64,000 nucleotides of DNA from Pusillimonas sp. (GTDB lineage Bacteria > Pseudomonadota > Gammaproteobacteria > Burkholderiales > Burkholderiaceae_B). How positions within the stretch are numbered: position 1 is the first letter of the stretch; every line of letters starts with the position of its first letter. The stretch is taken from positions 7,794-71,793 of the forward strand of contig JBATWU010000032.1 in assembly GCA_049672825.1 (NCBI GenBank). The letters are read 5' to 3'. The position numbers and the translations under genes were made by a program. Under the pieces are notes generated by a model. That model was given only the letters and a program-made list of their open reading frames with translations. It did no database searches and was not told the origin of the DNA. This document shows, piece after piece, positions 1 to 64,000 of the stretch.

Positions 1-52
1 TTGCCTTTGGCCAAAAGGGTCTGGCGCAGATTGCGTCGCACAACTCATAAGG

Positions 53-2509
53 ATGATTTCAATCGTGAACAAAATGGTGCAACGCCTTGGTGCAAGGTGG
101 TGGGCTCGCCGATGCGCGTTTAGCGCAAGTCTTGGGATTCTGGCGGTGTCGGCCGCTTTTACTGTCGCCGTTCCCGTCGCGGCAAGGGCACAGGATGTCG
201 TGGCAAAATTCGACATCCCCGCGCAGCCGCTCGAAAATGCCTTGATCCAGCTCGGGAGGGAAACGTCGCTTCAGTTCTTCTTCACCCCGGAGACGGTTGC
301 GGGCCTTTCGGCTCCCGCCTTGCGGGGAAGCATGACGCCCATACAAGCGCTTGAACACTTATTGCGCGGCACGCCGGTAAGCTATCGGCAAAATGGGCGC
401 AACATCACCTTGTCCCGTGCTGCCGCGGCTACCCAGTTGGATGCTGTCACGGTTCTGGGCGCCAGGGAAACGGCAACGGGCCCGGTAAATGGCTACGTTG
501 CCAGACGCAGCGCAACCGCCACCAAGACAGATACCCCCATTCTTGAAACACCCCAGACCATAAACGTCGTGTCGGCTGATCAGATGGCGGCGCAGGGTGC
601 GACCAGTATCGATGAAGCACTGAGCTACACGCCTGGCGTTGCCAACGAATTCTATGGCGGCGCTACCTACAATGATTATCTGCGCTTGCGCGGGTTTGCC
701 GCGCCTCTTTATTCGGAAGGCATGCGCATGCCTTCCGGTTTGCGTGACTATGCGCGGCTGCGCCTCGAGCCCTATGGGCTGGAACGGGTGGAAGTTCTTA
801 AAGGCCCGTCGTCGGTCCTGTACGGGCAGGGCGCTCCGGGTGGAATGGTCAATGCCGTACGCAAGCGGCCGACTGCTGAAAGAATCAGGCAGGTCGAAGT
901 GACCGGAGGCAGCTACGACCGGATCCAGGGCGCTTTCGATTTCGGCGGAGCCATCGACCCCGAGCAGACTTTTCTTTATCGGCTGACGGGCCTGGCCCGC
1001 GACAGCGGTACCCAGGTCGATTATCTTGAAGATAACCGCGTTTTCATTGCGCCCAGCCTGACCTGGAAGCCCAGCGCCGACACGATGCTGACGATCTTCA
1101 CGCATTATCAGCGCGACGTTGGCGGCAACAGTCCGCTTCCGGCGCTCGGCACCCTGTATCCAACCGAACACGGCTATCTGCCGGTGAATACGTATCTGGG
1201 CTATTCTGATTTCAATCGCTATGAACGCGAGCAGTTTTCGCTGGGCTATGAGTTCGAGCACCGTTTCAGCGACATGTTCAAGGTGCGCCAGAAACTCGAA
1301 TATTCCGACGTATCCATGGACTATCAGTACCCCTATCTTAGCGGTATCGCCAGCGATGCGGTCACGGGCGCGATCACGATGAATCGCGCCATCTGGAATT
1401 CCAACGACAGGGCCACCGCGTTAACGATCGACAATACCGCGCAGGTGGATTTTGTTACGGGCTCCTTGCAGCATACCGCGCTTCTGGGCGTGGACTACTC
1501 GCGCCTGGACTTCGATTCCCTATGGGGAGGCGTCGGTGCCGGAACGGTCGATATCTTCAATCCCCAGCATACTGGCCGTCCAGCCGATCCAACGCTGTAT
1601 CCCGATCAGGACGGCGTCCAGTACCAGACAGGTTTTTACGCTCAGGATCAAATTAAATGGAACCGGTGGGTGCTGGCGCTGGGCGGACGCTATGATCTGG
1701 CGAAGAACACTGTTCACGACTCCAATTACGGAACCACTACCCGGCAGCGGGACGAGGCTTTCACGGGCCGTGTCGGGCTGGTCTATCTGTTTGACAACGG
1801 CATAGCGCCGTATGCAAGCTACTCGACGTCTTTCGAGCCGACCGCGGGCGCGGACGCCGCTGGCGCGGCGTTCAAGCCGACGACCGCCCAGCAGTTCGAA
1901 GCGGGGGTGCGCTACCAGCCTTCGGGAGCGGATTCTTACATCGGCATCTCAGCCTATCAGCTCACGCAGAAAAACGTGTTGACCCAGGATCCCAGCCCCC
2001 CGGACACCAATCCCTGGGCTCAGGTGCAAACAGGCAAGGTGCGCGTGCGGGGTATCGAGTTGGAAGGGAAGGCCAATCTGGCGGCCGGGCTTGATCTTAT
2101 TGCTTCGTACGCTTACCAGAACTCAGAAATCATCAAGACCAACCATGCCGCGCAGCTTGGCAACAGGTTTCAACTCACTCCAGTACATCAGGCGGCACTT
2201 TGGGTCGACTATACATTCAGGACCGGGGCGTTTGAAGGGTTCGGGCTGGGGGGCGGGGTTCGCCATATCGCCAGTCGCTTTGGCGATTTGGACAATTTGA
2301 TCGAGCTGCCTTCCATCACCTTGTTCAACGCTGCGGTGAGCTACGATTTCGGCAAGAAGAATCCTTCGCTCGAAGGATTGACGCTGCGCGTGAATGCGAC
2401 CAATCTGTTCGATAAGCGCTATGTCGCCTCCTGCGCTTCGCTGACCTCGGCAAACTGTTACTATGGCCAGGGACGGACAGTGTTTGCCTCGCTTGGGTAT
2501 AAGTGGTGA
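53..2509 (+). CDS. TonB-dependent outer-membrane siderophore receptor with N-terminal STN signalling domain (FecA/FpvA-type transducer)
   Basis: 818-aa ORF. Signal peptide ends AARAQD. STN-like block DIPAQPLENALIQLGRETSLQFFF. Plug motifs ETPQTINVV and VEVLKGPSSVLYGQGAPGG. Terminal aromatic residue in ...SLGYKW. Confidence 0.9.
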   Translation: MISIVNKMVQRLGARWWARRCAFSASLGILAVSAAFTVAVPVAARAQDVVAKFDIPAQPLENALIQLGRETSLQFFFTPETVAGLSAPALRGSMTPIQALEHLLRGTPVSYRQNGRNITLSRAAAATQLDAVTVLGARETATGPVNGYVARRSATATKTDTPILETPQTINVVSADQMAAQGATSIDEALSYTPGVANEFYGGATYNDYLRLRGFAAPLYSEGMRMPSGLRDYARLRLEPYGLERVEVLKGPSSVLYGQGAPGGMVNAVRKRPTAERIRQVEVTGGSYDRIQGAFDFGGAIDPEQTFLYRLTGLARDSGTQVDYLEDNRVFIAPSLTWKPSADTMLTIFTHYQRDVGGNSPLPALGTLYPTEHGYLPVNTYLGYSDFNRYEREQFSLGYEFEHRFSDMFKVRQKLEYSDVSMDYQYPYLSGIASDAVTGAITMNRAIWNSNDRATALTIDNTAQVDFVTGSLQHTALLGVDYSRLDFDSLWGGVGAGTVDIFNPQHTGRPADPTLYPDQDGVQYQTGFYAQDQIKWNRWVLALGGRYDLAKNTVHDSNYGTTTRQRDEAFTGRVGLVYLFDNGIAPYASYSTSFEPTAGADAAGAAFKPTTAQQFEAGVRYQPSGADSYIGISAYQLTQKNVLTQDPSPPDTNPWAQVQTGKVRVRGIELEGKANLAAGLDLIASYAYQNSEIIKTNHAAQLGNRFQLTPVHQAALWVDYTFRTGAFEGFGLGGGVRHIASRFGDLDNLIELPSITLFNAAVSYDFGKKNPSLEGLTLRVNATNLFDKRYVASCASLTSANCYYGQGRTVFASLGYKW

Positions 2510-2754
2510 ACCGCTGCCGCCAGGTCCTTGTGATCGCGCCTGGCGGCGCAGCGTGCAACGCGCTGCACCGTGGCGACTTGCCACAACGTCTGTCAACATA
2601 TTCGCTTAAAATAACGTAAATAAAGCGACGTTTGCCAAAAATCAGAGCATTTATTGTTTTTTGCTAATAAGCCATGGCCGGCTTGGGCGTCTAATGGTTG
2701 ATACGGGCATATTTGGATGTCATTGGTCCACGCTTCAGGATCAAATTATCATTT

Positions 2755-2857
2755 CTTTAACAAGCTTAACAATTTGTTTTATTTTTTCGGCCTAGTATCA
2801 AAATTTTTCGCCGAAAATGAAAAGCCGAATTTTTCAGTCTATCGCATAGTTTCAACT
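2755..2857 (+). repeat. AT-rich ~103-nt element, copy A, upstream of the REC-AraC regulator gene
   Basis: Aligns by eye with 4036-4137. Shared blocks: CTTTAACAAGCTTAACAATTTGTTTTATTTTTT vs CTTTTACAAAGTTGACAATTGTTTTCTAATTTTT; ATCAAAATTT vs ATCAAATTT; AAAAGCCG; CATAGTtTCAaCT vs CATAGTGTCACT. Confidence 0.5.
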
Positions 2858-3045
2858 ATGACGCATCTTGTTCGAGGTGCGTAGTCGACATTTTCCCCCG
2901 CAAACTCAGACACGCCAAAATGGTTTGTCCGGGCGTGCGTGGGCGGTCGATCTCTGAGAAAAATGAGTTGGAGATATAAATAAATGGGGTGGAGTGTGGA
3001 AAGTCGAGCATGTATGACTCTCGTCGGGTTTTGTGATTCCAAATC

Positions 3046-3882
3046 ATGAGCTACCAGCAGGCTGGTGCGCCGCATGTGTTGTTGGTGGATGACAGCGCAG
3101 ATGAAATCTATCCGCTTCTGGAAGCGTTGCGCAGCCATCCCTGTCGTGTGACCGTTGCCTTCGACGGCATTCAAGGCTATGTGGATGCTGTCTCCCTGAC
3201 GCCGGATGTCATTTTGATGGATATGTGCCTGCCCAGGCGCGATGGCATCACTACCATCCGCATGCTTAAGGCAAATCCGGCAACAGAGCATATACCTGTA
3301 CTTTTCCTGACCGCCGCCACTGCCCTGGACGAGCGCCTGGAGGGGCTGCGCTCAGGAGCCGTCGACTACATTCTCAAGCCGTTCATGCCCGAGGAAGTGG
3401 TGGAGCGAGTGCGCATCCAGCTTTCGCTGGCGCGAGACCGATCCGTGCCTATTGCTGCATCCACGCACATGGCCGCACTGACCACCACCGAAACTCCGAT
3501 GCCGCCGGTCGCGCCGGGTTTTCCGAAAAAGGGCCAGGGCAAGCGTAATTCCGATCAGGTACTGCAACGGGCCGCGGCGCACATTATCCAGGAGCGATTG
3601 GCCGATCCCCCGCGGGTGCGGGATCTGGCAGCCATGCTGGCCGTCTCCGAGCGCCGTATCACCGCCGCATTCAAATCCAGCGTAGGCATGTCGGTGTTCG
3701 AGTTCATCCGCCGCGAGAGAATGTGCAAGGCGGCCCGCCTGCTTTCTCAAACGGATCTGAGCATGCTGGATATTGTGGCCGAGGTCGGTTATTCGAGCGC
3801 CGCCAATTTCTCGACCGCTTTCCGCCAATACTGGGGGCGGACGCCGTCTGCCTTTCGCAACAATGGCGTGGATATCGTATAG
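3046..3882 (+). CDS. Response regulator with N-terminal receiver domain and C-terminal AraC-type HTH output
   Basis: 278-aa ORF. REC features: LLVDDS..., acceptor context VILMDMCLP, and DYILKPF. The C-terminal AraC signature ends with GYSSAANFSTAFRQYWGRTPSAFR. No kinase gene is adjacent. Confidence 0.85.
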   Translation: MSYQQAGAPHVLLVDDSADEIYPLLEALRSHPCRVTVAFDGIQGYVDAVSLTPDVILMDMCLPRRDGITTIRMLKANPATEHIPVLFLTAATALDERLEGLRSGAVDYILKPFMPEEVVERVRIQLSLARDRSVPIAASTHMAALTTTETPMPPVAPGFPKKGQGKRNSDQVLQRAAAHIIQERLADPPRVRDLAAMLAVSERRITAAFKSSVGMSVFEFIRRERMCKAARLLSQTDLSMLDIVAEVGYSSAANFSTAFRQYWGRTPSAFRNNGVDIV

Positions 3883-4035
3883 CGCGCTTATCGGGCTTCT
3901 CGGCGGGCCCCACATTTATGTCTAGGTCAAAAACAATGTCCGACGGCGTTGTTCAGATCGCGCCTCATAAGCGATGAAGCCGATGAATATTCGTGTGTTG
4001 TATTAAAAACACGACAAGAAACGATCTTTTCCTAT

Positions 4036-4137
4036 CTTTTACAAAGTTGACAATTGTTTTCTAATTTTTGATCAAATTTCAAAACTTTTCAAAAAAATCA
4101 AAAAGCCGGTTTCTTACTTCTCTTTCATAGTGTCACT
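4036..4137 (+). repeat. AT-rich ~102-nt element, copy B, upstream of the trimeric autotransporter gene
   Basis: Homologous by eye to 2755-2857. Contains a TTGACA hexamer at 4047-4052. Embedded in an AT-rich tract in an otherwise GC-rich region. Confidence 0.5.
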
Positions 4138-4212
4138 GCTTTGGCACACCTTGGTTACAAGTGTGTCGCCAGCTTCCCTCTCCTGAGAAAAAGCGCGCGC
4201 CTTTCGCGTGCC

Positions 4213-4220
4213 GGGGGGGG
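4213..4220 (+). repeat. Homopolymeric G8 tract in the leader or promoter region of the adhesin gene
   Basis: Sequence ccGGGGGGGGtg at 4211-4222, 28 nt upstream of the GTG start at 4248. Confidence 0.9.
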
Positions 4221-4247
4221 TGTTCACGTCGATAACTGGGGAAAAAA

Positions 4248-7200
4248 GTGAATCGGATATACAAAACGGTTTGGAATGAGCAAACGCGAACATTCGTTGC
4301 AGTCTCCGAGCTTACGCGTGCGCGCGGCAAGCGCTCGGGAGCTTCTGTCAGCAGTACCTCGTCAACGGGTAAACGCCACGGCATGCTGTCTTTGGGCGCG
4401 GTCGTGCTGGCCGGGGCGGGACTGCTGGGCGCAAGCGCATCGGCGCTGGCTGACGTAACCATAGGCGGTGAGCCGCCGGTAGCCGGCAACAGTATCGTAT
4501 TCAGCAATGGCGCCGGCACGATCAACATGAATGGCGGCACCATCAGCGGCCTGACGGACTCTGCTCTCGTGTCGGGGGGCACGAACGCTGTCACGACCGG
4601 CCAGCTGTGGGATACCAATGAGGAGTTGGCGACAGTCAATACGACAGTCACCAACTTGGGTAACACAGTGACCAACCTGGGCACGACTGTTGGCGATCAT
4701 ACGACTCTCATCGGCGCCAATGCGACGGCCATTGGTAATTTGCAGACGGCCTCAGCTACGGCCGTAAGCTACGACAGCGCCGCCAAGGATGTGATCACGC
4801 TAGAGGGCGGGGCGGAGGGCACCCGCATTACCAATCTCACCAACGGCGCTATCAACGCGACCAGTACCGATGCGGTCACTGGCCAGCAGATCCACAATCT
4901 ATTTATCGAAGAAGGCGCCGGTGGCGTAAGGTATTTCCACGCCAGTTCGGCGCAAGCTGACTCCGAGGCTTTGGGAGACCAGTCCATCGCGATCGGCCCC
5001 AATACCGTGGCCGAAGGCGACAACAGCTTTGCCGCTGGCGACGGCGCAAGCACCACGGAACCCGCCGAAGGCGCGATTGCGCTGGGTCAGAATGCTCAAG
5101 CAGGTGACGATGACTATGGAGTTGGTGCTATCGCCATTGGCCGCGACAGCATAGCGAGCGACACCGGTTCGGTAGCGTTGGGCGACGGCGCCCAAGCGAG
5201 CGCAGGCAATGCCACGGCTTTAGGGGCAAGTGCAAACGCGTCTGGCGCTGGGGCGATTGCTCTTGGAGATGCTACAGCCGGCGGCCCTCGGAGTTTTGCT
5301 GCTGGTGTTGATGCCTATGCCGGCACGCAGGACTCAATCGCCCTGGGAACCGGGACCGGCGTAGGTTCAGGTACGGAAGTTAATGATCCCGGCCAGCGTC
5401 ATTCGTTCATTGCAATCGGAAAAAATGCAGGACGGAACATGGACGGTAACCAGGCCATCGCGATTGGGGTAGGCGCGGGTTCAAACACGGTGGAAAGTGA
5501 TCAAATCTCTATTGGAACTGAGGCAGGCACGTACCTGGAAGGGGAGCGTAATGTTTCCATAGGGTTTGAAGCGAATCACTATACTGCCACAGAAGCAGTC
5601 AGGCATGCCACGGCTATTGGCGGCACGACTATCGCTGCGACCGATGCCGTGGCGGTGGGTTATGGCGCACATGCAATAACGACCGAATCGGTGGCGATTG
5701 GTGCTGGCTCGCGCGCAGAAGATGGCAGCATCGCCATAGGACATAATTCTCACGCTACACAAGTGACGGGGGCGAGTTATTTAACCGGCCAGGCCTTTAC
5801 GGGTGAATCCGTTTCTGTAGGTAACGCAACCACAGGATTAACGCGTCGGATCACCAACGTAGAAGATGGTGCCGACGGTTACGATGCGGTTAACGTCAAT
5901 CAGCTGGAAGAGCTGAAAACCAGCCTGGGTTCGTTCGACCCGCAATCTGGCGGTAACGTTAATTACAACGCAGATGGCACGATATCGGTTGATGCCGGCA
6001 CTGCGGGTAATAGCGCAGTAAACCTGGCGCAGATGAATAATGCCATTGCAGAAGAAAAGCCCAAGTTCTACAGCGTCAATCCGAATGGCGACAACATGAA
6101 CGAAAACGGTGATGGAGCGCTGGGGCCTAATAGTGCAAACAGCATGGCTATCGGTCACGCTGCCAAAATTGATGAGGCAGAGCGGGCTACGGCGATGGGT
6201 TATAGCGTATTGGTCAAGGCAGACGACGGTACCGCCCTGGGCAGTGGCAGCACAGTCAACAATACGGCTGGGGTTGCCATAGGCAAGGGCGCGTACAGCC
6301 GTGGTGACAATTCGATAGCAATGGGTACCAATGCCCAAACAGAACGAAAAGATATCGATAGCACATCAACAGACGCTATCGCCATTGGTACCAGTTCACG
6401 GGCAACGGATGACAGCGCCTCTGCGCTAGGCCACCATGCGACAGCTTCCGGCTGGCGATCATCGGCGTTAGGTTATATGGCTAACGCCAGCAACACAAGC
6501 GCGATGGCCTTTGGTACGAACAGTGCGGCAAGCGGAGTCGATTCCCAAGCCAGTGGAACAAGGGCTGGTGCGACCAGGACCAACGCGCAAGCCAGCGGTA
6601 CTGACGCTAAAGCCTATGCGACCGACGCGATCGCCATTGGTACAGGCGCCACATCTGGTCAAGCCTCGCCTGCGCTCGCTGATCAGGCTGGCAATATAGA
6701 CACCATCGCGATTGGGCATGGCGCCCTTGCCATTAGACAAAATGCTTTTGCCAGCGGTACTGGCGCTGAAGCAAACGCTATGGATGCGATGGCCATGGGA
6801 ACCGGCGCACGGGCGTCTGAGCAAAGTGCTGTTGCAATCGGGCAGGGTGCAGTCTCAGGGAATGCTCGCTCGGTCGCCCTTGGTAATAATGCGGCAACTG
6901 ACACTGCAGTAGGCACCACAAATGCAGCACTTAACGGCATTACATATGGCAACTTTTCGGGTAATAACCCCATTGCTACGGTCAGTGTGGGTACAGAACA
7001 GGAAAAGCGTACCATCACCAATGTTGCTGCTGGCCGAATCAGCAGTACAAGCACCGACGCTATAAATGGTAGCCAGCTGTACGCCACGAATGCTGTGCTA
7101 GGAAATGTCGCCAACACGACGGTAGAGATTCTAGGTGGCAACGCCGCTCTAGCTCCGGATGGCAACCTGAGCATGGGCGATATTGGCGGCACCGGTGAAG

Positions 7201-10200
7201 ACACCGTCCATGACGCCATTCAGTATGCGGCGCAGGGCTGGAACATCAGTGCTGATGGTGGTGGTGTCGCCAATGTGGCTCCAGGTGGCTCGGTGGATTT
7301 CGGCAATACCGATGAAAACATCGTCGTTACCCGCAACGGTACGGACCTGTCGTTCGATCTGGCGGACGACCTGGAGATCGGCAACAGCATTACTATTGGC
7401 GATACCCTCATCAACGGTGACAGCGTCACGACCAACAATCTGACGGTGGAGGGCAATACGCAGTTGGGCGACCACTTCGCGGTCAACGGCGGCGGTGTCT
7501 ACTACAGTGGTCCGATTACGGACGGCGACCACGTCACGAACAAGACATACGTGGACGGCGCGGTAGGCGATCTGGCCGATACTCCGCTGACATTTGCGGG
7601 TGACAGTGGTACCAATGTCACCCGCCGATTGGGCCAGACGGTGAACCTGACCGGCGGCGCGAGCGACGCCGCTGCGCTGACAGATGGCAACATCGGTGTC
7701 CAGGCCAACGGCACGGATACGCTTGCCATCAAGCTGAACAAGGACATCGACCTGGGAGCTAATGGCAGCGTGAAGATTGGTGATGCGCTGGTCAACAACG
7801 ACGGCCTGATTGTAGGCGACGGCACCGGCCCGACCACCACGGTGGGCGCAGGTACGGTGACGGTATGGGCAAACCCGACGACGGGTGCCGCCAATGAAAT
7901 TGTGATCGACGCCAATACCGGCACTATAGGCGGCCTGACCAACACGACATTTGATCCAGACAACTTTGCCTCTGGCCAGGCGGCGACAGAAGATCAGCTC
8001 AAGAGCGTCAGTGACGTGGCCAATGCGGGCTGGAACCTGTCGGCCAACGGAGCAACATCCACTCAGGTCAATATCGGTCCGAATGGCGATGTGATCTTCA
8101 ACGGCGATAGCAATATCACTGTCACGCAAACGGGTGCGGACGATGATGGTGTCATCAACGTCGCCCTGAACGAGAATATTGATCTGGGTGCTGACGGCAG
8201 CGTCACGACTGGAGATACTGTTCTCGACAACACCGGGCTGACGGTCAATGATGCATCGGCGGGTACGCTGACCAGCATAGGCTCTGGGGCGATTGCGCTT
8301 GCCGATAACAACGGTAACATCACCACTATCGATCCAACGAGCATTACGGTTGGCGGCGCTAATACCATCACCATCAGCGGTGCTACCGGCACGATAGGCG
8401 GCTTGACCAACACGACATTTGATCCAGACAACTTTGCCTCTGGCCAGGCGGCGACAGAAGATCAGCTCAAGAGCATCAGCGACGTGGCCAGTGCAGGTTG
8501 GAACCTGTCGGCCAATGGTGCAACGTCTACTCAGGTCAATATCGGCCCGAATGGCGACGTGATCTTCAACGGCGATAGCAATATCACTGTCACGCAAACG
8601 GGTGCTGACGATGATGGTGTCATCAATGTCGCTCTGAACGAGGATATTGACCTGGGTCCAACCGGTAGCATCACTATTGGCAACAGCCTGATGGACAACA
8701 GCGGCTTGGCTGTGGATGATGGCGCGGGCAACAAGACCACGACCTCGGCAACCGGCACTACCGTCACGGATGGCGTTAAGACGACCCAGGTGACGGCGGA
8801 AGGCACGACGATGACGGATGGCTCTGGCAATACGGCCACGACCACTGCATTGGGTACTACCGTGGAAGATAGCACGGGCCAGACTACGCAGGTGGGTGCC
8901 GGCAGCATAACCGTTGCCAACGGCACGAACACAGTGGTCATCAACAGCGCCACGGGCGACATCACGGGGCTGACCAATGTGGACTTCAGCGGCACGGACT
9001 TCGGCACGCAAGGCCGTGCGGCGACGGAAGAGCAACTGCAGCTGGCACGCGATGAAACGCAGGCGCTGGATGACCGTGCGGTCAAGTACGACCTGAATCC
9101 GGACAATACGGTGAACTACAACGTGGTGACGATGGCGGGTACGATCAGCCCCGCCACGCAAGATGCGGACGGTCGGATCAGTACTACGGGCGGCACGCAG
9201 ATCACCAACGTGGCGAGCGCGGGCGACTATAACGATGTGGCCAATGCGTACAACGCGGTCAATGCGGGCGACCTGAACAACGCCGTGCAGGACGTGACCA
9301 GCACTGGCATGAACTTCTCGGCCAACACAGGTACGGACGTGCACCGCGACCTGGGCCAGACGCTGGCCATCCGCGGCGGCATGGCGGACACCACGCCGAC
9401 CACGGCCACCAGTGGCGAGAACGTCATCACACGCACCACGGCCGATGGCATCAGCATCGAGCTGGCGCGCGACGCGACCTTCGACAGCCTGACCACCGGT
9501 GCCACCGTCATGGATACGGATGGTGTGCGCATCGGCACGACTGTGGCATTGACCAACACCGGCATGCGGGCGGGCAATATCGTGATCTCGTCGGCTACCG
9601 GCGACATCATCGGCCTGAGCAACACGACTCTGACGGCCGCCGATTTCGCCACGCAAGGGCGGGCGGCCACGGAAGAGCAGCTCAAGCTGGTGCGCGGTGA
9701 AACGCAGGACCTGGCTGACCGCGCCGTCAAGTACGACGGCAACGTGGGTGATCCCAAGAACAAGATCACCCTGGAAGGCGACGTCTCCACAGATGGCGGC
9801 CGCACGGGCGGCACACAGATCACCAATGTGGCGCGCGGCGATATCTCGGAGAACAGCACTGACGCGGTCAACGGCAGCCAGATCCATGACATGGGCAATA
9901 GCATTGCCGCGGGCATGGGGGGCAACTCCCAGTTCGTCGACGGCAAGCTGGTCACCGAGTTGAACGTGGGTGGCAACGCCTACAACAACGTCAACGATGC
10001 GTTGAACGGTGTTCAGACCAACATCGATGAAGTCGCCCAGGTGGCCAACGCCGGCTGGCAGATCCAGGCCAATGGCGATGAGGCCAGCAAGGTGGCGCCG
10101 GGCAAGACGGTGGAGTTCGTCGACGGCGACAACATCGAGATCACCCGCGAGACATCGGCGGACGGCAACAACCAGGTCAAGGTCAGCATGTCCAAGGATA

Positions 10201-10661
10201 TTGCGGTGGAGTCGGTCTCGGCCAACACGGTCAATGCCAAACAGGTCGTCATCGAGAATGGCCCATCCATCAAGCAGGATGGCATCGACATGAACGACCG
10301 GCGCATCACCAACCTGGCCGACGGTATCAACGACACGGATGCGGTGAACGTGGGCCAATTGAACCAGGCCACGGGGAACATCAACAATCAGATCAACCGT
10401 CTGGATGGGCGTGTGAATCGTGTCGAGAACCGTGCCAATGCGGGTATCGCGACGGCCCTGGCCGCCGCCGCGCTGCCACAGGCCTATATGCCTGGCAAGA
10501 GTATGTTCAGTCTGGGCGGCGGTACCTGGAACGGCGAGAGCGGCTATGCCATGGGCTTGTCCACGGTGTCGGACAACGGCAAGTGGCTGCTCAAGGGTTC
10601 CGCGGTCGGATCTTCCCGCGGCGATTATGGCGCGGCGGTCGGTGTCGGCTATCAATGGTAA
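4248..10661 (+). CDS. Trimeric autotransporter adhesin (YadA/Hia/Ata class), 2137 aa
   Basis: N-terminal ESPR extended signal region MNRIYKTVWNEQTRTFVAVSELTRARGK. Long Ala/Gly/Thr/Asn-rich head and stalk repeats. Neck-like motifs DAVNxxQL occur repeatedly. C-terminal YadA-type anchor NAGIATALAAAALPQAYMPGKSMFSLGGGTWNGESGYAMGLS...VGVGYQW. Confidence 0.95.
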   Translation: MNRIYKTVWNEQTRTFVAVSELTRARGKRSGASVSSTSSTGKRHGMLSLGAVVLAGAGLLGASASALADVTIGGEPPVAGNSIVFSNGAGTINMNGGTISGLTDSALVSGGTNAVTTGQLWDTNEELATVNTTVTNLGNTVTNLGTTVGDHTTLIGANATAIGNLQTASATAVSYDSAAKDVITLEGGAEGTRITNLTNGAINATSTDAVTGQQIHNLFIEEGAGGVRYFHASSAQADSEALGDQSIAIGPNTVAEGDNSFAAGDGASTTEPAEGAIALGQNAQAGDDDYGVGAIAIGRDSIASDTGSVALGDGAQASAGNATALGASANASGAGAIALGDATAGGPRSFAAGVDAYAGTQDSIALGTGTGVGSGTEVNDPGQRHSFIAIGKNAGRNMDGNQAIAIGVGAGSNTVESDQISIGTEAGTYLEGERNVSIGFEANHYTATEAVRHATAIGGTTIAATDAVAVGYGAHAITTESVAIGAGSRAEDGSIAIGHNSHATQVTGASYLTGQAFTGESVSVGNATTGLTRRITNVEDGADGYDAVNVNQLEELKTSLGSFDPQSGGNVNYNADGTISVDAGTAGNSAVNLAQMNNAIAEEKPKFYSVNPNGDNMNENGDGALGPNSANSMAIGHAAKIDEAERATAMGYSVLVKADDGTALGSGSTVNNTAGVAIGKGAYSRGDNSIAMGTNAQTERKDIDSTSTDAIAIGTSSRATDDSASALGHHATASGWRSSALGYMANASNTSAMAFGTNSAASGVDSQASGTRAGATRTNAQASGTDAKAYATDAIAIGTGATSGQASPALADQAGNIDTIAIGHGALAIRQNAFASGTGAEANAMDAMAMGTGARASEQSAVAIGQGAVSGNARSVALGNNAATDTAVGTTNAALNGITYGNFSGNNPIATVSVGTEQEKRTITNVAAGRISSTSTDAINGSQLYATNAVLGNVANTTVEILGGNAALAPDGNLSMGDIGGTGEDTVHDAIQYAAQGWNISADGGGVANVAPGGSVDFGNTDENIVVTRNGTDLSFDLADDLEIGNSITIGDTLINGDSVTTNNLTVEGNTQLGDHFAVNGGGVYYSGPITDGDHVTNKTYVDGAVGDLADTPLTFAGDSGTNVTRRLGQTVNLTGGASDAAALTDGNIGVQANGTDTLAIKLNKDIDLGANGSVKIGDALVNNDGLIVGDGTGPTTTVGAGTVTVWANPTTGAANEIVIDANTGTIGGLTNTTFDPDNFASGQAATEDQLKSVSDVANAGWNLSANGATSTQVNIGPNGDVIFNGDSNITVTQTGADDDGVINVALNENIDLGADGSVTTGDTVLDNTGLTVNDASAGTLTSIGSGAIALADNNGNITTIDPTSITVGGANTITISGATGTIGGLTNTTFDPDNFASGQAATEDQLKSISDVASAGWNLSANGATSTQVNIGPNGDVIFNGDSNITVTQTGADDDGVINVALNEDIDLGPTGSITIGNSLMDNSGLAVDDGAGNKTTTSATGTTVTDGVKTTQVTAEGTTMTDGSGNTATTTALGTTVEDSTGQTTQVGAGSITVANGTNTVVINSATGDITGLTNVDFSGTDFGTQGRAATEEQLQLARDETQALDDRAVKYDLNPDNTVNYNVVTMAGTISPATQDADGRISTTGGTQITNVASAGDYNDVANAYNAVNAGDLNNAVQDVTSTGMNFSANTGTDVHRDLGQTLAIRGGMADTTPTTATSGENVITRTTADGISIELARDATFDSLTTGATVMDTDGVRIGTTVALTNTGMRAGNIVISSATGDIIGLSNTTLTAADFATQGRAATEEQLKLVRGETQDLADRAVKYDGNVGDPKNKITLEGDVSTDGGRTGGTQITNVARGDISENSTDAVNGSQIHDMGNSIAAGMGGNSQFVDGKLVTELNVGGNAYNNVNDALNGVQTNIDEVAQVANAGWQIQANGDEASKVAPGKTVEFVDGDNIEITRETSADGNNQVKVSMSKDIAVESVSANTVNAKQVVIENGPSIKQDGIDMNDRRITNLADGINDTDAVNVGQLNQATGNINNQINRLDGRVNRVENRANAGIATALAAAALPQAYMPGKSMFSLGGGTWNGESGYAMGLSTVSDNGKWLLKGSAVGSSRGDYGAAVGVGYQW
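7920..8657 (+). repeat. Intragenic near-identical direct repeats with 468-nt (156-aa) period inside the adhesin gene
   Basis: 7920-8189 and 8388-8657 encode GTIGGLTNTTFDPDNFASGQAATEDQLKS(V/I)SDVA(N/S)AGWNLSANGATSTQVNIGPNGDVIFNGDSNITVTQTGADDDGVINVALNE(N/D)IDLG. DNA identity is roughly 90 percent or more by eye. More diverged copies of related modules lie near 8950-9090 and 9600-9740. Confidence 0.85.
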
Positions 10662-10704
10662 TGCACTAACTAATCAAGGCGCGGCCGCCGCTGGCGGCGC
10701 GCCT

Positions 10705-11514
10705 ATGTCAAGGATGGAAATCATGTTGGAAACTTTAAAGAATGGATCTCTCGTCACGGGGGGACTGCTGCTGGCCGTGGCCATGGCCCTGGCCGGTTGC
10801 GGCAATCTGAGCAGGGTGTCCGATGAAGGTTCGTCGAACGAGCCGGCGTGGCCGGAGGCCGAAGATGTGACATTTGCCACCGGCGCTTACCCGAACGTTG
10901 ATGATCTGAGGCTGGTGGGCTCCGGTATGACCAAGGACCAGTTGTACAACCTGCTGGGCCGGCCTCACTTCGGCGAAGGCCTGGTGGGGGTGCGCGAATG
11001 GGACTACCTGTTCCACTTCCGCACTCCGGAGGGCGACGTTACTTGCCAGTACAAAGTGCTGTTCGATAAGGACAAGCTGGCCCGCACTTTCTTGTGGAAG
11101 CCGCAAGCGTGCGCGGACAGGATCAACCCCAGCCAGGCCGCCGCACCCACGGCCTATTCGCTCAACAGTGACGTACTGTTCGCTTTCGGCAGCGCCACGC
11201 TGACGGCGGCGGGTCAGGCGGAAGTCGAGAAGGTTGCCGCCGAAATCCGCCAACGCGGCGAGGGTACGGTGACGGTCGTCGGACACACTGATCGCATAGG
11301 CAGCGATGCTGCCAACATGACGCTATCGCAGCGCCGCGCGCAGGCCGTGCGCCAAGTGTTGGTGGACAACGGCATCGATTCGGCGCGTGTCACTGCCCGT
11401 GGCGCGGGCGAGAGCCAGCCTGTTGTCGATTGTCCGGATGGCCCGCGCAGCGAACTTGTGGCCTGCCTGGCGCCCAACCGCAGGGTCGAGCTTTTGGCGG
11501 CCGGGCGTAGTTGA
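10705..11514 (+). CDS. OmpA-family peptidoglycan-binding lipoprotein with BamE/SmpA-OmlA-like N-domain (TpgA-like partner of trimeric autotransporters)
   Basis: Start chosen at ATG 10705, because the ORF-track start at 10420 overlaps the adhesin. Lipobox LALAGC. SmpA/OmlA-like block GMTKDQLYNLLGRPHF. OmpA_C motifs: SDVLFAFGSATLT, VVGHTDRIGSDAANMTLSQRRAQAV, NRRVEL. Confidence 0.85.
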   Translation: MSRMEIMLETLKNGSLVTGGLLLAVAMALAGCGNLSRVSDEGSSNEPAWPEAEDVTFATGAYPNVDDLRLVGSGMTKDQLYNLLGRPHFGEGLVGVREWDYLFHFRTPEGDVTCQYKVLFDKDKLARTFLWKPQACADRINPSQAAAPTAYSLNSDVLFAFGSATLTAAGQAEVEKVAAEIRQRGEGTVTVVGHTDRIGSDAANMTLSQRRAQAVRQVLVDNGIDSARVTARGAGESQPVVDCPDGPRSELVACLAPNRRVELLAAGRS

Positions 11515-11531
11515 GCCGCTTCCCGCCTGGC

Positions 11532-11560
11532 CCGGTGCCAGAAATGGCACCGGGCCGTTT
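11532..11560 (+). terminator. Hairpin downstream of the OmpA-like gene (possible intrinsic terminator)
   Basis: CCGGTGCCA-gaaa-TGGCACCGG forms a 9-bp stem, followed by gccgTTTcgg. The T-tract is weak. Confidence 0.45.
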
Positions 11561-11585
11561 CGGATAGTCTAGTTTGGAGTTCTAC

Positions 11586-12170
11586 ATGCAACGCAGGTAT
11601 TTGATTCCGTCGGTACTGCTGGCCGCCGCATTGCTGGCCGGATGCCAGCACACCGCGCCAAGTCAACAGATGGCCCAGGCGCAGTCGCGCGCATCCCAGC
11701 CCGCCATGGCGGAGCAAGCCCCGCGGCAAGCGGGCGCATCGCAACAGATTCCATCGCAAAGCGCCACGCCGCGGCAGGGCTCGACACAGCAGAACGCCAT
11801 ACAGCGAGCCAGCGTGGACTTCCGCCTGGCCCAGACTGATGCGGCTTCGGGCTTGACCGAGCTCAAGCTGCCCGACCGCTCGGTGTGGTTCTTGCCCCAG
11901 CCGGTCTTGACGCGCGCCGACCTGGCCAGTGTTGAGCCGCGTCGTACGCAGCAGGGCCAATCTTATGTGCGATTCGGGTTTTCGCAGGACGGGGCGCAAA
12001 AACTCGCCGCGGTTTCCCAGCGATATCCCGGCAAGCTGTTGTTGCTGACGCTGAACAATACGTTGATTGCTGTTCCGCAAATCCAGGCAGCCCTGTCCAA
12101 CGGCATTCTGGATGTAGGTTTCAGTTCGGATCAGCAGGCCATGGACGTCGTCCGGCAAATTGGCGATTGA
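11586..12170 (+). CDS. Hypothetical lipoprotein with Gln/Ala-rich linker
   Basis: ATG at 11586 is preceded by TGGAG. Signal peptide plus lipobox LLAGC. No family recognised with confidence. Confidence 0.6.
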   Translation: MQRRYLIPSVLLAAALLAGCQHTAPSQQMAQAQSRASQPAMAEQAPRQAGASQQIPSQSATPRQGSTQQNAIQRASVDFRLAQTDAASGLTELKLPDRSVWFLPQPVLTRADLASVEPRRTQQGQSYVRFGFSQDGAQKLAAVSQRYPGKLLLLTLNNTLIAVPQIQAALSNGILDVGFSSDQQAMDVVRQIGD

Positions 12171-12431
12171 GTGGAGGGGTTTCTTTCCGTTCCCGCGAGT
12201 CAGAAAAATTCATATTCTGACCTGCGCACGCTGTCGACCAGCGCACAGATCAGCCATCTGTTGGTCACCCGGCGCAAAGAGCTGGGTTTGACTCAGGCCG
12301 AGGTGGCCGCACGCTTGTGCATCAGCCAGAATCGCCTGTCCGAGCTTGAGAACCGCCCGACCTTGATGACCGTCGATCGCCTGCTGGCATTGGTGGGCAT
12401 CCTGGGTATAGAACTGGCGGCTTCTGTATAA
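12171..12431 (+). CDS. XRE-family helix-turn-helix transcriptional regulator (HipB-like small HTH)
   Basis: 86-aa ORF with GTG start. HTH_3 signature LGLTQAEVAARLCISQNRLSELENRP. Confidence 0.7.
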   Translation: MEGFLSVPASQKNSYSDLRTLSTSAQISHLLVTRRKELGLTQAEVAARLCISQNRLSELENRPTLMTVDRLLALVGILGIELAASV

Positions 12432-12458
12432 TCCCAGGCAGATTATTGGGGGGTGGCA

Positions 12459-13241
12459 ATGAGCGCTATACAGATCGGCAACGACGTCTTTGAATATGAT
12501 TTACAGGGCGGCGACGACGCCGAGGTGCTTTTGTTCTCCAACTCCCTGGGTACGTCGCTGGCGTTGTGGGACGAGCAGGCAAGCTATTTCAGCTCCCGGT
12601 ATCGCGTGCTGCGGTACGACACGCGCGGGCATGGGCTGTCGGCCAAGAGCCCGGGCCCCTATACGATCGAGCAGTTGGGCACCGACGTCATACGCCTTGC
12701 CGATGCCCTGGGCATCGAGAAATTTTCCTTTTGCGGCATATCCATGGGTGGCCTGATCGGTCAGTGGCTGGGCGTGCATGCGCCCGGGCGCATCAACAAA
12801 CTTGCGCTGTGCAATACGGCCGCGCTTCTGGGAACACGGCAGGCGTGGCTCGAACGCGCGGCCCTGGTGCGCGGGCAGGGCATGGAGCCGGTGGCCCAGG
12901 CTACGCCCGCCCGGTGGTTTACGCCGTCGTACCTGGAGAAGCACGGCGAGCAGGCACAGCGATACCTGAATATGCTGCGGCAAACCGACGTGGAAGGCTA
13001 CGCTTCATGCTGCGAGGCCATAGGCAATGCGGATATGCGCGAATGGTTGAGCCAGGTTCAGGCCCCCACGCTGATCCTCACGGGTACTCATGATCCCGTC
13101 ACGACGCCGGCCGATGCCGACGACATGGCGCGGCGGATCGCCCGCAACACGCGCATCGATGTCGACGCTTCCCATATTTCCAATGTCGAGGCGGCGGGGC
13201 AGTTCAACCAGGCCCTGGAAAGGCATCTGGCTCAGTCATGA
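12459..13241 (+). CDS. pcaD: 3-oxoadipate enol-lactonase-like alpha/beta hydrolase
   Basis: ATG at 12459 lies inside the ORF that starts at 12453. Nucleophile elbow GISMGG. The overall layout is typical of the PcaD family (LLFSNSLGTSLALWD..., YDTRGHG). Confidence 0.8.
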   Translation: MSAIQIGNDVFEYDLQGGDDAEVLLFSNSLGTSLALWDEQASYFSSRYRVLRYDTRGHGLSAKSPGPYTIEQLGTDVIRLADALGIEKFSFCGISMGGLIGQWLGVHAPGRINKLALCNTAALLGTRQAWLERAALVRGQGMEPVAQATPARWFTPSYLEKHGEQAQRYLNMLRQTDVEGYASCCEAIGNADMREWLSQVQAPTLILTGTHDPVTTPADADDMARRIARNTRIDVDASHISNVEAAGQFNQALERHLAQS

Positions 13242-13278
13242 TGGTGCGCCGACACGCTGTCGGCGCCCTGTGCAAAGT

Positions 13279-13716
13279 TCAGGCCTGGTCGGGCGCGGCA
13301 TCGGGCGCATAGCCGATCTTCTCGGCGACTTCGTTCAGTATTCTCTGCGCCAGGCCGAAGGCCGTGTTCGACGCCGGCACGCCGGCATAGATGGCATTCT
13401 GCAGCAACACCTCTTTGAGCTCGTCAGGTGTCAGGCGCGATGCGTCGGGGGCCAGCAAGCCCGCGCGCACATGCAGTTCGAACTCCTCCCAGCGGCCCAA
13501 GGACATGGTCACGCTCAGCACCATGATGCGGCGGGTCTGGCGGTTCAGTCCGGGCCGGTTCCAGATGTCATTCCATGCATAGCGGGTGATGAGTTCCTGG
13601 AACTCGGCGGTAAAGGGGGTCTTGCGTGCGATCGATCGGTCGACCCACTCGTCGCCCAGGACGGCGCGGCGAGTGGCCAGGCCTTTCTGATAGTCGGTGT
13701 TGTCGTATTCGCTCAT
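13279..13716 (-). CDS. pcaC: 4-carboxymuconolactone decarboxylase family protein
   Basis: 145-aa ORF with CMD-family blocks FQELITRYAWNDIWNRPGL and QNAIYAGVPASNTAF. Confidence 0.8.
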   Translation of the reverse strand: MSEYDNTDYQKGLATRRAVLGDEWVDRSIARKTPFTAEFQELITRYAWNDIWNRPGLNRQTRRIMVLSVTMSLGRWEEFELHVRAGLLAPDASRLTPDELKEVLLQNAIYAGVPASNTAFGLAQRILNEVAEKIGYAPDAAPDQA

Positions 13717-13737
13717 GGTGATTCGGCCTTTCTGATC

Positions 13738-14709
13738 TTAATCGAGCGAGATATTGTTCGCCTTTACCAGTTCGCGCCAGCGCGCGTCTTCGTCCGCGAG
13801 GAAGGCGGCAAACTCTTCCGGCGTGCTGCCGACCGGGCTCAGGCCCAGGTTCTTGAGTTTCTCGGTCACGTCGGGAAGCGCCAGCGTTTCCTTGACGATT
13901 TCATGCAGTTTCTGGACGATGGCGCCATCGGTTCCGCCGGGAACGAACAGGCCATTCCATTCATAGACGCTGAAGTCCTTGATGGCTGCTTCGGCTACCG
14001 TCGGTACGTTGGGCAGTTCGGGCATGCGTTCGGTCGAGGTAACCGCCAGGGCGCGCAGGCGGTCGCTGGTGACGTAGTTCAGGCTGGAGGCCGCATTGGC
14101 GAAATAGGCGTCGACATGGCCGGCGATGACGTCGACCATGGCGGGCGCGCCGCCTTTGTAGGGAACGTGCACCATCTCGATGCCGGTATCCTTGATCAGC
14201 AGTTCGGCCGCCATCTGTGCCAGGCTGCCCGGCCCGTAAGAGGCATAGGTGAGATCGCCGGGGGCCGCCTTGGCCGCCTTGATCAGGTCATCGAGGCTCT
14301 GGAAGGCGGAGCCCGGCGCGACAACAAGAATATTGGGTACGACAATGGCCTGTGATACCGGGATGAAATCTTTCTTGGCGTCGTAGGGCAGCTTGCGCAG
14401 TACAGGGTTCAGCGCGAACGACGACGCGTCGAACAGCACGGTATACCCATTGGGCCGCGCGCGAGCCACTTGGCCTGCGCCAATGGAGCCGCTGGCGCCC
14501 GCCTTGTTTTCGACCACTACGGTTTGGCCGCTGACGGCTTCCATGCCCTGGGCAATGATGCGTGCCGCATTGTCGGCGCCGCCGCCGGCCGAGAAGGGAA
14601 CGACCAGCGTAATGGGCTGGCTGGGGTAGTCTGCCGCTTGTGCCTGCAGGCCTGTGGCGGCAAGGGCGATCGAGGTGAGGCCCATCAGGGCGAGTTTCTT
14701 TATAACCAT
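13738..14709 (-). CDS. Bug-family (tripartite tricarboxylate transporter TctC-like) periplasmic substrate-binding protein
   Basis: Start at MVIKKLALMGL... (ATG 14709, GGAGG upstream). Signal peptide ends AQAADYP. Typical Bug blocks: PITLVVPFSAGGGADN, VENKAGASGSIG and PEEFAAFL. Confidence 0.9.
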   Translation of the reverse strand: MVIKKLALMGLTSIALAATGLQAQAADYPSQPITLVVPFSAGGGADNAARIIAQGMEAVSGQTVVVENKAGASGSIGAGQVARARPNGYTVLFDASSFALNPVLRKLPYDAKKDFIPVSQAIVVPNILVVAPGSAFQSLDDLIKAAKAAPGDLTYASYGPGSLAQMAAELLIKDTGIEMVHVPYKGGAPAMVDVIAGHVDAYFANAASSLNYVTSDRLRALAVTSTERMPELPNVPTVAEAAIKDFSVYEWNGLFVPGGTDGAIVQKLHEIVKETLALPDVTEKLKNLGLSPVGSTPEEFAAFLADEDARWRELVKANNISLD

Positions 14710-14759
14710 TGTTGCCTCCATAGCGTAGGGTAGGTCAGTCAAGTCTGTTGAAAATGGGC

Positions 14760-15662
14760 TTAGCTTGCGCTGAAGCCATAAAGCTGTGCCGGGTTCTGCA
14801 CCAGAATCCGCTGCCGCAAGGTTGGCGAACCGCACCAGCGCGACAGCAAGTCGAACAGTTCGGCGTCGTCGGGTTTGTCGGTGGGTTCGGTTACGTGGGG
14901 CCAGTCGCTCCCCCAGACCAATCGGTCGGGAGCCGTTTCGATCCACGCGCGGGCAATAGCGTCGGTATCGTGGTAGCCGCCACGCACGCCGTTACCCGTG
15001 TTCAGATAGGCTCCGCTCAGCTTGAGCCAGGCGCGGCCATCGGCCAGCAGGCTGCGCATGATATCAAAAGCTGGGTGAGCCGTGCCTTCGACCAGGGGCA
15101 GACGCCCCAGGTGATCGAAAACGATAGTGCAGGGCAGACGCTCCAGCAGGGCGCGTTGCTGCGCGATCTGGTCCGCCGTCCAGTGTAATTGGACATGCCA
15201 TCCCAAGGGGGAGATTCGCTGCGCGAGGCGTTCGACGGTAGCATAGTCGCCCGCTTTCTTGTTGGGCGTATGAAAGCTGAAACGTACTCCCCTTATTCCG
15301 CCCTCGTGCAGGCTCATGAGCTGCGTATCGCCGATGGTGGGCTCGACCACCGCGACACCTCGCGTCCGTTCGGGCCCCAGTCGGGCAATGGCCCGGAGCG
15401 TGACGGTGTTGTCGGTGCCGTAGCTGCGGGGTTGGACGACCACCGCCCGCGTCAGGCCAATCAAATTCTGCAACTGCCGATACTGCGGCGCATCGGCGTT
15501 TTCCGGGATAGGACCTTCCCCTGGAAAACCAGGGTCGTAGATATGGATATGCGCGTCGCACGACAGGAGAGGCGCTTGCTCATGCGGCGCCCGGCATGCG
15601 CCTGAATTCGGGATTTGAACCGAATGGCTCCGGTCGATGGCGTGGTCTGCCTCATGACTCAT
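14760..15662 (-). CDS. Amidohydrolase-2 family metal-dependent hydrolase (LigI/2-pyrone-4,6-dicarboxylate lactonase-like)
   Basis: 300-aa ORF with DAHIHIYD metal-binding motif and a WGSDWPH block. Overlaps the upstream CoA-transferase stop by 11 nt. Confidence 0.8.
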   Translation of the reverse strand: MSHEADHAIDRSHSVQIPNSGACRAPHEQAPLLSCDAHIHIYDPGFPGEGPIPENADAPQYRQLQNLIGLTRAVVVQPRSYGTDNTVTLRAIARLGPERTRGVAVVEPTIGDTQLMSLHEGGIRGVRFSFHTPNKKAGDYATVERLAQRISPLGWHVQLHWTADQIAQQRALLERLPCTIVFDHLGRLPLVEGTAHPAFDIMRSLLADGRAWLKLSGAYLNTGNGVRGGYHDTDAIARAWIETAPDRLVWGSDWPHVTEPTDKPDDAELFDLLSRWCGSPTLRQRILVQNPAQLYGFSAS

Positions 15663-16866
15663 GGCGCAACCTGTCGGCTTGAGCTGTTATGGCGGCGCCG
15701 TGCTGATTCAGCGCGGGTGCGGCGAAGGGCTCGGGGCCGGGGGTGCGGCCGAAGGTCATTGCCCGCTTGAAGCCGCGGTAGCGTCCCACATCGGGGTGCT
15801 CGTACTCGCAGATCATGTCTTCTTCCAACACTTGTGGAAAGTCGAACATATCTTCCAGCGAACGGGCCGCGGCGCAGGGAACGTCTTCCGCAAACAAGGC
15901 TTCCCATTCCAGGGCGCTGCGTGCCTGGAGCGCCTCGCGCAGCCTGGGCACGATTTCGTCGCGGTGCGCGGCGCGCTTGCGAACCGTGTCGTACCGGTCC
16001 GTGGACAGCAGTTCGCTCAGGCCGGTTTTCTGGCAAAGCGCGGTCCAGAAGTGAGGGGTGTTGGCGGAAATGTAGAGATAGCCTTCGCGCGTGGGGTGTA
16101 TGCCTGTGATGCCCCCTGAACGCATATCGCGTCCAACATTGCGTGGTTCATCGTCGGCCCATACCAGGCGGGCCGATTGCATGGCCAAGGCCGAGCGCAG
16201 CAGCGAGATACCAACATACTGGCCCTTGCCGCTGCGTTCACGCTCGAACAGCGCCGAGGACACGGCGCCCGAGACCAGTGCCGCGGCGTAATAATCGACA
16301 ACGGATCCATACAGGATCTCGGGCGGTCCGTCGGGCCTGCCCTGAAGCGTGCACATGCCGGTCAGTGTCTGCAGCACCTGGTCGTAGCCGGCCTTGTCTT
16401 TCAGTGGGCCGATATCGCCATAGCCGGTGACTGCGCAGTAGACCAGCCGCGGATTGATGGCCGACAGGCGGTCGTAGTCGATGCCCAGCCGGGCGGGTAC
16501 CGTAGGGCGGAAATTGTGTACCAGTACATCGGCCGTGCGCACCAGCGCTTCGAGGCGTTCCAGGTCCTGGGCCTGTTTCAAGTCAAGCACGACCCCCAGC
16601 TTGCTGCGGTTCACGCCCAGAAAGGCCCTGCTTTCATGTTCAAGCGTGGAAGGGTACTTGCGCAGATTGTCGCCCGCCGGAGGCTCGATCTTGATCACTT
16701 CAGCGCCTTGATCGGCCAGCAGCGAGCAACCATAAGGACCAGCGATATAGGCGCTCAGATCGAGCACGCGGATGCCGGACAGCGGCCCGGCGGCGCTGGG
16801 CGCTGCGCCGGAGGTGTCGTCTTTGCTTGCGAGGTCTGCGAGTTTATCGGCCGCTGGCATGGGCAT
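15652..16866 (-). CDS. Family III CoA-transferase (CaiB/BaiF)
   Basis: 404-aa ORF. Blocks GIRVLDLSAYIAGPYGCSLLADQGAEVIKIEPP and GYDQVLQTLTGM are typical of CaiB/BaiF. Confidence 0.9.
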   Translation of the reverse strand: MPMPAADKLADLASKDDTSGAAPSAAGPLSGIRVLDLSAYIAGPYGCSLLADQGAEVIKIEPPAGDNLRKYPSTLEHESRAFLGVNRSKLGVVLDLKQAQDLERLEALVRTADVLVHNFRPTVPARLGIDYDRLSAINPRLVYCAVTGYGDIGPLKDKAGYDQVLQTLTGMCTLQGRPDGPPEILYGSVVDYYAAALVSGAVSSALFERERSGKGQYVGISLLRSALAMQSARLVWADDEPRNVGRDMRSGGITGIHPTREGYLYISANTPHFWTALCQKTGLSELLSTDRYDTVRKRAAHRDEIVPRLREALQARSALEWEALFAEDVPCAAARSLEDMFDFPQVLEEDMICEYEHPDVGRYRGFKRAMTFGRTPGPEPFAAPALNQHGAAITAQADRLRHES

Positions 16867-17031
16867 GGGTGCTTGTAGTTGACTGGTACATCAGTCAGTT
16901 TACTTGGCAGAAAAGATAAAAAACAGTACTATTTTTAATGTTTAGAAGATAGTTTTATTATTTTCTATAGGTTTTTACCGCCGAGTCGCTCTCAAGATAA
17001 AAATGCGTGGGGGGCCTTCTCTAATTTCTTG

Positions 17032-17913
17032 ATGGTGGCCAATGTGGAGACAGACTACTTAAGAACCTTTTCGCTGGTGGCGGAAACGGGTTCAATGGCC
17101 GAAGCTTCTCGCAGGCTGGCCATTACGCCGGCCGCGGTCGCGCACCATATCCGCAAAATCGAGAAAGACCTGGGCATGGCCATTGTTACGCGGGCAGGCC
17201 GCACCGTCGTGCCCACGGCCACGGGCCATCAACTGCTAAAAAGATCGCGGCCATTGCTGGCGGAACTGGCGAATTTGCGTGTATCGCTGCAACGGCCGGC
17301 CATGCAGGGCGAATTGCGGCTGGGCGTCATCAACTCAGTGCTGCACACGCTTCTTCCCGATATCCTGAGCCAATACAACACCAAGCACCCCAAGGTCCGG
17401 GTACAGGTCCATGCGGGCATTTCCCATCAGTTGCTTCATCAGCTTCAGGAAGACGCGGTCGATATCGCGATTTGCCAGCATCCGCCGTTTGCCTTGCCCA
17501 AGACATACGGCTGGCTGCCGCTGCGCGAGGAAGCGCTGGTGGTGCTGGTGCATCAATCCCTGGCGGATCAACCGCCGCTGGACCTGCTGCGCACGCAGCG
17601 ATACCTTCGCTATGACCGCAGCCTGGGCGGCGGGAAAATGGCCGATGCTTACCTGCGGCATCATGAAATCATTCCCGATGAAAGTTTTGAGCTTGACTCT
17701 CTGCTGGCCATTGCCTTGATGGTGGACCGCCAGCTTGGCGTTTCGCTGGTACCGCATTTCAACTCCCTCTTGACGGCTTCGCTGAACATCGTTGCCATCC
17801 CCCTGAGCGATGCGCCCGGCGCCCGTGTCTTTGGCGTGCTCTGGAAACGTGCGACAGAGCAAGAATCGCTCGTGCGTCCATTTCTGGCCATGGCGCGCAG
17901 CCATCGTCATTAG
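17032..17913 (+). CDS. LysR-family transcriptional regulator, divergent from the CoA-transferase operon
   Basis: N-terminal HTH LRTFSLVAETGSMAEASRRLAITPAAVAHHIRKIEKDLG, followed by a LysR substrate-binding domain. ATG at 17032 follows the TTG listed at 17029. Confidence 0.9.
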   Translation: MVANVETDYLRTFSLVAETGSMAEASRRLAITPAAVAHHIRKIEKDLGMAIVTRAGRTVVPTATGHQLLKRSRPLLAELANLRVSLQRPAMQGELRLGVINSVLHTLLPDILSQYNTKHPKVRVQVHAGISHQLLHQLQEDAVDIAICQHPPFALPKTYGWLPLREEALVVLVHQSLADQPPLDLLRTQRYLRYDRSLGGGKMADAYLRHHEIIPDESFELDSLLAIALMVDRQLGVSLVPHFNSLLTASLNIVAIPLSDAPGARVFGVLWKRATEQESLVRPFLAMARSHRH

Positions 17914-18054
17914 CCGGCGGCTGTCCGGGCGGCATGTCCCGCAGGCGCCCTGCAATGGCGGAAGAGGTAACATAAAAGAAAAGGGAAGCCCGCATGAACC
18001 ACCGCCGCCGGCATGCCGGCCTTCATGCCCTGATAACATGTCTTGGGAGTCATC

Positions 18055-18492
18055 ATGAGCGATACGTCCGCGCTTGCGGAGTGGATCATCGAGCAGGTAT
18101 CCGATGCCCTGATCTACATAGATCAGGCCGGCAACATCGTGCGCTGGAACCAGGCTGCCTGTAGCCTGTTCGGCTACAGTGCGGCCGAAATGCTGGGCAA
18201 CAGCCTGGACCCTATCATTCCGATACACTTGCGCGCTGCGCATTGGGCCGGCTTCAACGCGGCCATGGCCAATGGGACGACTAAACTCCAGGGGCGACCG
18301 ACGCTGACGCGTGCTGTGCATAAAAGCGGCCGGAAGCTTTATGTCGAGATGACCTTCGCTCTGGTCCAGGACGCCGGCGGAGCGGCCATCGGATCAGTCG
18401 CCATGGCGCGCGACGTGACTGAACGGGTGGAAAAGGAACGCGCGATGCGCAGCGCGCGGCTAGCTGCAGAGACGCCTGGCGACTTTCGTTAA
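18055..18492 (+). CDS. Stand-alone PAS-domain protein
   Basis: ATG 18055 is preceded by GGGAG. PAS-like core: ALIYIDQAGNIVRWNQAACSLFGYSAAEMLGNSLDPIIP ... GRKLYVEMTFALV. Confidence 0.75.
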   Translation: MSDTSALAEWIIEQVSDALIYIDQAGNIVRWNQAACSLFGYSAAEMLGNSLDPIIPIHLRAAHWAGFNAAMANGTTKLQGRPTLTRAVHKSGRKLYVEMTFALVQDAGGAAIGSVAMARDVTERVEKERAMRSARLAAETPGDFR

Positions 18493-20270
18493 GTAGCATC
18501 CAGGCGCACGAATCGAAATCCTCTTGCCCTGGGGCTGCCCACCAGTAGACTGTCGACGAGTCCGCCAGGGCCGCGTTCGACCTGCACCATCCAGCCGAAC
18601 CGGTCGCCCTCGAATCGGTCGGCGACGGTGGGAAACAGTTTGACCGCATGTCCCGCCCAGCCGGCCTGAAGCACCAGGCCTTGCTCGGTCAGATGCAAGG
18701 TATGCACCGCTTCGAGCATGTCGCAGCAATACCGTCCCTGCAACGCTTTCAGTTCGCCCTTATCCGGCGTGGCTGCCTTGGCACGCTGATAGGTGACCGG
18801 CGCGACGAAAGGGCTGGCGTCCCGTGTTTCAACGAGTGCGGTGATTGCGCCGCCTTGCCATTGCGGCGTCAGCCGGTAGAGGCTGTCGGCCGATTGGCGC
18901 ACCGAGCCGTCGCTATCGATGAGCAGCGGCTTCGGCCGCTCGCCCGCCTCATGCCATTCCAGCGCATCCCCGTGGCGTGTGATCCATAGCAGCTTCCAGT
19001 TGTCAGGCAGATATTCGCCGGGCAGGGCCTTGAGCAATTCGTTCTTGACCGTGGCGGGTGCTTCGGAGGCCGGCCGCTTGACGGCGGGCGGCTGGGCCGG
19101 TTGCAGCAATCGCTCCAGCACCGGGAAACCGTCAAAGGGGCCGGCCGACAGGACGAAGGCGGCCCGGCGCGCATCGGGCAGTATCGCCAGCCACGAGCGG
19201 TAGCCGCCCAGCGAGCCTGCGTGGACAATGGCATCCGAGCCATGAACGCGGCGCAGAAACATGCCGGCTCCATATTCGATGGGCCGCCCGTCGTCCAGGC
19301 GTCCGGGGGCTGCCAGAAAGGACAGCAGTCCGCTGGCCCGGGATTGCGGCGACAGCAGGTGGCGTATCCATCGAAGCAAATCGGGTCCCGTGGTCACGAC
19401 GCCGGTTGGACCCGCGGCTTCGAAGCGCACGGGATCGTGGCGCCAGGCGCCGTTTGCCCTGTCGTGATTCGAATCGCCGGTCCGGGTCCGGCGATAGGCC
19501 AGTGCAAGAGCGGGAATGGCTTCGTTTCGATTGTCTGCGATAAGGGTATCGCTCATGCCGAGCGGCGCGAACAGCCGTTGCGCCGCGAAATGGCGCAACG
19601 GCTGGCCGCTCACGGTTTCGATCAGTTCGGCCAGCAGGAAATAGCCCGTATTGTTGTATCGATAGTCCGCGCCGGGCGGGAAATGAAGTTCATCCTGCCG
19701 GGCGGTCAGGCGTCGTATAGCATCTTGTCCGATATGGTCGCCGTCGTCCAGGCGGCCGGCCAGCTCGCTGAACCAGAGGCAGTCTTTCAGACCATTGGTG
19801 TGGTGGATCAGATGTCGAATGCGCAAGGCAGGCAGCATAGGCGACAGCCAGGGCAGGTAGTCCCGTACATGGTCGTCCAGGCCGAGTTGCTTTGCCCGGA
19901 GCAAATCATAAATCAGGCAGGCGGTGATGTGCTTGGATACGCTCGCGATCTCAAAACGGGTCCGTATCGACGCCGATGCTTGGTGTTCGAGGCTGGCGAA
20001 GCCGCAGGCATGCAAAAGCGCCGGCTCGTCGCCGCATACGATGCCGGCTACCAGCGCTGGACGAGGCTCTTTTTGCCAAGCTGCAAACTCCGTCAGCAGG
20101 GCCTGCATGGCCTTATCGCCGGGGTCCGTTTCGGACGGGGCGCGGGCGGTTTCCGGCAACGGCTCACGTCCGGATGCTCCCCTGGCCGGGCCGGCCAAAG
20201 CGGCGCCAAGGCCGACACCCAGGCCGGCCTGGAGCAGCCTGCGCCGTGACCGTCTGGCTGCGCCTGTCAC
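18489..20270 (-). CDS. Tat-exported serine hydrolase of the beta-lactamase/class C esterase fold, with extra ~200-aa C-terminal domain
   Basis: 593-aa ORF. Twin-arginine leader RRSRRRLLQAGLGVGLGAALA. SxxK motif ASVSKH. YxN motif YNNTGY. Its start overlaps the stop of the upstream TonB receptor gene by 4 nt. Confidence 0.85.
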   Translation of the reverse strand: MTGAARRSRRRLLQAGLGVGLGAALAGPARGASGREPLPETARAPSETDPGDKAMQALLTEFAAWQKEPRPALVAGIVCGDEPALLHACGFASLEHQASASIRTRFEIASVSKHITACLIYDLLRAKQLGLDDHVRDYLPWLSPMLPALRIRHLIHHTNGLKDCLWFSELAGRLDDGDHIGQDAIRRLTARQDELHFPPGADYRYNNTGYFLLAELIETVSGQPLRHFAAQRLFAPLGMSDTLIADNRNEAIPALALAYRRTRTGDSNHDRANGAWRHDPVRFEAAGPTGVVTTGPDLLRWIRHLLSPQSRASGLLSFLAAPGRLDDGRPIEYGAGMFLRRVHGSDAIVHAGSLGGYRSWLAILPDARRAAFVLSAGPFDGFPVLERLLQPAQPPAVKRPASEAPATVKNELLKALPGEYLPDNWKLLWITRHGDALEWHEAGERPKPLLIDSDGSVRQSADSLYRLTPQWQGGAITALVETRDASPFVAPVTYQRAKAATPDKGELKALQGRYCCDMLEAVHTLHLTEQGLVLQAGWAGHAVKLFPTVADRFEGDRFGWMVQVERGPGGLVDSLLVGSPRARGFRFVRLDAT

Positions 20271-22699
20271 CAGCGATAAGCCAGGGTGGCCATGATGCTG
20301 CGCTGATTGCCGTACTGGCAGGCGAAGCGCCCACCGCAGATGCGGACATAGGTCTTGTTGGTCAGGTTGGTGGCGTTGAGCATCAGGCTGGCGTCCTTCA
20401 ATCGTGGGTTGAGGCGGCCGAGGTCATAGCGCAAGGCGGCGTCGAGCAAGGTGTAGGACGGGATCTTGTAGTTGCCGCCATTCTCGCCGAACAACGAACC
20501 TATGTACCTCACGCCGAAGCCGGCTGACAGGCCCGCCAATGCGCCTTGTTGCACTTGGTAGTCGAGCCAGGCGCTGGCCTGATTGCGCGGTACGTTGGCT
20601 AGCGGTCGCCCTTCGTCTCCGGCGGTGTTGCTGCGGGTGACCTCGGCCCTTTGGTGCGAATACGACGCGATGAGGCTCAGGCCGTCCAATACATGAGCCT
20701 TGGCCTCGAGTTCGATGCCCTTGACCTGGACCTCTCCGGTCTGCGAACGGAAACCCGAGTGCTCCAGGTCGGGCGTCAGCACGTTTGTCTGCGTTAGATG
20801 ATAGGCCGACAGCGTGATGTAGCTGTCGTGTCCGGAGGGTTGGTACTTGATGCCGACCTCCCATTGCTTGCCTTTCTGGGGCTTGAAGTCGTTGCCGTCG
20901 AAATCGCCTCCATTGACGGGCTCGAACGACGTAGCGTATGAAGCATAGGGTGTCAGGCCATTGCCGAAGTGATACACGGCGCCGGTCTGCCAACTGAATG
21001 CGCTATCGGCATGATTCGATTGCGACGCGCTGCCATACATCAAATTGGCAAAGTCGTAATCGGTGCGCGCATCGTCGTAACGGCCTCCCAGGCTGAATAC
21101 CCAGTTGCCTGCATGGATCTGGTCCTGGGCATAGATCCCCAGCTGGCGCAGCCGGGAGGTACTGGTACTCATCAGAGAATAGTCCGGGATTTCGACGCCA
21201 TAGGCAGGATCATAGAGGTCTATGGATGCGACCTCGCCCGGCATGCCGTAGTAGGCGCCGCTGTAGTCGTAGCCCGAGCGGGTCTGTTTCCAGTCCAGTC
21301 CGAGCGTCAGGCCGTGTCTGGTTGCCCCGACCGGCACATTGCCCTCGAGACGGGTGTCCACCAGGAATGAATGGTTCCAGTCCACCTGGTCGACGACGTC
21401 GCGCAGATAGGTGCGCTTGTCGGGCTGAAGGCTGCCGAAGCCGTCGCCGAACAGTGCGCGAAACTCGGTGTCTGCCTTGGTGTACGAGAGATTCTGCACC
21501 ACTTTCCAGTTGTCGTTGAAGCTGTGCTGTAGTTCGTATCCCGTGCCGTACTGGTCGGCATGGAAGGCATTGTGGTTGGGATCGCCGGTGAATCGGTTGG
21601 CGGGCAGCTGGCCCCAGGGGTTGGGCAGCAGTGTGCCCTCGACCGGCAGCGCCGAAAACGACATGCCCGAACGGTCACGCTGATAGCGGGAGAAGAAAGT
21701 CAGGCTGGTGGCGGCTGACGGGTGCCACGAAAGACTGGGGGCGATATATCGGCGGTTGTCATCCACGTAATCGACCTGGGTGCCGCTGTCGCGTATCAGG
21801 CTTACTACGCGATAGCGCCATCTTGCATCTTCGTCTATGGGACCGCCGATGTCCACGCCGGCCTGCTTGCGATCGAAATTGCCGCCCTGGATATGGAATT
21901 CCCCTCGGGGGTCGGCCGTCGGGCGCTTGCTGACCATGTTCACCAGACCGCCCGGGGTGGCTTGCCCGAAAAGCACGGACGCCGGACCCTTGATGACCTC
22001 GATGCGCTCCATGCCGAAGGGTTCGACCTTCGTCCAGGAGTCTTCCAGGCCGTCACGATAAGTCGTCGGCGCAAAGCCACGCACCGAAAGGTTGTCGCTG
22101 CGAGTTTCGATGCCGTTGCTTTCCGTGACGACGCCCGGGACATAACGCAAGGCCTGGTCGAGTGTCTGTACCGCCTGCGCATCCATTTGATCGCGCGTGA
22201 CGACATTGATGGTGCGCGGTGCATCCAGGATGTCCTGGCCGCCTTTAAGGGAGGCGCTTCGCGTGGCGATGAACCCCTCGATCGGGAGGGTCGGATCTTG
22301 GACTCCCCCCTGGACCGTGACGGGGCCCAACTGCGAAATGTTGGGGGCGGTGCGCAGCGTGTAGATGCCTTGTCTCTCTTGCGTGGCGCGCAGCCCGGTG
22401 CCTTGCAGCAACTGATCCAACGCCGCTTTCGGTGTGTATCGGCCTTTCAGCCCCGGACTATGCGTGTTCTGCACCAGCTCGGACGCATAGGTCAGCAGGA
22501 TCCCGCTTTGCTGCCCGAAAGCATTCAGTGTGTCTTGCAGTGTGCCCGGGGCGATGTCGTAGTTTATGGTGACCGCGGGGGGGGCCTGCTGTGCCTGCGC
22601 GGCGATTGGCACGGCCAGGGGTGCCGCTGCGGCCAGCGCCAGGGCTCGGCAACTCATCCACGAGGCCAGCCGGGCAGCCTGGGTTTTTTTCAATGACAT
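20267..22699 (-). CDS. TonB-dependent siderophore receptor with STN signalling domain (FecA-type transducer)
   Basis: Start at MSLKKTQ (ATG 22699, GGAGAAG upstream). STN block INYDIAPGTLQDTLNAFGQQSGILL. Plug motif IEVIKGPASVLFGQATPGG. C-terminus ...ATLAYRW. Confidence 0.9.
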   Translation of the reverse strand: MSLKKTQAARLASWMSCRALALAAAAPLAVPIAAQAQQAPPAVTINYDIAPGTLQDTLNAFGQQSGILLTYASELVQNTHSPGLKGRYTPKAALDQLLQGTGLRATQERQGIYTLRTAPNISQLGPVTVQGGVQDPTLPIEGFIATRSASLKGGQDILDAPRTINVVTRDQMDAQAVQTLDQALRYVPGVVTESNGIETRSDNLSVRGFAPTTYRDGLEDSWTKVEPFGMERIEVIKGPASVLFGQATPGGLVNMVSKRPTADPRGEFHIQGGNFDRKQAGVDIGGPIDEDARWRYRVVSLIRDSGTQVDYVDDNRRYIAPSLSWHPSAATSLTFFSRYQRDRSGMSFSALPVEGTLLPNPWGQLPANRFTGDPNHNAFHADQYGTGYELQHSFNDNWKVVQNLSYTKADTEFRALFGDGFGSLQPDKRTYLRDVVDQVDWNHSFLVDTRLEGNVPVGATRHGLTLGLDWKQTRSGYDYSGAYYGMPGEVASIDLYDPAYGVEIPDYSLMSTSTSRLRQLGIYAQDQIHAGNWVFSLGGRYDDARTDYDFANLMYGSASQSNHADSAFSWQTGAVYHFGNGLTPYASYATSFEPVNGGDFDGNDFKPQKGKQWEVGIKYQPSGHDSYITLSAYHLTQTNVLTPDLEHSGFRSQTGEVQVKGIELEAKAHVLDGLSLIASYSHQRAEVTRSNTAGDEGRPLANVPRNQASAWLDYQVQQGALAGLSAGFGVRYIGSLFGENGGNYKIPSYTLLDAALRYDLGRLNPRLKDASLMLNATNLTNKTYVRICGGRFACQYGNQRSIMATLAYRW

Positions 22700-22795
22700 G
22701 ACTTCTCCATCCAGAATACTTGATGCGGGTTCTGGAGATAGGTCACGCAAGCAGGGGGAAACAGCTCATCAAAAAAGAAACTAAAAGTAACGACA

Positions 22796-23782
22796 TCAGG
22801 ACGCGATCACCGTGACCCAGTAGCGCGTGGACGAGCGTACGCTTACCGGCAGGGAGTGTTCCAGCGCGGCAAGGATTTTGTCAGTGTCGTGCAAGGGATA
22901 AGTGCCCGACACGCGCAGGTCCGCCACGGAGGCGTCGCATGAAAGATGCCCGTGTCGGTATCTTGCGAGCTCTTGAAGAAATGCATCCAGCCGCATATTG
23001 GATGCCACTATCATGCCGTTGATCCAGGCGATGGCCTCGTGGCTAGCCGCCAGGATGGGACCCATGTGTTCGACATACATATCTGCCTGCTGGCCGGGTG
23101 TGAGTCGGATCGGGGCTGGAAGAAACAGGGGTTGGACATCGACCGCGCCTTCAAATACCGAAACCCGGCAAAAATTGTCGAACAGCCGGGCCGAAAAGTG
23201 CGCCTGTTCCGTCTGTATGCTTCCCACGCGGGTTGTCACCTGCAAGGGAAGGGCGCCCGCGGGCGCATGGAACAGTGCCTCGCCCTCGCGCAGTATCACG
23301 TGGCGGCGGCCATCGGCAAAATCGACGTCCAGTGCGCTGCCGCTGTTGAGCGCCAAGCGCGTGCCGTCTTCCAGAATCACGGAGCGAGAACGTCCGACGT
23401 CCGCATGCAGATCCGCCGTCATGCGGCGTAGCGGAGTCTGGGTCAGGCCAATCCAGCCGGCCATCCCGGACACGGCGAAGCCAAGGCCAAGCTTGATGAC
23501 CGAGCGGCGCGAGGACGGTTGGTCGAGGACACCGCGCAAGGTCTCGCCATCCAGGTGTTGAAGACGTTGTTGGAAAGTTTCTATGCAATTCCAGGCCGCC
23601 TCGTGTTCGGGGGCGGCGCGCCGCCATGCAATACAGCGCTGTGCAACGGCCGCTTTCTGCGGCCCCGAAGCCTCATGCAGCATCAGCAGCCATTCCATGG
23701 CCGCTTTGGCGACACCCCGCGGGATGTCTTTGGGGTTTGACGCCGGCGCTTCGCCATGGAAATCGCAGTTTGGGCTGTTCAT
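22796..23782 (-). CDS. FecR-family anti-sigma factor / transmembrane sensor
   Basis: 328-aa ORF with an N-terminal anti-sigma region (AMEWLLMLHE...), a central TM segment and a C-terminal FecR domain. It overlaps the sigma-factor stop by 4 nt. Confidence 0.85.
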   Translation of the reverse strand: MNSPNCDFHGEAPASNPKDIPRGVAKAAMEWLLMLHEASGPQKAAVAQRCIAWRRAAPEHEAAWNCIETFQQRLQHLDGETLRGVLDQPSSRRSVIKLGLGFAVSGMAGWIGLTQTPLRRMTADLHADVGRSRSVILEDGTRLALNSGSALDVDFADGRRHVILREGEALFHAPAGALPLQVTTRVGSIQTEQAHFSARLFDNFCRVSVFEGAVDVQPLFLPAPIRLTPGQQADMYVEHMGPILAASHEAIAWINGMIVASNMRLDAFLQELARYRHGHLSCDASVADLRVSGTYPLHDTDKILAALEHSLPVSVRSSTRYWVTVIAS

Positions 23783-24288
23783 TGCGCAAAGTAGCAGCGC
23801 ATGCCGGCGCGGATGACGTGACGCTTGATGGTTGCCACGGAGACATCGAGTATCCCGGCGGCGTCGGCCAGGCTATGGCCCTCGACCTGGGTCAGCACGA
23901 AAGCGCGCCGAACGGTAGCGGGTAGACTGGAAAGACGGCGGTCCACTTCGAGCAGCGTCTCGATGATGATGGCATGTTCTTCAGCGGATATGGCCACTGG
24001 TTCCGGCCGGGCCGACAAGGCGTCGAGGTAGGCTTGTTCAATGTGCTGGCGTCGCCAATGATTTGCGAGAATGCGGCCGGCGATGGTAGCGAGAAAGGCG
24101 CGGGGCTGGCGCAAGGGCTGCAAGGGTTCACGGACGTTGTCAGCCAATATTCGTACGAAGGTGTCCTGTGCCAGATCGGCGGCCTTGAAGCTGCAGCCCA
24201 CTTTCCGCCGCAGAAGATTCTGCAGCCACGAATAATGATTGCGGTAGAGATGGTCGACATCATTGTCGAAGGGGGCGTGTGCCGACAT
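23779..24288 (-). CDS. ECF sigma-70 family factor (FecI-like)
   Basis: Start at MSAHAPFDNDVDHLYRNHYSWLQNLL (ATG 24288). Region 2 block DLAQDTFVRIL. Region 4 block FVLTQVEGHSLADAAGILDVSVATIKRHV. Confidence 0.9.
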   Translation of the reverse strand: MSAHAPFDNDVDHLYRNHYSWLQNLLRRKVGCSFKAADLAQDTFVRILADNVREPLQPLRQPRAFLATIAGRILANHWRRQHIEQAYLDALSARPEPVAISAEEHAIIIETLLEVDRRLSSLPATVRRAFVLTQVEGHSLADAAGILDVSVATIKRHVIRAGMRCYFAQ

Positions 24289-24357
24289 GCTGGAGAACAG
24301 AGCCGTAGTGTGATGGGACCGCTGTGGGAATACCCGGCGAAACAACAGCGTATTATA

Positions 24358-24377
24358 AATGCAACTCGTTCTCATTA
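24358..24377 (-). promoter_or_regulatory. Fur-box-like AT-rich dyad upstream of the FecI-like gene
   Basis: The minus strand reads TAATGAGAACGAGTTGCATTT, with dyad AATGnnAAC-n3-GTTnCATT. It matches about 11 of 18 positions of the GATAATGATAATCATTATC consensus by eye. It lies 70-90 nt upstream of ATG 24288. Confidence 0.35.
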
Positions 24378-24515
24378 CAATGGCGATGGGACTACAGACT
24401 GCTTGCGCTTTGGCCGTACGGCAGGGCTCTTGAGCGAGCCTGCCAGCAATGTCATGCATGGCTTCTTCTTGACGTCCGCACACGCCGCATGCAGAATTTA
24501 CGCATGGAAAATTCC

Positions 24516-25742
24516 ATGAAAATCACAGACACACGCTGTTGTGTCGTCGGTGGCGGGCCCGCCGGCATGATGCTGGGCTTGCTGTTGGCGCGCGCCGGGG
24601 TTGCCGCCGTCGTTCTCGAAAAGCACGGCGATTTCCTGCGGGATTTCCGGGGCGATACCGTGCACCCTTCCACGCTGGAAATACTGGCAGAGCTGGGGTT
24701 GAAAGAACAGTTCGATGCTTTGCCACAGCATCGCGTGGAACAGTTGCACGGTATGTTCGCCGATGGCATACATGCCCTGGGCGATTTCCGCCGCTTGCGG
24801 CCTTTTTCCTACATGGCGCTGGTGCCCCAGTGGGACCTGCTCAATCTGCTCGCCACCGAGGCGCAGCGCCACGATGGCTTTCAGCTATGTATGCGCCACG
24901 AAGTAACGGAGCTCGTGCGTGGCCCCGATGGAAGGGTTACCGGCGTAATGGCCCGGACGCCAGAGGGTATGGTCCGGTTCAATGCCGATCTTGTCGTGGG
25001 ATGCGATGGACGGCATTCTTTGCTGCGTGCGGCCGCTGGCTTGCAACCGCAAAGCCTGGGCGCGCCCATGGACGTTCTTTGGTTCCGCCTCCCGCGCTTT
25101 CCCACCGACCCATTGGGTACTTACGGGGTGCCGGGCTATGGCAATTTCCTTGTCATGCTCAATCGCAACGAGTACTGGCAGATCGCCAGCGTGATCGCCA
25201 AGGGCGAAGCCGATCAATGGCGAGAGCAGCCGATCCATGAATTCCGGGCGAGGGTGGCCCGGAAAGTCGGCTTCCTGGCTGACCGGGTCGACAATATCGC
25301 CTCGTGGGATGACGTCAAGCTGCTGGAGGTGCGGGTGGATCGTCTGCGGCAATGGCACCGCCCCGGCCTGCTTTTGATCGGCGATGCGGCGCACGCCATG
25401 TCCCCCATAGGCGGCGTGGGCATCAACCTGGCCATACAAGATGCGGTGGCGGCTGGCAATATCCTGGCGCCCGCCTTGCTGGCCCCGGGCTTGCCTGACG
25501 AGACGGTACTGGCCGCCGTGCAACAGCGGCGCCTGCTGCCGACGAAGATCATCCAGGCGCTTCAGGTGTTCATCCAGCGGCGCGTGATTGCGCCGGCCCT
25601 GGCCAGCCGCGCATCCGACAAGCCGGTCGAGCTGCCGCGCATTGCGCGACTGCTGTTAAGGTCTTCGTTCATACGGTGGATTCCCGCCCGCGTTCTCGGA
25701 CAGGGGTTCCGGCGAGAGCATGTCAAGCTGTCCTCGCGCTGA
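24516..25742 (+). CDS. FAD-dependent monooxygenase (UbiH/PheA-type flavoprotein hydroxylase family)
   Basis: Start at MKITDTRCCVVGGGPAGMMLGLLLARAG; ATG 24504 is an alternative. GxGxxG dinucleotide fold. FAD/ribityl motif LLLIGDAAHAMSPIGGVGINLAIQDA. Confidence 0.85.
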   Translation: MKITDTRCCVVGGGPAGMMLGLLLARAGVAAVVLEKHGDFLRDFRGDTVHPSTLEILAELGLKEQFDALPQHRVEQLHGMFADGIHALGDFRRLRPFSYMALVPQWDLLNLLATEAQRHDGFQLCMRHEVTELVRGPDGRVTGVMARTPEGMVRFNADLVVGCDGRHSLLRAAAGLQPQSLGAPMDVLWFRLPRFPTDPLGTYGVPGYGNFLVMLNRNEYWQIASVIAKGEADQWREQPIHEFRARVARKVGFLADRVDNIASWDDVKLLEVRVDRLRQWHRPGLLLIGDAAHAMSPIGGVGINLAIQDAVAAGNILAPALLAPGLPDETVLAAVQQRRLLPTKIIQALQVFIQRRVIAPALASRASDKPVELPRIARLLLRSSFIRWIPARVLGQGFRREHVKLSSR

Positions 25743-25774
25743 TTTTTGCACCGGCGCCGCAAAGCGAGTGCTGG

Positions 25775-26821
25775 CTATGTCACGGCTTTGCCCAGTGCTT
25801 CGGCGGCTTCTTCGACCTGGGCGGTGCTGACATCCATATGCGTTACGATGCGCAGGCGGTAAGTATTTTCAGCGCCCAAGCGTATACCTTGCGGCATTAG
25901 CTTGTCGCACAGTTGTTGCGCGGTATAGCCAGTATCCCGAACGTCCAGGAAAACAAGATTGGTTTGTACCGGGCCACTGTCCAGTTTGAATCCCCGCACG
26001 CCCGCGACACGGTCGGCGAACAGGCGGGCATTGGCATGGTCTTGAGCCAATCGGTCAATATGATGATCCAGAGCGTACAGTCCGGCCGCGGCCAGTACGC
26101 CGGACTGGCGCAGAGCACCGCCCAGCCGATGCTTCCAGAGCCAAGCTTGCTCGATCAGCTCGGCGGACCCGGCCAGCACTGCACCGACCGGACAGCCCAG
26201 TCCTTTGGACAGGTCAACCCAGACGGTATCGCAGTGCTCCGCATATTGTTGCGCCGGCACGCCCGATGCGACTACCGCATTGAGCAGCCGCGCGCCATCC
26301 ATATGCACCGCCATCGAATGACTTGCCGCCAGTTGCGCAATTTCTTTGATGTGCGCCAAAGACCAGATGCCGCCTCCACCGCGGTTCACGGTTTGCTCCA
26401 GTACGACCAGACGTGGCCGTGGCGCGTTCCGCTTTTGCGGCCGGATGCGGTCGGCGATCTGTTGGGCGGTAAACATGCCATGCCGTCCGTCCAGGGTATG
26501 CACCATGGCGCCCGCCAGGGCGGCGGGGCCGCCCGCTTCGGAGCCCACAATATGTGCCGACATATCGGCGAATATCTCATCGCCCGGCCGGCAGTGCACC
26601 AGAATGGAAATCTGGTTGCACATGACACCCGATGGCAGGAACACGGCAGCCTCTTTGCCCAGCAGGGAGGCTACCCTGGCGCATAGTTCGTTGGTGCTGG
26701 GATCTTCACCTCGCTGCTCATCGCCTACCTGCGCTTGCGCCATGGCCTGCCGCATTCCAGGGCTGGGCCGAGTGGCGGTGTCACTGATCAGATCAATGCG
26801 GGGAGCGGCGGTGGACTGCAT
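25775..26821 (-). CDS. ltaE: Low-specificity L-threonine aldolase (PLP-dependent, beta-eliminating lyase family)
   Basis: 348-aa ORF. N-terminal block IDLISDTATRPSPGMRQAMAQAQVGDEQRGEDPSTNEL is typical of threonine aldolases. PLP-Lys context is VDLSKGLG. Confidence 0.8.
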   Translation of the reverse strand: MQSTAAPRIDLISDTATRPSPGMRQAMAQAQVGDEQRGEDPSTNELCARVASLLGKEAAVFLPSGVMCNQISILVHCRPGDEIFADMSAHIVGSEAGGPAALAGAMVHTLDGRHGMFTAQQIADRIRPQKRNAPRPRLVVLEQTVNRGGGGIWSLAHIKEIAQLAASHSMAVHMDGARLLNAVVASGVPAQQYAEHCDTVWVDLSKGLGCPVGAVLAGSAELIEQAWLWKHRLGGALRQSGVLAAAGLYALDHHIDRLAQDHANARLFADRVAGVRGFKLDSGPVQTNLVFLDVRDTGYTAQQLCDKLMPQGIRLGAENTYRLRIVTHMDVSTAQVEEAAEALGKAVT

Positions 26822-26833
26822 GAAAGACTCCGG

Positions 26834-27592
26834 TCAGTGGTTGATGATTTGGCTCAGAAACTGTTTGGCCCGATCACTTTTTGGATGAGAAAAAAACGCT
26901 TCGGGCGGGGCCGCTTCGACAATACGGCCGGCGTCCATGAATACCACCAAGTCAGCCATTTTGCGCGCAAAACCCATCTCGTGAGTCACGACGATCATGG
27001 TGATGCCTTCTTGGGCAAGTTCCGTCATGACTTGCAGGACTTCATTGATCATTTCCGGGTCCAATGCCGATGTTGGCTCATCGAACAGCAAGACCTTGGG
27101 CTTGGACATCAGTGCCCTTACGATGGCGACCCGTTGTTGCTGTCCCCCCGATAATTGGCCGGGATATTTGCCGGCTTGGTCGGCCAGGCCGACCCGCGCC
27201 AGCAGTTGATTGGCGTACGCTTCGGCTTCGTGCTTAGGTGTTTTGTTGACGTAAATGGGGGCAAGGGTCAGGTTGTCCATCACATTCAGGTGCATGAAAA
27301 GGTTGATGCCCTGAAACACCATCCCGACATCGCGCCGTATCTGTTCTATCTTCCGGATATCGTCAGAGACTTCTATGCCATCCACAATGATGCGCCCTTC
27401 GTGGTGCTCCTCCAGGCGGTTGATGCAGCGAATCATGGTCGACTTGCCCGAACCGGATGGTCCGCACACGACGATTCTTTCCCCCCGGGCAACTTCAAGG
27501 TTGATATCCCGCAAAGCATGGTAGCTGTCATACCATTTGTTGACGCCCTGGAGTTGCACCACCGGCCCGGTCGAGGCGGTTTCCGTGTTCAT
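26834..27592 (-). CDS. aapP: Polar amino-acid ABC transporter ATP-binding protein
   Basis: Walker [10 protein letters not shown], signature [15 protein letters not shown] and Walker [12 protein letters not shown]. Confidence 0.9.
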
Positions 27593-28710
27593 CAGTAGTT
27601 TCTCCCTTGGGAAAGGTGGCGCGCCAGCGACTCACTGTATTTCGACATGCTGAAGCAGAAGACGAAGTACAGGGCGAACACGAACAGATAGGCCTCGGGT
27701 GCGAACTGCACCCACTGCGGGTCTTGCGTGGCCGCGCTGGTTGCGCCGAGAATGTCGTAAAGTCCCAGAATGCTCACGAAAGTCGTGTTCTTGAAGGCAC
27801 GGATGATGTCATTCATCAGGGCGGGAATCACGATCCGCAAGCCCTGCGGCAAGATGACCCGGCGCATGCGTTGCCCGTACTTCAGGCCGGCTGCTTCGGC
27901 CGCTTCATACTGGCCAGGTGGTACGGCCTGAAGGCCGCCGCGCACGATTTCCGCCGCGTAGGCGGCAAAATAAATGATCATGGCGATCTGAGCACTGACG
28001 AACTTGTCGATGCGAAATGTGGTGGGCAGGAACAGAGGCAGCATGATGGCCGCCATGAATAGTACGACCAGCAAGGGCAGGCCGCGGGTGATCTCGGTGA
28101 TGCCTATGCATAAGGTTTTGATGGCGGGTAGTGTTGAGCGCCGTCCCAGTGCCAGCAGAATCGCTCCCGGCAGGCCGAACGCTACCGTTACGAGAGCCAT
28201 GATCAGTGTCAGCGGCAGTCCGCCCCATAAATGGGTGCCTGTCGGCTTGAGACCGAAGACGCCGCCCAGCATCAGGATCAGAACGATGGGCAGCAATACC
28301 GCCCACGCCACCAAGAGGCCGCGCGACCAAAATCTTCTAAACCCCGATACGATGCTCAGGGCAATGATCAGCACCACCGCGAGGAAGGCGCGCCACTGTT
28401 CTTCATACGGAAAGGTGCCGAACAGGATCAAACGGTATTTTTCCCCCACAATAGCCCAGCAGGCCCCGGTGGCCTCCTTGCAGAGGCTGGCGTCATCGGT
28501 ATGCCAGACCGCGCCGAACAACGCCCAGGCCAAGGCGTGCCAGCCCACGTAGGCCAGCGCCACCAGCAATACGACGGATAGCACGGTATTGTGAGCGTTA
28601 TTGAACAGGCTTTTCCTTACCCGGCTTACAAGGCCGCTGGCCCGTATGGGCGAGGCGCGTACCTGCTCGGCCGATACTTGTACGCGCGAAGCGACCGTAC
28701 GCGCACTCAT
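27592..28710 (-). CDS. aapM: Amino-acid ABC transporter permease (AapM-like)
   Basis: 372-aa multi-TM ORF with an EAA-like loop ([25 protein letters not shown]). The size and gene order match the general L-amino-acid permease AapJQMP. Confidence 0.85.
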
Positions 28711-29924
28711 CGTGTGGCTCCCCGCAGCGCTACGGCTTTATTGAAGGCGTTCATCAGCGTTGAAACCGTTAATGCGAGCAACAGATACACCACACCCATA
28801 ATGATGACGCATTCCAGCGTATGGCCGCTTAGCGTCATGATCGAGTTGCTGACGTTGAACAGTTCCGGATAGCCCACGGCCACGCCCAAGGCACTGGTCT
28901 TTACCAGGCTGATGTACTGCGCGGTGACAGGGGGAACAATGACCCGCAGCGCTTGCGGCAGGATGATATGTCGGTAAAGCTCGCCGCCGTGCAGGCCGAC
29001 GGCGCGTCCGGCCTCGATTTGCCCCTTGCCTACCGACTGGATGCCGGAACGAACGATTTCGGAAATGTAGGCGCCAAAATATAGAACCAGGCCTAAAGAC
29101 AGCGCGAGAAACTCGGGCGAAAGCGTTATGCCCCCACGGAAATTGAAGCCCGTCAGCTTGGGGTGTTCGATGGCCGTGGGCGCGCCGGTAGCCAGCCAGG
29201 TCAGCAGGATGACCGCGGCCAGGCCCAAGGCGGATAATCGGAGCACAGGCAGGGAGTGTCCGGTGCGCCGTTGCCGCTGATCGGCCCATTTGCTGAAAAC
29301 ATAGACGCCCGCCATTCCTATGGCCAGCGCCAGCAAGACCAAGGTGAACGCAAGCCGGTCGGCGGGCCAGGCCAGCGTCAGGCCCCGGTTGCTCAGAAAC
29401 CACCAATCCAGTCCATGCCAGGCTTGCCGGTTGCCGGGCAATAGCGTGAACAGCGTGTACCAGAACACAATTTGCATGAGTTGTGGTGTGTTTCGAAAAA
29501 TTTCGACATAAGCCGCCGCGCCACGCGATATCAACCAATTGGACGAAAGGCGTGCCATGCCCAGGAGTACGCCCAGGACAGTGGCGAAGATCAGCGATAC
29601 AAAAGACACCCAGAGCGTATTGCCCAGACCGGCGATGAAAGCCAGCAAAAAGGAATCCGACGGCTGGAATGGAATAAGGGATTCCGCCAAAGTGAAGTTG
29701 GCTTCGTTGTATAAAAAATCGAAGCCGAATCGTATGCCTTTGGCTGCCATGGAGCGGCTGGCATTGCTGGCCATGAACACAATGACCGCCGCCACGAGTG
29801 CCACAGCCACAATTTGGTAGATGCGGCCCCGTACACGCTGGCTACGCCACAGCTGCTTCCAAGAGACTCTGGCAGGCGGCTTGCGCCGCCGGCCTTCGCG
29901 TTCCCTTGCTCCTGCGTCCATCAT
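28707..29924 (-). CDS. aapQ: Amino-acid ABC transporter permease (AapQ-like)
   Basis: 405-aa multi-TM ORF with EAA-like loop ISEIVRSGIQSVGKGQIEAGRAVGL. It has a 4-nt overlap with the next permease gene. Confidence 0.85.
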   Translation of the reverse strand: MMDAGAREREGRRRKPPARVSWKQLWRSQRVRGRIYQIVAVALVAAVIVFMASNASRSMAAKGIRFGFDFLYNEANFTLAESLIPFQPSDSFLLAFIAGLGNTLWVSFVSLIFATVLGVLLGMARLSSNWLISRGAAAYVEIFRNTPQLMQIVFWYTLFTLLPGNRQAWHGLDWWFLSNRGLTLAWPADRLAFTLVLLALAIGMAGVYVFSKWADQRQRRTGHSLPVLRLSALGLAAVILLTWLATGAPTAIEHPKLTGFNFRGGITLSPEFLALSLGLVLYFGAYISEIVRSGIQSVGKGQIEAGRAVGLHGGELYRHIILPQALRVIVPPVTAQYISLVKTSALGVAVGYPELFNVSNSIMTLSGHTLECVIIMGVVYLLLALTVSTLMNAFNKAVALRGATR

Positions 29925-29942
29925 ATGCGTCTTGCCTTCGGC

Positions 29943-30968
29943 TTACTTGAACGGCGGCGAGTACAGCAGGCCGCCGTTGCTCCAGAGCGCATTCAGGCCG
30001 CGTTCCAGCTTGAAGGGTGAACCCTCGCCCAAATTGCGATCGAAGCTTTCAGCATAATTACCCACTTGTTTGACGATGCGGTATGCCCATTGGTCGTCCA
30101 GGCCCAACTTGGTGCCAAGCCCACCTTTGATGCCCAGCAGGTACTCTGCATCAGCACCCGGGTTCTTGAGCTTTTCGTCTACATTCTGAGAGGTGATGCC
30201 TTGTTCTTCCGCTTCGAACATGGCATAGGTTGTCCAGGCCACAATGTCGCGCCATTCCGGGTCGCCCTGGCGAACGATGGGCCCTTCAGGGTCTTTGCCG
30301 AAGATGCCCGGCAAAATCACCCAGTCGTCGGGGTTGCTGGCCGCCACAGAGCGGTTGGCAGCCAGCCCGGCGGTGGACTGGACCGCCACATCGCAGCGCC
30401 CGCCGAAAAAGGCGGTGTTCATTTCTTTCTGATCGGCGATCACGATCATTTTGAAGTCCAGCTTGTACTTGCGCGAGATGTCGGTGGCGACTTCTTCGGA
30501 GGTCGAGCCCGGCCGGACGCAGACTGTCGCTCCAGTCAGATCCTCGACAGACTTGACCCCCAGGTTCTTGTTCACCATGAAGCCCTGTCCGTCATAGAAA
30601 GTGGTAGGCGTGAAGTCCAGGCCGGTTGTGACATCGCGGCTCATGGTCCAGGTGGTATTGGCGGCGGTGAGGTCCACGTCGCCTGTTTGAAGCACGGTCA
30701 TGCGTGTCTGTGTCGTGGTCTTGACGTAGCGCACTTTGCTTGCATCACCCAGCACGGCGGCGGCCACCGCCCGGCATGAGTCCACATCCAGCCCCGACCA
30801 TACGCCTTTGCTGTCGACGGCGGATAGGCCAGGCCGGCTGCCATTGACAGCGCAGATCACCTCGCCACGTGCTTTGACGGCGTCCAGTGTCGGGCCTGCT
30901 TGTGCGCTTGCGGCGGCTAGCAGGCCTAATAAAGGGGCAACAAACCTGCGAATTGCTTTGGTATTCAT
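29943..30968 (-). CDS. aapJ: Periplasmic amino-acid-binding protein (AapJ-like)
   Basis: 341-aa ORF with signal peptide ending ASAQAGPT. It is the first gene of the four-gene ABC operon. Confidence 0.85.
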   Translation of the reverse strand: MNTKAIRRFVAPLLGLLAAASAQAGPTLDAVKARGEVICAVNGSRPGLSAVDSKGVWSGLDVDSCRAVAAAVLGDASKVRYVKTTTQTRMTVLQTGDVDLTAANTTWTMSRDVTTGLDFTPTTFYDGQGFMVNKNLGVKSVEDLTGATVCVRPGSTSEEVATDISRKYKLDFKMIVIADQKEMNTAFFGGRCDVAVQSTAGLAANRSVAASNPDDWVILPGIFGKDPEGPIVRQGDPEWRDIVAWTTYAMFEAEEQGITSQNVDEKLKNPGADAEYLLGIKGGLGTKLGLDDQWAYRIVKQVGNYAESFDRNLGEGSPFKLERGLNALWSNGGLLYSPPFK

Positions 30969-31048
30969 CCGTACTCTCCTGATCCAATTTTTGGGGACTG
31001 CTGAACGACTTCTGCTATACCGCTGTGATCTGTCAAAGACCCGTCTGA

Positions 31049-31738
31049 TTAACGAATTGACTGCTGGGGTGCTGACTGTCTGGACTCCATGTCGTCAAAA
31101 GCGCAGGTACGGACTTGCAGGCCGTGCTCTAAATGCTCCAGCATGGCCGCTTGGGCGCCTGGGCCGTCGCCGCGCTCGACAGCCTCCAGGATGGTCAGGT
31201 GCTCTTTGAGTGTGTCCCGCATCTGGTGTGTGCCACTGTGGCGCGGTAGGCCAAAGGCGATCTGGAAGCGCAGACGCAAGGGTTCGAAGACCTCTCGCAG
31301 CATAGGGTTTCCCGCCGCTTCAAAAAGCTCACGATGGAATTCGGTGCCAACGCTGTCGATCTGCGCACTGGAGTAATCTTCGGAATGTTCGCGCATGTAT
31401 TTCATTTGCATGCCCAGGGCGGTCAGCGCTTTCGTCAGGCCATTTTTGGCGGCAAGAAAAGCCGCCATGCCCTCGAGCGCCTGCCTGACTTGATACACCG
31501 CACGTACGTCATCGGAAGATAAGCGGCGCACAAAAGTACCGCGGCCGACCTGGCTTTCCACGACGCCATCGCGTATCAGCGCGCGTAAGGCCTCGCGTAC
31601 TGGTGTTCGGCCCATAGATAGGCGGTACGCGAGCTTACGCTCAGACAGCGGCTCTTCCGGGAGTAATTCCCCGCGCATGACCATGTCCAATAATAATTGG
31701 TAGGCCTGGTCCCGGAGCAAATTGATATTGGTTGGCAT
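31049..31738 (-). CDS. GntR-family transcriptional regulator with FCD (FadR C-terminal) domain
   Basis: wHTH block LSERKLAYRLSMGRTPVREALRALIRDGVV, followed by a helical FCD-type C-terminal domain. Confidence 0.9.
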   Translation of the reverse strand: MPTNINLLRDQAYQLLLDMVMRGELLPEEPLSERKLAYRLSMGRTPVREALRALIRDGVVESQVGRGTFVRRLSSDDVRAVYQVRQALEGMAAFLAAKNGLTKALTALGMQMKYMREHSEDYSSAQIDSVGTEFHRELFEAAGNPMLREVFEPLRLRFQIAFGLPRHSGTHQMRDTLKEHLTILEAVERGDGPGAQAAMLEHLEHGLQVRTCAFDDMESRQSAPQQSIR

Positions 31739-31793
31739 ACTGGTATTCCAGCAGCCATGCCACCGTTCGTCAACCGCTGGTTTTCCCTAGTCT

Positions 31794-33029
31794 CTACCGA
31801 CGCAAATGGGCATCGATGAGCGCCATGACCCGCTCTATATCGGATACGTTGTTATAAAGATGGAAGGCAAATCGCAACTGGCCCCGGCGTATGGTGAAGC
31901 TCACCCGGTTGTCCCGCAGCCACGATGCCAGTTCGTTGATCTGCTCATCCCGCGAAAAATCGTGCCCTCCGGAGCCCAGCCCCCCGACGGTGACGATATG
32001 AGACGCCAATGCCGGGGTAGGCGCCGGGCAGACCGGTAGCTTGCGTTCACGCAGTTCATCGGCAAAAAGCTTCGCCAGGCGAAGCGCATGCGCCTCGATG
32101 GCATCAATGCCTATTCCCAGAATTAGATCGAGTGACGCATCGGCCGCGTAGGCTTCGGCCAATGGAAAGCTCCCTACTTCGAAACGCCGCGCGCCCGGTG
32201 CCAGCCGATAAGCCTCGTTGCCCCCCTCAGAGTGCTGGCCGGGGCCGGCATCAATGCCCGTACGGGATAAATACGCTGGTTGCAGCTGATCCGCGACCGC
32301 TAGGCGGCAATATAGAAAGCCGGCTCCATACAGGCCCAGCAAGCCCTTGCTGGTGGATGTGGCCAGGCAGTCGAACAGATCCCGCTCGGCATCCAGGCGC
32401 AAAATGCCGGCAGACTGAACGGCGTCGACAACGAAAAGCACCCCGCGTTCACGAGTGACCTTGCCTATTGCCGCCAGATCGGTACGCAGCCCTGGGGCGA
32501 AGGTAACCGTTGCCGCCGTCACGACCCGTGTTCTGGTGTCGATGGCCGCGATCATGGCCGTTGCGTCGATGGCGCCATTGCATGGTGGAATCGCTCTGAT
32601 CTCGACACCCAGGCGCTCGAGATGGCGCCAGGGGTATAAATTGTTCGGGTGCTCAAGCTCGGTCGTCAGCACAACATTGTCCCCAGGGCGCCAGTCTATG
32701 GAGCAGGCAATGCTGTTGATGCCATCGGAAACATTGCGTGTGAAAGCGATTTCGTCCTGCTGCGCATTGATCAGCCTTGCAAACTTCTGCCTGGCCGTTT
32801 CAACATAGATTTCGTGTTCGGTCCGGTTTGCAGCGGCTGACTGCATGCGGTCCAGATATAGATCGACCGCGGCGCGAGTACAGTCTGGGACGATGCTTTT
32901 TTCGCAAATGCTTAGATAGGTTAGTTGCTCGAGTACAGGAAACTGACGGCGCGCAGCCATCAATGGATCGCTGGAGGCGTGCAAGCTTGATGGGAGCGCT
33001 ACAGTATGCGAGGGGGTGGGTGTGTGCAT
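31794..33029 (-). CDS. Class V aminotransferase / cysteine desulfurase-like PLP enzyme
   Basis: Start tentatively at MHTPTPSH (ATG 33029). The fold-type I layout has PLP-Lys context LATSTSKGLLG. Confidence 0.75.
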   Translation of the reverse strand: MHTPTPSHTVALPSSLHASSDPLMAARRQFPVLEQLTYLSICEKSIVPDCTRAAVDLYLDRMQSAAANRTEHEIYVETARQKFARLINAQQDEIAFTRNVSDGINSIACSIDWRPGDNVVLTTELEHPNNLYPWRHLERLGVEIRAIPPCNGAIDATAMIAAIDTRTRVVTAATVTFAPGLRTDLAAIGKVTRERGVLFVVDAVQSAGILRLDAERDLFDCLATSTSKGLLGLYGAGFLYCRLAVADQLQPAYLSRTGIDAGPGQHSEGGNEAYRLAPGARRFEVGSFPLAEAYAADASLDLILGIGIDAIEAHALRLAKLFADELRERKLPVCPAPTPALASHIVTVGGLGSGGHDFSRDEQINELASWLRDNRVSFTIRRGQLRFAFHLYNNVSDIERVMALIDAHLRR

Positions 33030-33244
33030 GAGGAGGGTGGTTCGAGCCGCTTGGTAGAGTCGCCTACTATAGAACGCTAGCGGGGCGGCGGCAACTTTCA
33101 TTGCAAACCGCAATCATGGTTCAGGCCATACTGTTGCGCTGATTCTGTACTTACCCGGTGCTCGACTGCCGGGCCATGCACAAGCGGGCATCCAGGTCGT
33201 ATTATGGAAGAACCCGCTTCTCAATCGAAACAGGAGTCGACACC

Positions 33245-34294
33245 ATGACCATCAAAGCCTATGGCGCCCATGCGGGCGACCTTCCTCTCGAATCGATGAG
33301 CATTACCCGGCGAGCCCCGGGGGCGCACGACGTGCGTATAGACATCGCCTACTGCGGTGTGTGCCACTCGGACATCCACCAGGTGCGCTCCGAGTGGGCG
33401 GGCACCTTGTTTCCCTGCGTGCCGGGGCACGAAATCGTTGGACGCGTGTCTGCCGTGGGAACGCAGGTGTCGGGCTTCCAACTGGGCGATCTGGTTGGCG
33501 TTGGCTGTATCGTTGATAGCTGCCAGCACTGCGAAGACTGCAACGAAGGGCTGGAGAACTATTGCGATCACATGGTCGGCACTTACAACGGCCCGACACC
33601 GGACGCGCCAGGCCACACGCTGGGCGGCTATTCGCAGCAGGTCGTCGTGCATCAACGCTATGTGTTGCGTATCCGCCATCCCGAGGCGCAGCTGGCTGCG
33701 GTGGCACCCCTGCTGTGCGCGGGCATCACCACGTATTCGCCGCTGCGCCATTGGCAGGTGGGGCCGGGGCAGAAGGTGGGCGTGGTCGGCATTGGCGGCC
33801 TGGGCCACATGGGCATCAAGCTGGCGCATGCCATGGGCGCGTACGTGGTGGCCTTCACCACGTCGGAATCCAAACGCGAGGCAGCCAGGCTCTTGGGGGC
33901 CGATGAGGTGGTCGTCTCGCGCAATGCCGACGAGATGGTCCAGCATGCCAAGAGTTTCGATTTCATCCTGAATACCGTCGCTGCACCGCATGATCTGGAT
34001 GCTTTCTTCGCGCTGCTCAAGCGCGATGGCACCATGGCCCTGGTGGGGGCCCCCGCCACGCCGCATCCCTCTCCGCAGGTATTCAACCTGATCATGAAGC
34101 GCCGTAGCCTGGCCGGCTCCCTGATTGGCGGCATTCCCGAAACACAGGAGATGCTGGATTTTTGCGCCGAGCATGGCATCGTGGCGGAGATCGAGATGAT
34201 CCGTGCCGATGAAGTCAACGAAGCCTACGAGCGCATGCTGAAGGGCGACGTGAAATATCGCTTCGTGATCGACAACGCTTCGCTGGCGGTCTGA
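33245..34294 (+). CDS. Zn-dependent NAD(P)-alcohol dehydrogenase (YahK/cinnamyl-ADH-like MDR)
   Basis: ATG 33245 follows AGGAG. Catalytic Zn motif GVCHSDIH. Structural Zn cluster CQHCEDCNEGLENYC. Rossmann motif VGVVGIGGLGHMG. Confidence 0.9.
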   Translation: MTIKAYGAHAGDLPLESMSITRRAPGAHDVRIDIAYCGVCHSDIHQVRSEWAGTLFPCVPGHEIVGRVSAVGTQVSGFQLGDLVGVGCIVDSCQHCEDCNEGLENYCDHMVGTYNGPTPDAPGHTLGGYSQQVVVHQRYVLRIRHPEAQLAAVAPLLCAGITTYSPLRHWQVGPGQKVGVVGIGGLGHMGIKLAHAMGAYVVAFTTSESKREAARLLGADEVVVSRNADEMVQHAKSFDFILNTVAAPHDLDAFFALLKRDGTMALVGAPATPHPSPQVFNLIMKRRSLAGSLIGGIPETQEMLDFCAEHGIVAEIEMIRADEVNEAYERMLKGDVKYRFVIDNASLAV

Positions 34295-34373
34295 TCGCAG
34301 CCTTGGCCAGATGCTATACCACCATGACGAGGCCGCGGCGATCAGCACCCAGTCCTTGGCCGGTGAGACGGGA

Positions 34374-34778
34374 TCAGCTTTTACGGGACTCCTTGGCCAC
34401 GACAGGCAAACCGGCCTTCTTCCAGGCTGTGAATCCGCCCTCGAGATGGCCTATGGGCGTCAAGCCCATATCCTGCAAGGCCGCCGCGGCCAGACTGGAG
34501 CGCCAGGCGGAGCCGCAGTACAGAATGAATTCCTTGCCGGACCCAAAAATGTCCTTGTAGTAGGGGCTTTCCGGGTCTACCCAAAATTCCAGCATGCCGC
34601 GGGGCGCGTGGTACGCACCGGGAATCATGCCTTCGCGCTCCAATTCCCGCACGTCGCGAATGTCCACAAAAACCGAATCCGGTTCGTTCAGCTTGGCCTG
34701 AGCCTCTTCGAGACTCAGCGTGCGGACGCGGGCATTCGCCTCGTGGATCAGTTCTTTGTAGCCTTTGGTGATGGGCAT
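34374..34778 (-). CDS. Single-domain rhodanese-like sulfurtransferase
   Basis: Start at MPITKGYKEL. Active-site loop context ILYCGSAWRSS carries the catalytic Cys. Confidence 0.8.
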   Translation of the reverse strand: MPITKGYKELIHEANARVRTLSLEEAQAKLNEPDSVFVDIRDVRELEREGMIPGAYHAPRGMLEFWVDPESPYYKDIFGSGKEFILYCGSAWRSSLAAAALQDMGLTPIGHLEGGFTAWKKAGLPVVAKESRKS

Positions 34779-35068
34779 TACTGTTCTCCTCTTGAATGTG
34801 TTCAGTTCGTTGCGGTCTAAGTCCAAAACGTTGCCCACATTATTAACCGATATAAGCTTTGCTGCATACTCGCGCCGGCCGTGCCCAGGCCACACGCGAT
34901 TGACAGGAGGTTATTGCGGGAAGGAGCTCGACATGATCGTGAACGATGCGGGCATCGCGGTTCAGCGGCAATTGGTCGACGCCCCCACTCTTGACGAAGC
35001 CAGGACGCCATACTGAATCTGCATCCGATCCGGCGACTTGCTACGGCCGGCTCAGTTTAGCGGTTCGC

Positions 35069-35929
35069 TCAGTTCTCAAGGAACTCCAGCAGATCCTGAT
35101 TGAAGCGCTCCTTATGCGTGTCGGTCAGGCCATGCGGTGCGTTGGGGTAGACGATCAGCTTCGCCCCTTCGACCTGCGCGGCGGAAGCTCTTCCGGAGGT
35201 GTCGAGCGGCACAATCTGGTCGTCGTCGCCGTGGATCACCAGCGTGGGTACGTCGAATTTCTTCAGGTCCTCACGGAAATCGGTGGCCGAGAACGCGGCG
35301 ATGGAGTCGTAGGTGTTCTTGTGGCCGGCCTGCATGCCCTGTGCCCACCAGCTGTCGATCAGGCCTTGCGAGACCTTGGCCTCTGGACGGTTGAAGCCGT
35401 AGAATGGGCCGGATGCGAGGTCGATATACAACTGCGAGCGGTTCTCCAGGGAAGCCTTGCGGATGCCATCGAAGACTTCGAGCGGCAGGCCGTCCGGATT
35501 ATCGGCGGTTTGCAACATCATCGGCGGCACGGCGCTGACCAGTACGGCTTTCTTGATCCGGCTGGTACCGTGGCGGCCAATATAGCGTGTCACTTCGCCG
35601 CCGCCGGTGGAGAAGCCCACTGCGGTGACGTCTTTCAAGTCAAGGGCATTGATGACGGCGGCCAGGTCGTCGGCGTAGTGGTCCATGTCGTTGCCGTCCC
35701 AGGGCTGGCTGGAGCGGCCATGGCCGCGACGGTCGTGGGCGATGACGCGATAACCGTTGTCGGCCAGGAAGATCATCTGCGACTCCCAGCTGTCCGAGCT
35801 GAGCGGCCATCCGTGGCTGAAGGTGACGACCGGGCCGTCCTTCGGGCCCCAGTCCTTGTAGTACAGGCGCACGCCGTCAACAGTGATGATGTAGTCGCCG
35901 TCTGCGGTGGCGCGGGTGGTAGTGTTCAT
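35069..35929 (-). CDS. Alpha/beta hydrolase of the non-haem haloperoxidase / arylesterase family
   Basis: Start at [11 protein letters not shown]. Blocks [34 protein letters not shown] and nucleophile elbow [10 protein letters not shown]-terminal HG...H region. Confidence 0.85.
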
Positions 35930-36121
35930 AGTAGTAACTCCTATTTGGATAGAACGAAAAAAAGAGGTGTGCAATCAGTTGGCGATGGTGAGCGTTACGT
36001 CTATGCTTTCGCGCGTCGCATTGATTGGCCGAGCGGGTGTTGCTCGGTAAGACGTATTCTGCGCGCCGAGACCAAACTATTGGTGATGTAAAATCCTGAA
36101 AACTTGATCTGGAGTACGGAT

Positions 36122-36943
36122 ATGGCCGACCGGCTTGCGGCATTGATGGCGCATTTCCCAGTGAACGCAGAGGTATTCAACGCTGGCGCGCTGTGCGGCA
36201 TCAACACATTGGAAAGCGATGGAGCGCACGGACAGCTGCATCTGGTGCGCAGTGGTGCGATCGAGGTTCAGTACGGCATGGAGCTGCTGCATGTCGAACG
36301 TCCGAGCCTATTGCTGTTCGCGCGGCCCCTGACGCATCACTTCGTCACCGACGCCGAGCTCGGCGCGGACATGGTCTGCGCGAACCTGTTGTTCGAGGGT
36401 GGCGCAGGAAACCCTATCGCATCGGCGCTACCGGACCTAGTCTGTCTGCCGCTGGAAGACATTGCCGGCGCCAAGCCGGTATTGGCGCTGCTGTTCGACG
36501 AAGCATTCGAGCAGCGATGCGGGCGCGTCGCACTGGTCGAGCGCCTGTTCGAAGTGGTGATGATCCAGGTCCTGCGCCTGCTGATGGAAAACGGCGAGGT
36601 GCATGGCGGCCTGCTGTCCGGGTTGTCGCATCCGCGCCTGCGCAACGCGCTGGTGGCGATGCATGAGTCGCCCGCACAGGAATGGACATTGGACGGACTG
36701 GCGAATGTCGCCGGCATGTCGCGCAGCGTGTTTGCCACGACGTTCCGCGAAACGGTCGGCATCACGCCAGGACAGTATCTCCAAGGCTGGCGTGTGCGGC
36801 TTGCACAGAAGGCGTTACGGCGCGGACGTCCTTTGAAGATAATCGCCGCCGAGGTCGGCTACGGGAGCGAAGCCGCGCTCTCTCGTGCGTTCAAGGCGCA
36901 GTCCGGACAATCACCTCGGCAGTGGAAAGCCAGTTACCCATAG
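36122..36943 (+). CDS. AraC-family transcriptional regulator with cupin-like N-domain
   Basis: Start at MADRLAALMAHFPV. The C-terminal double HTH ends with VGYGSEAALSRAFKAQSGQSPRQWK. Confidence 0.85.
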   Translation: MADRLAALMAHFPVNAEVFNAGALCGINTLESDGAHGQLHLVRSGAIEVQYGMELLHVERPSLLLFARPLTHHFVTDAELGADMVCANLLFEGGAGNPIASALPDLVCLPLEDIAGAKPVLALLFDEAFEQRCGRVALVERLFEVVMIQVLRLLMENGEVHGGLLSGLSHPRLRNALVAMHESPAQEWTLDGLANVAGMSRSVFATTFRETVGITPGQYLQGWRVRLAQKALRRGRPLKIIAAEVGYGSEAALSRAFKAQSGQSPRQWKASYP

Positions 36944-37154
36944 TGTCCAGCCTAAAGGCGCCTTGTTGGGGCGACGACAGAATGTCGAGTACGACTTCCG
37001 ATGGCCGACATAGACGTACGCCAAGCCCTGTAATCACGAACGGACGATTAATCAGGATCGGATGAGCCAACATGGCATCCAATAACTGATCATCTGTCAG
37101 GTCGAGGTTATCCAGGCCGAGCTGCGCATAGGGCGTACCCTTGTGTACCCTCAT
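36891..37154 (-). pseudogene. arsC: Truncated glutaredoxin-type arsenate reductase (R773 ArsC family) lacking the catalytic N-terminus
   Basis: The 87-aa ORF aligns with about residues 60-122 of E. coli ArsC: GTPYAQLGL...LTDDQLLDAMLAHPILINRPFVITGLGVRLCRPSEVVLDIL. The N-terminal ~55 aa with the HNPxCGTS catalytic Cys are absent. Its ATG overlaps the acr3 stop (ATGA). The last ~20 aa are non-homologous and run antisense into the AraC gene, 36891-36943. Confidence 0.7.
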
Positions 37155-38221
37155 CCTGCTTTGGCTTCATACCAGCCCTTTGAGCGATTTACGACGCGAA
37201 CCACGACCAGCATAATCGGCACCTCGATGAGCACGCCGACTACCGTGGCGAGCGCCGCACCCGATTGAAAACCGAACAGGCTGATCGCGGTAGCTACCGC
37301 CAGTTCGAAGAAATTGCTGGCGCCGATCAGGGCGGACGGCCCCGCCACACAATGGGCCACGCCGAACCGGCGATTCAGGTAATAGGCCAGGCCCGAGTTC
37401 AGTACGACCTGAATCAGAATCGGGATGGCCAGCAATAGGATAATCAGCGGCTTGTCAATGATGGCATTGCCCTGGAAGCCGAACAGCAGCACGAGCGTTG
37501 CCAGAAGCGCAGCAATGGAATAGGGACCTAATGCGCCGACGACGCGCCGATAGGTGGCTTCGCCCTTGGCAAGTAATGCCTTGCGTATGGCCTGCGCGAT
37601 GAGGACCGGGACAATGATGTACAGCGCCACGGAGGTGATAAGCGTATCCCATGGCACCGAGATCGAAGATAGCCCCAGCAGCAGCGCAACGACAGGCGCA
37701 AACGCCACGATCATGATGGCGTCGTTCAGCGCGACTTGCGATAGCGTGAAATACGGATCACCTTTGCAGAGCTGCGACCAGACAAAGACCATCGCGGTGC
37801 AGGGCGCGGCAGCCAGCAGAATTAACCCGGCCACATAACTGTCGAGCTGGTCCGCAGGCAGCCATGCCGCAAACAGATGCCGCACGAATAGCCAGGCCAG
37901 CAGCGCCATGGAAAAGGGTTTGACGAGCCAGTTTATGAATAGCGTTACGCCAATGCCGCGCCAGTGGCTTGTCACTTGCCCCATCGCGCCGAAATCAATC
38001 TTGATCAGCATGGGAACGATCATGACCCAGATCAGCAGACCCACCGGCAGATTGACTTGTGCCACCTCCAGCGCCGCGATGCCTTGAAACACGCCTGGCA
38101 TCGACTGGCCCAACAAAATGCCCGCAACGATACATAGAGCCACCCAAACGGTAAGATAGCGCTCAAAGAAACCAATGCCCCCACCCTGCGAAACGGCGGC
38201 CGCTTGTGCCACTGACTTCAT
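37151..38221 (-). CDS. acr3: ACR3-family arsenite efflux permease
   Basis: 356-aa ORF, about 10 TM. N-terminal block GFFERYLTVWVALCIVAGILLG and APCTAMVFVWS motif. Confidence 0.95.
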   Translation of the reverse strand: MKSVAQAAAVSQGGGIGFFERYLTVWVALCIVAGILLGQSMPGVFQGIAALEVAQVNLPVGLLIWVMIVPMLIKIDFGAMGQVTSHWRGIGVTLFINWLVKPFSMALLAWLFVRHLFAAWLPADQLDSYVAGLILLAAAPCTAMVFVWSQLCKGDPYFTLSQVALNDAIMIVAFAPVVALLLGLSSISVPWDTLITSVALYIIVPVLIAQAIRKALLAKGEATYRRVVGALGPYSIAALLATLVLLFGFQGNAIIDKPLIILLLAIPILIQVVLNSGLAYYLNRRFGVAHCVAGPSALIGASNFFELAVATAISLFGFQSGAALATVVGVLIEVPIMLVVVRVVNRSKGWYEAKAG

Positions 38222-38730
38222 TCTTGGGATTCCAAGGGCTGTTGACCGATCGCCCGCATTTGCGTTTGAATGGCGTTGCGATCCAGGATATGAAGCGGCA
38301 GGTTCTCAAACTGGCTGACGCGAGCCATGATTTGCCGGAAAACTTTGTTGAAAAGCGCACGCTTTTCCTCATCGCTACCCTCGAACGCGGCAGGGTCTTG
38401 AAACCCCCAGTGCGCCGTGATGGGCTTGCCTGGCCATACAGGGCAGGTTTCGCCCGCCGCTTGATCGCAAACCGTCAGGACAAAATCCATTTGGGGCGCA
38501 TCGGGCGCGGCAAACTCATCCCAGCCTTTGCTGCGCAGGGCGGAGGCGTCGTAGCCAATCGCCTCGCATCGCTCCACTGCGAAGGGGTTCACCTTGCCCG
38601 TTGGTTGGCTGCCAGCGCTATAGGCGCGAAAGCGCCCTTTGCCCAGCACATTGAAAAGCGCTTCGGCCATGATGCTTCGCGCTGAATTGCCAGTGCAAAG
38701 CACCAGCACATTGAAAGTTTTATCAGACAT
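38218..38730 (-). CDS. arsC: Arsenate reductase, LMW-PTPase (thioredoxin-coupled) type
   Basis: P-loop VLCTGNSARS at the N-terminus. 170 aa. 4-nt overlap with acr3. Confidence 0.9.
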   Translation of the reverse strand: MSDKTFNVLVLCTGNSARSIMAEALFNVLGKGRFRAYSAGSQPTGKVNPFAVERCEAIGYDASALRSKGWDEFAAPDAPQMDFVLTVCDQAAGETCPVWPGKPITAHWGFQDPAAFEGSDEEKRALFNKVFRQIMARVSQFENLPLHILDRNAIQTQMRAIGQQPLESQE

Positions 38731-38775
38731 GACGGGTTATCAGCTTGAGGTCGAAAGGGTGTGGGTTAATCGGGC

Positions 38776-39273
38776 TTAGCAACAAGACGGTTCGGGCTTA
38801 CTGCATGCATTTTCTGCTTTGGGCGGCGTAGCAAAAGAGTTTGGCTTGGAGGTGCAGCACGCGCTATCTGCGTCTAATGCCTGGCGGGATTGGCCATAGG
38901 TTGCTGCGCTTTCCAGCGTATGGAATGATTCCCAGGCAACACCCTGGGGGTCGATGGACCAGTACTTATCAGACTTGGCGTAGCAGCAGGTTGTATTGTT
39001 TTGCTGCTCCACAGGCAGGCTCGCGCTTGCCAGTCGCGCTTGAATTTCCGCCAGCTCGGCATCGTTCTCGACTTGAATGCCAAGGTGGTCCACACCCAGC
39101 TTGGCAGGCGCTGTACCCAGGGATGAAATGGCAAAATTCACCCGTGGATCTTCAAGCGCCCATTTTGCATAGTCTGATTTGACGATAGTGGGCTCTGCTG
39201 CAAATAACGCCGAGTAGTAGCGGATGCTGGCGGGCAGATCGGCTACGGCGACATGGACATGAAAGCGTTTCAT
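38776..39273 (-). CDS. arsI: ArsI/CadI-family glyoxalase-fold metalloenzyme (candidate C-As lyase)
   Basis: 165 aa. His5, His63 and Glu115 sit at the positions of the ArsI Fe(II) triad. The vicinal pair Cys96-Cys97 (TTCCYAK) sits at the ArsI substrate-binding position. Cys-rich C-terminal tail. Confidence 0.8.
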   Translation of the reverse strand: MKRFHVHVAVADLPASIRYYSALFAAEPTIVKSDYAKWALEDPRVNFAISSLGTAPAKLGVDHLGIQVENDAELAEIQARLASASLPVEQQNNTTCCYAKSDKYWSIDPQGVAWESFHTLESAATYGQSRQALDADSACCTSKPNSFATPPKAENACSKPEPSCC

Positions 39274-39605
39274 GATGAGGGCTCCGAGGTGATGTCACAG
39301 TTGCTTATGGGAGAGCATGGATTGCCGCCGCAGCAGTTCTCCGTCAGGTAAGCAAGCAGGTCATTCATCGTCTCGTAGCGCGCCGAATAAATGATTGACC
39401 GCCCATCCTGGCGACTAGCGAGCAATCCGGCTCGATACAGTTCTTTTAAGTGAAAGGACAATGACGATGCCGGCATGTTCATCAACTCGGCGATACGGCC
39501 TGCCGGCAAGCCCTCTGGCCCTGCTTGCACCAAGGTGCGAAAGACCGACAGGCGGATTGAGTGAGCTAGGGCGGCAAGCGCCTCAAGTGCGTTATTTGTT
39601 TCCAT
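39270..39605 (-). CDS. arsR: ArsR/SmtB-family metalloregulator
   Basis: wHTH block PAGRIAELMNMPASSLSFHLKELYRAGLL. C-terminal CCGGNPC triad (C91, C92, C97), like C-terminal As(III)-site ArsRs. Confidence 0.9.
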   Translation of the reverse strand: METNNALEALAALAHSIRLSVFRTLVQAGPEGLPAGRIAELMNMPASSLSFHLKELYRAGLLASRQDGRSIIYSARYETMNDLLAYLTENCCGGNPCSPISNCDITSEPSS

Positions 39606-39606
39606 G

Positions 39607-39624
39607 ATTCGACCATAGTCGAAT
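39607..39624. promoter_or_regulatory. Perfect 7-bp inverted repeat immediately upstream of arsR (candidate operator)
   Basis: ATTCGAC-cata-GTCGAAT starts 2 nt upstream of the arsR start codon. Confidence 0.3.
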
Positions 39625-39761
39625 TATGGAAAGATTGCAATCAATATTCGCGACCTTGACGACTTTCCGCATAGTAAGAGCGGGGTTGCGCCAGAATCGG
39701 GCAGTGGTGTCCCTGGGCAGGGATTGAAGTGGTTTTGCTTTGATTGACCTATTCTGTCAGG

Positions 39762-39976
39762 TCATTGAAGGCCGCAGATCACACCTTCCACGCCATTGCC
39801 CGGCCTGGTCTTCATCCTGAGCCTACCGGCCAGACGCGCCATGAGATCCATGCGCTCATGAAGAATCGCCACGATCAGCGCAGGCGCACCTGCGCATCGC
39901 CCTATTGTTTGCGCGTGCAGCGGATGATCCCGCGCATATCGTCTTCGGCCTGCGCCGTGAGCAGATAGGCCGTCAC
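39762..39976 (-). pseudogene. Decayed ParE/RelE-type toxin remnant
   Basis: GTG at 39976 overlaps the stop of the upstream 70-aa ORF (GTGA). It reads VTAYLLTAQAEDDMRGIIRCTRKQ, then TAG where ParE proteins have Trp, then GDAQV. A second frame downstream reads ALIVAILHERMDLMARL, a typical ParE C-terminus. The total length is too short for an intact toxin, which implies an internal deletion plus a frame change. Confidence 0.45.
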
Positions 39977-40185
39977 ACCACGAAGTGTTCATGCGAGGCC
40001 CGTTCGAACCATTTCCGCACCGCCAGCCAGTGAGGATCGCCGTACAGGCGGCGAAATCGTCGGGTTTCCTCCGACTGTTCGTTGCGCCAAACGCCCAAGC
40101 GCAGTTCCACATACTGCGGGGTGAGCGCAATCCCACATTCGACGGTGATGCAATGGTGCCATTGTTCAGATGTACGGGGGATCAT
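39973..40185 (-). CDS. Hypothetical 70-aa Trp-rich protein (family not recognised); position fits an antitoxin and/or a gene divergent from the Zur box
   Basis: ORF MIPRTSEQWHHCITVECGIALTPQYVELRLGVWRNEQSEETRRFRRLYGDPHWLAVRKWFERASHEHFVV. Its stop overlaps the ParE-remnant start. Confidence 0.4.
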   Translation of the reverse strand: MIPRTSEQWHHCITVECGIALTPQYVELRLGVWRNEQSEETRRFRRLYGDPHWLAVRKWFERASHEHFVV

Positions 40186-40237
40186 GAGTGCCTCCTGCCA
40201 ATGATTATCATTGCCATCCCTTCAATCATTAATGGTA

Positions 40238-40252
40238 TGTTATAACATAACA
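40238..40252. promoter_or_regulatory. Zur box (zinc uptake regulator operator)
   Basis: TGTTATAACATAACA is an exact match to the TGTTAT-N3-ATAACA palindrome reported for beta/gamma-proteobacterial Zur (recalled as TGTTATDNHATAACA). It lies in the divergent intergenic region upstream of the first COG0523 gene. Confidence 0.7.
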
Positions 40253-40449
40253 TTTAAAGGCTGGGAAACCCATGTGAACTACGAGATAAGACCATGAACG
40301 TCTGACAAATGGCCGCGCATTCGAATTTCGCCGCGCGGTCATTGAAGTGCATGGCAAATGCTCCAGTTGCTGTGCGATTGAACGGGGCGGTCAATGCTGA
40401 TGCGGCTGGGCGCCAACAGTTTTTTTCTTATGACTTTAGATACCGAGCG

Positions 40450-41679
40450 ATGAACCTACCTACTTTTCAACCTGACTCTCGATTGCCCGTCACTGTCCTC
40501 TCCGGTTTTCTCGGCGCAGGCAAAACCACGCTGCTCAACCACATTCTGAACAACCGCGAGGGACGGCGCGTGGCGGTCATCGTCAACGACATGTCCGAGG
40601 TCAATATCGACGCCGCGCTGGTGCGCGAGGGCGGAGCCGAACTGTCCCGCACCGACGAGAAGCTGGTCGAAATGAGCAACGGCTGCATCTGCTGCACCTT
40701 GCGCGAAGACCTGCTGCTTGAAGTGGACCGTCTGGCCAAGGAGGGCCGATTCGACCAGCTCGTCATCGAATCCACCGGCATTTCCGAACCCTTGCCGGTC
40801 GCCGAAACTTTCACCTTCGAGGGAGAAGACGGCCGCAGCCTGGCCGAGGTGGCTCGCCTGGACACCATGGTGACGGTGGTCGATGCCTACAACTTCTTGC
40901 GCGACTACGGTTCGCGTGACAGCCTGCAAGCGCGCGGCGAATCCATGGGCGAAGAAGACGAGCGCACCGTGGTGGATCTGCTGATCGAACAGATCGAGTT
41001 TTGCGACGTCCTTGTGCTCAACAAGGTGGATTTGATCGACGAGCAAGCGCGTGAACGGTTGATGGCAATTCTGCGCACGCTGAACCCCAGGGCGTGCATC
41101 GAGGTGGCCGAGTTCGGCAAGGTGCCGCTGGATCGCGTGCTGGACACGGGCCTGTTCGATTTCCAGGAAGCGTCCAAGGCGCCCGGATGGCTGCAGGAAC
41201 TGCGCGGCAACCATACGCCCGAGACCGAGGAATACGGTATTCGCAGCTTCGTCTACCGCGCGCGCCGACCATTTCATCCGCAACGCTTCCATGACTATGT
41301 CGCAAGCGAATTGCCGGGCGTGGTGCGTTCCAAGGGCTTTTACTGGCTGGCAAGCCATCCGACACTGGCCGGCTCCTGGTCGCAGGCCGGCGCCATTGTT
41401 CGGCATGGCCCGGCAGGCTACTGGTGGGCGGCCATGCCGCCGGAGCGCTGGCCGCAGGACCCGGAAACTGTCCGTCTGATCCGCGAAAAATGGGACGACC
41501 GTGTGGGTGACGCGCGCCAGGAGCTGGTGCTGATCGGCATGGATATGGACGAGCGCGCGCTGCGCGCGCACTTCGATGCCTGTCTGCTGACCGAGGGGGA
41601 AATGGCCGTCGGTCCGGAGGTCTGGCAGCAGTGGCACACCCCCTTCGAACAGTGGCCCGAACGTCAACCCGCATTCTGA
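40450..41679 (+). CDS. COG0523-family G3E GTPase (ZigA/YeiR/CobW-like zinc metallochaperone)
   Basis: Start at [33 protein letters not shown] (Walker A); an upstream alternative is ATG 40309. CxCC motif GCICCTL. CobW C-terminal domain. Confidence 0.9.
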
Positions 41680-41692
41680 GTCATTCCCAAGC

Positions 41693-42190
41693 ATGATGGC
41701 ATCTTCGCAACCGCAACTGGATATTGATCAAGACGCGATCCAGACTGAGCTGGTTCAGGCCTTCGCTTGCCTGCCCGATTGGCCGCAGCGCTACCAGTAC
41801 CTGATCGATCTGGGCAGGACGCTGCAGGGGTTTGCGCAAGCGTATCGGATCGACCGATACAAGCTGCGTGGCTGCCAAGCCAGTGTCTGGCTGAAGCCTG
41901 AGTGGCGGGATGGCCGCATTTACTTCACCGGCACAAGCGACTCCCTCATCGTTGCGGGCTTGATGGCGCTCTTGTTTCGTCTCTATTCCGGCAGAACTTT
42001 TTCTGACGTGTTGACGGCCTCCCCCTGGTGTCTCAAAGAAATGGGGCTGCATCATCATTTATCGCCTCAGCGGGCGACGGGCCTGGCCGGCATGGTCGAG
42101 CGCATGCGTGAATTCGCCGTGCAATGCAGCCGGCCGGCATCTATCAACACTATGGATACACCCAGCAGGTTGGGGCACGCCGCCAACTGA
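41693..42190 (+). CDS. sufE: SufE-family sulfur acceptor protein
   Basis: Blocks LPDWPQRYQYLIDLG and the conserved Cys context KLRGCQASVWL. Confidence 0.85.
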   Translation: MMASSQPQLDIDQDAIQTELVQAFACLPDWPQRYQYLIDLGRTLQGFAQAYRIDRYKLRGCQASVWLKPEWRDGRIYFTGTSDSLIVAGLMALLFRLYSGRTFSDVLTASPWCLKEMGLHHHLSPQRATGLAGMVERMREFAVQCSRPASINTMDTPSRLGHAAN

Positions 42191-42303
42191 TCGAGCATAA
42201 ATTGGATACCGTACTTACCGACCTTCCCGATGCTTCAATCGCGCATAGCCAGCGCAGCGAAGCCTGCGTCGCCGTGACGCTGGCGTCTCAGGCACCGACC
42301 CGC

Positions 42304-43444
42304 ATGAACCATCCTGCCTCCACTCTCATACCCGTTACGCTGCTCACCGGCTTTCTGGGCAGCGGCAAGACCACAGTGCTCAACCACCTGGTACGCCAGA
42401 CCGAATTGGCCGACGCGTTGGTCATCATCAATGAGTTCGGTGAAATCTCCCTGGACCACCTGCTGTTCACCCATAGTGCCGAAAACCTTGTCATGGAAAT
42501 GAGTAGCGGCTGCCTGTGCTGCACCATCCGGGGAGATTTGGTCAAGACGCTATCGGACATGACTTGGCGCTTCTCGCGTAACGGACAGCGCCAGTTCAAC
42601 CGCGTGGTGATCGAAACCACGGGCCTGGCCGACCCGGCCCCAATCGTTCACACGCTGATGACCCACCCGCAGGTGGTCAACCGATACCGCCTGGACGGCA
42701 TCGTGACAACCCTTGATCTGGCCACCGGCAACGCCACCCTGAACCGCCACGTAGAAGCCGTGCGCCAGGCCGCGATCGCCGATTGCCTGCTGCTCACCAA
42801 AGCAGACATGGTGGACACCGAGACGCGCGATGCGTTCCTGCGCCGGCTCGACGCCATCAACCCGGCCGCGTCGCGCTGGGAGGTGCGCCACGGCGAAATC
42901 GCGGCGACCAAGGTGCTGGATCTTGGACTGTTCTCGACCGAGGGCAAGGCGCCCGACGTCGAGCGCTGGCTGCGCGAGGAAGCATACGCGGACGACACGC
43001 ATCGCCATGATAAGGAAGTCGGCCATGCCCATGCCCACCATCATGAGGATGAGCATCATCGTGACCATGACGGCCATGGTCACGAGGCCCATCGCCACGA
43101 TGTCAATCGCCACGACGATCACATCCGCGCATTCTGCTTCGCAGTGGACGAACCAATTCCCGAAGACCTGTTGGCCGCCTGGCTGGAGGTGCTGATGAGT
43201 TTCGTCGGAGAGAACATCCTGCGCGTCAAGGGTATCCTGAACATCGAGGGGAGCGACCAGCCGGTGGTCATCCACGGTGTGCAGCATATTTTTCATCCAC
43301 CCGCGACACTCCCGGCGCTGGCCCAGCGCGGATCGGCGCTCGCGGCTGGTGTTCATCACCCGGGATGTGAGCCGTCAAAATATCGAAGACACCTTCCGGG
43401 CCTTTCGCGATGTCTTGCCCCAGCTGCGGGAGGCGGCCGCATGA
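42304..43444 (+). pseudogene. Second COG0523 GTPase with His-rich insert; apparent 1-nt frameshift near 43318
   Basis: Start at MNHPASTLIPVTLLTGFLGSGKTTVLNHLV. CxCC motif GCLCCTI. His-rich stretch HRHDKEVGHAHAHHHEDEHHRDHDGHGHEAHRHDVNRHDDH. After ...FHPPATLP the canonical C-terminus (R)[42 protein letters not shown]-stop is encoded in the +1 frame, with TGA at 43442-43444. The as-written frame instead reads through into cysS, giving the 910-aa ORF 42124-44856. Confidence 0.7.
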
Positions 43445-44856
43445 TGCCCGCCATCCATTTGTACAACACCTTGACGCGAAGCAAGGAGTCGCTGCGCACC
43501 ACAAGCCCGGATCACGTCACGATGTACGTGTGCGGCCCGACCGTCTACAACTACGCGCATCTGGGCAACGCGCGGCCGGCCGTGGTCTTCGACGTGCTCG
43601 CCCGACTGCTGCGTCACGTCTACCCGCATGTCACCTATGCGCGCAACTTCACCGACGTGGACGACAAGATCAACGCGGCAGCGGCGGCGGCAGACGTGCC
43701 CATCGGCGCAATCACGGCACGCTACATCGACGCTTACCACGAAGACATGCACGCCTTGGGCGTGCTGGCGCCGGATCTGGCGCCCCGCGTCACCGAGCAC
43801 ATACCGGCCATCATCGATCTCATCCGCATCTTGATCGCACGCGGGCACGCCTATGAAGCCCAAGGGCATGTGCTGTTCGACGTAGCCTCTTTTCCGGAAT
43901 ATGGGCGCCTGTCCGGGCGCAGGCCCCAGGACATGATGGCCGGTGCGCGCGTGGAAGTCGCGCCCTACAAGCGCAATCCCCTGGATTTTGTATTGTGGAA
44001 GCCGTCCACGCCTGAGCTGCCTGGGTGGGACAGCCCCTGGGGACGCGGGCGCCCCGGCTGGCACATCGAATGCACGGCCATGATCGGCCAGCACCTGGGC
44101 CAGACGCTCGACATTCATGGCGGAGGCCAGGACCTGATCTTCCCGCACCACGAAAACGAAATCGCTCAGGGTACGTGCGCCCACGGCGTCCTGTACTGCC
44201 GTACCTGGGTTCACAACAGCTTTGTCACCGTCGATGGACAGAAGATGTCCAAATCACTGGGCAATGTATTGCTAGTCCGCGATTTGTTAAAACTTGCGCC
44301 CGGCGAGGCCATACGGCTTGCGCTGTTGTCTTCGCACTACCGCCACCCCTTGGATTGGACCGACGAACGGCTGACTAATGCGTGCCGCACTTTGGTTCGT
44401 TTTTACCGCGCGCTTGAAAAGACAGCGCACATCGAGGCCGCTGAGGGCGTAGGGCCTGATGAGGAAGTGTTCGCTGCATTGGCCAATGACATCAATACAC
44501 CGGCGGCACTTGCTCGGCTGCACCAGTTAGCGAGCGAGCTGGAGCGGGCGTCGTCCGATAACGTGCGCATGAACCTGAAGGCTCGCCTGCTCTACTCCGC
44601 CCGCTTGCTCGGCTTGCTGCAGGCCGATGCTGCGCGCGCGGTCGCCGACCTGCAGGGCTATCAAGCCTTGCCCACGTCGGACGTCATCGATGCCGCCTGG
44701 GTAGAGCAGTTAATTGAGCAGCGCACACAGGCCCGCGCGCATAATGATTTTGCCCGCGCCGATGTCCTGAAGAGGCAGTTGGAAGATGCCGGAATCACAG
44801 TGCAGGACTCAACCGAGGGCACCACTTGGCGAGTCGGAATGGAGGCCGTCTTATGA
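43441..44856 (+). CDS. cysS: Cysteinyl-tRNA synthetase
   Basis: Starts [19 protein letters not shown]-type motif [10 protein letters not shown]. Zn-ligand contexts [18 protein letters not shown] and [18 protein letters not shown] are retained. KMSKS motif is present. The ATG overlaps the +1-frame stop of the COG0523 gene (ATGA). Confidence 0.9.
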
Positions 44857-45098
44857 TCCTCGGCCGCATCCTCATCCTCCTCATTCGCGGCTATCAGCTT
44901 GGCATCAGCCCGTTGATGGGCAGGAGTTGCCGCTTCCATCCTTCATGTTCGCAGTACGCCATCGAGGCGTTGCGCGCGCAGGGGGCGTTGCGGGGGATGT
45001 GGCTGACCGTCTGCCGGGTCGGGCGCTGCCACCCTTGGCATTCAGGCGGCCACGACCCAGTGCCGCCGAGACGTGGAGCGGGGAAACTGCCTCGATGA
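44853..45098 (+). CDS. yidD: YidD-family membrane protein insertion efficiency factor
   Basis: [52 protein letters not shown] overlap with the cysS stop. Confidence 0.85.
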
Positions 45099-45192
45099 TC
45101 CGTGCGCCAAATCCTGTCCACCCTGAAACAGAGACCGATACGCCATGAAACCATCCTGTTGATTTTTCCATTTTGCTCACAAAGGAGCCCTC

Positions 45193-45339
45193 ATGAAAGT
45201 TCTCTCCTCTTTGAAAGACGCCAAAACGCGCCACCGCGATTGCCAGGTCGTGCGCCGCCGCGGCCGTATCTACATCATCTGCAAGTCCAATCCGCGTTTC
45301 AAGGCCCGCCAGGGCGGCGCCAAAAACAGGAACGCCTGA
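45193..45339 (+). CDS. rpmJ: Ribosomal protein L36, C-minus (YkgO/type B, zinc-independent) paralogue
   Basis: This 48-aa ORF is not in the ORF track: [48 protein letters not shown]. It closely resembles E. coli YkgO ([41 protein letters not shown]...). AAAGGAG lies upstream. Confidence 0.9.
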
Positions 45340-46460
45340 TGCACCGCCTGGATGTCGCCATCGTCGGTGCTGGTGCTGCCGGGATCGGCATGGCCCTGGC
45401 GCTGCAGAAAGTACCGGGGCTGAAGTACGGCGTACTGGAGGCCGGGCGCGTCGGCGAGTCGTTCCGGCGCTGGCCGGCGCAGACCCGCTTTATCACGCCG
45501 TCCTTTCACAGCAACCCCTTCGGCCTGGCTGACCTGAATGCCGTGAACGAGCCCAGCTCGCCGGCGATTCACGCGGGCGCCGAGCATCTGAGCGGCCCCC
45601 AATACGCCGAGTACCTGGCCTTCATCGCCAAGGGTCATGAGCTACCTATCGCCAGCGATTGCAAGGTGGAAGCGGTGGCGGCGGTGACAGGTGGCGGCTT
45701 CATCCTGGATACCTCGAAGGGCAGGCTGCAGGCGGGTTTCTTGGCCTGGGCGACGGGCGAGTACCAGTTTCCCGATCTGGCTCCTTTCCCGGGGGCCCAA
45801 TGGTGCGCGCACTACGCCCAAGTCGCCGATTGGGCGGCCTTCAAGGCCCGCCGCTATACCGTGATCGGCGGCTACGAGAGCGGCGTGGACGCGGCGGTCA
45901 ACTTGGTCAAGCTCGGGCGCAAGGTACGCCTACTTGCGCGCAAGTCCACGTGGGATCCGCAAGGCCCGCACGACCCGAGTCTGTCGCTCTCACCCTACAC
46001 CCGGCAGCGGCTCTACGAGGCGGTCGATACCGGCAGGCTGGAGATTCTGTTCGGGGTCGACGTGATCGGGGTGACGCAGAACGAAGGCGGTGTTTTCCGT
46101 ATCCACGCAGGCGATGGCCGGTATTGGGACGAGAAACAGGCGCCGATCCTGGGAACGGGATTCGTCAAAGGCGGCGGTGCCCAGCAGATCGCCGAACTCT
46201 GGGGCTGGGACGAGGATGGCCGCGTAATGCTGTCCGAAGCCGACGAATCGACCATCACCCCGGGCCTCTTCCTGGTCGGTCCGCAGGTACGCCACGATAA
46301 GCGCATCTACTGCTTTATCTATAAGTTCCGCCAGCGCTTCGGCTTGATCGCGGACAGCATCGGCCAGTGCCTGGATCGGGACACGAGCGCATTGAAAACC
46401 GGCGCCGGCGCCTGGGGGCCCTTCGGCAACAGCGAATGCTGCGAGGGCTGCGAATGCTGA
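45339..46460 (+). CDS. FAD/NAD(P)-binding pyridine-nucleotide-disulfide-type oxidoreductase with Cys-rich C-terminal tail
   Basis: Start at [22 protein letters not shown] (GxGxxG), sharing one base with the rpmJ stop (TGATG). A second dinucleotide fold lies at YTVIGGYESGVDAA. The C-terminus is ...NSECCEGCEC. Confidence 0.8.
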   Translation: MHRLDVAIVGAGAAGIGMALALQKVPGLKYGVLEAGRVGESFRRWPAQTRFITPSFHSNPFGLADLNAVNEPSSPAIHAGAEHLSGPQYAEYLAFIAKGHELPIASDCKVEAVAAVTGGGFILDTSKGRLQAGFLAWATGEYQFPDLAPFPGAQWCAHYAQVADWAAFKARRYTVIGGYESGVDAAVNLVKLGRKVRLLARKSTWDPQGPHDPSLSLSPYTRQRLYEAVDTGRLEILFGVDVIGVTQNEGGVFRIHAGDGRYWDEKQAPILGTGFVKGGGAQQIAELWGWDEDGRVMLSEADESTITPGLFLVGPQVRHDKRIYCFIYKFRQRFGLIADSIGQCLDRDTSALKTGAGAWGPFGNSECCEGCEC

Positions 46461-47515
46461 CCGTCCTCAAGAACATTGTCCGACCATCGTGGGTTTCCGT
46501 ACTGCTGGTCGCCAGCATTCTCGGCGGTGCGGTCGTGGGCCACCAGTGGCCGGTGGCGGGCGAGGCGCTGCGCGATTACGTGGACGGCACTCTGCTGGCG
46601 CTGGTCGTGCTGCTTTTCTTCGGCGTGCGCTTCGAGGCCGTCGTGCGCGCCTGGAGCAACTTGCGCTTTCTGGGTCTGGCCCTGCTTGCCACTTACCTTT
46701 TTGTTCCCGTCATCAGCTACGCCATTGCCTCGGTCGCGTTGTCGGCATACCCCCTGTTCATGGTCGGGCTGGTGATCTACTTCATGTCGCCCTGCACGGA
46801 CTGGTTCCTGGGTTTCACGCGACTGGCGGGCGGCAACGTGGCCCTGGGCACGGCCCTCATCCCGATCAATATGATGGTGCAGCTTCTGCTGTATCCGGTC
46901 TATCTCTATCTTTTCACGCGCAGTGCCGTTCCTATCCAGGCCGACGTCATCGGCAGCACGCTGCTGCACTGGTTTCTCGTGCCGTTCGCCGTGGGGGTGG
47001 CGGCCCATTACCTCCTGCGCCGCCTGCTGGCCGCCGAACGGTTCGATCGTCTGCTGCGCTGGGTCGACCTGGCAACACCCTGGGTCATCGCACTGCTGGT
47101 GGTGGAGATCTTCGCCGGCAACATCGCCGTCATCCTCCAGCACAGCGCCGTGTTCGGCTGGGTACTGCTGGCGGTATTCGTCTTCTTCGTCGCCACCTTT
47201 TTGCTCGGCGAGGCGATGAGCCGCCTGGGCCGGCTCGCCTATCCCGAACACGCCCTGCTGACCATGACCGTCGCGGCCCGCAACGCCCCGTTGATGCTCG
47301 CCGTGACCATGGTCGCGTTGCCGAATCAGCCGCTGGTGTATGCCGCCATCGTCATCGGCATGCTGGTGGAGTTTCCCCATCTCACGCTATTGCAGCGGGT
47401 GCTGCTTGGCCGGCGCGGCCAACACGAGCACGTCGACTCGCCTGGCTCAATACCAACCCCGCATGCCATGGCGTCAAACGAGCCGCCACGCAATTTACCC
47501 TCAAAGAACCCATGA
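46454..47515 (+). CDS. Multi-TM permease of the ACR3/bile-acid:sodium symporter (SBF-like) superfamily, substrate unknown
   Basis: Start at MLTVLKNIV overlaps the upstream stop (ATGCTGA). About 10 hydrophobic segments. The block FMSPCTDWFLGFTRLAGGN resembles the ACR3 APCTAMV region. Confidence 0.7.
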   Translation: MLTVLKNIVRPSWVSVLLVASILGGAVVGHQWPVAGEALRDYVDGTLLALVVLLFFGVRFEAVVRAWSNLRFLGLALLATYLFVPVISYAIASVALSAYPLFMVGLVIYFMSPCTDWFLGFTRLAGGNVALGTALIPINMMVQLLLYPVYLYLFTRSAVPIQADVIGSTLLHWFLVPFAVGVAAHYLLRRLLAAERFDRLLRWVDLATPWVIALLVVEIFAGNIAVILQHSAVFGWVLLAVFVFFVATFLLGEAMSRLGRLAYPEHALLTMTVAARNAPLMLAVTMVALPNQPLVYAAIVIGMLVEFPHLTLLQRVLLGRRGQHEHVDSPGSIPTPHAMASNEPPRNLPSKNP

Positions 47516-47757
47516 TCCGTAAGAATCCCCGCGGCGACCCGACGGACCTGGCCAGCTTTCCCCGCACCTCGGCCGACGCTAGCGAATTCTCCGAAGACGT
47601 GGCGCGCACCAACAACAGTCTGGTGCTGGGATACAAGACTATCCAAAACGAACTCCGAGCCGCCATGAACGACATCGCTCCCGATACGCTCGTAGCCCAG
47701 CCGTTCGACGGCACGGGGATAGGTGGTTTATTCGATGAAGTCATTCACGATGCTTAA
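47512..47757 (+). CDS. Hypothetical 81-aa acidic protein, translationally coupled on both sides
   Basis: [85 protein letters not shown] overlap with the permease stop. Its own stop lies 8 nt inside the next gene. No family recognised. Confidence 0.4.
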   Translation: MIRKNPRGDPTDLASFPRTSADASEFSEDVARTNNSLVLGYKTIQNELRAAMNDIAPDTLVAQPFDGTGIGGLFDEVIHDA

Positions 47758-49165
47758 CGACCTGGACATTGCCGATCGGCTGGGCCGCCGCCATGCCGAT
47801 CTTTGCGTGACGGGCGCCACCGTCATGACGCCCAGCGGTCGCACGATGTGCGATGTGGTCTGCCTGGCTGGTCGCATCGTGGCGCTGGACGCCACCGGGT
47901 GGACCGCAGACACCACTCTCGATGCGGCGGGCCTGCATGTGCTGCCCGGAGTGATCGACAGCCAGGTTCACTTCCGCGAGCCCGGACTCACGCACAAAGA
48001 AACCTTCGAGGCGGGTACGCGCGGCGCGGCGCTGGGCGGCGTGACCGGTGTTTTCGAGATGCCCAACACGAATCCGCTGACGCTGACGGTTGACGACTTG
48101 CAGGCCAAGCTCGACCGCGCCCAAGGCTGCGCCTGGTGCGACTACGCCTTCTACATCGGCGGCTCGGCGGTGAACGCGGAGCAGCTCGCCGAGCTGGAGC
48201 GGCTGCCCGGCTGCGCGGGCGTCAAGGTCTTCATGGGCAGTTCTTTCGGCGATCTCCTGGCCGACGACGAAGACGTGCTGCGCCGGATCGTGCGCCATGG
48301 CCGCCGCCGCATGGCGGTGCACGCCGAGGATGAGGCCCGGCTGCGCGAGCGCAAGATTTTGGTGCAGGAAAGCGGCGACGTGCGCGACCATCCCGCCTGG
48401 CGCGATGTAACCAGTGCCCTGGCGGCCACCCAGCGCATCGTTCGCCTGGCGGCCGAGGTGGACCGCCGGCTGCACATCCTGCACGTCTCCTCGGCAGAGG
48501 AAATGGCCTTCCTGGCGGCGCACAAGCACCGCGTCAGCGTGGAGGCCACGCCGCACCACCTGACCCTGGCCGCACCGGACTGCTATGAGCGCCTGGGCAG
48601 CTTTGCCCAGATGAATCCGCCGGTGCGGGAGCCGCACCACCGCGAAGCCCTATGGCAGGCGGTGCGAGACGGCGTGGTGGACGTGCTGGGCAGCGACCAT
48701 GCGCCGCACACCTTGCAGGAAAAGGCGCAGCCTTATCCGCAGTCGCCCAGCGGCATGACCGGCGTGCAGACCTTGGTGCCGATCATGCTCGATCATGTGC
48801 ATGCGGGCCGGCTCAGCCTGGAACGGCTGGTGGATCTCACCAGCGCAGGGCCGGCCCGCATCTTCGGCCTGGCGGGCAAGGGGCGCATTGCGCTCGGCTA
48901 CGACGCCGACCTGACGCTGGTCGATCTGAAGGCCCGCCGAGAGATTACCAACCGCTGGATTGCCAGCGTGGCGGGCTGGACACCTTACGACGGCGTACGA
49001 GTGACAGGATGGCCGATAGCCTCCGTGGTGCGCGGTCATGTCGTAGTGCGGGATGAAACCTTGGCCGGACAACCGTTGGGCGGCCCCCTTGCATTCCTGG
49101 AGGCGGCGTCGCCCCAGGGCCACGGGTCTTTACAAGGGCCGGCCGGAACCGGGGGAACATCATGA
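47750..49165 (+). CDS. Dihydroorotase/allantoinase-like cyclic amidohydrolase paralogue
   Basis: Start at [11 protein letters not shown]. Motifs: [13 protein letters not shown] (canonical D-x-H-x-H with Gln in place of the first His), [29 protein letters not shown] and GSDHAPH. Confidence 0.85.
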
Positions 49166-49329
49166 ACGATAGCGGCGAATTGAAACGCGCGGGGCTGAAA
49201 GCGACGCTACCGCAGCTGCGGATATTGGACCTGTTCGAGGAAACGGACCAGCGACACCTGTCGGCAGAGGATGGTTATCGTCTTCTGCTGGATAAGAACG
49301 TGGAGAGTGCGAGCATTGGCACCTCATGA
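49162..49329 (+). pseudogene. Fur-family regulator, N-terminal 55-aa fragment only
   Basis: This ORF is not in the ORF track: [55 protein letters not shown]-stop. It aligns with E. coli Fur residues ~8-55 (LKKAGLKVTLPRLKILEVLQEPDNHHVSAEDLYKRLID). The recognition helix, dimerisation domain and metal sites are missing. ATGA overlap with the upstream stop. Confidence 0.6.
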
Positions 49330-49354
49330 CACCATTGACGACAAGGAGGTCAGC

Positions 49355-49891
49355 ATGACCACTCAAACCGATACCCCTTCGCCCGCCGATAGTGTGGCCG
49401 GGCACGATACTACGACGGCTGTGCGTTTTGCCGCTAGGACTTCGGTCGAACAAGTTGAAGAAGGTACCGCACTGGCACCCAAGTTCGACCGCGACGGGCT
49501 CATCCCCTGCGTGACCACCGATGCCGATACCGGGGAGGTGCTGATGTTGGGCTACATGAACGCCGAAGCCCTACACATGACGATCGAAACCGGTGCGGCG
49601 CATTATTGGAGCCGGTCACGCCAGACGGTGTGGCACAAAGGCGCCACCAGTGGGCTGGTGCAGGCGGTCGAGGAATTGCGCATTGACGACGACCAGGATG
49701 CCGTCTGGCTGCGCGCGCGGGTGGCCGGCTCGGGCGCAAGCTGCCATGTGGGGTATCGGTCCTGCTTCTATCGGCGCGTTCCGATCGGAAACGAACGCAC
49801 GCAAGGCGATGCGCTGGTCTTCAGGGAAGCCGACAAAAAATTTGACCCTAAACAGGTCTACGGCGATGCGCCAAATCCCACTATTCTGTGA
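49355..49891 (+). CDS. hisI: Phosphoribosyl-AMP cyclohydrolase (HisI) paralogue
   Basis: ATG follows AAGGAGG. PRA-CH core [80 protein letters not shown]. The canonical DCDxD reads DDDQD here. Confidence 0.9.
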
Positions 49892-50024
49892 ACATAGACA
49901 ATGGCGAGCGCGTCCGGATGGATTTCGCGAGTCGCTGCTCGCTATAGCGGGCAGATATCCACACCCTTGGAGAGTTCCCAATGAACAGATTTGATTCCTA
50001 CTGGCATGGAGGCATGCTGGCAAA

Positions 50025-50228
50025 ATGACCTATGATCCCAATAACATCTTTGCCAAGATTCTACGCGGTGAAGCGGCTGGCCAGACCGTACCGCATTGTC
50101 ACTTCCACGTCATCCCGAGAGGACCGGACACGATGTTCCGTGACCATGCGGCTGTTCCTGCTCAACCAGAGGCGCTAGAAATAGTCGCCGAGCGAATTCG
50201 GGCCTGCCTACAGGCCGATACTGCGTGA
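50025..50228 (+). pseudogene. HIT-family (histidine triad) gene with large internal in-frame deletion
   Basis: The 67-aa ORF MTYDPNNIFAKILRGE|AAGQTVPHCHFHVIPR... joins the HIT N-terminus directly to the HxHxH motif region. About 70 residues of the expected core are absent. Confidence 0.6.
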
Positions 50229-50668
50229 GGTCAGATGCCGGCACTTTGCTCGTTCAATGCACCGCGCATCGCCAGCAAGGTTTCGTTCTTAATCGTAGCG
50301 ATCAGTGCTTGAGCTTTTTGGGTGACCGCCACCATTTCTTCGGCCGGTTCGGGCTCATTCCCCGTTTATGGGGAAGAGCTGCAAGTCCTTGTTTTCGCGA
50401 TGGAAATGGGGCTTGGTGAGACGGGGTGGGAATAGGATATGGTGGCTGGGGCGGAATCTGATTGATGGCCGGGAAGCACGTAGAGACGTGCTTTTCCGGA
50501 CTTATGTGAACTGCGGGGTACAAGCTGGGGTACAAGTGCAAAAAAACAACAAAACTGGCCTGCGGTTCGATCTCTATGTCGGATTCGAGCAGTGGGATCA
50601 GTCAGGTGTTCTCGGCACGCAACGCAGTGAGGTCATTGCGAGTTTCCATCAAATATCTGCATCTCCAT

Positions 50669-51862
50669 TCACATGTCGTTCGTCGATTCGCTACCACGCT
50701 TGATTCTCCGTACTTCTAATTCCCGTCGTGTTTTGTCCAGCTCCTCGGCCAGCAGCTTTTCATCCGGCAGCGCCGTCCGGTATTCAGCTGTCAGCACTTT
50801 GTTGGATAAACCCTCCAGCGTATAGTGGGCCTCGTTGCTGCCTTTGCCTGCACACAGGATCAGCCCTATAGGTGGGTTTTCGCCAGGTTTCATCCAATGT
50901 GTTCGTGCGTAATTCAGGTACATGTGCATTTGACCGGCATCGGCGTAACTAAACTGGCCGACTTTGAGATCAATAACCAGCAAACATTTCAAACTGCGGT
51001 GAAAGAACAAGAGGTCGATACGAAACCAACTATCGTCCAGGCGCAGGCGCCGCTGACGGCCGACAAAGGCAAAATCGTCTCCTAGCTCCAATAAGAAGTC
51101 GGCTAAATGCTGGATCAGTGCCTCTTCAAGGTCGGACTCAGAATACTCGTCCTTGAGATTGAGAAACTCCAGCACGAACGGGTCTTTAATTGCCTGTTCG
51201 GGCGTGATGACATCACCAGGTGCGGCTACCTCACCCTTTTCCAGCATCGCAGTCTTGTTGTGCGATAGGGCGGTGCGCTCGTAAAACTGGCTGTTCACTT
51301 GCCGGTCGAGCTGGCGCACTGACCAACCGCAACGTAGCGTCTCGGTTTCGTAGAAAGCACGGGCCTGTGGATTCTTGACCGAGAGTAGGCGCACGTAGGC
51401 TGACCATGGCAGCGGGAAAGCCTTGGCTAGAGAGGCGAGGTCGATGGAATTCCGAGTCGCCGTTCCGGAATTTCTAGCAGGTACAGAATTGCCGGAAATT
51501 GCCTGGCGAATTAGAGGAAGCGTGAATTGCGCAGACACTGTCTGCGCAATCTGGTCAGTTGGCCAAGCTAGATAAAACAGTCGCATTTGTTCGAGGTTTC
51601 GCTTGGAAAAACCACGACCAAAGCGAGCACTCAAGTCGGTTGCCAGCCGCACCATCAAGGCCTCGCCGTAGTGGGCCCGTTCCTGCCCGCCCTGTTCGAA
51701 TTCCACAATACGACGACCAATTTCCCAATAGCTGGCGGTCATTAACGAATTGACGCTACGTGCGGCGGCACCGCGGGCGGAATCCAGCAGCGTGACGATG
51801 TCGGTGTGGACTGCTGCGTAAGCGGCCTGATTAGACACGGCGGGCGTGCTGTGGTCGTTCAT
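50669..51862 (-). CDS. DUF1016/YhcG-family PD-(D/E)XK nuclease-fold protein
   Basis: 397-aa ORF. N-terminal helical region: YWEIGRRIVEFEQGGQERAHYGEALMVRLATDLSARFGRGFSKRNLEQMRLFY. C-terminal nuclease core: IDLLFFHRSLKCLLVIDLKVGQFSYADAGQMHMYLNY. Confidence 0.85.
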   Translation of the reverse strand: MNDHSTPAVSNQAAYAAVHTDIVTLLDSARGAAARSVNSLMTASYWEIGRRIVEFEQGGQERAHYGEALMVRLATDLSARFGRGFSKRNLEQMRLFYLAWPTDQIAQTVSAQFTLPLIRQAISGNSVPARNSGTATRNSIDLASLAKAFPLPWSAYVRLLSVKNPQARAFYETETLRCGWSVRQLDRQVNSQFYERTALSHNKTAMLEKGEVAAPGDVITPEQAIKDPFVLEFLNLKDEYSESDLEEALIQHLADFLLELGDDFAFVGRQRRLRLDDSWFRIDLLFFHRSLKCLLVIDLKVGQFSYADAGQMHMYLNYARTHWMKPGENPPIGLILCAGKGSNEAHYTLEGLSNKVLTAEYRTALPDEKLLAEELDKTRRELEVRRIKRGSESTNDM

Positions 51863-51984
51863 ACCTGCTCCTTAGACATAGCATTATTTTGCACGACCCT
51901 TGCCTCATATGGGGCGGCATCCAATTGGCACTGTGCAGGGTCCGTACTATCAATAAAAATTAAAGCAAACAATAGCACCTTGGC

Positions 51985-52281
51985 CTAGCTGGAAAATGCC
52001 TTGTTCCGTTCAATGAGCGCATGCAGGCTGGCTGCTGTGATGCCGCTGGACCGCTTGCCTATCTTGATGAGTACCAGCTCGCCTTCGTTGACTAACCGAT
52101 AGATGGTTGATCGGGACACCCCAAGTTTCGCCTCTGCTGTGTGAATGCGATACAGAAGTGCCTGGTCGGATTGCTGCAGGGCTTGATGTCCGGTTGACGG
52201 GTAGCCAAAGATGTTTGGCAGGGTCTGTTCCTTCATTTCTTCCTCCATTAAACCTTGGGAAACATCCTGAGCGGTAATCAC
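51985..52281 (-). CDS. AlpA/excisionase-type (HTH_17) small DNA-binding protein
   Basis: HTH block AEAKLGVSRSTIYRLVNEGELVLIKIGKRS. The start is uncertain; internal Met codons lie near 52248-52236. Confidence 0.7.
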   Translation of the reverse strand: MITAQDVSQGLMEEEMKEQTLPNIFGYPSTGHQALQQSDQALLYRIHTAEAKLGVSRSTIYRLVNEGELVLIKIGKRSSGITAASLHALIERNKAFSS

Positions 52282-52813
52282 CCAAGATGCTTTCCAAAGC
52301 AGGCGCGGTCAGCGCCTTCGTGACTGGTCCGCCAAGATGCAGCGATGGAAACCAGTTGCTTGGATCATTTTCGGTAGAGCCCGCCGCTGACCCACTATCG
52401 TGGTTCGTCGGGTTGCTGAAAACTGCGGTCTTTGCCGCTGTCATCAATGGATTACGCGCCATCCATCGAATGTGGCCTGCCTTTGGCAGTACCGGCGTCC
52501 GTAGTTACGGATCGTCATCTACTTCCCCCGGTTTATGCCAGTCGCTACCGGCCCAAGAGAGAAATGATTTTTCACCTGCTTTACTCCTACCCAGGTGCTT
52601 ATCGCCCCGCATGATGCCGGCGACACGGGTAGCCGCGCACTCGCACCGCCCGTTGTAGGGCAGGGCGCGGTATTCATCGGTGTCGTGTTGTTAAAGAGCA
52701 GGCTTGTAGCAATCATTACGTATCTACTTGCTATAGTCAATATGTAAGTAATAATAAATAGTCGTGTAGAAGACTAAAAGCTCAAGAAAACCGAAAAATC
52801 TGCTTTGGAGTGA

Positions 52814-52854
52814 CACAAAAAGAATCGCCCTGGTTCGCTATGGAACCCAGGGCG
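52814..52854 (-). terminator. Intrinsic terminator downstream of the XRE gene (hairpin could act bidirectionally)
   Basis: The plus strand reads CGCCCTGGTTC-gctatg-GAACCCAGGGCG, an 11-12 bp stem with one bulge. On the minus strand it is followed directly by ATTCTTTTTG. On the plus strand a T-run follows about 10 nt later. Confidence 0.6.
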
Positions 52855-52928
52855 GTTCGGGTATTTTTATTGTTTGTTTTTGTATCTTGGGTGATAGCTG
52901 AGGACTCAATCCACTAGGTCGTCGGTGC

Positions 52929-53303
52929 TCAATCGTGGTCTTTGGTGCGTTTGGCTTGTTGCCCGATCTTCATCTTTATGTAGTCACCGATATCTTCCAG
53001 TACGGGGGCAGGCAGTTCCTCCAACGTATACCTAGAGGTTTCCGGCCATGGCCATTCCATCTCAAACATCTCTCCCTTGCCAGTGACAAGCCATTCAGCA
53101 CGAACGTGAAGGGCTGCCGCAATCCAAACGATGTGACGGGAAGTCTCGTTGCGACCGTTTTCAATATGGGCGATAGCACTTTGGCTTATAGGGGGGTCGA
53201 GGAGGTTGGCCAATGCTTCTTGGGATAGGCCGCGCTTCTTACGTGCGGCAAGTAAGCGTTCGCCTATGCTGCTTGTAGGACTCGGCGTCATGGAATTCTT
53301 CAA
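52929..53303 (-). CDS. XRE/Cro-CI family HTH regulator
   Basis: HTH_3 block IGERLLAARKKRGLSQEALANLLDPPISQSAIAHIENGRN. The C-terminal ~55 aa belong to no recognised domain. Confidence 0.8.
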   Translation of the reverse strand: MKNSMTPSPTSSIGERLLAARKKRGLSQEALANLLDPPISQSAIAHIENGRNETSRHIVWIAAALHVRAEWLVTGKGEMFEMEWPWPETSRYTLEELPAPVLEDIGDYIKMKIGQQAKRTKDHD

Positions 53304-53651
53304 TTGGTGGATGCATTGTTGGTGAGTTGTAAGTGTATATGTAATTTAAAAACATTGCTTGTCTAATATGAATTCAACCGTATTCTATTAGGTAAGTAAT
53401 CATAATGGGCTATTGTGACATTTAATGATACGGCGTGAGAGGAAAGAATGGTCAAGAGTATGACTATTCACTTGCCAGTGAGTTGTATCACTTTTTGATA
53501 GTAGGGACGCGATTTTTCTACCCCGAGACAGCTAGGGTATAAATATGAGTGGGGCTGAAAGATAGCCCATCGGTGCTTAATATGCTCTGCTAAGGCGAGC
53601 AGCACGGAAGGCTTTTTTACGGCCGGCAGTTAAGCTAGCGGCTGTCTAGAC

Positions 53652-54971
53652 TCATGGCGTATCTTCACTTCTTCGCCGCTTCCAGAGCGTAGTTCGTGAT
53701 ATACCAAGTCGCTTTGCTGCTTCACCTACCCTTCCACCGCACTCAGCGATCACTCGCTCAATCTCTTCTCGTTCTGCGTCTGCACGTGCGCGGTAAAGAG
53801 AGGGCTGTGTGCCTGGTTGCTGAGACATTTCAGGAAATATGTCGCTGACATCGAGTACGGATCTGTCGGCTAATGCGCAGGCCTGCACGATCCTATTTGT
53901 AAGTTCACGCACATTCCCGGGCCACTGATGCGTGACAAGTGCCTTTTTTGCTGCGTCAGCAAGCGAGAAGGGTGCTAACGGATTGTTGGAGCCGTAAGCT
54001 TCCAAGAATTTTTCTGTCAGCGGAATGACATCTGCCACTCGTTCCCGCAGAGAGGGAAGGGTAAGTTGAGCGTTCTGCAAGCGATAGTAAAGATCAGCAC
54101 GCAACTGACCCGACTCAAGAGCCGCGTTGATATCTGCGGTGGTCGCTGCCACGACACGTCCCTTGAAAGGTACAAACGTATTGCCCCCGACTCTGTGGAA
54201 ACCCCCATCCTGCAGTGCACGAGCAAGAAGAATTTGCATCTTCGGATGCATTTCACAAATTTCATCTAAGAATAATGTGCCTGTGCCTACCTGCTCCAAC
54301 AAACCCATACTAGGCATCGAGGCGCTATGTGCAGGGGCGATTTCACTGCCGAAATACTTACTTTCTAACGTCGTCTCAGTGATGTCTGCACAGCTGACAG
54401 GGATCAAAGGCGCTGGTGGCCGCCCAGAGGCTTCATGGATTAGCCGGGCAGCCATTTCCTTGCCCGTGCCACTTTCTCCTACGAGTAATATTGAAAAACT
54501 CTCTCGCGCCAACCGTCTTAAATGAGATACAACCCGGCCCATCTCCGGTGTTTCATAGTGAAAGCCGCGTAACGGAGTCTTTACCCCACGCGGCAGTGTG
54601 GCACGAGCAAGGCTAGCCTTGATTCGCCTGACAAGTTCATTAATGTCATACGGCTTTATCAAATAGTCAGTGGCACCTGTTTTGACCAGGTCAATGGCTT
54701 GCTGAATATCTGCGTATGCCGTAGCAAATATAACGTCCGTTTCCCATATGAGCTTCCCCGCGCGCTTGTATAAGTCCGTACCGGTTCCGTCGGGAAGCCT
54801 AATGTCGCACAGCATGAGTGCAGGTTCGTACTTCTCAAGGCTTCCCAGCGCTTCAGAAACAGTTTGTGCCCAGTGAACCGACATCCCTTCCAAACGTAGG
54901 CGTTGTGCTACGGCCCCACCCAAGACGCCATCGTCTTCAACCAAGAGTACGTCGATATTTTCTCGTTTCAT
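53652..54971 (-). CDS. NtrC-family response regulator (REC + AAA+ sigma-54-interaction-type domain + Fis HTH) lacking the GAFTGA loop
   Basis: REC block: VLLVEDD..., LMLCDIRLPDGTG. Walker A GESGTGKE. Walker B TLFLDEI. WPGNVREL. Fis-type HTH AAKRLGISRTTLWKR. Where ESELFGHEKGAFTGA is expected, the sequence reads ESKYFGSEIAPAHSAS. Confidence 0.9.
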   Translation of the reverse strand: MKRENIDVLLVEDDGVLGGAVAQRLRLEGMSVHWAQTVSEALGSLEKYEPALMLCDIRLPDGTGTDLYKRAGKLIWETDVIFATAYADIQQAIDLVKTGATDYLIKPYDINELVRRIKASLARATLPRGVKTPLRGFHYETPEMGRVVSHLRRLARESFSILLVGESGTGKEMAARLIHEASGRPPAPLIPVSCADITETTLESKYFGSEIAPAHSASMPSMGLLEQVGTGTLFLDEICEMHPKMQILLARALQDGGFHRVGGNTFVPFKGRVVAATTADINAALESGQLRADLYYRLQNAQLTLPSLRERVADVIPLTEKFLEAYGSNNPLAPFSLADAAKKALVTHQWPGNVRELTNRIVQACALADRSVLDVSDIFPEMSQQPGTQPSLYRARADAEREEIERVIAECGGRVGEAAKRLGISRTTLWKRRRSEDTP

Positions 54972-56371
54972 TGAGTGTTAATCTCCATCAAGAGAAATCT
55001 TAACTCGATGGTAGAGCCTTGGCCTTCTTCGTTGTACACCGTAATTTCACCATTCATATCCTGGGTTAGGCGGCGTACGATCTCCAACCCTAGGGATCGG
55101 TCGCTGAGTGTTGCATCTTCGGCCAAAAGAAAGTTTCGTACGTGCTGGGGTAACCCATCGCCCTCGTCGCTTACCTTCATGGTAAAGACGTTGTCACGGT
55201 AAGACGCCTCAAGTGTCACTGTGCCGCCTGCTGGTGAAGACTGGATGGCGTTGAGCAGGAGGTTTAGAGCAATTTGCCGGATTTTGAACGCATCCAGTTG
55301 TATCGACGGAAATGGTGCAAGATGATGTGCCGCATTCACTCTTTTGCGTGCCGCATGGGGTTCTACCAGTAGGAGCACGTCATGCAGGTCCTGGCTTTCC
55401 AGGTCAGGGCCTGGAGCGCTTGGACGATACGTCTTTAACGTCGCCTCCGCAACACCCTGAAGGGACTGGATTCCGCGGTCTATGAAATCCAATGCTTCAC
55501 CCCGACTACGGGTATTTTCACCATACATACGTATGGTCTGGAGGGCAGTCATCATGCCAGTCAGTGGATTGCGCAGCTCATGAGCCAGCGTTGCAGCAAT
55601 GCGACCTAACAATGCCTGCTGGTCTTGCTTAGCAAGTTGCTCGGACAGTCTTTCGCGATCCTGCACGGCCGTAGTCATACGGTTGTATGCCAGCATTAGC
55701 GTAGACGTTTCTTCGTCGTCCTTTGGGATGTTTGATTCTTCAATTTTCTGAGGACCGAAAGCGACCGCACTTGATAAATGCTCGTTTATGATTCTTAACG
55801 GGCGTTGCATACGGCGAATTACTATGTAGCCACCGAGCGCGGCCACGATACTCATCAGTGCGCTAATTAGCAATAGCTGTAAATGCAGGGCTGAGCGCTT
55901 TTGCGCATATTCGGAAAGATCTAAGTTCGCAGCGATGATTCCGCTTTCTCCCAACTCACGCCAGACCCACATGCTTTGGGATTCAGGTTCATAAGCGTAC
56001 CCCTTTGGGATTTGGGTAACGGCGTCAGGCGGCGGTGTGATAGCTTTCAGATTGGGGCCGGATACATGAGCAATGGTGCCGGTGCCCTTGTCGATGAGCG
56101 CGAGCTGCCGGTCCACTATACCCAAATAAAAATCTAAGGATTGTCGCAGGGCTCGCTCAATTCCTTCTAAGTCATGCTGCCGATAGGCGGGCAGAACTGA
56201 CGCAGACAGTCCGTCCAGATAAACTTGTCCCACTCGCTCCGTCAGCTGTTCATACTGTTTCGATAGGCTGAGGACTGCTATCTGTGTCACCATCATAGCG
56301 ATCGCAAAGATCATGATGGCGGAAAGCAAAGGGATCCTGACCAATAGAGGTATACGGCGGAACCATTTCAA
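54968..56371 (-). CDS. Sensor histidine kinase (two TM segments, periplasmic domain, HisKA + HATPase_c)
   Basis: H-box IAATLAHELRNPLTGM. N-box NLLLNAIQSS. G-box VSDEGDGLP ... GLGLEIV. 4-nt overlap with the regulator gene. Confidence 0.9.
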   Translation of the reverse strand: MKWFRRIPLLVRIPLLSAIMIFAIAMMVTQIAVLSLSKQYEQLTERVGQVYLDGLSASVLPAYRQHDLEGIERALRQSLDFYLGIVDRQLALIDKGTGTIAHVSGPNLKAITPPPDAVTQIPKGYAYEPESQSMWVWRELGESGIIAANLDLSEYAQKRSALHLQLLLISALMSIVAALGGYIVIRRMQRPLRIINEHLSSAVAFGPQKIEESNIPKDDEETSTLMLAYNRMTTAVQDRERLSEQLAKQDQQALLGRIAATLAHELRNPLTGMMTALQTIRMYGENTRSRGEALDFIDRGIQSLQGVAEATLKTYRPSAPGPDLESQDLHDVLLLVEPHAARKRVNAAHHLAPFPSIQLDAFKIRQIALNLLLNAIQSSPAGGTVTLEASYRDNVFTMKVSDEGDGLPQHVRNFLLAEDATLSDRSLGLEIVRRLTQDMNGEITVYNEEGQGSTIELRFLLMEINTQ

Positions 56372-56431
56372 AATATCGGACTCCTCTTGTCACGCACTGG
56401 CATATTATTAATGCTGCGCCACAGCCAGAGC

Positions 56432-56851
56432 TCAATGCCTTGGCAACGTTGTGGGTGCGCTGGCCATCATATTAGCCTCCGGCTTCCCACTAGATATGCT
56501 CCCCTCCGCTTCTACGAAAGCATCGGAGGGGAGCACATCGTTCAAGTCGTCGCGTGAAGTTCCCGCCCAAAGGCTGACGCCGCCCATGTAACCGGCTTTC
56601 CCGAGTAGATGGGCAGCAATCGGAGTCGTCATGAAAAGGAACAAAATGGCCAGAGCAATCTTGATCCATGTGCCCCATGAGGGCTCATACAGACCTGCTC
56701 CCACCAAAAGCAGACTGGGCCCGACCACGCCTGCTTTGGTTGCCGCGTGCATACGCATGAAAAAGTCAGGCAGGCGCAGAACGCCTAAAGCCGCAATGAA
56801 CGTGATGATGGATCCAGAGAGCACACAGAGTGCAGACAGCCACATCAACAT
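56432..56851 (-). CDS. mrpG: Mrp/Mnh/Pha cation:proton antiporter subunit G
   Basis: Start at MLMWLSALCVLSGSIITFIAALGVLRLPDFFMRMHA (ATG 56851, GGAGAGG upstream). Has a C-terminal extension relative to typical MnhG. Confidence 0.8.
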   Translation of the reverse strand: MLMWLSALCVLSGSIITFIAALGVLRLPDFFMRMHAATKAGVVGPSLLLVGAGLYEPSWGTWIKIALAILFLFMTTPIAAHLLGKAGYMGGVSLWAGTSRDDLNDVLPSDAFVEAEGSISSGKPEANMMASAPTTLPRH

Positions 56852-56852
56852 T

Positions 56853-57143
56853 TTAGTCCTCTCCATTTTGTGCGGTTCCCCGCACAATGAAACCAGCAAA
56901 GGCCACGGTCGCGAGAAAACCAATGAGGGCAATGCCAAGCACCACGTCAATAAATGCCGTTGAGCCGCTGGCAATGGCCGCTAGCGCCGCCACGCCGACC
57001 CCGAGCAGGCACAGCATGTCTAGAGCAACGACCCTATCCCCGGCGTGCGGTCCACGGACTATACGTATGCACACCAAAATCATGGACAAGAACAGCAGGA
57101 ATTTGCTGATCTCGATGGTGGCCGAAAACACAGTATCTATCAT
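56853..57143 (-). CDS. mrpF: Mrp antiporter subunit F
   Basis: 96 aa. Block IRIVRGPHAGDRVVALDML is typical of MnhF/PhaF. Confidence 0.85.
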   Translation of the reverse strand: MIDTVFSATIEISKFLLFLSMILVCIRIVRGPHAGDRVVALDMLCLLGVGVAALAAIASGSTAFIDVVLGIALIGFLATVAFAGFIVRGTAQNGED

Positions 57144-57469
57144 CGCAGCACCTTCAATATCTGGCGCTCAAACCCCTGTTTGATATCTGAGACCACCGAA
57201 TCCGAGTAATTCATCACATGCGCGTACAGGCGACTCTTGTCTTCTGAGATGTGCAGTGTCGTCGTACCCGGAGTCAATGTGATCATGTTTGCAAGAAGCG
57301 CGATACCCAAGTCGCTTTTCACGTCCAGAGGAACTTCGACGATGGCACTGTGAGAAACGCGCTTTGGGTTGACAACGTTCAACACAACATCTTGGACGGA
57401 TTTTGCCAGTTCCTTGCCGAAGGTGAGGATGAGCACTGTCCAGTTGAATAGCCAGTTAATCACGTGCAT
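57140..57469 (-). CDS. mrpE: Mrp antiporter subunit E (short form)
   Basis: 109 aa. The block IALLANMITLTPGTTTLHIS matches the MnhE LTPGT motif. It is shorter than the ~150-160 aa I recall for MrpE. Confidence 0.75.
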   Translation of the reverse strand: MHVINWLFNWTVLILTFGKELAKSVQDVVLNVVNPKRVSHSAIVEVPLDVKSDLGIALLANMITLTPGTTTLHISEDKSRLYAHVMNYSDSVVSDIKQGFERQILKVLR

Positions 57470-58967
57470 GAGGGCCCTCCAATACAGCGTTGATGTAGCG
57501 ACTACTGTTCGTCAGCTGGTCTGCCGCTTCGATAGAGAAAACTACAAATGGCTCAGGGTTCAAACCAATACACAGAGTGATCGCTGACAAGGTAGCGATG
57601 GCAACATACTGTGCAGCGAATGAACTATTCGAATCCTGAGTGGGGATGGGTACTGGTGTTGCAGGGGTTTTCCAGAACGCCTCATTCCAAATTTTCAGCA
57701 TGGAATACAGTGTGAGCACGCCCACGACCAAGGCAGTGACTGCCAAGTACCAACTGCCAGCATCGAGACTGGGCTTGACGACGAGGTATTTGGCCCAAAA
57801 GCCCGACAGAGGCGGCAAACCCGCAAGCGATAGTGCGGGAATACAGAACATGATTGCAAGGAAAGGGGCTGTTCGGTGCAGGCCGCCGATCCGTTTGAGT
57901 TGATAGGAACCACTCTTTCTTCTAATGACGCCACCAATCAAGAAGAGGTTGGCCTTCACGATGATGTGGTGCACGATATAAAGTACCGAACCGGCAAGCG
58001 CCAATGGTGTTGCAATCGCAACGCCTACAAGCATGTAGCCGATCTGGCTAATGATGTGAAAGGAAAGAATCTTCCGAATGTCGAAGTGGGATGCGGCACC
58101 AAGAACGCCGGTGATCATGGTAAGCGCAGCTATGATGCCGATGACGGTCGCCAGCCCCTCTGTGACCGGAAAAATAAGTGTGAAGCACCGCACGATGGCA
58201 TATACACCTACTTTGGTCAGTAATGCAGCAAAGATCGCCAGTACCGGTGTGCTCGCTGTGTGGTAGGAAGCGGGCAGCCAGAAGAACAAAGGGAATAATG
58301 CCGCTTTGGAAGCAAAGGCCAACAGAAACAAAATAGCCAAGGTACTTACTAGGCCGGTATTTTCTATGGCGGGAACCCGGTTCGCAAGATCGGCCATGTT
58401 TAGGGTGCCGGTTGCGCCATACAGGAAGGCGACGGCCACCAGAAATATGGTGGTCATGACGAGATTGAGCATCACGTACTTGACGCCAGCATCCAGTTGC
58501 TCTTTCGTTCCCCCTAACACCAGCAGACCAAAGGACGAGATCAGCATGATCTCGAACCATACATACATATTGAAGATGTCGCCGGTCATAAAGGCGCCAG
58601 TCACACCCAGCAGCAGCCCGTGATACAAAGGATGGAACATGGGACGGCCATTTTCTTCCGGGTCAGTCAGCTGATAAATTGCAATCACCACGGCCATGAT
58701 GGCCGTAATGAGCACCATAGCCGATGTCAGGTTATCGGCAACGAAGCTGATTCCGAAGGGCGCTTCCCAGGAGCCAAACTGGGTCGCCAGAATGGTGCCA
58801 TCTACGGTGGCGCTTAGCAGTGCGATGGCACTCCATAGGAAGATGAAGCTTGCAGCAAGGCTGGCGAGCCGTTGTAGACGGGGCATACGCCACAGCAGTG
58901 TCGTCAGCGTCAAACCGACCAGGGGCGCTGCAATTGGGAGGGTGAGCAGGACATGCGACGACATCAT
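57456..58967 (-). CDS. mrpD: Mrp antiporter subunit D (NuoN/ND2-like)
   Basis: 503 aa, about 14 TM, proton-conducting membrane transporter family. Confidence 0.9.
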   Translation of the reverse strand: MMSSHVLLTLPIAAPLVGLTLTTLLWRMPRLQRLASLAASFIFLWSAIALLSATVDGTILATQFGSWEAPFGISFVADNLTSAMVLITAIMAVVIAIYQLTDPEENGRPMFHPLYHGLLLGVTGAFMTGDIFNMYVWFEIMLISSFGLLVLGGTKEQLDAGVKYVMLNLVMTTIFLVAVAFLYGATGTLNMADLANRVPAIENTGLVSTLAILFLLAFASKAALFPLFFWLPASYHTASTPVLAIFAALLTKVGVYAIVRCFTLIFPVTEGLATVIGIIAALTMITGVLGAASHFDIRKILSFHIISQIGYMLVGVAIATPLALAGSVLYIVHHIIVKANLFLIGGVIRRKSGSYQLKRIGGLHRTAPFLAIMFCIPALSLAGLPPLSGFWAKYLVVKPSLDAGSWYLAVTALVVGVLTLYSMLKIWNEAFWKTPATPVPIPTQDSNSSFAAQYVAIATLSAITLCIGLNPEPFVVFSIEAADQLTNSSRYINAVLEGPHARD

Positions 58968-59350
58968 TGCTTGGCCTCACTCACGTCACGCGCCGTATCT
59001 GATTCGACGGGCTCCGCAACTCTCATTGCTTCGGTATCGACAATATGCAGGCGTTGATGCGCCTTATGCAGTAACACTACTGTGAAGGCGACCAGAGAAA
59101 ATGAAATCACGATCGCTGTCAAGATTAGAGCCTGCGGTAGAGGGTTGGCGCTAACAGCGATGGTGGTCTGATCACCCGCTATAAGCGGTGGCAAACTAGA
59201 ACCTAGACGACCGGCGACGAAGATGGTGAGGTTGGCGGCATTGCCAAGTAGCAGCAGCCCCAAGACCATGCGCAGCACATTGCGCGACATCAAAAGATAG
59301 GCTGCGGCACCCGCCATCACGCCGATTGCGACGATGTAAAGTGGCTCCAT
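58964..59350 (-). CDS. mrpC: Mrp antiporter subunit C (NuoK-like)
   Basis: 128 aa; MEPLYIVAIGVMAGAAAYLLMSRNVLRMVLGLLLLGNAANL. Confidence 0.9.
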   Translation of the reverse strand: MEPLYIVAIGVMAGAAAYLLMSRNVLRMVLGLLLLGNAANLTIFVAGRLGSSLPPLIAGDQTTIAVSANPLPQALILTAIVISFSLVAFTVVLLHKAHQRLHIVDTEAMRVAEPVESDTARDVSEAKQ

Positions 59351-59749
59351 TCATTGCTCCAGGAAAAGGCTGAGAAATGTCAGGATGGCCCCGAGTACGG
59401 TAAGGTAGACACCGATATCAAAGAGCAGCGTCGTACCCAGTGCGATACCTGCAACCTCTATCCAGGCATGTGTCAGGTACGCGGTGGTCCCCATTAAGCC
59501 AGCTAAACCAGAGATCAATGCAGCGCCGAGTCCGAGCGCCAGCAGTTGCAAGGAGTCAATGGGCAGGACCGGCCTAAGAGCCGCATATCCCCGAGGCAAG
59601 GCATAGCAGGCGTATCCTGCCGCCGCAATAAGACCGCCAATAAAGCCTCCGCCCGGCTCGTTATGGCCGCGCCAAAGCAAATAGAGCGACAGCAGTAAAG
59701 CGAATGGAAGAACGACGGTAGATCCGACCCTGAAAATGATGGAGTTCAT
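59351..59749 (-). CDS. mrpB: Mrp antiporter subunit B
   Basis: 132 aa, 4 TM, MnhB-domain-like ([13 protein letters not shown]). Confidence 0.85.
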
Positions 59750-62094
59750 GGCTTTTCCCCTGAAATGGCTCTTGCATCATCAGCGAAGGGTTCATTCGGC
59801 TTGCCGGCGCTGAAGAACACCGCGACAGCAGCCAAGGCCGCAAGCGCCAGCACCGTGATCTCACCCAAGGTATCCAGTGCCCGGAAATCCACAATGATGA
59901 CGTTAACGAGATTGCGTCCATGAGCCAATGGGTAGCTCGATTCGCGGAAAAAGTCAGACAAAGACTCGTTGAACGGAAGCGCCACCACACTGAACATCAC
60001 GACGACGAACATCAATCCGAACATCATCCCGATGAAGGCGTCTCGCATGCGTTGCCTGGATGAGCGTGGATCGGATGTGCGAAAAGGCATGTGGCCGATC
60101 ACTGCCAGCAGAATGACGACGGACAGCGCTTCAACCGAAAACTGGGTAAAGGCTAAGTCAGGGGCGCCTCCAAGCAGGAATACAATCGCCACACCAAATC
60201 CGACAGCGCCCGCAGAAATGATTCCCTGTACAAAGCTGCGGGAACGCAGCACCATGATGGAGGCTGCAATTAATAACATAGGCAATATGATTTCTACGCC
60301 GACCCCTTCGGTATGAAGCGCAGGAAGAGCCAGTGCGCCGCTCAGCACCATGGCGATCAAAACCGCTAATGTGACGATGCCCACGCTCATCGCCATATAG
60401 TGACGCAAGCTGCCAGTTTGAATCAGACCTGTTTGCCAGCCAGAGAACTTGACCAGCGCATCTAAGGCCCGGTCATATAGTGCATCGGGGCCCCAGTCAT
60501 CGATGAAGCGGAAAGCCTTCAAGCGCCGCTGGATGCGGCTCCAGCACAGATAAATACCGACGCCGATCGCTAGGGTCACCACGCTCAGCGCCAGCATTGG
60601 CGTAAAGCCGTGCCATAGGCTTAGCTGAAGCTCAATGGCTTCGCCCTGGACCGCAGTGGCTGAAGCGCTCAAAAGGCCTTGAATCCATTGTGGTGCGAGT
60701 CCGAAGGCCAAGCCCAGCACCGCCAGGACCAGTGGGCCTATCCACATGCTGATTGATGAATCATGAGGTGTGAGGCCAGACTGTTTCAGTGTGTCTGAAG
60801 CGGGACCAAAGAAGCATCGCAACGCAATGACTCCAGCGACCACTACCATGCATGCGTTAGCTAATATTGCGACGGCAAATGCGACGTAGGATATCTGAGC
60901 GGAAATTGCGGCCTCGTAGATAAGTTCTTTGCCGATGAATCCGAGTAACGGAGGGATCCCTGCCATGGACAATGCTGCTGCGCAGGCGATTACCGCAGTA
61001 ATGGGCATGGCCCGAGCCAAGCCACCCAGTATGGAGCTATCCCGCGTCCCTGTTGAGTGGTCGATGATGCCGGCGACCATGAACAAGCACGCTTTGTACA
61101 GCGCATGCACTACAAGGAAGGCCACCATTGCAGAAGTCGCTGTGGGGTGATCCACTCCGATCAGCGTGATGAGCGTCCCCAGTGACACGATGGTTGTATA
61201 AGCCAGGATACGCTTAAGGTCAGTTTCACGAAGTGCGAGAATCGCTCCAGAAAGCATGGTGATGCTGCCCACGCTGACTAACAGCGGCGTCCAAAGTTCG
61301 ATACCAGATAGGGCTGGGCTAAGGCGTGCCATTAGATAGACACCAAGCTTTACCATGGTGGCCGAATGCAGGTAGGCAGACACCGGTGTAGGTGCCACCA
61401 TTGCATTGGCTAACCAAGAGTGCAGTGGAAACTGGGCAGACTTGGAGAATGCGCCGAGAGCGATCAGGACAAGAATCGCCGTACCGATGGAACCCGTGAG
61501 CGTAGCGCCTACGTCGCTCGCCAGGATCTCGGATATCCGGTATGTTCCGGCGAGATTGCCCAGCAAAACTATACCGGCAAGCATGGCAAGGCCTCCCGCT
61601 ACCGTGATAAGCAGTCCTTGCTGTGCAGAGCGCCGAGACTTTGCTTGGCTCGGGTCAAACCCAATCAACATGAACGACGACAAACTTGTCAGTTCCCAGA
61701 ACACCAGCAATCCGAAAAGATCATCTGAAATGACCGCAGCAAGCATTGATGCCATGAAAACGGTCAATGTCGCAAAAAATCGGGGAGTCTGCCAGTTTCT
61801 CGGAAGATAGGCTGAAGCATAGAGGAAGATGGCTGTGCCGATGCCGGTGATCAGCAGAGCAAAGATTAGGGACAGACCGTCAAGTCGAAATGAAAGCGAG
61901 ATCCCTAGAGAGGGTATCCATTGAACGTGCTGAACAACGGCGTTCAACTGCGTTACCACTGGGCCGTGGTAAGCAAACCCAATAAACAATAACGCAGGAA
62001 TGACTGCGGTGACTGCCGAGCTCCAATAGCGTGCCGCTAAATATGCAATGGGTGCCGACAAAAAGGAGAGAAGAATCAGGGATGAAAGCGTCAT
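59746..62094 (-). CDS. mrpA: Mrp antiporter subunit A (NuoL/ND5-like with C-terminal MrpA extension)
   Basis: 782 aa multi-TM ORF. Blocks [13 protein letters not shown] and [36 protein letters not shown]. Confidence 0.9.
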
Positions 62095-62174
62095 GCCTCA
62101 AAGGCCAGAGAACAAAAATATGCTGGCGTTCATTTCATAACAATTTCATATCGCGCATCAATGAATAAAAAAAA

Positions 62175-62220
62175 TGTTCATAAATATGAACCTTAATGTT
62201 TATTCTGTTCATAAAAATGG
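62175..62220. promoter_or_regulatory. Cluster of TGTTCATAAA / TATGAAC motifs in the AT-rich divergent region between mrpA and the PAP2-like gene
   Basis: TGTTCAtaaataTGAACc lies at 62175-62192, an inverted repeat with core GTTCATA-aa-TATGAAC. A third copy cTGTTCATAAAAA lies at 62205-62217. Confidence 0.3.
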
Positions 62221-62352
62221 ACGCGCAAGAATATTAGACAGTGTCCATGTTGATTAACTCAACGATGTTCTCCACAGGCGAGGCAGAATAATAACTATGA
62301 AGTGAGACTTGGCGGCACGCTGGTGCTTTATAGCGACAACCGAAGGAGAACG

Positions 62353-62961
62353 ATGGTGAAAGAACTGCTCTACAACTGGTTCGGTTTGAATGAGTGGCTA
62401 TTTACTGTCTTTTACTCGCTGCATTTTCCGTATCTTGATGGCTTATGGAAGTTGGCAAGCTACGGATACAGTTATTGGGCGGTGGCTTTCGTTGCGATCG
62501 CCCTTAGTTACCGGTATCTGCGGATACGCCACACGGCAACGGAGCAGCAGCTTGAGAGCATGGGGGAATTCATGGTCGGGCTCATCATTGCTTTCAGTTT
62601 GGTCTGGTGCGCTGTGTACACCTTCCAGAACGTCACTTTGATGCCTCGACCGTGGGCTGTGCTTCCAGAGGTTGTTGTAGCTCAGACTCCAGCTCTCTGG
62701 CACGAAGGGCTGCCAGCTTCAGTCCCTGCGATATCGCTAATGCTAGCGTGCCTGGCCTGGAAACATGTAAGTGGCCAGGCACGGAAATGGCTTCAGCTTT
62801 ACGTGGCGCTTGGATGCCTGCTCAGTATCATCTCCGGGTTCAACTGGCCCGTCGAAGTTGTAGCCGGTGCGCTCTTGGGCTGGATTGGAGCCCGGTTTGG
62901 ACAATGGTATTTTCGCCTTGGCAGGAGACTCGTCGCGCCTAAAAAGATTCGAGATGTCTAA
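62353..62961 (+). CDS. PAP2-like integral membrane protein with degenerate catalytic motifs
   Basis: Start at MVKELLYNWFGLNEWLF. About 5-6 TM. Its layout resembles PAP2 phosphatases, with RP in MPRPW. No clear PSGH or SRx5Hx3D motifs are seen. Confidence 0.45.
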   Translation: MVKELLYNWFGLNEWLFTVFYSLHFPYLDGLWKLASYGYSYWAVAFVAIALSYRYLRIRHTATEQQLESMGEFMVGLIIAFSLVWCAVYTFQNVTLMPRPWAVLPEVVVAQTPALWHEGLPASVPAISLMLACLAWKHVSGQARKWLQLYVALGCLLSIISGFNWPVEVVAGALLGWIGARFGQWYFRLGRRLVAPKKIRDV

Positions 62962-63015
62962 CTTACACGTGTAGCCGCTTTGGATAAGCCCTGCTGTATC
63001 CACTGGGCTGTCTGA

Positions 63016-63117
63016 TTAACGGACGAGCAAAATTGGCACTTCAACGGCTCGTATCATGGCAGTCGTAGTACTCCCTACAATCAAGTTCCTAAGTGGGGAA
63101 TGACCATAAGCGCCCAT
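63016..63117 (-). pseudogene. Universal stress protein (UspA family) C-terminal remnant
   Basis: MGAYGHSPLRNLIVGSTTTAMIRAVEVPILLVR matches only the last ~33 aa of USP domains. It starts 6 nt after the arsB stop. Confidence 0.55.
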
Positions 63118-63122
63118 GGTGT

Positions 63123-64000
63123 TCACCCGCCCAAGCGCACGGCAAGGGCTGCCAGGGTAACGAGCAATACGGGTAAGGTCAGCACGATACCCACTTTGAA
63201 GTAGTATCCCCATGTGATGGTCATGCCCTTGCGCGACAGCACATGCAACCACAATAGAGTTGCCAAACTTCCAATAGGGGTGATTTTGGGCCCCAGGTCG
63301 CTACCGATGACGTTGGCATAAATCATCGCCTCTTTGACGACGCCTGTTGCTTGGCTGACGTCGATGGACAAGGCTCCTACCAGCACGGTAGGCATGTTGT
63401 TCATGATGGACGAGAGTAGGGCGGTCAGCACTCCGGTGCCTAGGGTCGCCGCCCACAGTCCGTGGCTGGCCAGATAGTCGAGCAGGCCGGCGATCATTTC
63501 CGTGAGCCCGGCATTGCGTAGGCCATAGACAACCAGATACATGCCAAGCGAGAAGATCACGATAGCCCAGGGTGCTTCCCGCACGACTTTGCGGATGCTG
63601 ATCTTGTGCCCGCGTCCGGCCACAATCAGCAGTGCCAGTGCACCCAGGGCGGCGATGGCACTGACGGGAATGCCAAAGCCTTCCAGGGTAAAAAAGCTGA
63701 TCAGTAGTAGCCCCAGCACAACCCATCCCGCGCGGAAGGTCGCCAGGTCGTGAATCGCCGTTTTTGGTTCCTTGAGCTGGCTATCGTCGTAGCGAGCTGG
63801 AATACTGCGGCGAAAATACAGCAACAGAACCAGCAAGGTGGCGGCGACGGAAACAACGTTGACCGGAACCATAACTGCGGCATACCGGGCAAAGCTGATA
63901 TCGAAGAAATCCGCCGAAACAATATTGACAAGGTTGGATACGATGAGCGGCAGACTGGCCGTGTCGGCAATAAAGCCTGCCGCCATGACAAAAGCCAGCG
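63123..64000 (-). CDS. arsB: ArsB-type arsenite/antimonite efflux pump (partial; N-terminus beyond window end)
   Basis: Strongly resembles E. coli ArsB: [84 protein letters not shown]. Confidence 0.9.

Follow-up and report, generated by a model that had tools for sequence, protein, structure and literature searches.

A putative Zur-box "low-zinc" gene cluster, partly decayed, in a Pusillimonas genome

Clusters that unite a Zur-regulated COG0523 gene (YciC/ZigA) with paralogues of zinc enzymes have been described in bacteria, an example being yciC-folE2-queD2-cam-pyrC2 of Burkholderia cenocepacia/cepacia (Haas et al. 2009, BMC Genomics 10:470). In Cupriavidus metallidurans, Op0317f_1 comprises cobW1, folE_IB2, cysS2, queD, allB and a carbonic anhydrase gene, and was shown by experiment to be Zur-repressed, its expression being confined to zinc starvation and to a zur mutant (PMC10882993). 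Zur also controls COG0523/oxidoreductase genes in Gram-positive bacteria, namely the divergent pair cg0794/cg0795 of C. glutamicum (PMC2823685) and HG001_02621-02624 together with HG001_00792 of S. aureus (PMC13586535). The window analysed here, a 64-kb stretch of DNA from Pusillimonas sp., holds what is, judged from its sequence, a real but partly decayed "low-zinc" cluster of this Zur-box/COG0523/zinc-paralogue class. The original prediction had described a COG0523-plus-paralogue zinc-starvation cluster, which matches the family list in Haas et al. (2009), and searches with Pfam and NCBIfam recovered all of its listed ORFs in the order and families given. Its count of a 12-gene operon was overstated: nine genes are intact (zigA, sufE, cysS2, yidD, type-B L36, flavoprotein, SBF permease, PyrC2-type dihydroorotase and hisI2), and of the ORFs it had listed, four are either relics or frameshifted. 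Genes for zur, folE2, cam, thrS, a fur-like regulator and a HIT protein are stumps or lost, and the intact genes have the strong GC bias at third positions that is typical of coding sequence. Nor is the cluster unusually large, as had been supposed, since the Castellaniella hirudinis and Burkholderia multivorans versions are equally long and more complete.

The predicted "perfect" Zur box is borne out by a sequence check of the window, where TGTTATAACATAACA occupies 40238-40252 on the plus strand. This 15-mer, with arms TGTTAT/ATAACA, forms the core of a 7-3-7 inverted repeat that is perfect, ATGTTAT-aac-ATAACAT, the symmetry extending to ATGTTAT-N3-ATAACAT at 40237-40253, and it is single-copy in the 64 kb at up to three mismatches, its own overlaps aside (0.35 chance matches expected). 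Castellaniella hirudinis and Comamonas piscis carry the identical 15-mer at the corresponding position, in the latter upstream of small-zur-znuCBA, and a near-identical box occupies the orthologous site in Bordetella genomosp. 10. Alignment of the intergenic region across the four genera (with Castellaniella, Bordetella and Comamonas) leaves the box as the only conserved block, and it agrees with the Zur sites that Haas et al. (2009) list for Bordetella avium and Chromobacterium. By its sequence and phylogenetic footprint, we take the 40237-40253 box, to which no strand is assigned, to be a genuine Zur-type operator. The 264-bp divergent region holding it has the cluster on its plus side and, on its minus side, a conserved 70-aa gene (39973-40185, minus strand), recognised from homologues and neighbourhood, whose start codon lies 52 nt from the box. 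The box is common to the cluster and to this gene, which the original prediction had overlooked. Homologues of 57-86 aa occur in Castellaniella, Verticiella, Comamonas, Xylophilus and Pseudomonas, and adjoin Zur boxes or zinc genes at eight of the loci compared, including those of Castellaniella and Comamonas piscis. The 70-aa protein has no match in Pfam or NCBIfam; AlphaFold2 models it with confidence as four helices (pLDDT 92), a fold for which no PDB match was found, and the invariant residues of the family include W9, H11, C12, C17, Y48, G49, D50 and W53.

The roughly 198-200 nt between the box and zigA might pass for a mere leader; this reading was ruled out, as the stretch holds the start and the end of a deleted zur gene. 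The zur relic (40294-40400, plus strand), also overlooked before, was found by tblastn with Castellaniella Zur (133 aa), residues 100-132 of which match 40296-40394 at 79% identity (E 1e-13). It begins with ATGAAC, continues with GTC TGA and ends with the last ~33 codons, codons ~3-99 being gone, and its DNA alignment also spans the zur-zigA spacer. The repressor gene of the cluster itself is destroyed, with a deletion stump left, and zinc control of the cluster therefore cannot be assumed. The same tblastn search found no other zur within the 64-kb window, and the window contains no other Fur-family gene except a 55-aa Fur-type stump. That stump (49162-49329, plus strand) retains only the N-terminal ~48 codons of its gene, covering positions 2-44 of 121 in PF01475 and 4-49 of 148 in NF006999 (ferric uptake regulator), and has no similarity to the Castellaniella or Comamonas Zur proteins.

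Similar remnants interrupt the remainder of the cluster. The 113-nt gap between SufE and CobW2, likewise missed, is a folE2 (GTP cyclohydrolase IB) stump at 42202-42303 on the plus strand, LDTVLTDLPDASIAHSQRSEACVAVTLASQAPTR, which consists of codons 1-16 and 203-221 in frame with cobW2; the corresponding residues of the 307-aa Castellaniella FolE2 match at 81% and 84%, respectively (tblastn). The 81-aa ORF (47512-47757, plus strand) has hexapeptide-repeat, carbonic-anhydrase-like proteins as homologues and, set against 186-aa Cam proteins, comprises cam codons 1-9 and 146-186 with the stop mutated from TGA to CGA. It is the stump of a gamma-carbonic-anhydrase paralogue and not a separate gene. 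Comparison of the junction with two loci that both carry cam-thrS-DHOase indicates that thrS was lost beside the cam stump, and the read-through looks like it crosses the seeming first codons of the deleted thrS. At the distal end, a HIT-family relic (50025-50228, plus strand) has its middle deleted, residues 12-32 matching positions 75-95 of the 98-position HIT model with only 11 residues before them. A low-GC island starts downstream of this relic. From cysS onward, two strains with 99.7% identity both contain the relics; 43 substitutions separate them, and they have the same structure and no new indels.

Among the zinc-type genes, zigA (40450-41679, plus strand) encodes an intact COG0523 subfamily-1 zinc metallochaperone GTPase that scores 696 bits against the NF038288 cutoff of 600, contains cobW and CobW_C domains and a GCICC motif, and is 91% identical to Castellaniella ZigA. 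The second COG0523 GTPase, cobW2 (42304-43444, plus strand), is present and His-rich as predicted, and is split over two frames by a +1 frameshift. Residues 1-337 of Castellaniella CobW2 (378 aa) match 42304-43317 and residues 338-378 match 43319-43441 in the next frame (tblastn), one extra base near 43318 dividing the gene; a B. multivorans cobW query gives the identical split, part of the CobW_C domain falls in each frame, and the result is a 910-aa ORF running into cysS. The frameshift may be an assembly error, the strain comparison covering cysS onward only. The intact cysteinyl-tRNA synthetase paralogue cysS2 (43441-44856, plus strand; TIGR00435, 485 bits) shares 74% identity with its counterpart in the B. 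multivorans cluster and retains each of the four zinc ligands of the E. coli enzyme (C28, C209, H234 and E238), so "zinc sparing" does not explain it. The rpmJ2 gene (45193-45339, plus strand) encodes a type B, cysteine-poor ribosomal protein L36 (NF002021, 93 bits against a cutoff of 70) that is 98% identical to the Castellaniella protein. The intact PyrC2-type dihydroorotase (47735-49165, plus strand, with its start at 47735 or 47750; NF006559, 724 bits) was assigned to PRK09060 by profile search. Its DSQVH motif carries Gln in place of the first His of the HxH metal motif, a substitution shared with 2gwn, the best PDB match. The enzyme is 77% identical to the dihydroorotase of the B. cenocepacia ZigA-FolE2-QueD-Cam-DHOase cluster. 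Finally, hisI2 (49355-49891, plus strand; NF000768, 156 bits) encodes an intact phosphoribosyl-AMP cyclohydrolase of a "DDDQD" variant, in which Asp stands at the position of the first cysteine (DCD) of 1ZPS and both remaining cysteines are conserved; 13 of 15 HisI matches (14 loci plus the window) share the variant, two of the 13 being copies of the window locus. The N-terminal truncation of the Castellaniella cysS2 orthologue, and the 77% identity of the dihydroorotase to a PyrC2 that is accessory in B. cenocepacia, where it belongs to the Zur cluster, point indirectly to accessory copies.

The original prediction also proposed undescribed extra members, which holds for SufE, YidD, the flavoprotein and the permease and fails for the 81-aa ORF, the cam stump. 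Zinc-linked clusters of other genera and many lineages repeatedly include SufE, YidD and, most of all, the flavoprotein/SBF-permease pair, and on this comparative evidence we regard all four as real but uncharacterised cluster members. The intact SufE-family sulfur-acceptor protein (41693-42190, plus strand; PF02657, 131 bits) is 72% identical to the Castellaniella orthologue in the same position; its homologues adjoin zinc-cluster genes at three loci and CysRS at five. The intact YidD-family protein (44853-45098, plus strand; PF01809, 104 bits) is probably a second copy. The CysRS-YidD pair is also found in B. multivorans and Castellaniella, and YidD lies at most ~5 kb downstream of CysRS at four loci. 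The FAD/NAD(P) flavoprotein (Pyr_redox_3; 45339-46460, plus strand; PF13738, 303 bits) belongs to a family whose members share 60-90% identity across the beta- and gammaproteobacteria. The C-terminal tail, WGPFGNS[DE]CCE[GD]C[EQ]C, is invariant, its four cysteines included; the best solved-structure match of the flavoprotein is 3d1c, a putative flavin monooxygenase. Its partner, an SBF/BASS-ACR3 superfamily permease (46454-47515, plus strand; PF01758, 75 bits), scores far under the ACR3 and BASS cutoffs and lies directly 3' of the flavoprotein at 18 of the loci compared, that of Castellaniella included.

We consider it likely that the locus is the Alcaligenaceae (including Castellaniella) version of a beta-/gammaproteobacterial zinc-starvation cluster, caught eroding. 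Zinc-loaded Zur, if encoded elsewhere in the genome, would bind the 7-3-7 repeat and block both divergent promoters, and zinc starvation would allow the whole string to be transcribed as one message and translated by coupling via the 1- to 8-nt overlaps. The products would include the ZigA metallochaperone, zinc-free L36, an extra CysRS of the zinc type and metal-site variants of dihydroorotase (His to Gln) and HisI (Cys to Asp), with SufE, YidD and the flavoprotein/permease pair co-produced. Our best guess is that this pair moves or releases a zinc-binding thiol compound, the CCxxCxC tail of the flavoprotein perhaps serving as a metal-binding arm. In the intact relative the plus-strand string starts with zur itself, which would provide autoregulation; were the Pusillimonas genome to hold no other zur, the cluster would be expressed constitutively. 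That last case is a possible but somewhat doubtful account of the present state, in which the box is unbound, the nine intact genes are constitutive and the decay of costly or redundant folE2, cam, thrS and cobW2 follows from constitutive expression. The reduction of zur to ATG AAC GTC TGA plus its last 33 codons, the lack in the window of any Fur-family gene beyond the stump, and the location of Castellaniella and Comamonas zur at exactly such a locus all favor it. However, the view of the genome spans only 64 kb, the presence of zur at a different locus in Bordetella species, zur-COG0523-8 (Haas et al. 2009, supplement), makes a second copy plausible, and the still perfect box suggests continuing selection.

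The one-transcript claim of the original prediction fits what we found. Each of the stop/start overlaps it quoted is in the sequence, with ATGA at 43441, 44853, 47512 and 49162, TGATG at 45336-45340, ATGCTGA at 46454 and an 8-nt overlap at 47750-47757. A simple scan found no sigma-70-like promoter on the plus strand inside the cluster, nor one at the box, and terminator-like matches in the cluster are not commoner than in shuffled sequence. These overlaps and absent internal plus-strand signals are consistent with a single transcript, as is the loss from the L36B leader of the box found there in Bordetella, though promoters beyond the reach of the scan could lie in the 94-nt gap ahead of L36B and in the 134-nt gap ahead of the HIT relic. 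It is unlikely, in our estimate, that the string is instead a recent fusion of at least two transcription units (box-zur-zigA-sufE-(folE2)-cobW2-cysS2-yidD, L36B-flavoprotein-SBF-(cam) and DHOase-(fur)-hisI), only the first of which answers to the box. In Bordetella genomosp. 10, L36B-flavoprotein-SBF does stand alone with its own box, the 94-nt leader of L36B in the window resembles the leader found there but has lost the box, and the Castellaniella string is without DHOase and Fur stump; against this, the yidD-L36B-flavoprotein junction of Castellaniella lies inside one string, the scan of the 94-nt gap found no promoter-like plus-strand site, and all other junctions overlap by 1-8 nt. We think it highly improbable that the cluster is simply dead, an unused pseudogene field whose intact-looking ORFs have merely not yet been hit. 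The 10 kb contain six deletion relics and a frameshift, which would suit such a state, and relatives decay too, with cysS2 truncated in Castellaniella, thrS in pieces at one comparison locus and internal deletions of cam in several metagenome proteins. Nevertheless, the nine intact genes retain their full length, share 71-98% identity with the Castellaniella orthologues and are biased towards GC at third positions in the manner of coding sequence, the overlaps and box are perfectly preserved, and the two strains share their structure from cysS onward despite their 43 substitutions.

The eroding zinc-starvation cluster that we favor has its closest intact relative in Castellaniella hirudinis (GCA_042651965.1, JBHSDY010000002.1), a locus for which we found no description in the literature. 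Its order, small72 / box / zur-zigA-sufE-folE2-cobW2-cysS2-yidD-L36B-flavoprotein-SBF-cam-hisI, agrees with the window in box, small gene and gene order, with 71-98% protein identity; it differs in having intact zur, folE2, cobW2 and cam, a cysS2 truncated at the N-terminus, and no DHOase, Fur stump or HIT stump. Like the clusters of Haas et al. (2009), the window combines a Zur box and a subfamily-1 COG0523 gene with PyrC2, Cam, FolE2, CysRS and HisI paralogues, and ZigA and the dihydroorotase are 84% and 77% identical to those of the B. cenocepacia chromosome-2 cluster. Unlike that cluster, which has two Burkholderia-type Zur boxes, the window has a box of the Bordetella/gamma type (TGTTAT...ATAACA) and not the GATAT type, retains folE2 and cam as stumps, lacks queD, and adds SufE, YidD, type-B L36, the flavoprotein and the SBF permease. 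The main text of Haas et al. (2009) contains none of the words SufE, YidD and L36. C. metallidurans Op0317f_1 resembles the window in being a long single string with a second CysRS and a DHOase/allantoinase-type amidohydrolase, whereas its operator, TGCAAC...GTTGCA, occurs as two boxes, no relics are reported among its members, and a functional Zur is encoded elsewhere. The Gram-positive pairs are alike by description, in that an oxidoreductase is directly Zur-regulated beside or along with a COG0523 gene, while no SBF partner or Cys-rich tail is reported for the C. glutamicum and S. aureus enzymes, in contrast to the flavoprotein of the window.

Our analysis places the 15-mer TGTTATAACATAACA at 40238-40252, where the original prediction had read a perfect Zur box, and the site is the only match in the window: with up to three mismatches allowed, the 64 kb yielded no further copies against a chance expectation of 0.35 sites. 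Its two arms are exact reverse complements, and the inverted repeat widens to ATGTTAT-aac-ATAACAT (40237-40253), the 7-3-7 layout of proteobacterial Zur boxes. The site also agrees with the Zur sites of Bordetella avium and Chromobacterium tabulated by Haas et al. (2009). When the divergent regions of four genera were aligned, the box was the sole conserved block, with orthologous sites in the three other genera, and this is good comparative evidence for a putative protein-binding site common to two divergent promoters. Near-identical boxes precede relatives of the cluster among the fetched comparison loci (L087, L090/L091, L093-L095, L098, L099, L110 and L113). No second Zur box was found in the window, including before the type-B L36 gene (L36B, rpmJ2), and neither consensus type detected one at the Burkholderia multivorans locus L089, which we therefore used for synteny only.

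The plus-strand string behind the box had been proposed to be a 12-gene operon; all of its ORFs are present, in the order and of the families proposed, but family searches and ORF analysis leave nine genes intact, the remainder being relics or frameshifted. The intact genes, all on the plus strand, are zigA (the first COG0523 GTPase; 40450-41679), which scores 696 bits against the cutoff of 600 for the NCBIfam ZigA equivalog NF038288, sufE (41693-42190), cysS2 (43441-44856), yidD (44853-45098), L36B (45193-45339), a Pyr_redox_3 flavoprotein (45339-46460), an SBF-superfamily permease (46454-47515), a PRK09060-type dihydroorotase (DHOase; 47735/47750-49165) and hisI2 (49355-49891). Second copies of the paralogous enzymes were not found within the 64-kb window; that housekeeping versions may lie elsewhere in the genome is suggested indirectly by the truncation of cysS2 in Castellaniella and by the kinship of the DHOase with an accessory PyrC2, both described below. 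When a plasmid collection was searched, only zigA found a match, and there is thus no sign that the cluster is plasmid-borne. The window L36 is of the cysteine-poor type B, and in the DHOase, an orthologue of the accessory PyrC2 of B. cenocepacia, the first His of the HxH motif is replaced by Gln, a change shared with the enzyme's best PDB relative. In HisI, Asp occupies the position of the first of three aligned cysteines of the M. thermautotrophicus enzyme, which we take to be zinc ligands; the DDDQD variant of HisI accounts for 13 of the 15 HisI matches in the fetched sequences (the window and 14 loci), and two of those 13 come from other assemblies of the window locus. In the window CysRS the four zinc ligands known from the E. 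coli enzyme are all kept, and retention of these ligands in CysRS was likewise reported by Haas et al. (2009).

A search with a 70-residue ORF divergent from the cluster led to a locus of Castellaniella hirudinis (L154), in which a small protein and the box are followed by zur-zigA-sufE-folE2-cobW2-cysS2-yidD-L36B-flavoprotein-SBF-cam-hisI, where cobW2 is the second, His-rich COG0523 gene and cam encodes a gamma-carbonic anhydrase. Identity between the Castellaniella and window proteins is 91% for ZigA, 72% for SufE, 78% for CobW2, 98% for L36B, 90% for the flavoprotein, 71% for the SBF permease and 76% for HisI. The cysS2 gene, intact in the window, is dead in this closest relative, since the C. 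hirudinis copy (L154, 4630-5574; 314 aa, 64 nt from cobW2) is missing its N-terminal third, including the HIGH region. In a scan of the genome collection with CysRS, the best among the matches listed was 61% identical; to infer from this that the window has no close relative would have been mistaken, as closer relatives surfaced by other routes. Contigs assembled from run SRR28062772 match the window at 100% identity, and a contig of GCA_040394375.1 does so at 99.68% without gaps; the relics from cysS onward, being present in two close strains, are therefore not artefacts of one assembler.

With the Castellaniella proteins as probes we found relics of zur and folE2 which, together with the divergent 70-aa gene, the earlier reading had overlooked. 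The 198-nt interval from the box to zigA is the remnant of zur, comprising its start (ATGAAC, 40294), GTC TGA, its last 33 codons and the zur-zigA spacer. A riboswitch in this 200-nt leader is rejected, as an Rfam scan of the whole window returned no matches and the leader is a zur relic. The 113-nt gap between sufE and cobW2 consists of folE2 codons 1-16 and 203-221, in frame with cobW2. The 81-aa ORF, put forward as a possible new component, turns out to be a relic of cam: it matches no family in Pfam or NCBIfam, the few relatives that databases yield for it are carbonic-anhydrase-like proteins with hexapeptide repeats, and comparison with the 186-aa Cam of B. multivorans and Castellaniella shows that residues 1-9 and 146-186 are all that remains, so that the full left-handed beta-helix of a Cam (hexapeptide repeats over ~186 aa) is lacking. 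The stop codon of the stump has changed from TGA to CGA, and the ORF reads on to end over the DHOase start; the stretch it reads through bears a weak resemblance to the beginning of thrS, a gene seemingly lost here, and a search for ThrRS remains in the window gave no significant match. The Fur piece (49162-49329), which lies between the DHOase gene and hisI2 and shares an ATGA overlap with the DHOase stop codon, preserves the N-terminal ~48 codons of a regulator of the ferric-uptake type. It is not a remnant of zur, since it fits the ferric-uptake-regulator model and not the Zur of Castellaniella or Comamonas. In the HIT piece (50025-50228) the middle of the domain is missing.

The relics of folE2 (42202-42303), cam (47512-47757) and HIT are in-frame internal deletions that kept the start and the downstream junction, and the cam stump has gained its read-through to a stop overlapping the next start. 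Such a pattern may reflect selection for translational coupling to the following gene. Copies of this cam paralogue from other metagenomes show internal deletions unlike the one here (proteins P0002, P0006, P0007 and P0009; loci L084 and L085). One of those deletions joins cam to the N-terminus of the SBF permease, and at L085 thrS lies in pieces. Erosion of the accessory genes appears recurrent and independent, with zur, folE2, cam and thrS lost here, cysS2 in Castellaniella, and cam and thrS in other metagenomes, and it warns against taking each ORF of such strings as a gene.

A different kind of damage affects cobW2, which aligns with the Castellaniella and Burkholderia orthologues in one frame as far as 43317 and continues in the next frame from 43319, and hence contains one extra base. 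Contigs carrying the exact SufE or 81-aa proteins end short of 43318, and the frameshift, read from the window assembly, may be an assembly error. Through the 41-codon stretch without a stop that it leaves, the folE2 stump, the greater part of the COG0523 protein and all of CysRS become joined in a 910-aa ORF (42124-44856). If more than an accident, this ORF would link a chaperone to a zinc enzyme in one polypeptide; we reject a designed chaperone-client fusion, the stop-free stretch being 41 codons in GC-rich DNA, and regard the ORF as probably an accident. The cysS gene retains its own GGGAGG ribosome-binding site and start codon.

We consider classical Zur repression of two divergent promoters to be the most likely mechanism, with the plus-strand genes expressed from what would be one translationally coupled message. 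Every stop/start overlap quoted in the original prediction is present, a scan of the plus strand inside the string found no sigma-70-like site, though a consensus scan of this kind may miss promoters, and terminator-like hairpins show no excess over shuffled sequence. Intergenic gaps of 94 nt (45099-45192) and 133 nt (49892-50024) do occur, and the former, the L36B leader, is homologous to a Bordetella leader. With no promoter-like site and no terminator excess found by these scans, and with the box lost from the L36B leader, read-through from 40253 would be the simplest model. That the string instead comprises several transcription units seems unlikely to us. A large caveat to continued repression is that it depends on a zur gene elsewhere in the genome. 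The copy at the window locus is deleted and, judged by its sequence, the repressor gene proper to the locus is dead. An orphan operator, with the cluster constitutively expressed, would pair this loss with an exactly preserved box, and we hold it possible, if doubtful. The intact operator beside a deleted repressor gene makes the locus a natural experiment in regulation loss. The relics could also be taken to mean that the cluster is dead altogether, which, with nine genes intact, we regard as highly improbable.

Directly upstream of the zinc cluster lies an arsenic-resistance operon on the minus strand (37151-39605), encoding an ArsR-family regulator (39270-39605), an ArsI/CadI-type enzyme (38776-39273), a thioredoxin-type ArsC (38218-38730) and an ACR3 efflux pump (37151-38221). 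Just past the HIT stump the GC content falls from ~63% to ~52% (50300-64000). First in this low-GC stretch come a gene for a YhcG/DUF1016 nuclease (50669-51862, minus strand) and small HTH genes; the stretch is probably an island inserted here, and its arrival may have cut the zinc cluster short at the 3' end. A tRNA scan of the window found none. Further upstream, a 2137-aa ORF (4248-10661, plus strand) begins VNRIYKTVWNEQTRTFVAVSELTRA, a start that presumably resembles the extended signal peptide of autotransporter or trimeric adhesins.

Several conserved proteins of the cluster do not belong to the established set. The 70-aa ORF (39973-40185, minus strand) encodes a conserved protein, whose homologue in Bordetella genomosp. 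10 is divergent from a box-headed L36B-flavoprotein-SBF unit, in B. multivorans stands beside hisI2, and in Comamonas piscis (L155) heads small-zur-znuCBA behind an identical 15-mer. It matches no family in Pfam or NCBIfam, and AlphaFold2 predicts for it, with confidence, a four-helix fold for which a PDB fold search gave no meaningful match. Members of the flavoprotein family, from Bordetella through to Halomonas and Methylophaga, share 60-90% identity and have an invariant C-terminal tail, WGPFGNS[DE]CCE[GD]C[EQ]C, that has four cysteines in CCE[GD]C[EQ]C; the closest solved structure is 3d1c, a putative flavin monooxygenase. The flavoprotein gene is followed by that of the permease in the box-headed Bordetella unit, in B. 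multivorans (FolE2-CysRS-YidD-flavoprotein-SBF-Cam-ThrRS-DHOase) and in Halomonas (box-FolE2-flavoprotein-SBF-ThrRS). Near-complete flavoprotein homologues turned up at 49 loci in a metagenome scan; 13 of these loci have an adjoining SBF gene, 12 a COG0523 gene within a few kb and eight a beta/gamma-type box at most 3 kb upstream; among contigs of at least 8 kb, 16 of 28 carry a zinc-linked neighbour or box. The permease falls below the cutoffs of both the ACR3 arsenite efflux model (65 bits; cutoff 283) and the BASS bile-acid:sodium symporter model (42 bits; cutoff 326), and reaches the superfamily domain PF01758 only.

SufE recurs in Castellaniella, at L111 (SufE-flavoprotein-SBF-ThrRS-DHOase) and at L102/L103, and adjoins CysRS in several other loci. 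YidD directly follows CysRS in B. multivorans and Castellaniella and lies within ~5 kb of it at L008, L012, L019 and L020. At the gammaproteobacterial locus L012 (10001-12551) and similar loci, CysRS, a DDD-type HisI, SufE and YidD occur together, adjoining apparent ordinary housekeeping genes; no beta/gamma-type Zur box was found near the L012 group, and something other than zinc may keep the four together. A tentative reading, which we rate as no better than possible, is that the flavoprotein, the SBF permease and the 70-aa protein form an uncharacterised, widespread Zur-controlled system for zinc acquisition or mobilisation, which in one version may import or export a zinc-binding thiol compound. 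By analogy with the C-terminal cysteine pair of mercuric reductase, the Cys-rich flavoprotein tail may act as a metal hand-off arm. Under this zinc-system reading SufE and YidD may be further unrecognised players in the zinc economy and, if it is true, the YidD paralogue found here predicts that YidD is a zinc protein.

In summary, the cluster is a known kind of system. As in the class described by Haas et al. (2009), a Zur-type inverted repeat stands upstream of the first gene, the zigA translation carries the CxCC motif of subfamily-1 COG0523 GTPases (as GCICC), and paralogues of zinc-dependent proteins follow, some with altered ligands (L36B, DHOase and HisI, beside a CysRS that keeps its own). 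It is thus a Zur-box, COG0523 and paralogue zinc-starvation cluster with lineage-specific erosion, from an Alcaligenaceae lineage close to Castellaniella, and the established picture of Zur regulons gains little from it. Worth following are its conserved unknowns rather than the cluster as such: SufE, the second YidD, the 70-aa protein and, above all, the flavoprotein/SBF pair travel with Zur boxes and COG0523 genes in beta- and gammaproteobacteria. The literature searched yielded no paper on this company, and its zinc-related part no mention of SufE, YidD or the flavoprotein in a zinc context. These proteins are concrete candidates for poorly understood responses to zinc shortage. Possible parallels to the window flavoprotein are the Zur-controlled oxidoreductases, of unassigned role, reported next to COG0523 genes in C. 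glutamicum and S. aureus (PMC2823685; PMC13586535).

Follow-up and report, generated by a model that had tools for sequence, protein, structure and literature searches.

A probable recent one-base insertion in a His-rich COG0523 gene creates an apparent COG0523-CysRS fusion in an eroding Zur-type cluster

Results

A zinc-limitation gene cluster in the window

The window, by which we mean the whole 64,000-nucleotide stretch of Pusillimonas sp. DNA that was analysed, carries a gene cluster of the zinc-limitation type in which one gene is broken by a change of frame and others survive only in part. The features of the cluster are as follows; those at the frame break itself are given in the next section.

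40232-40248, copy of the putative Zur box with one mismatch, overlapping the next feature
40237..40253, no strand assigned, putative Zur-box palindrome ATGTTAT-AAC-ATAACAT (ATGTTATAACATAACAT), perfect, from a motif scan
40450..41679, plus strand, COG0523 paralogue no. 1, 409 aa from the ATG at 40450, intact, with Pfam cobW and a complete CobW_C
41693..42190, plus strand, sufE-like gene, intact (Pfam SufE, 3e-38)
42202..42303, plus strand, remnant of folE2 (FolE_IB / GCHY-1): TTG start and 13 N-terminal codons, 19 internal codons and a junction codon (R)
42304..43317, plus strand, cobW (His-rich COG0523) upstream of the frameshift: GFLGSGKTT P-loop, GCLCC, His-rich stretch and CobW_C positions 1 to ~62
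43441..44856, plus strand, cysS (CysRS paralogue), 471 aa, intact, from Pfam and alignment to E. coli CysRS
44853..45098, plus strand, yidD, overlapping cysS by ATGA
45193-45339, L36 paralogue (rpmJ)
47533-47655, remnant of a hexapeptide (gamma-carbonic-anhydrase-like) gene: the last 41 codons by comparison with Pollutimonas bauzanensis
49162-49329, truncated second Fur-family gene, 55 aa (~48 codons kept) against 151 aa in P. bauzanensis

The gene order thus runs from COG0523 no. 1 (95% identical to a P. bauzanensis-like copy) through sufE, the folE2 remnant, the frameshifted cobW, cysS and yidD to the L36 paralogue, and continues with Pyr_redox_3, an SBF transporter, a pyrC/allB-like amidohydrolase and a hisI paralogue. 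Zur-regulated COG0523 clusters with paralogues of zinc-dependent enzymes were described by Haas et al. in 2009; in these, CysRS paralogues, which retain their zinc ligands, share both regulation and location with COG0523 genes (PMC2770081). The same co-localisation is found in the window, where COG0523 genes lie with CysRS, PyrC, HisI, FolE2, L36 and Cam paralogues. Zur-box-type matches with at most two mismatches number three, against 0.05 expected by chance, and the type of palindrome at 40237-40253, together with the gene content that it precedes (PMC2770081), points to a predicted Zur site upstream of the cluster. No zur gene lies within the window; P. bauzanensis has a Fur-family zur just upstream of its cluster.

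A second point of reference is the Cupriavidus metallidurans operon Op0317f_1, comprising cobW1, folE_IB2, cysS2, queD, allB and a carbonic anhydrase gene, for which the experimentally reported binding partner of CobW1 is FolE_IB2 and not CysS2 (PMC10882993). With the Haas clusters and Op0317f_1 the window shares COG0523, folE2 (as a remnant), cysS with its zinc ligands and a pyrC/allB-like gene; it differs in that its cobW is frameshifted and its folE2, hexapeptide and Fur-family genes are degraded. The operon type is an already known, well-described Zur-regulated kind. Neither the Rfam nor the tRNA scan gave a match in the window, and a promoter and terminator scan gave chance-level matches only, with none on the plus strand between sufE and yidD.

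Several features lie further afield in the window. Just upstream of the Zur-type cluster, 37151-39620 on the minus strand holds an arsenic-resistance-like set (an SBF/ACR3-type transporter, an ArsC-like LMW phosphatase and a glyoxalase-family protein), at the place taken by a TonB receptor and zur in P. bauzanensis. A complete trimeric autotransporter adhesin of 2137 aa occupies 4248-10661, with an ESPR signal, YadA head, stalk repeats and YadA anchor; it is flanked by genes for TonB-dependent receptors with STN domains at 53-2509 and, further along, at 20267-22765. Right after the hisI paralogue the G+C content falls from ~0.62-0.64 to ~0.50-0.55. The low-G+C region at 50000-64000, in which a sigma-54 activator / histidine kinase pair (53652-56371) follows a YhcG/DUF1016 PDDEXK nuclease gene (50669-51862), may have been acquired horizontally.

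One extra base splits the CobW C-terminal domain between two frames

Between cobW and cysS, the reading frames and signals overlap in the following manner.

42124..44856, plus strand, fused ORF as listed, 910 aa
43277..43444, plus strand, separate +1-frame ORF, 55 aa, holding the CobW C-terminus
43317..43318, plus strand, extra-base site (GCG-C-TGG at 43315-43321), read CCG GCG C TGG, from the orthologue alignment and the indel list
43318..43440, plus strand, out-of-frame 'linker' LAQRGSALAAGVHHPGCEPSKYRRHLPGLSRCLAPAAGGGR, an overprint of the conserved cobW 3' end
43319..43444, plus strand, 3' end of cobW, read in the +1 frame: WPSADRRSRLVFITRDV...REAAA (41 codons) and TGA, equivalent to roughly the C-terminal 30 residues of E. 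coli YjiA
43428..43433, plus strand, Shine-Dalgarno GGGAGG, 7 nt before the cysS ATG

A first-pass annotation had described the 910-aa ORF as a COG0523-CysRS fusion. That a fused ORF is present is correct; its first 60 residues, however, are not COG0523 and consist of the sufE 3' end read out of frame and the 34-codon folE2 remnant. The ORF is composed, in order, of this sufE-3' overprint, the folE2 remnant, cobW', the linker and cysS, and from the cobW ATG at 42304 the fused product would be 850 aa. Pfam places cobW at residues 70-249, positions 1-70 of the 94-position CobW_C profile at residues 334-402, and a full CysRS at residues 460-903 (tRNA-synt_1e 2.3e-118, DALR_2, CysS_C). Positions 57-93 of CobW_C are instead matched by the 55-aa +1-frame ORF (E = 5e-7), and CobW_C is complete in no single frame: its first two-thirds or so lie in the written frame, to be followed by 41 out-of-frame residues and then by CysRS. 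The +1-frame match is not a chance resemblance, as this tail is identical at 40 of its 41 residues to the CobW C-terminus of the closest relative (on contig L081, below); the canonical CobW C-terminus that had been proposed for this frame is thereby recovered.

Upstream of the break, the gene has the marks of COG0523/G3E proteins. The P-loop GFLGSGKTT is present (PF02492, 2.1e-43) and the CxCC motif, SSGCLCCT, aligns with GCICC of E. coli YjiA, the closest solved COG0523 structure (PDB 1NIJ/4IXM), to which the G-domain aligns at E = 5e-42. With the frame repaired, the alignment also takes in the C-terminal domain and runs to residue 317 of the 318 of YjiA. The window protein differs from YjiA by a His-rich insertion of ~45 residues and, as written, by having no equivalent of about the last 30 YjiA residues.

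Three-frame translation locates the switch: the written frame reads ...FHPPATLPA and then LAQRGS..., while the +1 frame reads ...RRWPSADRRSRLVFITRDV...REAAA-TGA, with its TGA (43442-43444) overlapping the cysS ATG (43441-43443) as an ATGA, as had been noted earlier. Dropping one base at 43317/43318 gives ...HIFHPPATLPAWPSADRR..., in agreement with the PAWPS of all orthologues and with the earlier suggestion that removal of one base would restore PAWPSADRR. The written allele with the extra base is CCGGCGCTGG; alleles one base shorter would be CCGGCCTGG or CCGGCGTGG. The extra base sits outside any homopolymer. The linker, for which a lack of family resemblance had been claimed, indeed has no family match, and no protein in a collection of 5.8 billion clusters shares it. 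In another locus, L006, the alternative frame yields a similar 'LAQRGSSLALGVH...' peptide, which indicates that the 41-residue linker is an overprint of conserved cobW without a history of its own.

Downstream of the break, cysS has the properties of a class I CysRS: a catalytic domain, KMSKS, an anticodon-binding domain and, by alignment to 1LI5, all four zinc ligands (C28/C209/H234/E238, E. coli numbering). Where the window has the Shine-Dalgarno sequence of cysS, L081, L082 and L002 likewise have a purine-rich stretch of the GGGAG type. In the source's own record, CysRS appears as a protein by itself, 470 aa long (P0001), and a cobW product is missing, which suggests that cobW was annotated as a pseudogene by the depositor. 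An exact look-up of the 470-aa CysRS in the contig index gave no match.

Orthologous loci keep cobW and cysS as separate genes

A search with the repaired cobW protein as query, run over one genome per species, gave 514 relatives. Each of the best 80 of the 514 matches through the C-terminus in one tblastn segment. In ten of these 80, drawn from several proteobacterial lineages, cysS lies directly 3' of cobW, often with yidD next; nine of these ten syntenic loci have a cobW/cysS overlap (ATGA or GTGA), and the syntenic orthologues read ...HIFHPPxxLxxWPxxDRRSR.VFITRD... in a single frame.

Two relatives of ~92% DNA identity were also compared. One was reached through P0002, a CysRS 93% identical to the window's in a large protein collection; it sits on a 6.4-kb contig, L081, with sufE, folE2, an intact 381-aa cobW, a 471-aa cysS overlapping cobW by 4 nt, rpmJ2 and Pyr_redox_3. 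The other, L084, was found by scanning metagenome contigs for a DNA pattern that accommodates both alleles; it belongs to the same species-level lineage as P. bauzanensis and carries an intact 383-aa cobW. In every orthologous locus examined, these two included, cobW and cysS are separate genes. A fused frame shared by orthologues, which would have spoken against a frameshift, was looked for and not encountered; the frameshift is therefore lineage-specific and does not descend from an ancestral fusion.

Aligned at the nucleotide level with L081, Bordetella genomosp. 10 and four further, more distant loci, the window stands out by exactly one additional column, at GCG-C-TGG, which bears out the single-base frameshift first proposed at about 43318. 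The relatives read CCG GCC TGG (L084), CCG GCT TGG (L081) and, among more distant orthologues, GCC, GCG or GCT before TGG. Judged by this alignment, the event is a single-base insertion into an ancestral GCC-TGG. The extra base in cobW is the sole frame-breaking coding indel in the ~5.5 kb common to the window and L081, and all other cluster genes of the window match L084 in a single frame.

Accessory genes of the cluster are eroding in the window and its relatives

Relative to L081, folE2 has suffered two deletions of 564 and 254 nt (818 nt in total) that leave 34 codons, in frame with cobW and with the TTG start at 42202 retained. The hexapeptide and second Fur-family genes are truncated as listed above, and a 124-aa ORF of P. 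bauzanensis is missing. Exact look-ups of the flanking YidD and SufE proteins led to the same strain in Logan run SRR28062772, contigs of which are 100% identical to the window over 40683-42373 (L086) and 43932-51754 (L085). The folE2, hexapeptide and Fur-family losses are confirmed by L085 and L086; since this separate assembly shows them at 100% identity, they are not sequencing errors. A candidate second frame break at 46367-47757 resolved into an ordinary SBF-family gene, which ends at 47515, and a small ORF after it.

Relatives have lost other members of the set. In P. bauzanensis, folE2 is absent, cysS is deleted in at least three runs and cobW is intact; in L084 (reverse complement, ~4524-4703) and L087 (7149-7328), what is left of cysS is its first 20 codons, which continue in frame into the C-terminal half of yidD, and the resulting cysS'-yidD' chimera is a 59-aa ORF that overlaps the intact cobW by ATGA. 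In Bordetella genomosp. 10, folE2 is kept and cobW encodes 154 aa, having lost the whole GTPase domain in frame (L082, 5540-6004), such that the P-loop is joined directly to the His-rich and C-terminal part. COG0523 no. 1 of the same species has a frame change in the NCBI assembly (L082, ~3380-4556) and appears as pieces of 151 and 229 aa in Logan L083. The losses of cobW and cysS in relatives are independent of each other. Decay of cobW following a prior loss of its partner FolE_IB2 was also considered, and the relatives are inconsistent with it: P. bauzanensis has kept cobW without folE2, and Bordetella genomosp. 10 has a crippled cobW beside its folE2. Judged by gene content, this clade can evidently do without its accessory zinc-limitation genes, and their complement is in flux.

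Discussion

A probable recent insertion that inactivates cobW

We consider it likely that a recent, real one-nucleotide insertion has inactivated cobW in an eroding, Zur-box-preceded cluster of a Pollutimonas-like (Alcaligenaceae) lineage. The mutation is favoured because the extra base is not in a homopolymer, is the only frame-breaking indel in the shared region, lies among long intact ORFs and is accompanied by local decay. The window contains several ORFs of more than 800 aa and the complete, repetitive 2137-aa trimeric autotransporter gene, and these long intact ORFs, together with the non-homopolymer site of the insertion, speak for a good assembly.

The following sequence of events can be proposed. 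One nucleotide would have been inserted in the His-rich COG0523 gene, converting an ancestral GCC-TGG into GCG-C-TGG at 43317/43318 and shifting cobW into the frame of cysS, where the lack of a stop in 123 nt would yield the long fused ORF. Ribosomes starting at the cobW ATG would make a chimera of ~94 kDa; its length would be 850-884 aa, depending on whether translation begins at that ATG or at the surviving folE2 TTG at 42202. Lacking the last strand and helix of CobW_C, the chimera would probably misfold and fail as a metallochaperone. The replaced segment includes the most conserved strand of CobW_C, with the invariant RSR-VFI, and chaperone function is therefore likely to be lost. Free CysRS would presumably still be made by separate initiation at GGGAGG-N7-ATG.

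Between the window and L081, dN/dS is 0.10 for cobW and 0.12 for cysS. Relaxed selection on cobW is not seen, the codons after the shift being preserved as described above; the change is thus either very recent or an artefact, and the dN/dS pattern fits both equally well.

A possible sequencing or assembly error

That the deposited consensus alone carries the extra base, and that the organism has intact, separate cobW and cysS genes, is unlikely but not far-fetched. Purifying selection has acted strongly on cobW up to the present, as the dN/dS of 0.10 and the preserved post-shift codons attest, and the site is known from a single assembly: the exact 910-aa fused product and its out-of-frame tail were found on no other record, and the two-allele scan of metagenome contigs returned the intact allele only, in L084. 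Of the Logan contigs from SRR28062772, L086 ends at 42373 and L085 begins at 43932, and the frameshift site falls in the gap between them; this break on both sides of cobW and the 5' half of cysS may reflect low coverage or co-existing variants. Against an error stand the position of the extra base outside any homopolymer, the integrity of long ORFs across the window, among them the repetitive 6.4-kb adhesin gene, and the single-frame agreement with L081 and L084 everywhere else in the cluster. Furthermore, several deletions in the same cluster are confirmed by an independent assembly, and in the related Bordetella genomosp. 10 a COG0523 gene is split across frames in two assemblies.

A hypothetical functional chaperone-CysRS fusion

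The first-pass annotation had also raised the prospect that a real mutation physically tethers a zinc chaperone to its zinc-dependent client, so that the COG0523-CysRS chimera is made and is useful. We regard this as highly improbable, and give equally little credence to its fuller form, in which a chimera that is stable under zinc starvation, composed of folE2'/CobW GTPase, the His-rich stretch, a crippled CobW_C and full CysRS, aminoacylates and gains from the zinc-binding module. If true, the locus would be a spontaneous natural test of chaperone-client tethering. The fused ORF is continuous, its CysRS part retains all four zinc ligands, COG0523 and CysRS paralogues share Zur regulons (PMC2770081), and N-terminal extensions of CysRS are tolerated in nature, as in the NusB-, hexapeptide- and mTERF-CysRS proteins P0137, P0167 and P0269, which are cluster representatives in a representative library. 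Like the window ORF, these are fusions at the CysRS N-terminus; unlike it, none has a COG0523 domain.

The arrangement of the two genes accounts for the fusion without recourse to function. The ATGA overlap places cysS in the -1 frame relative to cobW, and thus any +1 insertion moves the upstream part of cobW into the cysS frame. Given this overlap, a one-nucleotide insertion and a cysS frame that stays open for the 123 nt from the insertion to the cysS ATG, the fused ORF is an automatic by-product of frame arithmetic. An open stretch of 123 nt is unremarkable in this G+C-rich DNA, and of nine orthologues about four have a cysS frame without a stop for at least that distance upstream, so that the same fusion would be possible there.

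Protein searches did not recover a counterpart. Among the best 120 matches (at least 707 bits) to the fused ORF in 5.8e9 clustered proteins, none is a COG0523-CysRS fusion, and all are CysRS-only with ~55% query coverage; the best 150 of an exhaustive HMMER search of 1.84e9 representative proteins likewise contain no such fusion and are all single-domain. The extra modules that Pfam finds on the small number of long CysRS proteins are NusB, hexapeptide, mTERF or TPR, and not COG0523. Natural CysRS fusion architectures include NusB-CysRS (P0137), hexapeptide-CysRS (P0167, possibly CysE-like), mTERF-CysRS (P0269) and CysRS-TPR (P0147). A shared architecture with a conserved linker, as an evolved fusion would possess, was found in no syntenic locus and in no protein search.

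Other observations weigh against tethering. The shift replaces 41 residues at the end of CobW_C, the invariant RSR-VFI strand among them; cysS has a Shine-Dalgarno sequence of its own; the mutation is too recent to show selection; relatives have lost cobW and cysS independently; and the partner reported for the homologous CobW1 of C. metallidurans is FolE_IB2 (PMC10882993), the gene for which is deleted in the window. The proposal of a chaperone tethered to its client is not supported by these findings.

Programmed recoding, whether +1 ribosomal frameshifting or transcriptional slippage restoring full-length CobW, is extremely improbable: nothing specific favours it beyond a T5 run at 43289-43293, 25 nt upstream of the frameshift site; the rescue window has no slippery heptamer, 0-frame stop, rare codon or upstream SD-like stimulator; the RNA 3' of the site is no more structured than shuffles (z = 0.24); and the shifted arrangement is not conserved, all orthologues being in one frame, by which this reading is effectively refuted.

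What the locus means

A recent insertion that turned cobW into a pseudogene remains the explanation that we prefer. Read in this manner, the locus shows a commonplace frameshift in an operon of known type and is of little importance as a discovery. Frameshift pseudogenes that merge ATGA-coupled operon genes arise in the same way, from an indel of one base close to where the upstream gene ends, and come to be annotated either as a 'fusion' or as a pseudogene with an intact downstream gene; nothing distinguishes the window from these cases except that the folE2 remnant is also in frame, so that three former genes share one ORF. The locus is a clean example of how a one-nucleotide indel in ATGA-coupled genes creates a spurious fusion ORF, and it would be a mistake to pass on the COG0523-CysRS 'fusion' as a new domain architecture.

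The wider interest lies in the natural knock-outs of the Pollutimonas/Bordetella-related clade: cobW is lost and cysS kept in the window, cobW is without its GTPase domain and cysS kept in Bordetella genomosp. 10, and cobW is kept without cysS in P. bauzanensis. These combinations indicate that the His-rich COG0523 protein and the CysRS paralogue are not obligately interdependent, and the independence of cobW and cysS bears on the identity of the clients of COG0523 metallochaperones.

Follow-up and report, generated by a model that had tools for sequence, protein, structure and literature searches.

Within the 64 kb stretch of DNA that was analysed (referred to as the window), a cluster of co-directional genes was found in the order zigA, sufE-like, cobW-like, cysS2, flavoprotein, transporter, pyrC2 and hisI2, with pyrC2 and hisI2 as the final two intact genes (Table 1). 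How bacteria rebuild their metalloproteome under zinc starvation, including the situation during infection, has mainly been studied with Zur-regulated paralogues as the model.

Table 1. Features of the cluster and their positions in the window
Feature	Coordinates	Strand	Basis
Zur-box-like operator TTAATGGTATGTTATAACATAACATTTA	40229..40256	.	palindrome
zigA, COG0523 zinc metallochaperone GTPase	40309..41679	+	NF038288 ZigA, 695.7 bits (cut-off 600)
SufE-like small protein	41693..42190	+	motif ...RGCQASVWL... in the translation
Second COG0523 (cobW-like) gene, His-rich loop	42304..43444	+	PF02492 and partial PF07683
cysS2, CysRS paralogue	43441..44856	+	TIGR00435, 482.5 bits (cut-off 340)
Pyr_redox_3 flavoprotein, Cys-rich C-terminal tail CCEGCEC	45339..46460	+	PF13738, 301.8 bits
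SBF/ACR3-like membrane transporter, start uncertain	46367..47515	+	PF01758, 74.3 bits
pyrC2, class III-like dihydroorotase	47735..49165	+	NF006559, 723.7 bits (cut-off 482)
Fur-family gene remnant, 55 codons, N-terminal DNA-binding part only	49162..49329	+	PF01475, positions 2-44 of 121
hisI2, PR-AMP cyclohydrolase	49355..49891	+	PF01502, NF000768, 1ZPS alignment

Gene cluster and candidate Zur operator

The putative operator upstream of zigA contains a perfect 12-nt palindrome, ATGTTATAACAT (40237-40248), which is embedded in a longer AT-rich palindrome and lies about 60 nt 5' of zigA and 7.4 kb 5' of pyrC2. With up to two mismatches allowed, this was the sole match to ATGTTATAACAT within the 64 kb, and no additional Zur boxes of this kind were found inside the cluster. 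At least one such match also occurred in 59 of 100 shuffles, so that a single match alone is not significant; the zigA box carries weight because of its position and because the same motif is found 5' of hisI2 in other genomes. Judging from these features, a Zur-type operator is present upstream of the transcription unit of the cluster, for which we infer regulation by Zur and which would presumably be de-repressed at low zinc. Based on the gene order, it is assumed that pyrC2 and hisI2 are co-transcribed from the zigA promoter across several gaps of 100-480 nt.

The small protein encoded after zigA is one that we take to be SufE-like, based on its motif. The adjacent cobW-like gene contains a 1-nt frameshift near 43312-43319, by which it is fused with cysS2 to a 910-aa ORF in the sequence as printed, and its true C-terminus (RWPSADRRSRLVFITRDV...AAA*) is located in the +1 frame. 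The base at 43317 is missing in the contigs of related strains, which come from two other runs, and is kept in the contig of the source run at a depth of 25. At the point between pyrC2 and hisI2, where the window comprises the Fur-family remnant, a relative (G006) carries a full-length fur paralogue.

As stated in the original prediction, CysRS2 keeps all four Zn-ligand contexts, among them myvCgptvy and gwhieCtam, when aligned to E. coli CysRS (1LI5). The corresponding Zn ligands of the E. coli enzyme are C28, C209, H234 and E238. According to the original prediction, CysRS2 might depend on the neighbouring chaperone, whose cobW-like gene is the one with the frameshift in this genome. The housekeeping cysS of the genome is found on contig C138.

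The glutamine of PyrC2

The ORF of pyrC2 was called as 47723/47735-49165, with the ATG at 47735 as the probable start. In the encoded protein, the first His of the D-x-H-x-H motif is replaced by a Gln (codon CAG, 47963-47965). HMMER alignments paired this Gln with the first His of HxH in the B. anthracis DHOase (3MPG, vdvHvHlrepg) and with a Gln in the P. gingivalis DHOase (2GWN, E 1.5e-70). The other ligand contexts (VKVFMG, VHAEDE, HILHVSS and SDHAPH) are present, and thus both the replacement of the first His ligand and the integrity of the remaining motifs were predicted correctly. All of the 120 homologues showed D(S/T)QVH, K[VIL]F[ML] and SDH[AS]PH (each 120/120), and the housekeeping class II PyrC of the same genome showed the canonical DDWHLHLRDG. 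Based on the alignments, the Gln is assigned to a genuine metal-ligand position, and given its invariance it is not regarded as a chance variant.

PyrC2 closely resembles P. aeruginosa PyrC2 (PA5541) and other Zur-regulated PyrC2 proteins, which belong to the same equivalog NF006559 (Brichta 2004; Haas 2009, PMC2770081). It shows about 77% identity to a P. aeruginosa entry and shares D-S-Q-V-H and the Zur/COG0523 neighbourhood with these proteins. There is no difference of substance to the published PyrC2, except that the gene is found here together with cysS2, the flavoprotein, the transporter and hisI2 instead of folE2 and cam. Since the loss of His in favour of Gln at site 1 of PyrC2 has already been described (Chem Rev 2024, PMC11672702, sect. 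4.3.2), the substitution is not new, and the hypothesis of a relaxed metal preference or altered affinity is also in print (PMC11672702). In the literature, P. aeruginosa PyrC2 is reported as an active DHOase that complements pyrC; by analogy, dihydroorotase activity is predicted for the PyrC2 of the cluster. For this half of the prediction, nothing is added to the published account.

The best solved relative of PyrC2 is P. gingivalis 2GWN, which shares the Gln, the carboxylated-Lys context and the other His/Asp ligands. It differs in being the housekeeping DHOase of its organism instead of a Zur-regulated second copy, and it is depicted with Zn ions. Since a protein with the same Gln is drawn with Zn, zinc-frugal can only be a tentative label for PyrC2. 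The Zn in this class III DHOase would also fit another explanation, which we regard as rather unlikely. It states that the Gln of PyrC2 and the Asp of HisI2 described below are neutral lineage markers, ancestral in old subtypes that use zinc normally, and that they bring no zinc-related advantage. Accordingly, the foreign copies would have been gained by horizontal transfer for the sake of copy number, an idea already offered by Haas 2009 (PMC2770081), or of loading by the COG0523 chaperone.

The metal site of HisI2

The most likely start of hisI2 is the ATG at 49355, six bases past AAGGAGG, rather than 49271. Its product scored 102.5 bits for PF01502 (cut-off 27) and 155.8 bits for NF000768 (cut-off 126). 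In the alignment with 1ZPS, the canonical vDCDgD is matched by iDDDqD in HisI2, which places Asp112 (GAC, 49688-49690), the middle Asp of RIDDDQD, at the position of a Zn-ligand Cys. In canonical enzymes three thiols, among them that of the replaced Cys, coordinate the catalytic Zn; they belong to Cys126, Cys142 and Cys149 in MtHISN2 and correspond to Cys86, Cys102 and Cys109 in M. thermautotrophicus (Witek 2021, PMC8102479). The site of three cysteines, which comprises those of DCD, CH and SCF, is therefore not found in HisI2, since the first of them is Asp112. Not only the Asp residues D111, D113 and D115, but also C130 (49742-49744), H131 and C137 (49763-49765) are kept, and the Mg-site triad D111, D113 and D115 as well as the general-base H131 were invariant across 34 aligned sequences. 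The housekeeping HisI of the same genome, encoded in the order hisA-hisF-hisI-hisE, showed the canonical LDCDGD. Both the Asp at the Cys position and the retained downstream CH..SCF had been proposed from the sequence before and hold true. As for the Gln of PyrC2, the alignments assign Asp112 to a genuine metal-ligand position, and its invariance described below speaks against a chance variant.

The AF2 model of HisI2 (pLDDT 91.2) showed an intact HisI beta-grasp-type fold, and the top Foldseek matches were 1ZPS (rmsd 1.4 A, 118 columns), 7BGM/7BGN and 6J2L. Since the model is a monomer and the metal site forms across the dimer interface, it gives no view of the site itself. Compared to the canonical HisI proteins (1ZPS with 52% identity; MtHISN2, 7BGM; S. 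flexneri HisIE, 6J2L), HisI2 has the same fold and shares the Asp triad, CH, the second and third Cys, SRSR and WxKGxxSG. It differs by the Asp at Cys86 (1ZPS) or Cys126 (MtHISN2), by the exchanges A-to-S and T-to-V, and by a PNPTxL tail.

Since both retained Cys are invariant, HisI2 would probably bind a thiophilic metal, which possibly is still zinc. The nearby Cys of IDDDQDC was considered as a displaced substitute ligand and rejected, as position 116 is Ala in 113 and Cys in just one of the 120 close homologues.

Altogether, we consider it fairly probable that PyrC2 and HisI2 are competent isozymes in a low-zinc cluster, in each of which one first-shell ligand is changed and the metal site is retuned. 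PyrC2 would be a class III-type dihydroorotase whose alpha-metal site has Gln where the first His is usually found. HisI2 would contain a water-activating metal site of Cys2-Asp instead of Cys3, its Mg-binding Asp triad, general-base His and substrate-binding motifs being untouched. The exchange of a soft thiolate or imidazole for a harder O-donor would be expected to lower the zinc affinity or to make the site more exchangeable and, in addition, to make the metal preference less strict in favour of Fe(II), Mn(II) or Co(II). In consequence, histidine and pyrimidine synthesis would be able to continue while the housekeeping enzymes are under-metallated. An altered metal affinity or identity is thereby suggested for both proteins.

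Distribution and meaning of the HisI2 type

Asp at the ligand position was found in all close HisI2 homologues (120/120) and at all genome loci (80/80), the loci having been chosen by similarity to HisI2. The HisI2 type forms one clade (SH-aLRT 96) and has a single origin. The only columns separating this clade from canonical HisI are C112D, A129S and T132V. All of them lie in or adjoin the metal site, and this clustering speaks against neutral lineage markers. The C-terminal PNPTxL tail, which reads PNPTIL here, occurred in 120/120 members of the clade compared to 0/40 canonical sequences, while R87, R89, K95, G96, S99, G100, D111, D113, D115, C130, H131, C137 and F138 do not vary in either group. 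A change from Glu to Ala in KGE(S/T)SG was rejected as a second clade marker, as Ala is present in just 40% of the Asp clade.

Searching with the window proteins (tblastn), a COG0523 gene was found within 8 kb of hisI2 at 24 of the 80 loci and a CysRS paralogue at 22. Zur-type boxes were located directly 5' of hisI2 at seven loci (L024, L026, L040, L042, L045, L050 and L060) and cyanobacterial-type boxes at two (L085 and L090). Where it is a second copy, HisI2 adjoins genes for COG0523 GTPases or CysRS paralogues, or else Zur-like boxes. All sampled genomes that keep a canonical HisI and have an additional one in a zinc-limitation context showed the Asp type in the latter (7/7), which speaks against neutral markers and a mere dosage effect. 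No Zur-linked canonical HisI duplicate was observed among the 80 loci, which points in the same direction but is a weak argument due to the selection of the loci by HisI2 similarity.

Of 15 genomes reached through the HisI2 loci and checked for PF01502, eight matched with HisI2 alone; several of these are metagenome-assembled and of unknown completeness. At the loci of these eight genomes no COG0523 gene was present within 8 kb. Both observations would agree with a neutral marker, as would the retention of both Cys in HisI2 and its patchy occurrence, with 2 carriers among 41 relatives and 4 among 401 genomes from a sample of the phylum. This patchiness points to horizontal acquisition. All of the five tested genomes with HisI2 as the sole HisI contained hisD. 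Since HisI2 is the only HisI in 8/15 genomes and hisD is present in 5/5, this indirect genomic evidence suggests that HisI2 is probably no decayed duplicate but a subtype with enzymatic competence, which zinc regulons have recruited.

Each of the two proteins is without one ligand of its catalytic metal, which could also mean that HisI2 and/or PyrC2 have diverged to metal buffers, regulators or enzymes acting on another substrate. An inactive PyrC', which scaffolds ATCase in Pseudomonas, is a precedent for such a change. The extra N- and C-terminal segments of HisI2 would be in line with this, and so would its gene neighbourhood, as hisI2 never adjoins his genes and no HisA, HisF or HisE genes were found near it in the 80 loci. 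Nonetheless, a diverged function appears very improbable, as all other catalytic and substrate-binding residues are invariant, HisI2 is the sole PRA-CH in genomes encoding hisD, P. aeruginosa PyrC2 is reported to be active and complementing, and the NCBIfam equivalog cut-offs were well exceeded.

For HisI2, the retuned isozyme could be part of a wider picture, which we put forward tentatively and with some doubt: the HisI2 type would be an unrecognised PR-AMP cyclohydrolase, zinc-independent or able to use several metals, which serves as the normal HisI in several lineages and was moved into Zur regulons. Its metal could be Fe(II), Mn(II) or Co(II), or zinc that is held far less tightly. The lineages with HisI2 as normal HisI would be Planctomycetota, Verrucomicrobiota, Nevskiales and Ferrovibrio, and repeated transfer into the Zur regulons of Proteobacteria and Cyanobacteria would have provided a zinc-sparing replacement for the Cys3 enzyme.

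The view of PyrC2 and HisI2 as zinc-frugal or alternative-metal isozymes is therefore retained in part. The changed residues are true ligand positions and the housekeeping copies of the genome are canonical, while zinc-frugality is called into question by the Zn in the Gln-bearing 2GWN. The residues are absent in the housekeeping orthologues of this genome and present in those of other lineages, so that the refuting condition of the original prediction, the same residues in housekeeping orthologues, applies in part. Neither substitution is peculiar to the Zur paralogues, as both mark older subtypes that are sole housekeeping enzymes elsewhere, and zinc sparing therefore need not have driven their evolution.

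In the literature, the closest counterparts are hisI2 of P. protegens Pf-5, which is induced under zinc limitation, and the 'HisI paralog' of Haas 2009. Like the gene described here, they are monofunctional, belong to zinc-limitation regulons and lie by COG0523 and pyrC2 genes, and the Pseudomonas homologues share 74-83% identity with HisI2 and all show DDD. The published paralogue was listed only as induced or co-localised, whereas here one of the three Zn ligands is Asp throughout the clade. According to Haas et al. 2009 (PMC2770081), HisI paralogues keep the zinc-binding residues. As judged by the alignments, this statement does not hold for the HisI2 clade, so that the HisI2 half of the analysis corrects a view standing since 2009. 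It also qualifies the view of the three Cys as universally conserved in PR-AMP cyclohydrolase. No description of the Cys-to-Asp change in HisI was found in the literature covered, subscription journals being outside this coverage, and HisI2 apparently is a large and widespread, undescribed enzyme subtype.

In several phyla HisI2 apparently serves as the permanent enzyme, which makes it an alternative isoform more than a spare for emergencies. In this it resembles FolE2 (GCYH-IB) and QueD2, isoforms of zinc enzymes which are a back-up in some bacteria and the sole enzyme in others, following the same evolutionary logic of a changed metal site that is housekeeping in one lineage and Zur-regulated in a second copy in another. 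FolE2 differs in being structurally distinct and in its demonstrated use of other metals, while HisI2 is a close homologue of the canonical enzyme with one ligand changed. The Cys3 and Cys2-Asp sites represent a clean natural experiment on a single residue, and since both forms of HisI occur in one genome, the gain from the back-up copy is directly testable.

Gene cluster and candidate operator

The window belongs to a draft genome (Burkholderiales) that comprises 4.29 Mb on 191 contigs. Its DNA appears to stem from a sediment metagenome, and homologue searches with its proteins gave Pollutimonas, Castellaniella and Bordetella as the closest named homologues. A co-directional cluster was found on the plus strand at 40.2-49.9 kb.

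Features of the cluster and its candidate operator, listed from 5' to 3' in window coordinates
Feature	Position	Strand	Remark
Zur-type palindrome, perfect ATGTTATAACAT	40237-40248		~60 nt 5' of zigA; candidate operator by sequence
zigA		+	first gene; NF038288, 696 bits
SufE-like protein (our presumption)	41693-42190	+	between zigA and cobW-like gene
cobW-like gene		+	second COG0523 gene
cysS2		+	after cobW-like gene
Pyr_redox_3 flavoprotein		+	after cysS2
SBF-type transporter		+	before pyrC2
pyrC2	47735-49165	+	dihydroorotase paralogue
Fur-family remnant	49162-49329	+	55 codons, between pyrC2 and hisI2
hisI2	49355-49891	+	last gene

The cobW-like gene carries a 1-nt frameshift near 43312-43319 (region 43300-43445, within ORF 42124-44856), so that as printed it continues into cysS2 as a single 910-aa ORF; its true C-terminus lies in the +1 frame, with a TGA overlapping the ATG of cysS2. 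Base 43317 is absent from close-relative contigs of two insect-metagenome runs and present at a depth of ~25 in the probable source run of the window. Since the gene is frameshifted, the idea that CysRS2 relies on this adjacent chaperone is weakened for this strain. CysRS2 retains all four ligand contexts of E. coli CysRS in the alignment to 1LI5, as had been claimed, and a second, housekeeping cysS is located on contig C138 of the same genome.

The flavoprotein, which ends in CCEGCEC, and the SBF/ACR3-like transporter occupy 45339-47515 inside this zinc-limitation cluster. Homologues of the flavoprotein also occur near hisI2 in three loci of other genomes (L022, L040 and L097), in one of them with the transporter alongside. 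The Fur-family remnant represents the N-terminal part of a gene. At its position, a relative with HisI2 (G006) carries a complete fur paralogue that has both CxxC-type pairs (L011, ~1023-1481); it shows 56% identity to Fur and is less close to the genome's weaker Fur-family match on contig C11.

The His-to-Gln exchange in PyrC2

The codon CAG at 47963-47965 encodes the Gln of the D-x-Q-x-H motif in PyrC2, which HMMER alignments place on the first His of the HxH pair in the B. anthracis DHOase and on the Gln of the P. gingivalis DHOase 2GWN. The original prediction of a Gln replacing the first His of D-x-H-x-H is therefore correct, and the remaining motifs are intact as described, with the contexts of the Lys, His, His and Asp ligands retained. 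All 120 best homologues of PyrC2 comprise D(S/T)QVH. Within the same genome, the housekeeping class II PyrC on contig C187 shows the canonical His (DDWHLHLRDG), and a third amidohydrolase, whose neighbours are an IclR regulator and an ABC transporter, has DTHVH.

This exchange is known and not new, since Haas et al. 2009 (PMC2770081) described a Zur-linked PyrC paralogue that lacks conserved zinc residues and is still active, and a 2024 Chemical Reviews article (PMC11672702) reports Gln in place of the His at site 1 and notes that the Gln is also found in 2GWN and that the change may loosen metal preference or shift affinity. Because the solved, Gln-bearing 2GWN is depicted with zinc (PMC11672702), zinc independence of PyrC2 is not implied. 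With the substitution in PyrC2 already explained, that in HisI2 is the interesting one of the two.

The Cys-to-Asp exchange in HisI2

The likely start of hisI2 is the ATG at 49355, downstream of AAGGAGG, and GAC at 49688-49690 encodes the middle Asp of IDDDQD. In the alignment with the M. thermautotrophicus enzyme 1ZPS, vDCDgD is matched by iDDDqD. According to Witek et al. 2021 (PMC8102479), the catalytic Zn of MtHISN2 is bound by Cys126, Cys142 and Cys149, and Asp125/127/129 of its Mg-type site correspond to Asp85/87/89 of the archaeal enzyme; the residues of both sites are called universally conserved. Since its Asp sits at the equivalent of Cys126, HisI2 lacks one of the three thiolate ligands; it retains the second and third, together with the Asp triad and the general-base His. 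Codon, alignment and published ligand roles thus bear out the predicted loss of a Zn-site Cys, and the downstream CH..SCF cysteines are retained as stated. The housekeeping HisI of this genome (hisA-hisF-hisI-hisE) has the canonical Cys (LDCDGD). The AF2 model of HisI2 (pLDDT 91) superposes on 1ZPS at 1.4 A.

The Asp motif (DDD, where canonical HisI has DCD) occurs in all 120 best homologues; these are 67-99% identical and belong to Beta- and Gammaproteobacteria, among them Pseudomonas, Burkholderia, Marinobacter and Comamonas. When representatives at 50% identity were taken, the top 150 matches comprised 63 with DDD and 62 with DCD. The Asp is likewise present in 80 of 80 hisI2 loci from species-representative genomes, spanning Alpha-, Beta- and Gammaproteobacteria, Planctomycetota, Verrucomicrobiota, Cyanobacteria and Bacteroidota. 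A quick maximum-likelihood tree placed 30 of 30 DDD sequences in a single clade (SH-aLRT 96), together with one DCD sequence, P0253. Only three aligned columns distinguish this clade from canonical HisI, namely C112D, A129S (preceding the second Cys) and T132V (following the His); neither group varies at any other residue for catalysis or substrate binding. The close homologues also share a C-terminal (D/G)xPNPTxL tail (120 of 120), which was seen in 0 of 40 canonical sequences. P0253, a metagenomic protein of 158 aa, reads IDCDQD and has no PNPTxL tail. It could represent an intermediate or have reverted, and its lack of both features suggests that tail and Asp go together.

Haas et al. 2009 (PMC2770081) stated that HisI paralogues retain the zinc-binding residues, which, judged from the sequences, fails for the HisI2 clade, Pseudomonas proteins included. 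No published description of the exchange was found in the literature searched, subscription journals aside.

Altogether, HisI2 is predicted to form a functional subtype of PR-AMP cyclohydrolase whose site is Cys2-Asp. That the two remaining Cys never vary speaks for a metal still being bound, and the hard-ligand swap together with the tightly co-varying second-shell residues argues for a retuned site. The main rival, according to which these are neutral differences that mark old subtypes and Zur merely supplies extra copies, appears rather unlikely to us. A retuned site may hold weaker or more exchangeable zinc, be loaded with the help of a chaperone, or take another metal.

Distribution and surroundings of HisI2

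HisI2 is rare and patchy: it occurs in 2 of 41 relatives, in 0 of 5 congeneric genomes and in 4 of 401 genomes from a sample of the phylum. Of the 80 hisI2 loci, 24 encode a COG0523 protein no more than 8 kb from the gene, 22 a CysRS paralogue, often divergent and adjacent, and 8 PyrC2. In seven loci, a palindrome of the ATGTTATAACAT type precedes hisI2 by 25-115 nt, and cyanobacterial-type TGATAAT-N-ATTATCA boxes lie 5' of it in two.

HisI copy number was compared in 15 genomes to which HisI2 loci had led. Since this sample is small and includes related and metagenome-assembled genomes, the result should be read as a pattern, not as a statistic. Seven genomes possess both canonical HisI and HisI2, six of them with a nearby COG0523 gene and the seventh with a Zur-like box; in the other eight, HisI2 is the sole PF01502 match and no COG0523 gene lies within 8 kb. 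Among the HisI2-only genomes are that of the isolate Sinimarinibacterium thermocellulolyticum and one complete Limisphaerales chromosome, and hisD was present in all five tested. On this chromosome (OZ244865), a decayed canonical hisI 3' of hisF (L108, ~1450-1720) lacks its mid-domain and reads …LDRDGDAF…ACHGELRSCL…, and the only intact PRA-CH is the HisI2-type gene elsewhere; here, the Asp type appears to have displaced the Cys3 enzyme. HisI2 would serve some lineages as their full-time enzyme and others as a second copy for zinc limitation, in parallel to class III DHOase/PyrC2 and FolE2.

P0199 (647 aa) combines a PyrC2-type DHOase and a HisI2-type cyclohydrolase in a single polypeptide, which could be a real fusion or, as its source is a 3-kb metagenomic contig, a read-through artefact. 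In the window, a 67-codon ORF just 3' of hisI2 (50025-50228) looks like a collapsed HIT-family gene, in which the HIT-like N-terminus NIFAKILRGE is directly followed by the histidine-triad motif HCHFHVIPR. After a YhcG/DUF1016 nuclease gene (50669-51862), G+C falls from ~0.60 to 0.51-0.54 past 52 kb. On the opposite strand, 5' of the Zur-box region, an arsenic-resistance-like set (37151-39273) comprises an SBF/ACR3-type transporter, a low-molecular-weight phosphatase/ArsC-like protein and a glyoxalase-fold protein.
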